A stretch of 44,727 nucleotides of DNA from Vitrella brassicaformis CCMP3155 (lineage: Eukaryota > Protista > Chromerida), in NCBI GenBank assembly GCA_001179505.1, contig CDMY01000602.1:1-44727 (forward strand), written 5' to 3'. The position numbers were made by a program, and so were the translations under genes. The notes beneath the pieces were generated by a model, which worked only from the letters and a program-made list of their open reading frames with translations, made no database searches and was not told the DNA's origin. Shown in pieces: positions 1-44,727 of this stretch (positions are counted from its first letter, which is position 1; every line of letters starts with the position of its first letter).

Positions 1-1470
1 AACACTCTTACTGGGACTTACCGCCCAGCAGATCCTCTATTCAGCTAACTACAGGAAAGGTCCTCACCGGCCTTTTTCGCACACTCTAATGCGTTTCGCG
101 CGGGTGAGGGGAGTCGCGGGTTCGAATCGCAGAGGGGACCTGTATTGAGCTCGCACAGGGCGACTCAGCAGCGCGGGTCAGCTCCCTAGTACAGCTTCCA
201 GACCGCCCGCGGACGCGCGGGCCATCGCTAGTCTGCTTGTTCTGTGCCACGATGCGTGTGACACGCAGGCGCGGCTGCTGCGCGGCACTGAGTATGTGTC
301 AATCAGATGAACGGCGCCGCGATGATGGTTGTCATCTCTCTGTGTGCTGTGCTGTGCTGCAGATGTCTGTCAGTGAGTTGACTGATGAGTGGCTGAGAGA
401 TTGCGGCTGTCGGCGCCCGCCGATTAGCATAGATCAGATGACTGTTTGTCTGTCTGTCTGTCTGCAGGCGTCACAGACTGTCTGACTGAGTGGCTGAGTG
501 GCTGGTTGATGGCTTCGACGCGCCGATGGTGACTATGCGGCCGTCGAGTGGCGCGATGGCCCTCTCCCTCACTGCTGCTCGTCTGTCCGTCTATGTGTGT
601 GTCGAGTCGACGGCCCTCTCTCTCTGTCGTGTGTCTGAGGGGACGGCTGGCGTTTCCTTTTGTGGGCATCTCCCACGCGACTCGGCGACGTCAGAGTATC
701 AGCACACGTCTGGTGCTGGTGCTTTGGGGTTGCTGTGTGGTGACAGAGATGCGCACTAAAGGGAGAAATGGACAGACAGACGCCAGTGTGATTGATGAGT
801 CCATGTCGACACCCACCCACACAAGACTGGATGGATGTATGTGTGTAGGCACTGTCTGCACTTACGGATTTCGTGCGCATCTCTCTCTGTTGGGTGTGGG
901 GTTGCCCGACACACACACGTGGGAAGAAACGGAGGGAGAGATGGGACGTGCGCAAGCGGGAGATGGTTTCCTTTTGATGTGCAGCGTGTGTTGGTGTGCT
1001 GACTGTCAGTTGCTTGTGTGTCACCCGACACATGGAGCTTTCATTCTTCCTCTCTGTGTGTGGTGGCCGTCGAGCGTCTGACAGACAGTCAGACAGAAAA
1101 CTGTGAACGAATGGACAGCACAGTGCGGCTCATTAGGGTGCAAGGGTGTGTGGGTGGGTGTGGTGGTGCGGGTACTATACGCAATCGGCCGTCGACTTGA
1201 TATGTATATGTGAACGATCGACTGACTGACTGACTCACCGCCTCTCTGTTGCCATTTGTATAACCTCCAGCGACACACAGCAGCTCAGCAATCTTGTCCA
1301 CTTGTCCGACTGAGCAGTGCACACACAGACGACGACGACACGAACGCCCAGACGGCCACGTCAACAGATTAAAGACAGCGGGTTCTTTTCATTCCCGAGT
1401 GACTTCCCTGACGGATACAGACTATCATCCAACAACGCTCATGCCATTTTGTGTCGTCTTTTGTGGACCA

Positions 1471-2661
1471 CTAGATGCCATTAAGGACAACATGCACCAT
1501 CCTTACTCCGCCATCCAGTGCATGTGTGTCAATCATGTAGTCGCTCGCCCAGAAGTCAGCCCGTCTACCTGCCCCTCGCTTGCCCTTCTCTTTGCATGTC
1601 TGCATGGCCTCTGGAGGCCAGAGAAGCACTGATGAGCCAGTACACTGACGTCTTTCCCCGTGTCCGTTCACCGCCCCACGGTCCACCAGCACCTTCATGG
1701 GAATGAGATAGAAATAGCGATCACCAGGCACCGAGACGGCCAGCAGATCAAAGTCTCCCTCATCATACAGCTGAGTGGCCTTCGTGCCGGCGCTCTTGTG
1801 CAGAACAACACAAGAAGAGCCGTTGTTGTTGCCGGTGTGAAGACGGGCCTGTTTGTGCTGAATGAGGAATCGCTTCCCATCCCACCACCAGACGGCATCG
1901 ACAGGCGTCATCTCGTAGATGAGCTCCTGCCGGACGGCCACACCAGCAGCAGACAGCAGAGGGGCCCACACCGCAATTGATGCCTCGCCCTTCTGATGCC
2001 TCTCCGACCGCTGCAGCATGATGTTCGCCAGCGAGTCCTTGGTGAATGAGAGGTTCTGATAGACCAACAGCAGCTTCTGCGACAGAGATGCCGGGCCCTC
2101 AAGTGCCGTTGAGCATCGGAAGCTCTCATGGTCCCACTTGCCATTCTCACGCAGAGTGAGTTTCCCAGATGGGATTCGCTGCAGGTCAGATCCGTCGTAG
2201 CACCAGATACGGAAGTCCAACAGAGCCACACAGACGACGGGAATCTCCGGATAATTGTTGGTGAAATTAAATCGCCAGGCGCCGTCCTGGTTCTTCTGCC
2301 TGCACGTCTTCACTTGGACCGGCAGCCACGCATCTTCACTCACACCAAAGGGCCGCACGGCGAGGTCAGCATGTGCCCCCTCTCAGGTCCTCTGCACAAC
2401 AAACCATCGCCTCAGCAGATCCATCACACACTGCACACCCGAGTTGCCGACGAGCCTCCACTCCATCTTCCGCCGGCACTCTGCAGCGGCGGCCTCGGCC
2501 ATTCCTTCATCCTCCCATCGCAGAAGGGCGTCAGCATCAGCAGGCCTTGAAGAAAGTCGTCGAGATGCCGTGGTCAAGGGAGAGAGGGACGCACTGACGG
2601 CGAACCGGCGACGAGAGGCGGAGATGATGATGCCCCTTTGCATTGATGAAGCCACCATCAT
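1471..2661 (-). pseudogene. Intronless PD-(D/E)XK nuclease-like gene (paralog of 33253-34536), interrupted by one in-frame TGA
   Basis: ORFs 2383..2991 and 1471..2358 are in the same frame. Read-through gives DLLRRWFVVQRT*EGAHADLAVRPFGVSEDAWLPVQVKT, colinear with the intact paralog (RTYEMAHADLAVRP). Likely start MMVASSMQRG at 2661 with an Arg/Ser-rich leader. Confidence 0.7.
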
Positions 2662-2788
2662 ACGCCGGCAGAGATGACAAGGCAAATGAAACGGCGAGAA
2701 GCTAGAAGGGACATGGGAAGCACCAGGAGATTTACATTCGAGGTCTGCGAGCTTAGGAGTCCCCCACAGATCTTCGTAATTGAGAGAA

Positions 2789-3456
2789 ATGGCGCTGACG
2801 ATACTGAAGGCGGTGAACCAGGGCTTCCAGGCTGGCGCGACGCTGCTTGACGCCCACATCGATGCCGAGTCGCTGCTGCACGCCCTGCACGCCTCGCCGG
2901 TGCCCTCTGACGCCGGCATGAAGGCCCTCAACCGACTGAGGGACATCGCGAGGGACAACCCTGACGCTGTGGCCATGCAGACCAACGCCATTCAACTGCT
3001 GTGCGGTCCGTGAGATGAGAGAGATGCATTCACTCACACGTCTGTTGCCGCTCATCGTGGTGTTGCTCATTCATTCAGGGGCACTGCTGACGCTGCAGGC
3101 GACCTCAGACCCAGGTGCACATGTGCGTGTGGGTGTCAAGCGAGAGCGATCTCTGTCAAAGTGTCTGTGTGTGTGTTGGCGTGCTGTAGATGCGGCAGCG
3201 GGCCTGCAGGATGTCTTGGAGACTCTGAACTTCATCGTCGGCAGCAAAGCCGAAGGAGAGAGGGCAGATCGTCAGCAGCAGGGTCATGACGAGGGTCAGC
3301 AGCAGCATGTGACCGCCGATCAGCGGCGGCATCTGTCGACCATTATGGACCAGACGCAGGACGGCAAGGTGCTATTCGGCCTGCTGCAGGCACAGAAAGA
3401 CGTACGTGTGCGGGCAAGAATGGTGGCTGGCGTGAGAGCGGCCGTGTGCACGTGTG

Positions 3457-3490
<34 letters not shown>

Positions 3491-5073
3491 CAGGTGTACG
3501 TGGCTTATGACACGATGGTGCTCTTGCAACACCTCTACCGCCATTTCAGCTCCAAAGTCGCCCAGGTGGCTATGCGTGGATGGACAAGCCCTGCACCCAC
3601 GGATGTGCTCGTGTGTGTGTGTGTGTGTGTGTGTGTGGGGTTGCAGACCATACTGAGCGACCCCATGGGTCTGTCGTCGCTGATGCAGATCCTCCAAGAC
3701 GCCAAGACTGACTTTGTTCGCAACGAGGCGCTCCAGCTGCTATACCTTCTCACGGGTACGCACACTCACAGCACGGCCTCTCTTTGTGTGTGTGTTGAAA
3801 TGTGCCGCATTTCTCTCTGTGCGTGTGTGCAGAGACCAATACGGAGATTCAGAAGATCGTCACTTTCCAGGTGCGCGCGATAAATGCGTGTGTGCGTGAG
3901 TGCCCGCCGACATGAGTCTGTGTGAGATACACACAGGGCTGCATCGAGTCACTGTTTGCTGTCATCTCCGAGGAGGACATCTCCAGGCACTTCACATCAG
4001 TCACCAGAACCGCACTCAGGTACACACACACACACCAAGCACCCAGTAACACACACACACAGGTACACACAATGGATTCATTCACACAAACTCACACACA
4101 ATCAGGTGTCTGCTCAACTTTCTGAGCAACCCCTACTGCGTCAAGTATGTCCGCGAGACGGGCGGCATCCGGGCTATGTGCGACCTCATGGCCAAGGCAC
4201 TCGAGCCAACCAAGACGGCAGAGGTACGTCTGTCCACACACACACACACATTTCACACACGGCGGATAGCATAGTTGTCTGTTTGCATCTGTGTATATGT
4301 CTGTGTGTGTCGCAGGACAGCAGCCCGACAGCGGCGAGCAGCCGATCAGTTGAGGGCGATGACCACAAGTGCGCCCAGGCGGTCGAGTACCTAATCAGAG
4401 GCACCATCCTACTGCTGCAAGTATCTTCTCATACACACACACACACGTCCATCCGCCCGTTAATCTGTCTGTGTGTATGTGTTTCTGTGCAGGGGGGAGG
4501 AGAGGCCCCAGAGGCCGGCAAGAGTGTGGAGCACAACCAGAACGCCTTCGTCAGCAGCGGCTTCCTGGACCTCGCATGCCGCCATGTCAACGACACAAGG
4601 CTCCCCCTCGACCTGCGGCATCAGGCACAAAAACAGACTCACACACACACACACACACACGTCTGTGTGTCTGGATGTGTGTGTGTGTGTGGATTAGGTG
4701 TGTGAGGCCATCCTGCGTGTGGCGTGCGGTAACGCGCAGGCGTCCAAAGCGCTGCAGTCGTTCACCAAATGCGACGACAGACACACAGGTACCCTTCCCC
4801 TCTCCCCTCACTCCACCTCAATCCCACCCCTCTCACGCCACACAGATCTCCTCTCTTTTGTTGATGTGGTGCAGAGTGGGCGAGCAGACACAGAGTGGGC
4901 CATAGCAGCGCCAACAGGGATGGTCAGACAGATGTGAGCGTGCCGCCGCCGCTCTTTTTCCTGGTTGACGAGCTGCTGGCCGACAGCACCGACCTCCCAA
5001 TGAGAGCGGCAATAGCCACCACAATACAACTGGTCAGCCACACACACACACACTCTCATGGTGTTCACAAGTT

Positions 5074-5104
<31 letters not shown>

Positions 5105-5245
5105 CAGCTGGTGGCTGGCGACACGAACCTGCAGTCGTTTCTGCTGTCGACTCTCGCACCCCAGCTGCAGCCCGACCCCTCATGCATCGCTTTCAACACA
5201 ATGCCACCGGTGAGTCGCTTTCAAAAGACAGACAAACACACACGA

Positions 5246-5281
<36 letters not shown>

Positions 5282-8200
5282 GGGCGCGCGATTGTGCAGT
5301 CCATCGACGACGTCATGAGGGCGCGCCAGCACGACGGCAAAACTGCCACCGACGAGGAGGAAGAAAAAAGAGAAAGTGAGCACACCAAAGACACTCACTC
5401 GTGCGCACAACACAAACATATTTCTGTGTGTCTGTCTGTCTGTCTGTCTGTCGGGGTGTGCAGGTGAGCTGGCTGAGGGCCTGATGGTGCAGAAGCTTTG
5501 GTACGGGCTAGAGGTGGTGCTGGCGATGCTCGGCACCAGCCAAGAGGTCCAATCGGTCGCCGTACAGGTACACCCACCCACCCACCCTCACAGACCGTCT
5601 CCCACACACCGACATCTGCGCGTGGACATGTGCAGATGCCCGTGGAGATCCCGAGTGACGCCGGCCCAGCGGAGACCCTCTCAGGCAAACTCCTGCGGCT
5701 CTTCGGACTCCTCGCCAAGGAGACTCTCGCCATTGGCAAGACCACTACCACCACCACCAGCAGCAGCACCACACAGCAGCTGGACGGACGCCTCACACGC
5801 CCACACAAAGAGGTACATGCACACCTGCATATACCCCGAAGTGGATGGATGGCTGTGTGTGTGTGTGTGTGTGTAGGGTTTGCGGCCTGAGTGGGTGGGC
5901 GTGAGTCTGTTGGGTCTGCTGAAGGTGTTCATCCAGTGGGTGGAGCACTGCGTCACCGCCATGGCACCGCTCATCGCCTCGCCAGTCTACATGCCCATGC
6001 TGCTCGGTGCCCACCTGCACCTCTCCCCACCGACCCAGGCACACACTGTGCACCAGTCCCTGTGTATGACTAAATGCAGATCTGGTGCAGTTCTCTGTCA
6101 GCAAGTCGGTCGCATCGCCGGGCAGCGTCATTGACGAGGCCGCCACACACCTGCAGGTGTGCTGCACACAGACAGCCACACACGTGTGTGTGTGTACGCA
6201 TCTGTCTGTCTGTCTGTCTGTGTCGGTGGTGTGTGGTTCAGGGCCTGGCTGCACTGCTTTTAGGCATGTGTGTGGAGAACCTTGATGCCCAGAAGGCATC
6301 ATCGTCACCGCCGTCACCTGGAGGAGCAGCATCCAGCAGCGGTGGTGGTGGCCAAGGTGAGCACAACCACCACTACCACTGACATCCATCCATCCATCCA
6401 TCCGTCGATCCATCCATGTGTGTGTGTGTGTGTGTGTAGATGAGGCCATCAGCAGCGGGACAGCCATGAACGCGGCGGCGTTGCTGTCGGTGCTGGCGAC
6501 TCGTGTGGGGCTCGACGAGTTCAACCAGAAGATCGAGCGGCTGCAGCGCACCGAGGTGGGGCGGGTTGGGTATTTCACATCCACTTGAATGCACGTGTGT
6601 GTGTGTGTGTGTGAAGGCGTTTGCCCGTTGCTCCAAGCTGCTGTTTCCCCCTCACGCAAAGGGCAAAGTGCCCAACACCTTCATCGTCTACTCGCCAGGT
6701 ACACATAAATGTGTGTATGTGATGGCCATTCCCAGCATGTGTGTGTGTGTGTGTACGTGTGCGTCGTTTCCTGTGTCGTCTTGTGCTGTGTGGTGTGTGG
6801 ATGGATGTCCGTAGGGTTTGCCCGTCTGGTCAAGGCGCACTACGAGACGCTGCAGCGCAAGATGGTGCAGCTGTACCTCTCCAGCCAGGCCAATCAGGTC
6901 GGCCCATCATTCGTGTGGATTAGTGGCACTTCTCTCTCTCTCTCTCTCCGGTAGATTACGTCTGCAGCAGTGGGTGGCGGCGGCAGCATTGTGTCCACAG
7001 ACGTTGCCGAGCACTACAAGGACCTCATCAAAATGCAGGTTCGTGCCCCATACAGACACACACACACACACACACATCCATCCATCCATCAATCCATCTG
7101 TGTGTGTGTGTCAGGACAATGAGTTGCGTGCGCTCAAGGCCGACAACGAGAAGCTGCGCCAGGAGGTGGCCGAGTACGCCAAGCGGAGCATCGCTGCCGA
7201 CAGCGCACTGCTCGTCGTCAAGCTCGACGCACTCACTGAAGAGTGCAAGCGGCTCAGACAAGAGGTAAGGCCCGTCAACCACACGCCAGACAGACATGTT
7301 GTGTGAGTGTGCCGACAGGTGGACACATTGACAGTCGAGAGCAGCCGCAAGGAGGCAGCCTTGTCGACGGAGCGGCAGAGCAACCGTGTCAAGATCACCG
7401 AGATGGAGAAGCAGCTGGAGGCGCTCGTCGTGGCCTATGATGCTCTCGAGGCCTCCATCGCCGTAAGCACACACACACAGTGACTGCACACACACACCTG
7501 ACCACCACATCTGTGTGTGTGCGTGTGCGTGTGTGTCAGACCAAAGATGATGAGCTGACTAACCTGCGGGCAACGGTGGAGGCTCGGCAAGACGCCACAC
7601 AGGTGGCACAGAGCGAGGCCTACGCCAAGGCCCTCAAGGACCTCATGCACACGAAGCGGCAGCTGGAAGATCTCCGCAGAGACCACGACGTGAGCCAACT
7701 GCCTGCACCAGAATGCCATGACATCAACCGACGTGACGTCTGGTGTGATGGATGCATGTGTGTGTCAGGTGTTGCTGGAGGTGCTGGTTCTGATTGCGGA
7801 GGAGCAGCCGTCCACCCAGCAGTTTCTCTGCCCCCTGACCCAGACACCATCTCAACAAACATTGGAGCAGCAGCAGGAGCCCCCCCTCTCGCCGCTGCCG
7901 TCGTCTCCCTCTCTGACCACCGCCATAAAGGCCAGCCACGTCGTCCCCGAGAAGCCTCACACACAGAGGGAGTCTCCGCCCAACGTCAGGAAGACCCTCC
8001 TGCACGACCGACGAGCCGACCAAGACACAATGACCTCGCCCACACACAGAGCACGGTATGCACAAACATGGGTCAATGGCTGTCTCTGTAAGGCTGTCTG
8101 TGATGCGTGCAGGCTGCCATCGTACCCCGAGACGCCATACCCCTCGCCAATGGCGCCTTACGAGCGGCCGTCGCCCGTCAGCGATGAGGCCATGTCGCCG

Positions 8201-9375
8201 ATGCCCGTCCTGTCATCGCCTGCAATGGCCGCAGAGCGACGCACAGACGCCAATGAAGTCACACCCAAAAAACGTATGTGTCGGCGGGACACAGACATTC
8301 GTGTGTGTTCGCCCATTCGTCTGTGTGTATGTGTGTCTGGCAGAGCCGGCACGTATTCCGTCAGAATCGCCGCTGGGCAAGAGAGTGCCATTCCCAGTGC
8401 ATCCGCCGCTTACTGCTGTTCCGGTGCCCACACAACCACCGCCAGACAGCTTGGTGGCACCGACTCTGTCAGCATCGTTACAGCGGCCAAGCCAAGAACC
8501 GGCCAAATACGTACGTGTGACAGCTCCCTTACCACTGCAAATGTGTCTGTGTGTTGTGTGTTTGTGTGTTTGTATGTGCTCAGAGTCCGACTTTCGGCCA
8601 GGCCAGCAATTCGCCTGAGGGTCGAGTGGCTGCCCGCGTCTCGAATGAAGACGAGGTGCTGCTCTTCTCGGCCTCGCAAGACCGCACCCCACCCAAGACA
8701 CCCCCAACAAACGAGAGCAACAACGTGCCGAGCACCATCGTCAGACATCCTTTTACACAGCAGCAGCAGCAGCAGCAGCGTTGTGTGCCGACCACTTCGA
8801 CCGATGCAGGCAACGTTGGCGTGGCGGGTTCGTTGAGATCTGCTGGGAGTGCGAGTGCGCGTACAGCTAATGTCCATCTGGGAGCCCCCGCCGCCAGCGG
8901 TGGTGTCCCTTCATCGGCATACGAGCGGTCGACAACAAGTGGACCTCAGCCAGCTTATCGGCCGTACCCATACGCTGCTCAATCGCCGCCGTCACAACCA
9001 CCCGTGCAACAACAGCAGCACCAGCAGCACCAGCACCAGCAGCCCGCCCCATGGTTTGGTGCTGCAATCTCGTCCAACCCACAACAGAGCTCCTCAGCCT
9101 CTCCACCACCGCCTTCATCTTTTTGGTCCTACGGCACCGCTCAGCAGCAGACCACCCATCCCACCCCCTCAGGGCTGCCTTCGTTTTTCGGCTCGTCAAC
9201 AAGCCAGCAGACAGCCGCAAGCGGCAGCAGCTCATCGTTTGTTCCATCATTCTTCAGTCAGCCTGCGGGTGCTGGTGGGGGGCAGGGGGGTGGGGGTGCG
9301 AGCGAGGGCGAGCTGCCTTTGCCGGGAAACCAAGCGCAAGCAGCCTCTGCATGGGCGGGGGCGTGGAAAAGATGA
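2789..9375 (+). CDS. USO1: Uso1/p115-like vesicle tethering protein, about 25 exons: armadillo head, coiled coil, long low-complexity tail
   Basis: Spliced peptides ILSDPMGLSSLMQILQDAKTDFVRNEALQLLYLLT / TNTEIQKIVTFQGCIESLFAVISEE and GLAALLLGMC match p115 head motifs. Coiled-coil exons DNELRALKADNEKLRQEV. Last exon ends AWKR* at 9375. Confidence 0.85.
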
Positions 9376-9589
9376 TGTGGGTGCTTCTTTGCTGATGTGA
9401 ACAGCTGATGTGAGAGTGTCAGCCATCACCTTTTACCCGTACTGAGTGTGTGGTCAGAATATGTTGGTTATACGAGAATGGCTAGGTCCGTAGCATTGTG
9501 CTTTGTGGTGATGAATTCATGATAAATGGACATATACATATATAGTTAATTGGTCAATCCGTCAACATCAATACGCTCACGACGAAATG

Positions 9590-10225
9590 TTATCGGTCAG
9601 ACGCACACGTATTCATGACGAATGACTGGAGGGGAAGAGAGAGAGACATGGGGAATGAGTTGTGAAGAGAGAGAGTTGTATGTGCCAATCGACGAACAAA
9701 TCTACGATGGATGTCTGTTTGTAAAGCCATTCTCATTTCGAGCAGAGAAGCGCTGTCTCGGCCGGCCATGGCATCCAGCAGCTCCCACATCCACTTGTTC
9801 AGTGTGTCAGGAGGAATCTCGTCCTCTTCTTTGTGTCGCTTTTTACAGGCCGTGTATCAGGTGCTCCACGACATACACCCACCCACCTCCCTCCACAAAC
9901 GAAAAACCGTTACATACTCTTCTTCCAGTCGGCGTGCTCGGCGCGGTGGTGCGTCATGAATCGATCGAGCGCCTCTGCTGAGTGGCCGGCGATGTCGATG
10001 CCCGCCTCGCGCATCACCTGCTCAAACTCCTTCAGCACCAGACCCAGCATCTGGTTTGAGCTTGGTTCTTTTGATGATGTACAGGACCTCCTCGTAGATG
10101 AGCTCGATGATGCTGATCTGGCTCGAGCGCGCCCTCTTTTCAGTGGCCTTCAATCTCTCACGGATCTCGCAGAGCCTTTTGTACTTCGCTGTCGTGGTGC
10201 ACGGACGCTGCACGACATGCATCAA
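9590..10225 (-). pseudogene. Degenerate helical coding remnant, unknown family
   Basis: Protein-like segments ELIYEEVLYII, MLGLVLKEFEQVMREAGIDIAG and MWELLDAMAG lie in different frames, implying frameshifts. Confidence 0.3.
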
Positions 10226-10261
10226 TGGATATGAATATCAGTGGTCTGCCTTGTACTGTCC

Positions 10262-10411
10262 TCACGGTAAATACAGCTGCAACTTTGCATCCTCTCGAAC
10301 ATTGTAGTCAGTCAGTGTGCGCTTGTTGTCCATGGTGGTCGACTGGTGGATGAGAGTCTGCTTTTTGGCGGGGATGCCCTTATTGTACTGCAGCTTCGCT
10401 TTGACATGTCG
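10262..10411 (-). pseudogene. Ubiquitin-like domain remnant
   Basis: Reads HVKAKLQYNKGIPAKKQTLIHQSTTMDNKRTLTDYNVREDAKLQLYLP*, aligning to ubiquitin [21 protein letters not shown]...RTLSDYNI. The upstream frame is broken by TGA at 10445-10447. No C-terminal GG. Confidence 0.6.
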
Positions 10412-12847
10412 TGGTGCACCTCTTGTCGTACTTGTCCCGGGGGGTCAGGCAGCACTTGTGGAATGTGGAAAGGCACAGAGCACCTTTTACTTTTTCCTCG
10501 AGTCTCGCCACCTTTCTTTTGACGTCATCCTTCCGCAATCGATTTCTTTCAGGCAGAGAGAAAAAGAGTCAGTCATTGACAGCACCGGGACGATGAAAGT
10601 CTGACTCTGGCGATAGGTTTTCAATGGAGACACAACTTTGCGTACCATGGCTCGTTGACAGCAGCAACAGTGTTGCGACGAAAATCAGGCACGACATTTA
10701 TATTGACGACCTCCTTGCGAGAGACCAGATTCAGCGCCTACCGTTAGCCGCACCAAGAAGACAATCGCAAGAAGATGCGCTGTTCAGGGGGCGATTGATG
10801 TGCAACTGCCGCTCGGTACTTGACATGTCGACGGGGATCAATGGGTAGGTGGTTGTCACCACTGGCATTCTACACACCAATACATCAATACACACACACT
10901 CAATTGCCCTGTGGCATTCGGGCGCCGACTCGATAGAGCCGGAATGTGTAACTTGGAAGGTATTAACCAACACGCCCTTACCCTCTGCCACATCAATATC
11001 GCTCGTCAGCCGCATGTCAGACTCGTCGTCAGGCGCCGAGCAAAAGTGAAGAACTGCAAAAAACATTTCTGAGCCATACTGAGGTGTTCATACTAACTTT
11101 CAAGTCTCCTCTTCACCTTTTAAGAGTCCAGCATACTGTCCGGACCCTCATCGGTCGTCACACTTTTGAGTGTCCGATCCGACCGCAGCATAACGAACAA
11201 ATGGACCTCACCGGCGTCGTTACAATCGCAGGGTCCGCTGCTCTTATTGCCTTCCCAGAAACCGCGCCAACTGGACAAAACAGACATTCATACATTATGG
11301 TTGCCACTCTTGTGCGCACATGCAATACCTGCATGAAGGATGTCGTGTCCAGGGTCAACAATCGAGCATTTGACTGCGACGCCTCCTAATCGAGTAAAGC
11401 TAATGTAGCGAAAGGACCATTGCCAGACACCTGCATGACACGGCCACAAGTCAGCAAGGTTTTTCGTCTCTCGGAATGCACTTGCCTGTGTGATTGGACA
11501 GTATGACAGCCCTTGAAGTGTCATGGCATGCCTTGTGGCATGCTCGACGACGCTCTGATGGTAGTTCCCATTGATGTCTCCATGCACAGGATCGCAAGTG
11601 AAGAACCACTCCTTCTCTCCCATTCCATGGTCGAAACAAAATTACACAAAACACCAAATGGCGATGTCCTGCATGTCTTCCAGGGAGAGCTTATCTTCGC
11701 CGCACATGTTGTTGTTGATAGCATGCTATCCACAATAGGTGGCTATCTGTGTTTGATGGTGAGTTGAACAACAGAACACCGAGCAAGGCACCTTATCAAG
11801 TGTGTTGCCGTATACAGATTTTGTACACTCAAAGGAGCAATTCTATCTATTCGACTCACCTGCTGCGCGTAAATTTCACGGATGTTACCGTGTATCGCAT
11901 GCATCTGACGATTGTGGCGTCGGCGGTGACGTCGGTTGTGGCGTTTCAGCGCTCGCAGCGCTCTTTCAATTCTCTCCAACTCTACATACACAACGACACA
12001 TCACTTTGTCTCTCTCTCTCTCTCTGTGTCCCACCTCGCATCTTGAGCGTGGCCTCATATCTCACTAAACAATCCACTCTGCCCACCACATTCAGAAGGA
12101 AAGACACCTGAAATTCACATACATACACACGCACGTGCGGACAGTATAGCCATGCATACAAATGTTACGCCGAGTGTTTATCGTGAATAGTTGAAAGACA
12201 GACCTGACAGAAAGATGACCAAAACGTGTGGCCACACCCGGCGACCACCACCAGCTCAGCAGCTACTACACCGACATATGGGATTGCTCTCATGGATGTA
12301 CATCGCCTTGCAGGTCTCCAACGCTTGTAGAGTCGTAGCGGCTGTTATCTTGGTTGCATCTGTATTCGTGAGGAGGACCTGGTCTCCCTGCGTGCCCGAT
12401 GTTGTGTCCTTCTGTGTTGGTGTTCTGCCATGAGATGTGTAAAAGTTTTTGTCTCTACACACTCACCATCAAAGCATCAAACAGTTTGTTCTCCTAAAAG
12501 TCCTCCACATCCACCTGACACCGTCAGAGAAAGGTGGGATAAAGTGGCTTCGGTATGTATATGAATGAATGTATGGGCACTTACATTTGTGATTGTGATG
12601 AGGGTCATGCTGTCACATAGCAGCTTGGTTAGCTCGGCATGCGCTGGGCGACAGGTGTTGCACGATTTCTCGTTGCTTGCAGAGCTTCTGGTACATCCAC
12701 ATAGCCACCGTCCCCACGTGTGTCGTCCGCTTGTAGGTCTCCTCTGTGTTGGGACCTTTCATGGTTCTGCCACAAAACGAAGACAGAAACCAGCGAAGAA
12801 AAGCGCGAAAAAAAAGGGGGGGGGGGGTTAATAATAAGTAATGCCCC

Positions 12848-14009
12848 TTACGAGCTCATCCTGCGGGAAACGGTGTCCGGATTGCGAACAAAGTCACCCG
12901 ACACATGCCCCATAAATTTCTTCACGTTGGTGTCGACCCATGCAGAAGGCTCGATCATCTCATCCTCTTCGACGTCCCCCATGACTTCAACCGAAGGCTT
13001 CAGATCAGGCAAATTGTACAGAGACACCAATAGATTATCTCAAATTAATAAACCAGACTGACCGACTTGCACCAGCATGGACGTCAACTTGAGACCGAAG
13101 CCCGGCAGTGTCATCAGAAAAGTGGCAATGAACGACAGCGGTACGTCCTCGTCCACCATCTCCTGGATGACCTCTCAGACGATGCCGATGACAGGAAGTG
13201 TCAAGTCCCTGTCTTCGTCGCCGGCGGTCTCATAGAATGCGTCCATTTGACCTACTCCGACAATGCTCGGGTCGTTGTGCGGCTGAGGGGGCGTAAAGAA
13301 GAACTTCAAGTAGTCTGCGGTCCTGTTTTGCTGACCGCCCTGACCGCGTCACACAAGGTAAAGAGACAGAAGGAATGCGAAAGGCTGAGAGGGACAATCG
13401 GGGAATCACCACTGCAATGGTGCCGGCTATCTCGCCCCTAATCATCAGGGCCAGAACCTCCAAACTGGTCAGTTGGTCCCCCTCCTGAGCGTATTCCTCC
13501 TGACGGAAAGACACCTTCTTGCCCAACGCAAGTAAGGCATCCCACGATTGATCGTTATTGCGGTTCGCGGTCAGGAGAGAGGCCTGCAACAAGCACATGG
13601 CCAGACGCGCATTGTAAAATAAGTTTGGCGCGTGACGATTATTCTTGTTTCTCGGCAATACCACACAGGCCCAGCCAAACTTCTCGAGGGTCAACCTTTC
13701 CCACTTTATGGGCGGGTCATGTGCCAGCCGGGGGAAGAGACCGAAGGACAGGTCCGCCAGGATCTCAAGAAGATAAACCGGGCGAATCGTACTTCCGTCC
13801 TCCAACTCTATCGGCTTGCAGGCAGGGATGATGGTGTCGGTCATGTCGGTCATCAAGACACACACCACGTTGCCGTCGGCGTCGTCTTTCAGCTTCCCCC
13901 ATGTATTGCACAAACGTCCATCGGTACCAGTCCATTGGAGAGCGATCCGCGTGTCGATGGCGATGAAGGACACCTGAGAGATCACCTGGCCGCCAAGTTG
14001 ACACGTCAC
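12848..14009 (-). pseudogene. Decayed gene of unknown family (long exon plus a downstream exon with in-frame stops)
   Basis: 259-aa ORF, then DYLKFFFTPPQPHNDPSIVGVGQMDAFYETAG...IV*EVIQE...GLLI*DNLLVSLYNLPDLKP with two TGA stops. A paralogous segment is at 15240-15470. Confidence 0.5.
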
Positions 14010-14089
14010 GACTCCAGGCGCACTGCTTTGTCATAGAGAGAAACACAGATATGGATGTGCAGGATTTGCGCGTAGCAGGTGAACGTACC

Positions 14090-14578
14090 TCGCATCCTCT
14101 CCTGAATGTCGCAATCTACACACCCACCCAGTGTCAAAGCATCAAGTTGAGGTGACTTTGGTTGATGGATTTCGTCGACGTTGATCTTGGTTGGGTGAGA
14201 AAAGTGGTCGGCTAGGGAAAACTCCCACACCTCGGACGAATATTCGTTGACGTTAGACCACGTCGGCTGATGGGGCGGCTCCAGACCTCCACTGATGCAC
14301 TGATGGAGGCGCCGAAGACATAGTGGTCCTTGCATATTACAAACAGCAGGCGCTGCGTGTCCGAGACACAACACAACAGGTCGACCACAGTGGTGCCGTC
14401 GCGCCATATCCTGACGTACACACAGACAATGCTGCATCCCTCTCTCTCTCTCTGCGTGTGTTTGTCGGCTGCACACGTACCGGTAGACGGACTGCAGCTT
14501 AATGCTGTGGTCGCCCAGCAGTTCGAGGAGGCCGCAGTACTTCCGTCGTGTCAGCGACATGCCCTGCAGCACATGCAC
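14090..14578 (-). pseudogene. TLDc-domain gene remnant, frameshifted by an 8-bp duplication
   Basis: Spliced VYR|IWRDGTTVVDLLCCVSDTQRLLFVICKDHYVFGASIS. After removing one CATCAGTG copy it continues GGLEPPHQPT...VWEFSLADHFSHPTKI, resembling the TLDc pattern YRxxRDG...LxxI...FGAF...FSL. Confidence 0.6.
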
Positions 14579-15239
14579 CTGCCAACAAGACATGGCACAC
14601 ACACACACATGCATACACACGTGAGCATAGTTGCCGAAGTCAGTTGTCTGCCGGTTTGTTCCTACCGTCTGCATATGAACGGCCAGCAGGGAAGCCACGG
14701 CGTCCTTCAGGCCGTAGTTGGGGCGGACGTTTGTGTGCGCAGTCTCCTCTCTGATCAACATGATACACATACGAATGCGGGGGGAAGACGTCGAACAACC
14801 GATTAACACCCTTATGTGTGTCGCCTCGGTGTCTTAGTCTACTTGCACGCGGGCCACTTGGTACGACGACGGTTGACGGTTGTTGGGGTTATGACGGATG
14901 AGCTTCCTGACGCACTGCAGACGCACACATTTCATGCCGTTGCGACCAACACTTTTTCCAATGCCCACTCACTCACCGCCGCATATATGTGTCTGTCTCT
15001 GTCTTCGTCTGTGTGTTCGTCTGTCTGTCTGTTTATCTGAGTCTGTCTGTGTTCGTCTGTCTTCTGTCTGTCTGCTTGTTTCTCTGTCTGTCTGTCTGTG
15101 TGTATGTCTGTCTGTCTGTATGTCTGTCTGTTCCTTTGTCTGTCGTCGGTCTGGCTGTCTGTCTCACTCACCGCCGCACAGTATGAATGACCTGAGCAAA
15201 GAGAAACCGCCATATACACAGCCGTCCTGCTGACCAAGC

Positions 15240-15590
15240 TTGATCATCTCATCCTCCCCGACATCCCCCATGATGTCTGCAGCCGAAGATTTCAGATAGG
15301 CAAGACAACATAGGAATAACTAAGTAGAAAAAGACAGCAGGGAAAGACACCGATAGATTGCCTCTGATTAACAACCCAGATCGACTGACCTGCACCAGCA
15401 TGGACGACAACTTAAGACCGAAGCCTAACAGCGTCATCAGGAGGGTGACGATAGACGACAGTGGTGCGTTCTCGGCCACTTGCATAGGAACTCGTAGAGA
15501 CATGTCTCTACTGTTGTTCGGTTCCCCGTAGTGCCTGATGCGTTCTGCTCCTGAAGGCCTACTATCGATCGATGACAGAGGAGGATCCAT
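15240..15590 (-). pseudogene. Paralogous fragment of the 12848-13330 unknown gene
   Basis: PLSSIVTLLMTLLGFGLKLSSMLVQVSRSGLLIRGNL vs PLSFIATFLMTLPGFGLKLTSMLVQVGQSGLLI*DNL. IMGDVGEDEMI vs VMGDVEEDEMI. Confidence 0.6.
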
Positions 15591-15779
15591 GCCGCCACCT
15601 CCATTATCTTCAGAGGTCCCCGCGTAGAAAAACTGCTTAAAAAGGTTTATAATATCTGAGACATGAGGTGATGGAGACTCACTGGAAAGGACTCATAAAC
15701 AAAGGCCCAAGCAGACCATTTCATTTAACCTCGGACACTGTCGAGGCCTTGGGTTGCTCATGTAGAAGTCGGTGTCGAC

Positions 15780-15865
15780 AGTGAAATCAAGGTGATCCTG
15801 TAGAGTGCCTGATTTTTTGATCCACTGAGCATAGATTCACAGTCCAGAGCCACCACCTTTTTGCT
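15780..15865 (-). pseudogene. DEDDh (REX/RNase T-like) exonuclease Exo I fragment
   Basis: KKVVALDCESMLSGSKNQALYRITLI resembles VALDCEMV...LARVSLV. The frame stops at 15758 and no Exo II/III motifs were found. Confidence 0.4.
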
Positions 15866-17124
15866 CTTTGAGGGTATCGCCTTTTCCTTGAGCCCTAAAA
15901 GTACAGATGCATCGCAGCGCACTAGTACTCTGCCATTCACGTGGGTGCACACATACTTTGAAGCCGGTGTCGCTTGCGTTTCAACTGCAGGTGAAGGACG
16001 ACCATACTGTTGGGGTTCCATGGCCACTTCCTGCGCTCCCGCTTGACTTCATTAAGACATGCAGCATCTGCTCGGTCAAGCTCATCAAAGTAACGTCGAT
16101 AAGCAGCCTACCACGCATCAATCCATTCACCCAAGATATGCGTCTAATGACCGCTTTGTTTTTACCTGGATCTTGACCTCTTCTGCAGAAGGAGGGAGCG
16201 GGGAGTGGAGGAAGCTATCGAGATATTCCACCCGCTGCAAAAAGCACACACCCACCACAGACCTGGTTGGTCCGTTATGCTGTCTGTGTTACGTCATCTG
16301 CTACTATCGGCGTATCCTCCGTCGACTGCGTTTCGCCATTGGCTGGCGTTGGCGCATCTCCGGTCGAGTAGAGCTGCACGTGAGGCGCCCTTGACACGCT
16401 CTCGATGCCCCTTCTTGCCGCTTCGGCCCTGCGCACACCGCTGCAGAAGGGGGGGACAAACGTCGAGCCACCAGCATCAACGACAGCTGTGTGCAAGAAA
16501 GAAAGCTCCAGCACGAGTATAGCTCCAGCACACATACGTAAGCTAGTGCTTGCGTTCACATATCTGCAAATCCGCAATCAAATTGTCCAATCGTCTCACT
16601 TTCTCGACAGGCCGTCTATCTGTGCAGCAGGACGCCGTGCACAGCGCAGAAGAGGCGCAAATGAACTCGCCCAATGCACTCCGTCGCACCCTGGGTTGGG
16701 GCACTTGAGCATGCAGTCTGGCTGGCGCTCCTCCGGTGCAGCATCCGTTGGGCATGCGCACGCTGTGCTGGGGTGATCCACTCGCCGCCGCTGCCCATTG
16801 AAAGGCTACGTGGAACCTAGGGCCTTGGCTGGGGCTACTGTCAAATCCGCGGAGATCCTGGCCAATCGCAATGGCGGCGGAGTGCCGGCCAGAATGCCCA
16901 GCCTTTTAGGGTCTCTTTGCTGTCGGCTTTTCCTTGAAGACTCGAATGCCATCATGTACGTTGCCTGCCTTCTTGCGTGTCTGTCTGTTCAACACAGTAA
17001 GTATACACCCGCACTCACGGGAGCGAATTAATTAAGTGCACACACACAGAAGCACCCACACAGACCGTGCACACAAAACACAGACGCCACACCCAATCCA
17101 TCCATCCGCCCGGTTGTCTGACTA

Positions 17125-20100
17125 TCAGCTGTTGAGAATCCATTTGCCGACCTCCTTGGCCACGGTGACCGCGCGGGGCAAAGTCACATTCTCATGCAAC
17201 TCACCTGCACACACACACGAGAGAGATGCCACATGCTCACCATTCGACCGATGTGCATCTCTGTGTGCGGGGACCTCTGAGTATGAGTGCTGCCTCTTTG
17301 TAGCACGTCAAGGCAAGGTACTCGCTCATCTTGGCTCGAATCACGTTGGTGCGCCACAGACCATCCAACCCCTGATATGCGCATAGACACACACACACAC
17401 ACTCGTGTGCCTCACCAAAGTGTCATTGAGGAGCGCTCCCTCACCGTCAGTTTCGACACGGATTGGTCGTCTGCTTTGCTCCACCAGGTGCCGTCGATCC
17501 GCAGCCCGTCCTCATACACACCACTGACACACACAGGCAGACGAAGTACTGACTGTGGAGAGGGGGTTTGTGTGTGTGTGTAATGTCACTTACCCTTGTG
17601 TCTTGCTGGCTGCGGGCTTCAGTTCGGTCCACCACACCCATGACTGATCGATCCATCCATCCATTCCTCAGAGGACAGGTGTGTGCGCGTGTGTGTGGTG
17701 TGTGGTGTGTATGCTGCAGGAAGGCCACCAATGTAAGTACCTGTGTGGCGATGTTTCGGTTGTCCTTCAGTAGCTTGATGAATGGCGTGATGGTTGTGTC
17801 GTTCTCGTAGCGGGCCATGAAGGCCGAGAAGGCCGACTCCCACCACTCAATGGCGTCCTCAAAGGACGACACAGAGCTGCCTGCAATGAGTAGAATGGAT
17901 GCACACCAACAGACAGACACAATACACACACACATACAAGTGAGTGCGTGTGTGTCCTCACTCACTGGTCGAGTTGATGACTTTGCTGCTGACGGTCCGG
18001 AGGTCTTGGGGAATGCCGTGCACCCACGTGTTGAGCCGCATGTCAACCGCCACCCACGAGGGGTCTGACAAACGAAATAACCCACAGAAATCCACACTCA
18101 ATTCACGCCACTGCGTGTGCGCCGATTTGCTCGTGTCTGGCTCACCATAGTCTTTCTTGAGCTTTTGCAGCCTGTGTGGATACGCGCGATGCGTCAGCCA
18201 GGAATCCGATTGGTGCGTGTGCATGCACTCCTTCATTGTGCCTACTCGCTGGTCCATATTCTGAATGTGTGTGAGGGCTCGTGGCGGGGCTCCAGCGTGA
18301 AACCGTAGACGCTGAACAGCTGACACGACACGCACACACACACATGAGTAGACACACACATCAAATTTGGAATGGATGGGTGTGTCTACTCATTGATTGT
18401 AGGTAGGTACCTGTGCGTTGGATCGCGTGCCGTAGGATAGGAAGATCTCCTGGCCTTCACACATACGCACACACACAACCAGGCAGCCATGTGTCCATCC
18501 ATCCATCAATCCATCCACCCATCCAGCTGTGTGCTAGGATGGGCTGGGCTGGGGTGGGCTGGTGTCCATGAGTGAGCACCTTTGTTGACGAATTCCTTTG
18601 TGGTGATCTTTAGGCTGTCCGTCGACTCATCCCAGTTCCACTCCTGCACACACGCACACAGAGCAGGCAGACAGCCGACAGATGGCTGGAAGCGTGTGTG
18701 TGTCTGTGTGTGTGTGTGTTGATGTGATGCGCCTACTGCGTTGTGGTGGTGTCCGTGGTTCATCATGTCGGCCACCATGACCAGGGCGAACCCATGACGA
18801 GTCGAGAACGAACGAGTGGCGATGCTGCGCGCACACACCACATAGGTGTTGAAGTGCATTCTCTGTGTGTGTGTGTGTGTGTGTTTGCTCACGACATGCA
18901 TGAGGAAATGAAGGCTGTCTTGTTGAAGGCCCCGATGTCTTGCCGGTCCAGGTTGGCCACTATCTTTGTGTGATCGCGGTCGTACCAAGCCCTGCCCGTT
19001 CATCGACACACACACACAGACCCATGTGTGTGTGCGCAGCAGGTGGAAGGGATTCACTAACGCACTTGCTTCGGCTGGCCAGCTCGTATTCGGGCGAACC
19101 TTCAAGCAGCTTCAGTCGCCTCTCTGGCTGACAACACACACACGCCATGCTCACAAGCTCATCAGTTTACCAGTGCATGTGTCCATCCATCCATTTGTGT
19201 GTGTGTGTAAGCGGCCCAGCGCACCTGGAAGAATATCATGGTGTCGTATGCCTCCTCGCCTATCACTCTGGTGTAGGGGTACCAGTAGCTCTTCACGCCC
19301 TTCTGCACCTCAGCAGCTGCACACCACACACACACACACACGCACACACGACATGCAGACATGGCGGCGGTCCCATACACGATACACACACGCGTGAACG
19401 CACTGTGAGTACTCAGATAGGCCCCCAAGGCAGGATGCTGTAGAGCCAACCCAGGGATGGCCTCTACTCTCCCAGGCAACTCTGACCTGACGGACGTCCA
19501 CGTGTGTGTTCATACGTGTCCGTGTGGCTGTGCGTGTGTGTCTGTCTGCGTACCTCATCTTTGCGTTTGGCAGGGTGAGGTGGTTCTTGATGGGTACCTG
19601 GATGAGCAGGGTGTTCTTCTCCAGCGACTGGGTGGTGATGACGCCACGCACCGGCCGGTCGGGGGGCGTCAGGGCGATACCTGCACACATACACACGGAT
19701 GAAGCTTGGATGGATCGATTTGCACAGGTGCGTGTGTACACGTTGGTACCATCATGGACGAAGCTGTCACGCTGCCGCACCTGCAGACGAGAAAGGGGGA
19801 CCAACTCAATGATTGGTTGCGAGTGTCTGTCTGCCTGTATGACAGACATACCCATTTCTTCATGGCTTCCCACTCTTTGTACACATCGAGCGGCCCATCC
19901 TTCGGCCTGACACAGGCACAAACACACACAGGCAGACACACAGGCGTCCGCACACACGCGTGACATCTGATTGCTGTTCTGTGCCGGTGCACAGCTGCAC
20001 GTTACCTGACGTCAAAGTAGGTCTCCCAGAAGTCCCTCGGACCCCATTGCACGCACGCCACTGCTATGGCGAGAGATGGCACGGCGATGGAGAGCACCAC

Positions 20101-20217
20101 AACGCCCAGATTGGACGTGCTGCCGCTGCTGCTGGCGCTGCGTGTCGGTGGTGAAGTGGCAGCTGCAGATGCGCTGCCGCTTTCTTTCGCCGCCTTCTTC
20201 CTTGGCTGGCCATTCAT
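17125..20217 (-). CDS. SET-domain lysine methyltransferase (Rubisco LSMT/SETD3-6 class) with N-terminal hydrophobic anchor, multi-exon
   Basis: Exons GIALTPPDRPVRGVITTQSLEKNTLLIQVP; AAEVQKGVKSYWYPYTRVI; FALVMVADMMNH; GQEIFLSYGTRSNAQ|LFSVYGF. Last exon ends WILNS* at 17125. Confidence 0.8.
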
Positions 20218-20708
20218 TCTCCCGTTTCCTCACACGCGGCAGGGATTCGAAGGGTCACAGGGTTTCATACCCTTTAGCCCCACGAAAGGCCCAGTTTTTG
20301 TCCGCCTTCTCGGATAGCTGTGCGATGAGAGAGTGCCGCACTCGGCCGACAAACGGGCGAGAAGAGTCAATCGAGTCAGTCATCCCTCTCGGCTGCTGTG
20401 GTGAGATGGCGAGCCATTGAGCTGACAGCTAAACAGAGGTGAGGGAGGCCGACCACTCACTGACTGACTCACTGATGCGCTCACTGATCCATTGGCCTCA
20501 ATGCGCTCGCCGTCCTCTTCTGTTGGCATCTCTCTCTCTCTCTCTCTGTCGGCCCATCGCTGCAGGCGTGTCGTTGAGGAGTGATGGCGGCCTCCTCATC
20601 TGCCAGTGGTGGTGGTGGTGGTGGTGGTGCATTCAGTTCTCTGCCTGCTGATCTGTCCGTCTGATCATCGAACGAGGTGAGCAACACACAGATCAATGAG
20701 CAGCATGC

Positions 20709-22517
20709 TTGATGCACACAATCCTCTGTCGGCTCTGTCGCTCTGTGCAGGCTGTCGTGGAGCACATCATAGCCACCCAGATGCAGCAACCGCAGCATCA
20801 GCAGCAGGACCCCTTCTCGTATATCTTCGTCGGCCGCCGCACCTTCTACCTCTTCAGCAGCATCAAGGACATCCTGCGGCTGAGGGCCACCTGCACGTGG
20901 ATCAGAGAGCTCTTCAACGCGGCCCAGCTGAGAGATCGGCTCCACCACTCGCTGGGCTCACAGGCGGGGCTGAACAGCTTTGAGAGAGTGGCCGACAAGA
21001 GGGCGAGAGAAATCACTCGAGTCAGTCATCCCTCTCGGCTGCTGCGGTGAGATGGCGGGCCATTGAGCTGACANNNNNNNNNNNNNNNNNNNNNNNNNNN
21101 NNNNNNNNNNNNNNNNNNNNNNNNNNNNNNNNNNNNNNNNNNNNNNNNNNNNNNNNNNNNNNNNNNNNNNNNNNNNNNNNNNNNNNNNNNNNNNNNNNNN
21201 NNNNNNNNNNNNNNNNNNNNNNNNNNNNNNNNNNNNNNNNNNNNNNNNNNNNNNNNNNNNNNNNNNNNNNNNNNNNNNNNNNNNNNNNNNNNNNNNNNNN
21301 NNNNNNNNNNNNNNNNNNNNNNNNNNNNNNNNNNNNNNNNNNNNNNNNNNNNNNNNNNNNNNNNNNNNNNNNNGGGCAGCAAGTGCAGTTGCTGCGGTTC
21401 GACGACGACCAGTTCGGCACACACGATCTGCTGGCGGCTGTGTGTGTGGTGGAGGAGGGGGGTTGGGACGAGATGGCCGAGGTGATTGAGCTGGCGGGGC
21501 AGTGCGGCTGCTGTGACCTGCCTGTCATCCTCACAGCCGATGACATCAACACACACACAAACAAAACGGTGAGCCAGCAAACAGAGGGGCGGGGAGGGGA
21601 GGCAGAGGGCCTGATTCTCTCTGTCTGTCTCTCTGTCTGTGTGTGTGGTCGTGTGTGTAGGCGTATGTGTCGGCTCCCCGTGTGTTGGCGCAGCTCAAGA
21701 TGGTCGGCCGCCACGTCCACTTCAGTGACGACAGCTGCCTGCAGCTGTTTCAACACGGCAATGGTGAGGTGAGGGCCATCAGAGACGAGCCCGACTTCCG
21801 TCTTGAGGTCGACCCGCCCCTCCTCGCCGGCCACCTGTATCGGCAGCACCGACAGCCACACGACCCACCAGTGCGTGAGGGCATCATCTACTCGACCGCC
21901 AACGCCGGATGGGTGTCGGCTGCTTATGGCCTGTACACCCATGCGTCAGTGTCGTCGTTTGCCAAGTTCATAGTCCTCGACCACTTCCGCGAGACTCACC
22001 AGACCAACCGCACATCGATCACACTCAACAGGTGACAACACACCGATGGCACCAGTGGCAAGAGAGGAAAGCCGTTGGTTGTGTGTGTGGTTGGTTCAGG
22101 TATGTTGGTGGCGACCGTCTGGATGACCTGCTGACCGAGTCGCCCCACACACCGGTGGCCGGCTGTACGACCACAGTCAGCTGCGGCGGTGACCGATGGC
22201 TGGTGCTAACCGACAGCAACCACAACTTCGTCGCACGGATTCAGATCCAGCAAGCAGGAAACAACGACGGTTAGAGTGGCAGATTGTTAATGGCCAGATG
22301 TCACGCATTCTTCTTTGCCTTGTGTGCAGTGGATGTGCGTGTCGTGACTACTGAGGCGGCTGTGTGTAGGAGTGGCGCCTTCAAGCACCGCTTCCCGGTG
22401 ACCACTCAGCTGGCTCGCGTGGCGTTGGGGGCGGTGGCGCCATACGTCTTCGACGGACAAGTATACCAGCAGCAGCAGCAGCAGCAGGATGACGACAGCG
22501 ACGATACAATAGAATAA
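20709..22517 (+). CDS. Lineage-specific (Vitrella-type) expanded-family protein, 4 exons, spanning an assembly gap
   Basis: MMHTILCRLC...GQQVQLLRFDDDQFG...NKT|AYVSAPRVLAQLKMVG...TLNR|YVGGDRLDDLL...|VDVRVVTTE...RFPVTTQLARVALGAVAPYVFDGQV, with in-phase GT-AG joins. Confidence 0.65.
21074..21373. other. Assembly gap (300 N)
   Basis: Run of N seen directly. Confidence 1.
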
Positions 22518-23639
22518 GGACACACACATGGATGGATGGATGGATGGATGACGTGCCTTCTCTCTCTCTGTGTGTGAGTGGTCAGCAGATGCCGACGATG
22601 GTGACGATGAGAGCGGCGATATGAATGACGGCAGCGGAGAGGGCGACGGGGGTACACAGTCACACACAGCAAAGAGGTCCTCACGTCGACCTGCATCACA
22701 TGCATGTGTGTGTGTGTCCTGTGCCTTCGACAGGTGACGATGGCGCAGCTGAGGCGGAGAGCGGCGACTGATCGATCCATCAGTCAACACTGGTGGGTGA
22801 GCAGCGATGCACATCCTCTGTTATGCGGCTGAATGTCATCCTGATTGGTGTGTGTGCGTCTGTCATCAGGAGGGTATCTCTTGGGTGCCGGCTGTCGTCA
22901 TCTCTGTAGCCAATCCGTTTGTGGGCAAAACGAATCGCATACCGATCACTTTGTTGACAGACAGACCAGCTGCTGATGGGTGACTGAATGGCTGGCTTGG
23001 CTCTGATGCATGCATCAGTTCAGGGGGTCTATGGCTTGGCCTTTTTGCCCGTGCGTCTCTCTTCCCTGCGTGTAGCCCTCTCTCCCTCCCTCTCCCTCTC
23101 TGTATGTCTGTCTGTAGGAAGAGATATCTGCCCGTCCTCATGGCTGGCTGCCTGTGGGTGTGAGTGGGTGTGGGTGTGGGGGCGGTCATCCTGTCTGCCG
23201 GCCGATTTGGTGTGATGCTCCGGCCGATGTGCGACTGTGTGTGGCTGCCTGGCTGACTCACTCGCCAATGCCGTCTCTCTCTCGATGGCTGTGTGGTGGA
23301 GTTTGTCTGCCTATGTGTGTGAGTGAACTGACATTTGCCTGACCGGCAGCACCTTTCCCTTAATTCTGTGTCTCACACACTCATTCATTGCAATGAAGTC
23401 AGTCACTCGTGCGATTGTGTCTGAGCTGTGGGCGGGCGGACACCTATGGCCAGACCACACACATATCAACGAAAATGAAAAGTACAGAAAAGTACAGGCA
23501 GGTGAACAGCAACCCAGCGGTCCATTCCATCCCATCCCATCCCATCCCATCGCCTCCCCTCCCCTCATCTCATCTCATGGTGGACCCAGCCTCGGCAGTG
23601 GCCCAACGCGACCTGCGTCATGATGCTCCACTGCAACAA

Positions 23640-23830
23640 TTACGAGCGGGTCTCTCTCCTGACATCATGCAGCTTCCCCACCCCGCCATCAGCCGCGTGT
23701 GCATTTACCAAATACTCTTGCCCCGTGGCTCCTCCTGCTGCATTTGTGCACCAGCGTCTCTCCTTGTGTCCATTGACCAGCCTCGTTGCACCAGCACGTC
23801 CATGGCAATGAGGTTGAAGTAGCGGCCACT
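23640..23830 (-). pseudogene. C-terminal fragment of the PD-(D/E)XK-like family
   Basis: GRYFNLIAMDVLVQRG, then -1 shift, VNGHKERR...EYLVNAHAADGGVGKLH. Matches DRYFNLIAMEAPVHRGVVNGHGERR...EYLIDTHADDGGVGRLH of 33253-34536. Confidence 0.75.
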
Positions 23831-25359
23831 GCATCTTCCTGCTCAGGACGATGGCCGCCGGGGAGGGGCGGCCGAGGCGGCAGGCTTGCTTCGCTTCTGC
23901 CTGCCCACTGCAAGCACCACAAACAGACAGACAGACAGACAGTGGAAGGCGCGAGGGGCGGACAGCATCACCATCATCGCCAGAGGCCAGATCAAAGAGC
24001 ACATCCAACCACCTCATGAAGAGAGGGAATGGCATATCCCGGCATTCATGCCTCAGATCCCTCCTGCTGCCTCTGATCTTCGCAGCTTTCGGTGCAGAGA
24101 CCCATTGGCTGGCTGCAGCAGATCGCAATGGATGGCGGCGGCCTGCTGAATGAATGCAGCTGCGGGAGAGCCGTACATAATGATGGCCAGCGGGATAGCC
24201 CCAGGGCTGATGCACGAGGCAGATCATGCTGCGGAGAGGGAAGAAGGCAGTGCGGCAAAGTGGCCCATTCATGGGATGACGACATCTCCTCAGTCGGCCG
24301 CTGCAGAGCTGCATTTCGGCCTCCTGTAATGAATATTTGGCGCCGTTGTCGATCTTTGGCGCACAGCTCGCAATTCCGTGAAACGATCCTTGGGCACTCG
24401 TTGCCGAGTGCATTGAAGACAACTCGTGTGGTTCTGACCCGATTACCTGGAGCGTTGGGTGACAGGGGGACCACGAGATGCCGCCGGATGGATCCTGACC
24501 CTCTTGGCCTGCCCTCCCGACCTCTGAGGTCAGACGCACGAGACGACTGCGGTGATCAGAGCCCGCCCAGTCACAGGCCACTCCTCTCGGGGGGGGTCTG
24601 ACCAGTCCGATGAAAGTGCGCCAGTGCGAGTAATCGGACGGCACAGTGCGGGAGCTGGTGAAGCGGTCCGTTCGCCAGCGATGCCCTCACTATAAACGAA
24701 GTCCAGGACCTGCACCGCCACCCCACACGAGGTGGTGACCTCCCCCTCTCTCTCGGCTACACCGCACCATGAAGGTACACACAGCACAGCAGCCGACACG
24801 ACACTTGAATGCACGAGACCAAACATGTGCTCATGTCGTTGTGTGTGTACTTGCTGCTGATGCAGACTGCCGGCATTGCCAAGGCGACAGGCAGCCGCGG
24901 AATTATGCAGCTCACTCTCAGCTGGTCATCGCCCAAGAAGACCAAGAAGTCCCCCCGCGACCACTGATGGGCAAGGGAGAGAGAGGAAGGGATGGCGATG
25001 TCGCTGAGCCGCTCCCCTGACGAGTCTCGCGACCCCTCCAATCAGCTGACCAACACAACACAACAGCCAACCACTCTGGTGCCACTGGGCACCACCACGT
25101 GACCCCTGCCATGCCATCCATCAGGGCCCTGACTGCATGTGTGCCGTGTATCCTGTGGGCCCTCTGTGAGCGCATGTGTGTGTGTGTGTGTGTGTGTGTC
25201 AGGTCGCCACTGAGGTGTCGGCAGTCGGGCTGTTGGTGAGCGACGTTCATTGCCAAGAGGCAAATCAACCATTGTCATTCAAAGGCATTTATTGGGTGGA
25301 GGGTGTGAATGAGCACTGGTCTATCTTTTGGTGTGGTTGTATGTGATGTGTGTGTGCAG

Positions 25360-25501
25360 AAGGGTGTTGAGAAGGACCATAGCTGCCGTCCGTCGGCAAA
25401 TTATACATATTGCCAGGCAGCTGGATGATGGTTGCCCGCTGACGGACTCCGGCGTGGTGGACGGCTCGACGATTCATGTCATCCTGCGGCTCAAGAGGTG
25501 A
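25360..25501 (+). pseudogene. Ubiquitin/NEDD8-like C-terminal remnant
   Basis: RQIIHIARQLDDGCPLTDSGVVDGSTIHVILRLKR* vs ubiquitin [29 protein letters not shown]. GG absent and upstream frame broken. Confidence 0.6.
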
Positions 25502-26022
25502 CAGACCGAAGGCTAGATGGAGAGGGAGGGAGGAAGCGAGGAGAATGATGCATGCCAGGATAGTTTGCAAGGCATGCATGCATCATTCTTCTCGACTGAC
25601 TCACCGCACCGCCCCTCTCGGACTTGTTTGTTTTGTGGCTGACGAACGGGGGATTGGCTGGGCGGCTCGCGTGCGGCTTAGCTACCCTCTTATCCTGCAT
25701 GCTACGCGCTGTGCTGTGCCGTGATTGGGTGTTCTATTAGCTAGTGCACTCCCTGCACTGTGGTCCATCCACCTAAAGGGACGGGCGTCGATGTTGGGTT
25801 TAGGTGGTCGTGTGGGTAGGAGGCCGCGCGTGGCGGTGCTGCATGGCATATGCAGGAGTGTGTGGACCACTTTTTGCATAGCAGGGTTTTGCTACCAGGG
25901 TTTGTGCGCGCTTTGCTTGCAGGCGAAAGGAATAAGCTGCTTCCAGATCCGTCTCTTCGCCCATGATGAACCTCTTGGCGCCCATGTTGAAGATGCTGTG
26001 TGGAGCTCCCGGGGTGGCCGCC

Positions 26023-26582
26023 ATGGACAGCCGGATCTCTTGTCGCGTCACTCTGGCCTTGCTGGCCGTTATGGTGCCCTGGTTGACTGCGCACTCGCCA
26101 TCGACAGGACGCAGCAACACGCTGGTGGGTGGAGATAGATGCCGGGGGATTTTGGGAGAAGGCGTGAACGCATCGCATGGCATGTGTCTGTGGAGCCCTC
26201 ACCTCTTGGTTCGTGTTTGTTCTGTGTGTGTCTGTCGATCTGCAGGTTGGCGCCGGCGCCGCATTCCTTCGCCCCTCTGTCCGCACTCTGCCTTCTGTGG
26301 CACGGTGGCACCGTGGGATCAGTCAGCCCCCTTACCTGCTGCGCAGCATTCAGAGGGCCGCCTCGACGAGTTCCGGCGGACGCCAAGGTGGGAGCGCTGT
26401 GCAGAGAGGTCAAGGCGTTGCCTCGCTACCCAGCTGGGTACATCAACCCAGGAAACGTCCTTCTGCAGAACCAATCCATCAGCGTTGCCGACACTGTGGC
26501 TGAAGCGTTCAAGAATGTGGGCGACTGCGGCCGCAATCCGATACGCTTCTTCATCAAGCGAGCGCCAAGTGAGACGAAATAA
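26023..26582 (+). CDS. Hypothetical small protein, possibly with signal peptide
   Basis: MDSRISCRVTLALLAVMVPWLTAHS-like leader, a GT..CAG intron candidate ending at 26244, and a protein-like tail LCREVKALPRYPAGYINPGNVLL...IRFFIKRAPSETK*. Exon phase unresolved. Confidence 0.25.
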
Positions 26583-28639
26583 ATGGGAAGATCGAAAGCT
26601 ACACCTATGGGCTGGATGGGCACATGGTCTCTCCCTGTATGTGTGTTGTGGCGTGGTTTGTTTCAGGGCCTGTTCGATGGGCGCTCCTTTTCCCTATCGG
26701 TCTGCCCGTTCCCATATACGACTAGTCGCCCGACATACATACCGTGCCCCGGGGCCGTCCGAGAGCACATTCATTCAAGAGGTCTTGCGGGCAGCCGCCA
26801 CCGATAACCAGCCAACGACACGTGCGTCGATTGATGACTCCTGCCTGCTATCTGTTCCTGTTGCCATATGGTGTGTTGTGGGCGGTAGACTGTTGGGCAG
26901 CGACTGTTGGGCAGTGGGCAGCGACTGTTGGGTAGCGAGAGAGACTGTCCGCCACCGATGGATGCATCAGCGCAGCACGGCTGCATCTCTGTGCGTCGGG
27001 GTGATCTGATCATTCGACTACCACACCCACCACACTTGCGACGTATTTGTTGTCTGCGAAGCGTTTGCTGCATTTCATATGTACAGTAGGGTGTTTGCCC
27101 TTTGAGACGTAGGGTGAGACAAGCGTCGTTTCATTCGTTGTGTCAGGTGTGTGACGCGTACTGTGTATAATATGAGCGTGTGAACAAGTGTTGCTCGGCA
27201 ACAAACGATTGGTTGCCCCGAAAACAAACAGGCAATCGAATTTTCCGTGGCCAAGGCAGGTACGTGCGTGCTGCTAAATCGACCGCCGCTTCTTTGTGTG
27301 CTTTTTCCGTGAGCCGAAGCGCCAGCACACGGATATCCTCCCCAGCCCAGCCAGCCGTCATTGCATCGTGCTGCCCCGTAGTAGTCGAACTGATGAGTAC
27401 ATGTTGCCATGGACGGATGGTGCGTGCCAGGATGTGATCCACGGCGCAACTATGGCTGGCCTGCCTCCCTGTCTGTCTGTCTGCTGGGATGAACGAACGG
27501 ATGGATGGATGGATGGCGTGACAGAGTGACCGAGAATGCTTGGATGGGTGACCGATGAAGCTGGTTGCTGCCTGTACACTCCACATCACACGATGCGGCG
27601 TCTGTTCATTCACACACAATCCATTCATCCCCTCAGTGGACTCTATTCACTCGTCATTCGTCCATCACACACACACACATACACACACATAACCCGGCTG
27701 GACAGCCACACACGAACACCCACACGCAATACACGCACAAATACACTCACACACACATAGCTGTCCCATCAAGAAGCGCCGAGCCCCCACCGGCTGCACA
27801 GCACCGCACCCGACACGGCCGGCATGCGGCAGACAGAGAGAGAGAGAGAGAGATACAGGCGCACACACGACAGATACATAATACACACCACTCCAACGCA
27901 CACGACACGATATGACCATACACCCACCCCCACGACAGACATTCCATTCAACACACGCATACACACAGCCTGTTCGTTCTGACTTCAACAAAAGGGATTG
28001 GCTCGCAGATCCTCTCCGGCTACCTAGGTAGCTCACGCACACGCACACACGCACACACACACATGCGGTGGGACAGACAGATCTATCACGCCACGGACTC
28101 ACAGAGAGAGACAGAAGACAGCAGCCAGCTGGGAGGCAGGGAGGGGAGTGCACTATACCAGTCAAAAGTACATTCACTGATAGAGACACCGACACACTCA
28201 CACACACACTGTCAGCCTGCCTGCCTGTCTGCCACTTCCCCTGTGTGTGTGTAGACATGTCACGTACGCCAACCAACCAAGAGAAAGGAAGACCTTTCCT
28301 ACGACACCAATCAATCAGGCGCACCCACACCCACAGAAAAACACACCTATACATAACATACAAGGAAAACACCCACACATTGCCATTGCACACACCCACA
28401 CCCACACCCACACCCACACAGCTGGCTGGCGAGACAGTGGCGAGACGACCCCGGCAGCCAGTATGACACCTGGCCATGTAACATATACCGTTGATTGGGC
28501 CATGCATACCGTCAGCCACAAGATGCATTACACACACACACACAGCTGAAACCCCTTCCACCCATCCCTCCCCGCCACCACACACAGCGCTTACACACAC
28601 ATAGGCACGCAGCCAGGAGGGCCTCTGTCTGTCGCTCAA

Positions 28640-29375
28640 TCAGAGCTTGTCGAGGAAGTTGTCGAGTGATGGTATGTCCTCTTTGAGATTCTTGCGCCTC
28701 CGGATGGCCTTGACGAGCTCCTCGGTCTTGCCGCCCTTCTCGAGGGGGTCGCCCTGGACCACCGCCCAGTGATCGAACACACACTGGGGGAACGCCTTGC
28801 CGCCCGTCGCCAAACGCAGATCCGTTGTGAACCCTGCACACCACACCATAAGATGACACACACTCATCTCATCTATCGCCCGCAGGCAATGGGGTGATAT
28901 ATATACCATGTATATGTGTGTGTGTGTGTGCGTGTGCGTGTGCGTGTGTCCGACCGAATGACTTGGCAACGGGCAGGTGCGCCTTGACGTTGACGAGTGG
29001 CGTCCCCTCCTTCTGTAGCTCAGAGATGACGTGGCCGCGGCGCTGGTTGAGGGTGCTGTAGATGCCGCCCACCTCAGCCTGATTGATTCATGGAGAGAAG
29101 AAATGCAGCCATGAAGCCACTGAGTGAGCCACAGGCAGGCAGGCAGGCAGGCCTGTGTGTATGTGTGTACCTACCTGTGTGCAGGTGATGTCGACGAGGA
29201 AGATGGGCTCCAGCAGCCGCGGGGCCGCCAGCATCTCAGCGGCGTAGCACACACGACGCATCGCGGGCACAATCTGACCGCCGCCCCTGTATGTCACACA
29301 CACACACACACACACAAGGGCGAGAGAAAGGTGCGTGCACCGCGCCAGCCATTGATTGGGACATGTGTGTCTATA

Positions 29376-29412
<37 letters not shown>

Positions 29413-29821
29413 ACAGACACACCTGTGTGGGGCGTCTGAGTGTATCTTTGCATCCAGGATATTGAACCGGACGCCCCGCACAGTCTCCTCGCACAGGACG
29501 CCATCCTTGGTGGCCCACTGCAGGCCGCTGGCGCAGTGGTCCTTGATCTCGTTCATATACTGGACACCTGCACACACAGACAGACAGACAGACAGACACA
29601 AAGATGGAGGGAGTGAGAGAGAAAGAGGGCAGGGTATGTGTGTGTGAATGCGTGCCTGTGGTCTTGTCAATGAGGACGTTTGGTCCGGTGGTCTCGGGCC
29701 CGAAACACCATATTTTGAGGCCATCGTTCTTGTCCTGACACCAACACGACAGACAGACAGACAGACAGACAGTGGCAATGTTGGCTGATGTGCCGGTCGT
29801 CCAGGCCGTCTCTGTCTCTCT

Positions 29822-29853
<32 letters not shown>

Positions 29854-30064
29854 TGAGGGCGTTGGATTGGCTACCCAGTTGTACTTCTCCGTAAGGACCC
29901 TTGCCCGCTCTTTGGGGTCGTCGCGCGCCGTGATGATGCCCTTGTCGATGTCGTCAGCCAATCCATCCGGAAATGGCTCAGCCTGCAAGCACACACACAC
30001 ACACACAGACACAGAGGAATAGAGAGACCCGCTGTTAGCCGTTCTGTCCTGTTGCTGCCACGGT

Positions 30065-30095
<31 letters not shown>

Positions 30096-32880
30096 GCTAC
30101 CGTGCAGAAGAGTCGGTTTAGTTTGTTGGCTGATTTGGCCAGGCACACCTGGGATGAGCTCTGGGACACCGTCTCGCGGTAGGACACGATGGGGTCCGAC
30201 ACGTCGATGTCGATCTGGGCGTACTCCTCCCTCAGGTCCTTGATGCAGATCTCAATGTGCAGATCACCGCAACCTAACAACCAACACAGCGGTGTGTGTG
30301 TGTGTGTGCGTGTGTGTGTCGGTACTTACCTGCGACGATGTGCTCGCCGGATTCCTCAGTTGTGCAGACGACGAGCGGGTCCGACTTGGAGAGGCGCCTG
30401 AGGCCCTCAACCAGCTTGGGAAGCTCCTTTGGGTCTTTGGGCTTGACGGCCACGCGCACCACAGGCGACACGCTGTACTTCATGTCGGTGACGTTGTGCG
30501 CCTGATCCCATGTGGTGATCGTCCCCGACTTGAGAAGGTACCTATTGTGCGTCATCCATCGAGACGGCCAGGTGTCTGTGGGTGTCTGTCTGTCTGTGTG
30601 TGGGGTGTTTGCTGGCCTACTGGTCGACTCCGACAAGGGCGACTGTATTGCCGCACGGAACATCCTCCACCTGTCCATCAGCATAACACATAACATGTGT
30701 CACCGCGTCTCGTCTACTTGTGTATGTGTGTGGCTGACCCTGTGGAATTTGTTGCCCATCATGAGCACAGTTCGCTGAATGTTTTTGACCGTCACGTCCT
30801 CCTTGCCGCCCGGCACGTAGTGCGGCCCCTGGATGCGCACCTTCTGGCCCGTCGCAATCGTGCCCGAAAACACCCGACCGAACGCATAGAAGCGGCCCTT
30901 CTCGTTGGCTGGCACCATCTTAGACACGTACATCATCAAGGGGCCGTTCGGGTCACAATTCCTGCACACACACACACACACACACACACATGGATGCACC
31001 CACCCCTCCGCCACCCTCTGTGTGTGTGTGTGTGTGTGTGTGCGGACTACCTGATGGCGTTGGCGGCTTCGTCGTCCATAGGCCCCTCATAGAGGCTGGC
31101 CACGCGGTACCGCTGCGCCTCGACTGGCGAGGGCAGGTGCGCGACGATCATGTTGAGCAGTGTGTCGCCCGCACTGAGCCACTCCTGCATCACACACTTC
31201 AGCAACGCCTTGCCCGTCTTCTCCTTGTCGGCCGCTGCATATCACACACACACACAGGGAGGGAGGGAGGGAGGGCTTAAGGTGAGGAGGGTACAGTCGG
31301 GTGCGGTGTGATGTGATACATACCTTTGAGGACGACCCCCATGTTCTCGAGGAACTTGGTGTACTTCTCCTTGTCGTCAGTCATGATACTGGTGGGTGCC
31401 GCCGGATCACACACGCACACACACACACACACAGAGGGAGAGAGAGAGAGAGAGGAGTTGCTGGCCTGCCTGTGTTGCGCATTTGATCAGGAAGACGCCT
31501 ACCTGGTGAAGACTTGGCAGATGGGGTCCATAATGAGCTCACAGAATCCGCGGCGGCTCTCATTGTCGGCAGTCCTGGACCACCTCTTTGTCCGGGGATT
31601 GAAGTAGTTGTCGCCCCACAAACGCTGTAATACGCACACACATGCTGGTCGTGGGCTGCTCCTCTGATCACTGCCTGCCTGCCTGCCTACCTGCATCATC
31701 TTGTCCTTCTCGACGCCGTACTTTTTGGCGTAGATCCTGGCGAACACGTCAATCGTGAAGGCCCACCCCTGCAGACCTGACCCAAAGCTCACGGTACCCT
31801 GCCACACACACACACACACGTGGTGGGTCGGTTGTTTGGTCGGGGTGTGTGTGTGTGTGTGTGCGTGTGTGTGTTGTACAGACCTGCTCAGGGTAGATCT
31901 GGGCGTCGCCCATGAAATCATCATTGTAGGTGGCGATGACCACATTGACGCTCTCTATCGCACGCTTAAACTTCTGCACAACACACACACACACACACAC
32001 ACAGGGAGGCGTTCAGCCAACAGTCGTGTGCTTGCTTGTGCCCCCGCTCCACTGCCCCATTGCCTGCCTGTCTGCCTGCCTGTACGTGTGTGCGGCCTTC
32101 AGATACCTGGTAGATGTCCTCTCCGTCCATCTGCAGCTCGAGGATTGCCCTGTCGACCTTGTTGACGTGCAGCACCGGGCGGACCCGCTCCTGCAGTGCC
32201 TGACGCAGCACCGTCTCGGTCTGGGCGCAGACGCCCTCAACGGTGTCCACCACCACCAACGCACCGTCCGTCACACGCAACGCCGCCGTCACCTCGGACG
32301 AAAAATCCACGTGGCCCGGCGAGTCGATCAAACTGCTCACATGGATGGCAAACACACACACACACACACATGGATGGATGGATGTGCTGTCTTGAGACTC
32401 ACGTGTGTGGCTGTGCTGTGTGTGTATAGTTTACTTGATGAGGAACGGCTGTTGGCCCTTGTCGTCCTCCAAGTCCGCCTCGAAGTAGAGTGAGATGCCG
32501 GTTGACTTGATGGTGATGCACCGCTCCTGCTCGTCCTGTCGGACGTCGGTGAAGCGGACGTCGCCAGCCGCCCTCGACGCGATGATGCCGGCCTTGCTCA
32601 CCAAAGAGTCGGTGAGGGTCGACTTGCCGTGGTCAACACTGATGATTGAGGCAGCACAACAGTGGTCATCATGATTCTGTGTGTGTGTGTGTGTGTGGAT
32701 GGCTGGCTGCCTGCGTTGGTGGTTTCCTTACTGTGCGATGACAGACAGGCAGCGAACGTTCTTGGGCCTGTCCATGATCTCCCTAATCTGATCCACTGTG
32801 AAGTTCACCTAAACACACGTCATGCAGAGAGAGGTGATTGACACAATGTGTGTGTGTGTGTTGGCAAGAGAGCTTACCAT
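28640..32880 (-). CDS. EEF2: Eukaryotic elongation factor 2, divergent, about 18 exons
   Basis: ATG|gtaag at 32880; [12 protein letters not shown]...[15 protein letters not shown]...[12 protein letters not shown]; [24 protein letters not shown]; [13 protein letters not shown]; HRGGGQ; ends LDNFLDKL* at 28640. Confidence 0.97.
30962..31050 (-). repeat. Representative intron with complementary (CA)n 5' and (TG)n 3' microsatellites
   Basis: Sense strand: gtagtccg(ca)~11...atccat(gt/tg)~13cag. The same architecture occurs in many USO1, SET, EEF2 and KARI introns. Confidence 0.9.
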
Positions 32881-33252
32881 CGTCACTGGTGCGCAGGGAT
32901 CACAAGCACAGTCGACAAAAAACAGACGAGAAAAGACGAGTGCTACTGTCGCGGTTATGCAAGCTCTTCTCTCGACAAAACGACAAAGACAGAAGCCAAG
33001 ATGGGACAGAACGGCAAAAAAAAACGCGATCTCTCTCTCCTGTCATGTCTAAGCTCGCACTCATTTGCCGATCGCTTTTTGTCCAGGCCTTTTCCCATTG
33101 CAGGTGCGTCAGGGGGCGGCCAGGCTTGCTCATCTGAACAGTAGTGGTGCGGGGTCTTGAACTTCACACCCTGGTCCTCGTCTCGTAAATCTCGCCTCTC
33201 CCAGGATCTCTCCAAACTATTCGACTCGACTCTGAAGACTCCCGCCTCCAGC

Positions 33253-34536
33253 ATGCCCCTCTCGCGTCGCTTCTCGTCGTGGCGCCTGTCTTCTCATCTC
33301 CATCGGCGAGTGGTGGCTGTCTTGCCGACGCAAGCGGGCGTCGCTTCCGCCTCTCGCCATCAATATCTGCTGGGTTCCTACCGGTTTACTGCGCTCGGCG
33401 CCAGCACGGCCCTCCCTCTCTTCACCACTCCATTGCAGCAGCAGCAGCAGCAGCACCGCCGCCTCTTCACAAGCACCGACCATGACGTCCTCTTGCAGCG
33501 GTGGCAGAAGAGGCAACGGAGGCTCATCAGCAACTCGGGTGTGCAGTGTGTGATGGATCTGCTGAGGCGACGGTTTGTTGTAGAGAGGACCTATGAGATG
33601 GCCCATGCGGACCTCGCTGTCCGGCCCTTTGGTGTGGGTGAAGATCTGTGGCTACCGGTGCAAGTCAAGACATGCGGGGAGAAGACCAACTACGGCTTTT
33701 GGTTCTTTAATGGTGTTCACCAATATCCCGGCATGGCGGTCGTCTGTGTGGCTCTTTCGGACTTCCGCATCTGGTGCTACAGCGGATCCATACTGCAGCA
33801 GAGGGGTGGATGTGGGAAACTCACTGTGTGTGAGAATGGCAAGTGGGACCATGAGAGCTTCCGGTGCTCCACAGAGCTTGATGGGCCGGCATCTCTGTCG
33901 CACAAGCTGCTGCTGGCCTATCAGGACCGTTTCTTCATCAAGGACTCGCTGACGAATGTCACGAAGCGGCGCACAGAGACCAGCCGGAAGGGCGAGGCAT
34001 CCATTGCCGCGTGGGCCCCGCTGCTGTATGCTGCTGGTGTGGAGGTCCGTCAGGAGCTCATCTACGAGAGCACACCTGTTGATTCCGTCTGGCGGTGGAA
34101 TGGGAAGAAATTCCTCATTCAGCACAAACTGGCGCCCCTTCACTCCGGCAACAACAACGGCTCATATTGCGTCGTTCTTCGCAAGGGCGCCGGCAAGAAA
34201 GAAGGGCGCCGCATCTTTCAGCTGTACGATGGGGATGACTTTGATTTGCTCGCCGTCTCGCTGCCTGGTGATCGCTACTTCAATCTCATTGCCATGGAGG
34301 CGCCGGTGCACCGGGGGGTGGTGAACGGACACGGGGAGAGACGTCAGTGCACGAGCGCAACAGTTATGTTATGGACCCCAGAGGCAGAGGCCATGCAGAG
34401 AGTCAGGGAGGAGAAGCGAGGCAGGGGCGGCAGGGCTGACTTTTGGGCGAATGAGTATCTGATTGACACACATGCAGATGATGGCGGGGTGGGGAGGCTG
34501 CATGCTATCCTTGAGGGTGCCAAATGCTCGACATGA
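33253..34536 (+). CDS. Intronless tandem PD-(D/E)XK nuclease-fold protein with predicted mitochondrial presequence
   Basis: Open 427-aa frame from MPLSRRFSSWRLSS. Motifs ADLAVRP..WLPVQVKT, PVDSVW..FLIQHK and YDGDDFDLLAV..YFNLI. Confidence 0.75.
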   Translation: MPLSRRFSSWRLSSHLHRRVVAVLPTQAGVASASRHQYLLGSYRFTALGASTALPLFTTPLQQQQQQHRRLFTSTDHDVLLQRWQKRQRRLISNSGVQCVMDLLRRRFVVERTYEMAHADLAVRPFGVGEDLWLPVQVKTCGEKTNYGFWFFNGVHQYPGMAVVCVALSDFRIWCYSGSILQQRGGCGKLTVCENGKWDHESFRCSTELDGPASLSHKLLLAYQDRFFIKDSLTNVTKRRTETSRKGEASIAAWAPLLYAAGVEVRQELIYESTPVDSVWRWNGKKFLIQHKLAPLHSGNNNGSYCVVLRKGAGKKEGRRIFQLYDGDDFDLLAVSLPGDRYFNLIAMEAPVHRGVVNGHGERRQCTSATVMLWTPEAEAMQRVREEKRGRGGRADFWANEYLIDTHADDGGVGRLHAILEGAKCST

Positions 34537-34874
34537 CATTGTTTCTGGTGCTGAGTGCCTGGAGTCACGTGACACATCCCGGTGTCTGTCACGTGTACAG
34601 CGTACATCTTGGCGTGTGTGCAGGTGTGATGCATACAGACGTGCGACACAAGTTGATGCCATGATATCGATGTCCGTCCGTCCGCATGAATTCAATGGAT
34701 ATGTACAACCAACCAGCACTACACACGACACACACATACAGCACACTGACAACCACTGAAAAACAACCCACACCTTTGCTGCTCGGCGGACTAATTAACT
34801 GGCAGACGCACACGTCCACACACACACTCACACGCGGCCCCTCTTCTTCTCTCCCCGCCCAGCCCATCCTGTGG

Positions 34875-36286
34875 TCATCTCTCGGCCGTGCTGCTGCTGC
34901 GTGTCCCCCCACCCGCCCCACCGGGATCGCTCCCGCCGCCCTGCCCACCCGCCCCATGGCCCCTCTCCCTCACCACACCCCCCGTGGCGTGGCTGTCACT
35001 CTGTTGTGTGGACGAGGAAATGGTCGTGACGGGCACATTGGCAGGGCCGGCAGTGGTGGGTAGCCGGGCATCGTCAGCAGTGGGGGGCGGGGAGAGTGAG
35101 GTACCGGCGGGGCGCACCTTAATCTCGCTGTACCACGCCTGCACATACAGAAGGGGTAAGGTGTCTGGTGTGGCGGCTGTTTGGTTGGCTTGGTTGGCTT
35201 ACGGCGTTCTTTCGGTGTTCGATGATCTCAGAGACGACGATCCAGAGTGACATGCCGACCACAATGAGCACCACCGCCAGCAGGACGTGCAGATAAACCG
35301 TCAAGGCACGGATCGACGCCTCGTAAAACGTCTAGACAGACAGACCACACATCACACATGGATAAATGGATGGATGGATGGATTCATGGAAGCCGGGTAC
35401 TGCACTAGTGGCACACACCTTGGCTGCGCCGAGTTGTGCGGTTTCCTTGGCGGCGGCCTCTCTCCGCTGCTTGTCGGCCCTCTTGGCATCGTCATAGGCT
35501 CGGCTGGACACGCACACGCACACACAGACGCGACCAATGTCTGTCTGTCTGTCTGTCTGTTATTCTGTCTGTCTGTCCGTTTGGCATATTTGCTTACGCC
35601 ATGACTTTCTGTCTGTGCCTCTTGAGAGTGGCCACGGCCCACTTCTTCAGTGCAGTCGCCTCACGCTCCTCGTCGTACACATACCGATCGCCATCCACCG
35701 CTCTGTATTTCGCGACAGCACAATCAATCAGACGTGTGCATCCCTATTTGGCTGCTGCACTGTTGGCAGCGTACAGTATGAGTGTTGGGTATCCCTCGAC
35801 GTGGTAGTCCTCACAGATCTCCCGGTACTTGTCGCAGTCCACCTCGCCCACAGAGAAGTCCAAACGCTCTGGCACACACACACACACACAGACACACACA
35901 CACAGACGCACCTTCACGTGTGCCGCCTGTGTGCCCGTTCGCTGACGCACCTCTGTGGACCTCTTCGGCGAGTTGGTCCCAGATGGGAGCCAGCTTCTGG
36001 CAGTGGCTGCACCACTGACACATACACAAACAACACACAGACTCATACAGACGGCCACACGTGTGTGTGTGCGAATGAGTTTGTGGCTGTGACTGACCGG
36101 TGCGAAGAATTTGACAAAGTAAGGTTTGTTCTTGAGGTGCTGCTCCATGTTGTACTTGTTCAGCACCACCGTCCGCCGCACCGCTACAGCCACCTCACAC
36201 CATCCCAGACACAGCAACAGCAACAGCAGCACAGCCGAGGAAGCAGCCAAGCCAAGAAAGCCGAAACTACGGTGAAATGGCGTCAT
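34875..36286 (-). CDS. Thioredoxin-like transmembrane protein (TMX/PDI family)
   Basis: Signal peptide, FVKFFAP|WCSHCQKLAPIWDQLA, GEVDCD...VEGYPTLIL, then TM helix VLLAVVLIVVGMSLWIVV and a low-complexity tail ending at 34875. Confidence 0.85.
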
Positions 36287-36430
36287 TCTGTGATGCGCGA
36301 GAGTCCTCACGAACTCCTTGCTCCCGACAATTGCGAGCTTGAATGCCGATCTGCCCTTCCCAAAAACTCTTCGCCGCGAGGGCTCATTGTCGCCTTGTAC
36401 ACGTCGAGAATGCTGTGGAACGGCGAGCTT

Positions 36431-39101
<2,671 letters not shown>

Positions 39102-41054
39102 CCATCCGGACACCCGGCCGCGTGTGTGGGTGTGTGTGTGGGTGTGAGGTATTTGTTGCACTGTTGGGTGTGGCTGATCCATTGGATGTGCACGGGGAGG
39201 GCGTTTTAGATGAGATGGATGTGTGGAGGTTTTACATGTGTGCATGGGTGTGAATGTGTGTGCGTGTTGGCAGATACAGACTCACAGACATACTGACGAC
39301 CTATGTAGCATTCAGACAATATGAATATAGGCCGACAGAGAATACATTGACTGAGTTATCTGTCGGCGAATCTGTCTGTACGGCACGAGCCCGTCCATCA
39401 TGCACCCTTTCATCCACTCCTTCACATGCACACACATCAGGGATGCTTTGCTATCACATCCCGCCCTGCATGCACCATTCTCTCCCTCTCCCTCCCTACC
39501 ATGCTCCATCTTTCAATGTGAGCAGGCAGTCCACACATCACACACAGCCACAGCGACAAAGAGACCATTTGAGCAAACACACGTGTGCTCATTCACACCC
39601 CTCCACCCAACACACGCCTTGGCCTGACAGTGGATGCCTTGCCTGTCGGCAATCGATGTCACTCACTAACAGCCCGACTGCCGACACCTCAGTGGCGACC
39701 TGACACACACAAAAATGCGCTCAAGAAGGGCCCACAGCACACAGGGCACTCATGCAGTGGCCTGATGGATGGCATGGCAGAGGTCACGTGGTGGTGCCCA
39801 GTGGCACCAGAGTGGTTGGCTGTTGTGTTGTGTTGGTCGGCTGATTGGAGGGGTCGCGAGACTCGTCAGGGGAGCGGCTCACCGACATCGCCATCCCTTC
39901 CTCTCTCTCCCTTGCCCATCAGTGGTCGCGGGGGGACTTCTTGGCGGCCGTGGGCGATGACCAGCTGAGAGTGAGCTGCATAATTCCGCGGCTGCCTGTC
40001 GCCTTGGCAATGCCGGCAGTCTGCATCAACGGCAAGTACACACACACTGACATGAGCACTGTTTGGTCTCATGCATTCTTTCATGTCGGCTGCCGTGCTG
40101 TGTGTACCTTCATGGTGCGGTGTAGCCGAGAGAGAGGGGGAGGTCACCACCTCGTGTGGGGTGGCGGTGCAGGTCCTGGGCTTCGTTTATAGTGAGGGCA
40201 TCGCTGGCGAACGGACCGCTTCACCAGCTCCCGCACTGTGCCGTCCGGTTACTCGCACTCGCGCACTTTCATCGGACCGGTCAGACCCCCCAGAGGGAGT
40301 GGCCTGTGACTGGGCGGGCTCTGATCACCGCAGTCGTCTCGTGCGTCTGACCTCACAGGTCGGGAGGGCAGGCGAAGAGGGTCAGGATGCCATCCGGTGG
40401 CATCTGGTGCCCCCCTCTCACCTAACGCTCCATGTAGTCGGGTCAGAATCACACGAGTTCTCTTCAACGCACTCGGCAACGAGTGCCCAAGGATCGTTTC
40501 ACGGAATTGCGAGCTGTGCGCGAAAGGATCGACAAGTGACGCCAAATATTCATTACAGGAGGCCGAAATGCAGCTCTGCAGCGGCCGACTGAGGAGAGGT
40601 CGTCATCCCATGAATGGGCCACTTTGCCGCACTGCCTTCTCCCCTCTCCGCAGCATGATCGGCTTCATGCGTCACCCTGGGGCTATCCCGCTGGCCATCA
40701 TTGTGTACGGCTCTCCCGCAGCTGCATTCATTCAGCAGGCCGCCGCCATCGATTGCGATCTGCTGCAGTCAGCCAATGGGTCTCTGCACCGACAGAGACT
40801 GCCAAGTGGCAGCAGGGAGGGATCTGAGGCATGAAAAGACATGCCATTCCCTCTCTAAATGAGGTGGGCGGATGTGCTCTTTGGTCTGGCCTCTGGCGAT
40901 GATGTTGATGCTGTCCGCCCCTCGCGGCTTCCACTGTCGGTCTGTCTGTCTGTCTGTCTGTCTGTTTGTGGTGCTTGCAGTGGGCACGCACTGCCAGAAG
41001 CGAAGCAAGCCGCCGCCTCCCCGACGGCCATCGTCCTGAGCAGGAAGATGAAAT

Positions 41055-41230
41055 ATTGGTCGCTACCTCTACCTCATTGCCTTGGCGGTGCTGGTGCGAC
41101 GAGGGCTGGTGAATGGACACAAGGAGAGACGTCGGTGGACAAAGGCAGCAGGAGGAAAAGACCCACGGGGAAAGAGTATTTGGTACATGCACATGCGGCT
41201 GATGGCGGGGTGGGGATGCTGCATGTCTCA
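41055..41230 (+). pseudogene. C-terminal fragment of the PD-(D/E)XK-like family (twin of 23640-23830)
   Basis: GRYLYLIALAVLVRRGLVNGHKERR, then a shift, EYLVHAHAADGGVGMLH. Confidence 0.75.
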
Positions 41231-42474
41231 AAAGAGCGACCAGACGCAGGTCGCCTTGGGCCGCTCCACTGGCCCAGGCCGACAGATAAATGCGATGGTG
41301 ATGATTGCGAGGAATGACGGTGGTGCAGACGGAGGGAGAATCGGGAGGGCAGAGAAGCATCTGGGTCCACCATGAGATGAGATGAGATGAGATGAGATGA
41401 GGGGAGGGGATGGGATGGACCGCTGGGTCGGAGTTCACCTGCCTGTACTCTTCTGCACTTTTCATTTTCGTTGATATGTGTGTGGTGTGGCCGGCCATAG
41501 GTGTCCGTCCGCCCACAGCTTAGACATAATCGCACGAGTGACTGACTTCGTTGCCGTGAATGAGTGGGACAGACACAGAATTAAGGGAAAGGTGCTGCCG
41601 GTCAGGCAAATGTCAGTTCACTCACACAGATAGGCAGACAAACTCCACCACACACACAGCCATCGAGAGAAAGGAGCATTGGCCAGTGAGTCAGCCAGGC
41701 AGCCACACATCACATCAGAATCGGCGAGCATCGGAGAGCGCGAGATGCACTCACGCACAGCCACACCCACAGGCAGCCAGCCAGCCATGAGGACGGGCAG
41801 ATACATATCCACACAGGCAGACGGAGGGAGGGAGGGAGGGAGGGATTGTTACACAGAGGGACGCACGGGCAAAAGACGAAGTCATAGCCCGACTGACGCA
41901 TGCATCAGAGGCATGGAACTCCTCACCACACATCACAGCCAAGCCAGCCATTCGGTCACATATCAGCAGCTGGTCTGTCTGTCGACAGACCGAGTGGTGT
42001 AATCGTCTTGCACCGACACAGATCACTACCGAGATGACGACAGCCGGCACCCAACATATACCCTTCTGATGACACACACACACGCACACCAGTCAGGGCA
42101 ACATTCAAGTGAATGACAGAGGGACGTCCGTCGCTGCGCACCTACCAGTGTTGATGGATGGATGGATGGATCGATCGATCGATCAGCCGCCGCTCTCCGC
42201 CTCAGCTACGGCATCCTCACCTGCCGAGTGCACCACACATACACAGACATGGATTTGATGGCCTCTGTGGTGTGGTGTGTGTGGCTGTGTACCTCCGTCG
42301 CCCTCTCCGCTGCCGTCATCCACATCGTCACCCTCATCGCCATTCTCATCGTCGGAATCTGCAGACCACACAGACACAGAGAAGGCACGTCTTCCATCCA
42401 TCCATCCATGTGTGTGTGCGTCTGTCAGTACCATCGTCGCCATCGTCATCATCCTGCTGCTGCTGCTGCTATTG

Positions 42475-43851
42475 TTATACTTGTCCGTCTAAGACGTATG
42501 GCGCCACCGCCCCCAACGCCACACGACCCAGCTGAGTGGTCAACGGGAAGCGGTGCTTGAAGGCACCACTACCACACACAGCCGCCTCAGTCGTGTAGAC
42601 ACTAACCCAGACTGCACACAAGGGGACGGAGAACACTGATGACATTGACATGCAGAGCTCCCTCTCTGTGACTTTGACCGGTGTTGTTCGCTTATCTGGT
42701 GATGCAAATCCATGCGACGAAGGGATGACTGCTGTTGGTCAGCACCAGCCGTCGCTCATCACCGTGCAGCCCGAGTGTCGTGGTGCAGCCGGCCACTGGT
42801 GTATGGGGCGACTCGGTCAGCAGGTCATTCAGACGGCCGCCACCGACGTACCTGAACCGACCACAGGCGCACACACAGTCAACAGCGCATCTCTGTCAGC
42901 TTTAGTGCCATTGATGTGTTCTCACCTGTTGAGTGCGATCGACATCTCATTGGTCTGGTGAGTCTCGCCGAAGTGGGTGAGGACCATGTACTTGGCCAAC
43001 GACGACAGTGACGCGTCGGTGAACGGGCCATCACCGGTCGACGACCATCCACTGTCCTCGGGCGAGTAGAGGATGCTGCTGCGCACCGGTGGGTCGTGTG
43101 GCTGTCGGTGCTGCAGGAACAGGTGGTTGGCAGGGAGGGGCGGGTCGACCTCCAGCCGGAAGCCGGGCTCGTCTTTGATGGCCCGCACCTCACCATTGTG
43201 CTGGAACAGCTGGAGGCAGCTGCCGACACCGAAGTGGATGTGGTGGCCGACCATCTTGAGCTGCGCCAACACACGGGGAGCCGACACATACGCCTACACA
43301 CACGACCACACACACACAGACAGCGAGAATGAGGCCCTCTCCCTCCCCTCCCCGCCCCTCTCTTTGCTGGCTCACCGTTTTTTTGTGTGTGTGTTGATGT
43401 CATCGGCTGTGAGGATGACAGGCAGGTCACAGCTGCCGCACTGCCCCGCCAGCTCAATCACCACGCCGATCTCCACCCAGCCCCCCTCCTCCACCACACA
43501 CACAGCCGCCAGCAGATCATGTGTGCCGAACTGGTCGTCGTCGAACCGCAGCAGCTGCACTTGCTGCCCATTCACCGCCCGCCGCAGCCCCGCCTGTGAG
43601 CCCAGCGAGTGGCAGAGCCGATCTCTCAGCTGTGCCGCTCCGAAGAGCTCTCTGATCCACGTGCAGGTGGCCCTCAGCCGCAGGATGTCCTTGATGCTGC
43701 TGAAGAGGTAGAAGGTGCGGCGGCCGACGAAGATATACGAGAAGGGGTGCTGCTGCTGCTGCTGCTCTGGTGGCTGCATCTGGGTGGCTATGATGTGCTC
43801 GACGACAGCCTGCACAGATCGACAGAGCCGACAGAGGATCGTGTGCATCAA
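42475..43851 (-). pseudogene. Disrupted copy of the lineage-specific family gene
   Basis: Same exons as 20709-22517, but exon 1 ends 1 nt short in an A-run (phase shift) and exon 3 has a premature TAA (WICITR*, 42692). Confidence 0.7.
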
Positions 43852-44727
43852 GCATGCTGCTCATTGATCTGTGTGCTGCTCACCTCGTTCGATGCTCAGA
43901 GGGACAGATCAGCAGGCAGAGAACTGAATGCACCACCACCACCACCAGCAGCAGCAGCAGCAGCGGCAGATGAGGAGGCCGCCATCACTCCTCAACGACA
44001 CGCCTGCTGCGATGGGCCGACAGACAGAGAGAGAGATGCCGACAGAAAAGGACGGCGAACGCATTGAGGCCAATGGATCAGTGAGCGCCTCAGTGAGTCA
44101 GTCAGTGAGTGGTCGGCCTCCCTCACCTCTGTTTGGCTGTCAGCTCAAATGGCCCGCCATCTCACCGCAGCAGCCGAGAGGGACGACTGACTCGAGTGAT
44201 TCCTCTCGCCCTCTTGTCGGCCGAGTGCGGCACTCTCGCAAACGCACAGCTATCCGACAAGGCGGACAAAAAAATGGCCTCCCTCTCTCTCGTGGGGTTA
44301 AAGGGTAATAAACCCTTTGACCTGACCCGTCTCCTCGTCAAGCCCCCAGGCCCATTGACCCTTTGACCCCCTGCTTTCGTGTAGACATCCGGCCGTGCGG
44401 CCACGTGTGTGCGTGTTGTGTTGAGGTATTTGTTGGACTATTGGGTGCAGTGTTTGGGTGTGCGTGTGCGTGTGGCGGCATATACAGACAGACAGACAGA
44501 GAGACCCGTGTATGCATACATTTGTGCCGGAAGCGAGAGTGCACTCATTGATTGATTCATCGATTCATCTGTCTACCTGAGAGTCAGCCCGTCCATCAGT
44601 CAAGCACACCGACACCCACTCCCGCCCACCCACCCTCCCTACCACAGATACCCCCCATGATTGAGTTGGTGATTTCTCGGCTGTTTCTCCTCCTTTTCGG
44701 ATGAGCGAGCGTGTATCGGACTACACC

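What the first reader, a model, noticed from the sequence alone, without database searches (positions are those of the whole stretch)
33253..34536. Intronless, organelle-targeted tandem PD-(D/E)XK (homing-endonuclease-like) family
Seen: no introns in a genome where neighbouring genes have 6-25 exons. The N-terminus is Arg/Ser-rich and acid-poor (MPLSRRFSSWRLSSHLHRR). There are two D...QxK motifs (ADL..VQVK; PVD..IQHK) plus a YxxxDFDLLAV..YFxLI tail. Established: that tail pattern resembles the PDDEXK_5/I-Ssp6803I-type endonucleases, and myzozoan mitochondria have fragmented genomes and rRNAs handled by nuclear-encoded factors such as RAP proteins. Inference: a horizontally acquired or retroposed nuclease family retargeted to the mitochondrion. 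It has four copies or fragments in this window.
Basis: partly seen in the sequence, partly recalled or inferred. Interest (0 to 1): 0.75.

Follow-up and report, generated by a model that had tools for sequence, protein, structure and literature searches.

The report
Giant-virus-type double restriction-fold nuclease gene
This intronless nuclear gene of the alga Vitrella brassicaformis encodes a protein made of two restriction-enzyme-like domains from an unnamed family otherwise found mostly in giant viruses. The alga's copy has an organelle-import-like leader where the viral proteins have a zinc finger, and most sister copies in the genome were broken recently.

Summary
Window 33253-34536 (+) is an intact 427-codon ORF with an acid-free, Arg/Ser-rich leader, two D...QxK motifs and the Y..DFD..YF.LI tail.

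The genome is Vitrella brassicaformis CCMP3155. A confident AlphaFold model (pLDDT 83) shows two PD-(D/E)XK domains:
- Domain 2 (aa 240-427) superposes on the whole homing endonuclease I-Ssp6803I (Z 14.6).
- Domain 1 (aa 83-226) resembles the SPARDA DREN nuclease and Hjc (Z 8-9).

Pfam does not recognise the protein. An exhaustive profile search found 615 relatives. Most are about 380 aa, come from giant-virus (Nucleocytoviricota) contigs and carry an N-terminal zinc module. The named eukaryotic members are from Vitrella, Chromera and Alphamonas, and all have a basic, acid-poor leader instead.

Vitrella has at least 11 loci. Only about three are intact; five full-length copies each carry one independent stop or frameshift. 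Core dN/dS of 0.3-0.5 points to long constraint followed by recent decay.

The window's "four copies" are one intact gene, one copy with a single TGA, and one old remnant duplicated within a 5-kb inverted segmental duplication.

Mitochondrial targeting, expression in Vitrella and nuclease activity remain untested, and retroposition has no support. This scan reached the same reading on a paralog elsewhere in the genome (s1-205618).

The parts
33253..34536 (+). Intact intronless ORF of 427 codons plus stop. It is the only undamaged family copy in this window.
   Evidence: no stops, 100% self match; identical to the annotated 427-aa protein P0001
33253..33480 (+). Leader, aa 1-76. It is disordered, Arg/Ser/Ala/Leu-rich and has no Asp or Glu, which resembles a mitochondrial presequence. 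It is poorly constrained in sequence (dN/dS 0.5-1.0).
   Evidence: pLDDT below 50 for aa 1-60; composition; dN/dS
33499..33957 (+). Domain 1, aa 83-235, with a PD-(D/E)XK fold. It keeps D120 (33610-33612), D131, W133, Q137 (33661-33663) and K139 (33667-33669). The helix-1 Glu that 61 of 68 viral-type relatives keep is Ser93 here.
   Evidence: (SPARDA DREN Z 9.4, NhoI 9.0, Hjc 8.2)
33970..34533 (+). Domain 2, aa 240-427, I-Ssp6803I-like PD-(D/E)XK domain. Conserved residues are E248, D277 (34081-34083), Q290 (34120-34122), K292 (34126-34128), Y325, D329 and D331, plus a conserved C-terminal W398/D405 tail.
   Evidence: profile against 2OST, E 3.9e-7; against MepB, 1.5e-7; 2ost_A Z 14.6, rmsd 2.8, 146 of 148 residues aligned
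1462..2703 (-). Full-length paralog, 60% aa and 79% nt identity, disabled by one internal TGA at 2383-2385. Paralogs have Trp or Tyr at that codon. The open frame continues upstream to 2991.
23661..23824 (-). Short degenerate remnant of the C-terminal part (matches aa 341-419). It lies inside the left arm of the inverted segmental duplication.
41061..41150 (+). The same remnant in the right arm of the inverted segmental duplication (matches aa 341-370).

Best explanation
The ORF is a real, intact nuclear gene of Vitrella brassicaformis. It encodes a two-domain PD-(D/E)XK (restriction-fold) nuclease from an unnamed family whose closest full-length relatives are giant-virus proteins.

**Shown**
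- Both domains have the restriction-endonuclease fold and keep a D...QxK motif, the same variant as in the aligned part of I-Ssp6803I.
- Domain 2 matches I-Ssp6803I over its whole length.
- The eukaryotic members (Vitrella, Chromera, Alphamonas and some marine transcripts) lack the viral N-terminal zinc module. They carry a basic, acid-poor, disordered leader instead.
- The Vitrella family was kept open by selection for most of its history, and most copies were then knocked out by single recent lesions.

**Inferred**
- The protein is a Mg2+-dependent DNA endonuclease.
- Domain 2 (E248/D277/Q290/K292) is the cutting unit. Domain 1, which has lost the helix-1 Glu, mainly positions or supports it. 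This would put in one chain the 'active plus structural' subunit pairs described for the I-Ssp6803I and SPARDA DREN tetramers.
- The leader sends the protein to an organelle, most likely the mitochondrion, where it would cut or resolve organellar DNA.
- The gene probably entered a chrompodellid ancestor from a giant virus, with the DNA-binding zinc module swapped for the leader.

**My odds for the separate steps**
- Fold and family identity: about 0.95.
- Common descent with the giant-virus proteins: about 0.9.
- Direction virus to host: about 0.6.
- Catalytically active: about 0.6.
- Organelle import: about 0.5.
For: **Real gene under constraint**
- Core dN/dS is 0.28-0.50 among close paralogs and 0.12-0.25 against the C666 copy.
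- Indels in the core are almost all multiples of three.
- Neutral drift to the observed divergence would give about 5.5 stops per copy, with P(at most 1) = 0.02. Five copies each have at most one internal stop.

**Fold**
- The AlphaFold model built on 85 sequences has pLDDT 83.4 and pTM 0.79.
- Foldseek's top hit is I-Ssp6803I at E 3.5e-7.
- VIA gives Z 14.6 for domain 2, and Z 9.4, 9.0 and 8.2 for domain 1 against DREN, NhoI and Hjc.
- The family profile hits the 2OST sequence at E 3.9e-7 and MepB at 1.5e-7.
- 19 of 85 relatives hit Pfam PDDEXK_5 and 10 hit MepB-like.
- hhalign of domain 1 against domain 2 gives E 2.4e-5.
- The motif residues are at least 90% conserved.

**Viral link**
- There are 615 relatives.
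- Contexts L021, L022 and L024 carry giant-virus-type gene sets.
- BFVD hits are Aureococcus anophagefferens virus, Klosneuvirus and Hyperionvirus at E 1e-14 to 1e-16 over both domains.
- Three Nucleocytoviricota clusters in the ESM Atlas match at TM 0.70-0.75.

**Leader**
- Eukaryote-type members have 0-1 (a few up to 3) acidic and 2-8 Arg residues in the first 40 aa. Viral-type members have a median of 6 acidic and 1 Arg.
- Alphamonas members are complete ORFs from a transcriptome.

**Active plus structural precedent**
- Described in PMC3384342 and bioRxiv 10.1101/2025.04.08.647717.
Against:
- No targeting predictor was available. Arg- and Ala-rich leaders partly reflect the GC-rich genome, and an Arg-rich N-terminus could also be a nuclear or nucleolar signal.
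- Most paralogs are broken, as expected for a dispensable or selfish gene.
- Pfam does not recognise this protein at all.
- Domain 1 lacks the helix-1 Glu.
- The (D/E) of the canonical motif is Gln in both domains, so activity is not certain.
- The tree is unrooted, and GC-rich and AT-rich sequences may group by composition.
- The self-association job gave no verdict.
Confidence: 0.55

Rival explanations
1. A selfish or leftover gene family of viral origin with no host function. Free-standing homing-endonuclease-like genes were brought in by giant-virus DNA, spread by local and segmental duplication, and are now decaying. This copy is simply the last one not yet hit, and the leader is not a working signal.
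For: - The gene is intronless in an intron-rich genome.
- There are at least 11 loci, only about 3 of them intact, each broken copy with its own lesion.
- Copies cluster on contigs C602 and C302.
- Relatives carry swappable homing-endonuclease-type DNA-binding modules: zinc ribbon, NUMOD1 and AP2.
- The leader has dN/dS of 0.5-1.0.
Against: - The ORF was under long-term purifying selection.
- The region's GC content is like the host's, and no viral genes lie next to it.
- The family is kept in three chrompodellid genera, with expressed complete ORFs in Alphamonas.
- The acid-free leader composition is maintained in all of them despite sequence turnover.
Confidence: 0.2
2. A nuclear-acting nuclease, for example in DNA repair or in defence against infecting giant viruses or other foreign DNA. 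The Arg-rich N-terminus would then be a nuclear or nucleolar localisation signal rather than a presequence.
For: - The leader is very Arg-rich (RR and HRR clusters).
- Domain 1 resembles the DREN nuclease of the SPARDA defence system.
- Birth-and-death evolution with many pseudogenes is typical of defence gene families.
Against: Acid-free stretches of 40-75 residues rich in Ser, Ala and Leu, with no Lys, look more like presequences than classical nuclear signals. Nothing else points to defence.
Confidence: 0.15
3. A catalytically dead restriction-fold protein that only binds nucleic acid in an organelle, in the way RAP or FASTK-type domains serve RNA metabolism.
For: - Gln replaces the acidic residue of the (D/E)xK motif in both domains, and Ser93 replaces the helix-1 Glu in domain 1.
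- At least one Vitrella paralog (P0096/L013) has lost the motifs altogether.
Against: - In the aligned part of its sequence, the active enzyme I-Ssp6803I shows the same D...QxK variant.
- D, Q and K are at least 90% conserved in both domains over 85 very divergent sequences, which argues for catalysis.
- Pfam gave no hit at all, so no match to RAP.
Confidence: 0.1

Closest known systems
I-Ssp6803I (PDB 2OST), the PD-(D/E)XK homing endonuclease of Synechocystis; Pfam PDDEXK_5 (PF11645)
   Same: - Domain 2 superposes on the whole enzyme: Z 14.6, rmsd 2.8 A, 146 of 148 residues.
- The family profile finds its sequence at E 3.9e-7.
- Both have the D...QxK motif and the Y..D.D...FY.IP tail.
   Different: - I-Ssp6803I is a single domain of about 150 aa. 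It works as a homotetramer and is encoded inside a group I intron (PMC3384342).
- This protein has two fused, diverged domains and an N-terminal leader, and it is a free-standing nuclear gene.
- It scores nothing against PF11645.
Uncharacterised two-domain proteins of giant viruses (Aureococcus anophagefferens virus A0A076FH51, Klosneuvirus A0A1V0SIJ8, Hyperionvirus A0A3G5A8P9, and hundreds of metagenomic Nucleocytoviricota proteins)
   Same: They share the tandem architecture over the full core, with 327-371 aligned columns at E 1e-14 to 1e-16 and TM 0.70-0.75. They have the same conserved residues in both domains.
   Different: - The viral proteins start with a Cys/His zinc module of about 90 aa and have acidic N-termini. 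The Vitrella protein has an acid-free leader.
- Sequence identity is 14-22%.
- The viral proteins keep the helix-1 Glu of domain 1.
DREN (DUF4365) nuclease domain of SPARDA short-Argonaute defence systems
   Same: Domain 1 aligns at Z 8.3-9.4. DREN, like I-Ssp6803I, acts in a tetramer of two active and two structural domains (bioRxiv 10.1101/2025.04.08.647717). That suggests how a fused pair of domains could divide the work.
   Different: There is no APAZ or Argonaute partner and no bacterial context. The similarity is at fold level only, at 15% identity.
MepB (PDB 4LQE; Pfam MepB-like PF08877)
   Same: The family profile hits it at E 1.5e-7 and domain 2 aligns at Z 11.0. 10 of 85 relatives hit the Pfam model.
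   Different: MepB is a bacterial single-domain protein. I know of no established function for it (from memory).
Archaeal Hjc and bacterial RecU Holliday-junction resolvases
   Same: Both domains align at Z 7-8.6. These enzymes work as dimers of the same fold.
   Different: The match is much weaker than to I-Ssp6803I. No junction-specific features were tested.

Membership tests
PD-(D/E)XK (restriction endonuclease-like) superfamily | Alpha-beta-beta-beta-alpha-beta core fold | tested here: met
   A confident model (pLDDT above 90 over aa 90-360). Both domains match many solved PD-(D/E)XK enzymes.
PD-(D/E)XK (restriction endonuclease-like) superfamily | Catalytic D ... (D/E)xK motif on strands 2 and 3 | tested here: inconclusive
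   Both domains have D...QxK (D120/Q137/K139 and D277/Q290/K292), at least 90% conserved. Gln replaces the acid, as in the aligned part of I-Ssp6803I. The helix-1 Glu is present in domain 2 (E248) but is Ser93 in domain 1.
PD-(D/E)XK (restriction endonuclease-like) superfamily | Metal-dependent phosphodiester cleavage | not testable with these tools
   Needs recombinant protein.
Pfam PDDEXK_5 (PF11645) / I-Ssp6803I family | Score at or above Pfam's gathering cut-off (26.1 bits) | tested here: not met
   No Pfam hit for this protein even at E up to 10. The relatives P0044, P0008 and P0020 score 19.7-23.8 bits. 19 of 85 relatives match at E up to 0.01, the best at 2.5e-6.
Pfam PDDEXK_5 (PF11645) / I-Ssp6803I family | Full-length structural and profile similarity to I-Ssp6803I | tested here: met
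   Z 14.6 over 146 of 148 residues; profile E 3.9e-7.
Homing endonuclease (functional class) | Encoded within a group I/II intron or intein, or free-standing next to its target in a mobile context | tested here: not met
   This is a free-standing nuclear ORF between host EF2-like and thioredoxin-domain genes. No repeat or element surrounds it, and homology among copies stops at the ORF borders.
Homing endonuclease (functional class) | Long, specific DNA target and gene-conversion spread | not testable with these tools
   No target can be inferred from sequence.
Giant-virus tandem PD-(D/E)XK family (unnamed) | Two-domain core alignable end to end | tested here: met
Giant-virus tandem PD-(D/E)XK family (unnamed) | N-terminal Cys/His zinc module (CGH ... 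C..C) | tested here: not met
   Present in 58 of 68 viral-type rows. Absent from all Vitrella, Chromera and Alphamonas rows.
Mitochondrial presequence-bearing proteins | N-terminal 20-60 residues rich in Arg, Ser, Ala and Leu with no acidic residues | tested here: met
   The first D/E is at residue 76, with 9 Arg and 0 Lys in aa 1-75 and P about 1e-4. The same make-up is seen in paralogs and in Chromera and Alphamonas members.
Mitochondrial presequence-bearing proteins | Positive call by a trained predictor, or an observed localisation | not testable with these tools
   TargetP and MitoFates were not available, and no localisation data were found.
RAP / FASTK-type organellar RNA-binding proteins | Match to the RAP domain model | tested here: not met
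   Pfam gave no hit of any kind for this protein.

The most novel reading that the evidence does not exclude
A giant-virus nuclease was captured by the common ancestor of chromerids and colpodellids. It was stripped of its zinc-finger DNA-binding module, given a mitochondrial presequence and put to work on organellar DNA. As a single chain that combines the 'active' and 'structural' subunits of an I-Ssp6803I-like tetramer, it would make or resolve the breaks that drive recombination in the fragmented mitochondrial genomes of these algae.
Probability: 0.15. Interest if true: 0.8.

Novelty: new variant of a known kind. Interest (0 to 1): 0.5.

Why it matters
The fold is ordinary, but three things are not:
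- The architecture is two fused I-Ssp6803I-like domains.
- The family is unnamed yet large, with 615 relatives, most of the listed ones giant-virus-like.
- It appears in chrompodellid nuclear genomes with an import-like leader.

If the leader works, this would be a clear case of a giant-virus gene rebuilt into an organellar factor in the closest photosynthetic relatives of apicomplexans. It would also be a candidate enzyme for the poorly understood upkeep of their fragmented mitochondrial DNA.

The tandem layout offers a natural test of the 'two active plus two structural subunits' model proposed for I-Ssp6803I and SPARDA. The many single-hit pseudogenes also warn that the public gene models for this family, which bridge lesions with invented introns, are unreliable.

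Tried and rejected
- **Read evidence.** There is therefore no read-level evidence on expression or on the reality of the lesions. The runs that hold the stretch are of unknown kind, so I draw nothing from them.
- **First structure model.** The first AlphaFold run, on 8 paralogs, was too poor to use (pLDDT 48). It was replaced by the 85-sequence model.
- **Family libraries.** Pfam and NCBIfam gave no hits, and the PDB sequence search with the single protein found nothing. PHROGs gave only phrog_5018, of unknown function, at E 4e-6 on aa 243-350.
- **Word-based search.** The search with the eukaryote-type alignment A3 returned only proteins already known. It adds nothing on the family's range in eukaryotes.
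- **Self-association.** Complex prediction with two copies of aa 80-427 gave no verdict. This is neither for nor against dimerisation.
- **Original I-Ssp6803I paper.** PMC1864971 is not held. The roles I give its catalytic residues rest on the alignment and on memory.
- **Retroposition.** Rejected as unsupported: there is no A-rich tract after the stop and no flanking homology among copies.
- **Recent viral insertion.** Rejected: the GC content is like the genome's and the neighbours are intron-bearing host genes.
- **Bacterial promoter and terminator scan**. Irrelevant to a eukaryote and ignored.
- **Metatranscriptome-like contigs.** By eye, I saw no dinoflagellate spliced leader at the 5' ends of L025 and L026. 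That leader sequence is from memory.
- **Literature.** Searches found no description of this family.
Full report
**1. What is in the sequence**

Window 33253-34536 (+) is an uninterrupted ATG-to-stop ORF of 427 codons. It is identical to an annotated 427-aa protein of the same contig. The genome is Vitrella brassicaformis CCMP3155: the paralogs carry that name in NCBI and UniRef, and the assembly is 72.7 Mb in 1064 contigs.

- The first acidic residue is number 76. Residues 1-75 hold 9 Arg, no Lys and 17 Ser+Thr. With the D/E frequency of the rest of the protein (11.4%), the chance of such a run is about 1e-4.
- The two D...QxK motifs are D120/Q137/K139 and D277/Q290/K292.
- The tail is Y325..D329.D331 ... 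Y342-F-x-L-I.

The region's GC content (0.58) matches the rest of the window.

The neighbours are host genes cut into exon-sized pieces. An EF2-like gene lies on the minus strand at about 29.4-32.4 kb, head to head with this ORF. A thioredoxin-domain exon lies at about 35.7-35.9 kb.

**2. The copies**

tblastn finds four matches in the window:
- The intact gene.
- A full-length copy at 1462-2703 (-), with 60% aa identity.
- Two short C-terminal pieces at 23661-23824 (-) and 41061-41150 (+).

The two short pieces lie in the two arms of a 5-kb inverted segmental duplication (20253-25316 against 44322-39585, 79-90% identity). They therefore represent one old remnant copied once.

The 1462-2703 copy has a single internal TGA at 2383-2385. 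Paralogs have Trp or Tyr at that codon.

Genome-wide there are at least 11 loci. DNA homology between loci is confined to the ORF, and no A-rich tract follows the stop.

Each of the five close full-length paralogs has its own lesion:

| Locus | Lesion |
|---|---|
| C302 (115 kb) | TAA at codon 353 |
| C602 (copy 2) | TGA at codon 114 |
| C391 | TAG at codon 310 |
| C658 | TAG at codon 201, plus small frameshifts |
| C302 (68 kb) | 2-nt deletion at nt 916 |

Almost all other indels in the core are multiples of three.

Intact members are this gene, the 408-aa ORF on C666 and P0007. P0096/L013 is open but has lost the motifs.

Core dN/dS is 0.28-0.50 among close paralogs and 0.12-0.25 against the C666 copy. 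The leader runs at 0.5-1.0. A simple neutral simulation gives about 5.5 in-frame stops at 12.5% per-lineage divergence, with P(at most 1) = 0.02 per copy.

So the ORFs were held open by selection for most of their divergence and were broken only recently. The alternative is that the lesions are assembly errors, which I could not check.

The public gene models of broken copies bridge the lesions. P0002, for example, lacks the segment around the domain 2 QxK.

**3. What the protein is**

Pfam and NCBIfam gave no hits, and a single-sequence PDB search gave nothing. PHROGs gave one family of unknown function on aa 243-350.

An exhaustive HMMER search with the paralog profile found 615 relatives, 190 of them at E of 1e-10 or better. 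With 85 of these as the alignment, AlphaFold gave a confident model: pLDDT 83.4, pTM 0.79, with aa 1-60 disordered.

Structure and profile comparisons:
- Foldseek's best PDB hit is the homing endonuclease I-Ssp6803I, at E 3.5e-7.
- VIA aligns aa 240-427 to the whole of 2ost_A (Z 14.6, rmsd 2.8 A, 146 of 148 residues) and to MepB (Z 11.0).
- VIA aligns aa 83-226 to the SPARDA DREN nuclease (Z 9.4), NhoI (9.0), and Hjc and RecU (7-8.6).
- The family profile finds the sequences of MepB (E 1.5e-7) and I-Ssp6803I (E 3.9e-7). The D, QxK and Y..D.D..FY.IP motifs line up.
- 19 of 85 relatives touch Pfam PDDEXK_5 and 10 touch MepB-like.
- The two domains are related to each other (hhalign E 2.4e-5, probability 75%).

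Across 85 sequences with 17% mean identity, D120, W133, Q137, K139, D277, Q290, K292 and Y325 are at least 90% conserved.

There is one difference in the Vitrella clade. The helix-1 Glu of domain 1, present in 61 of 68 viral-type rows, is Ser93 here. Domain 2 keeps its Glu at E248.

**4. Who else has it**

Named members are from three sources:
- Vitrella.
- Chromera velia, often as long proteins with 3-5 matched stretches. UniRef labels one of them DUF4365.
- Alphamonas edax, as complete ORFs from a transcriptome.

Most of the 150 relatives listed by the search are AT-rich proteins of about 380 aa with an N-terminal Cys/His module.

Their contigs look like giant viruses:
- L021 carries SNF2 with an intein, NUDIX, Erv1/Alr and DnaJ.
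- L022 is a 156-kb contig with UDG, dUTPase, a kinase and RING proteins.
- L024 carries an mRNA cap methyltransferase, thymidylate synthase, dCMP deaminase and NMT.

Named viruses confirm this. Aureococcus anophagefferens virus, Klosneuvirus and Hyperionvirus proteins match over both domains at E 1e-14 to 1e-16. The three nearest ESM Atlas clusters by structure are Nucleocytoviricota, at TM 0.70-0.75 over aa 80-421.

A few relatives carry NUMOD1 or AP2 modules instead of the zinc module. This is the modular style of homing endonucleases.

In a quick maximum-likelihood tree, the eukaryote-type rows sit on one side of a branch with 97% SH-aLRT support, opposite the viral-type rows, and each genus forms its own cluster. 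Those rows are Vitrella, Chromera, Alphamonas and some GC-rich sequences from short, transcript-like marine contigs. The tree is unrooted and the two sides differ strongly in composition, so the direction of transfer is not shown. The much wider viral distribution makes a virus-to-host transfer the simpler reading.

**5. The leader**

Eukaryote-type members mostly have 0-1 acidic residues (a few up to 3) and 2-8 Arg in the first 40 residues. With one exception, the first D/E falls at position 21-80. The 56 viral-type proteins have a median of 6 acidic residues and 1 Arg, with the first D/E at position 7.

The make-up is kept across three genera while the sequence itself drifts, which is the behaviour of a targeting peptide.

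No clear signal-peptide-like hydrophobic core precedes it. By the crude hydropathy proxy used, a bipartite plastid leader looks less likely than a mitochondrial presequence.

This is composition only. No trained predictor and no localisation data were available, and an Arg-rich N-terminus could be a nuclear signal.

**6. How it most likely works**

*Shown:* a two-domain restriction-fold protein with conserved D...QxK in both domains, the second domain being a full I-Ssp6803I look-alike.

*From the literature:* I-Ssp6803I is a tetramer in which two subunits bind and cut DNA and two hold them in place (PMC3384342). SPARDA DREN domains form the same kind of tetramer of active and structural domains (bioRxiv 10.1101/2025.04.08.647717).

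*Inferred:*
- The fused pair encodes an active domain (domain 2) and a supporting domain (domain 1, which has lost one acidic residue in Vitrella).
- A dimer of the protein would rebuild the tetramer-like cutting unit.
- After import, the enzyme would cut or resolve organellar DNA.

The self-association job gave no verdict.

**7. Rivals**

- A selfish, decaying viral leftover fits the pseudogenes and the clustering. It fits less well with long-term constraint, host-like composition, retention in three genera and the conserved leader make-up.
- A nuclear defence or repair nuclease is not excluded.
- A dead, nucleic-acid-binding fold is unlikely given the conserved triads.

**8. Novelty and earlier work**

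I found no paper on this family, and Pfam has no model for it. The scan's own notes show that a follow-up on a paralog elsewhere in this genome reached the same reading (s1-205618). I saw that note after forming mine.

Another note reports a nuclear LAGLIDADG gene with a mitochondrial-type leader in the same genome (s1-235861). I did not test it. It hints at a wider theme of nuclear, leader-bearing homing-endonuclease-like genes in Vitrella.

**9. Limits**

Expression in Vitrella and the reality of the lesions are therefore untested. Those places were kept out of all later searches.
- Only the best 150 of the 615 relatives were seen, so absence from other alveolates is not established.

Noticed in passing
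window 20253-25316 and 39585-44322: A 5-kb inverted segmental duplication with arms 79-90% identical. It carries the two short nuclease remnants and a repeated Ser/Thr/Pro-rich ORF piece (21.4-21.9 kb minus; 43.3-43.6 kb plus).
   Followed up: partly
window 21074-21373: An assembly gap of 300 N, which lies inside the left arm of the inverted duplication.
   Followed up: no
window, throughout (e.g. 31749-32000, 27665-28639): Many (CA)n/(TG)n microsatellites, apparently in introns and spacers. They give long spurious ORFs that read THTHTH or CVCVCV.
   Followed up: no
window 32400-33252: The nuclease ORF lies head to head with the EF2-like gene. The EF2-like exon piece nearest the ORF (31966-32367, minus strand) encodes part of the GTP-binding domain and is under 900 bp from the ORF's start. 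The two genes may share a promoter region. Places 32501-32538 were left alone.
   Followed up: no
L006 (G000:C302:67956-69165) and protein P0002: The public gene model of a frameshifted paralog skips the damaged stretch, so the model lacks the QxK of domain 2. Other models (P0003-P0006) are truncated around lesions in the same way.
   Followed up: partly
L013 (G000:C317:21569-22102), protein P0096: A divergent open paralog (27% identity) that has lost the D...QxK motifs. It is possibly a non-catalytic offshoot.
   Followed up: no
Chromera velia proteins P0008-P0012, P0015-P0018, P0021: Chromera members are 650-1044 aa long with 3-5 matched stretches. They are either true multi-repeat nucleases or fused gene models of tandem copies.
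   Followed up: no
relatives in alignment A2, e.g. P0083: Single relatives carry an AP2 domain, or NUMOD1 / I-HmuI-type DNA-binding modules, in place of the zinc module. This is the modular build typical of homing endonucleases.
   Followed up: no
L025, L026, L027: GC-rich relatives (P0014, P0022) sit on 1.2-kb contigs that hold only the ORF with short flanks, from marine samples. They look like transcripts of unidentified eukaryotes near the Vitrella clade.
   Followed up: partly
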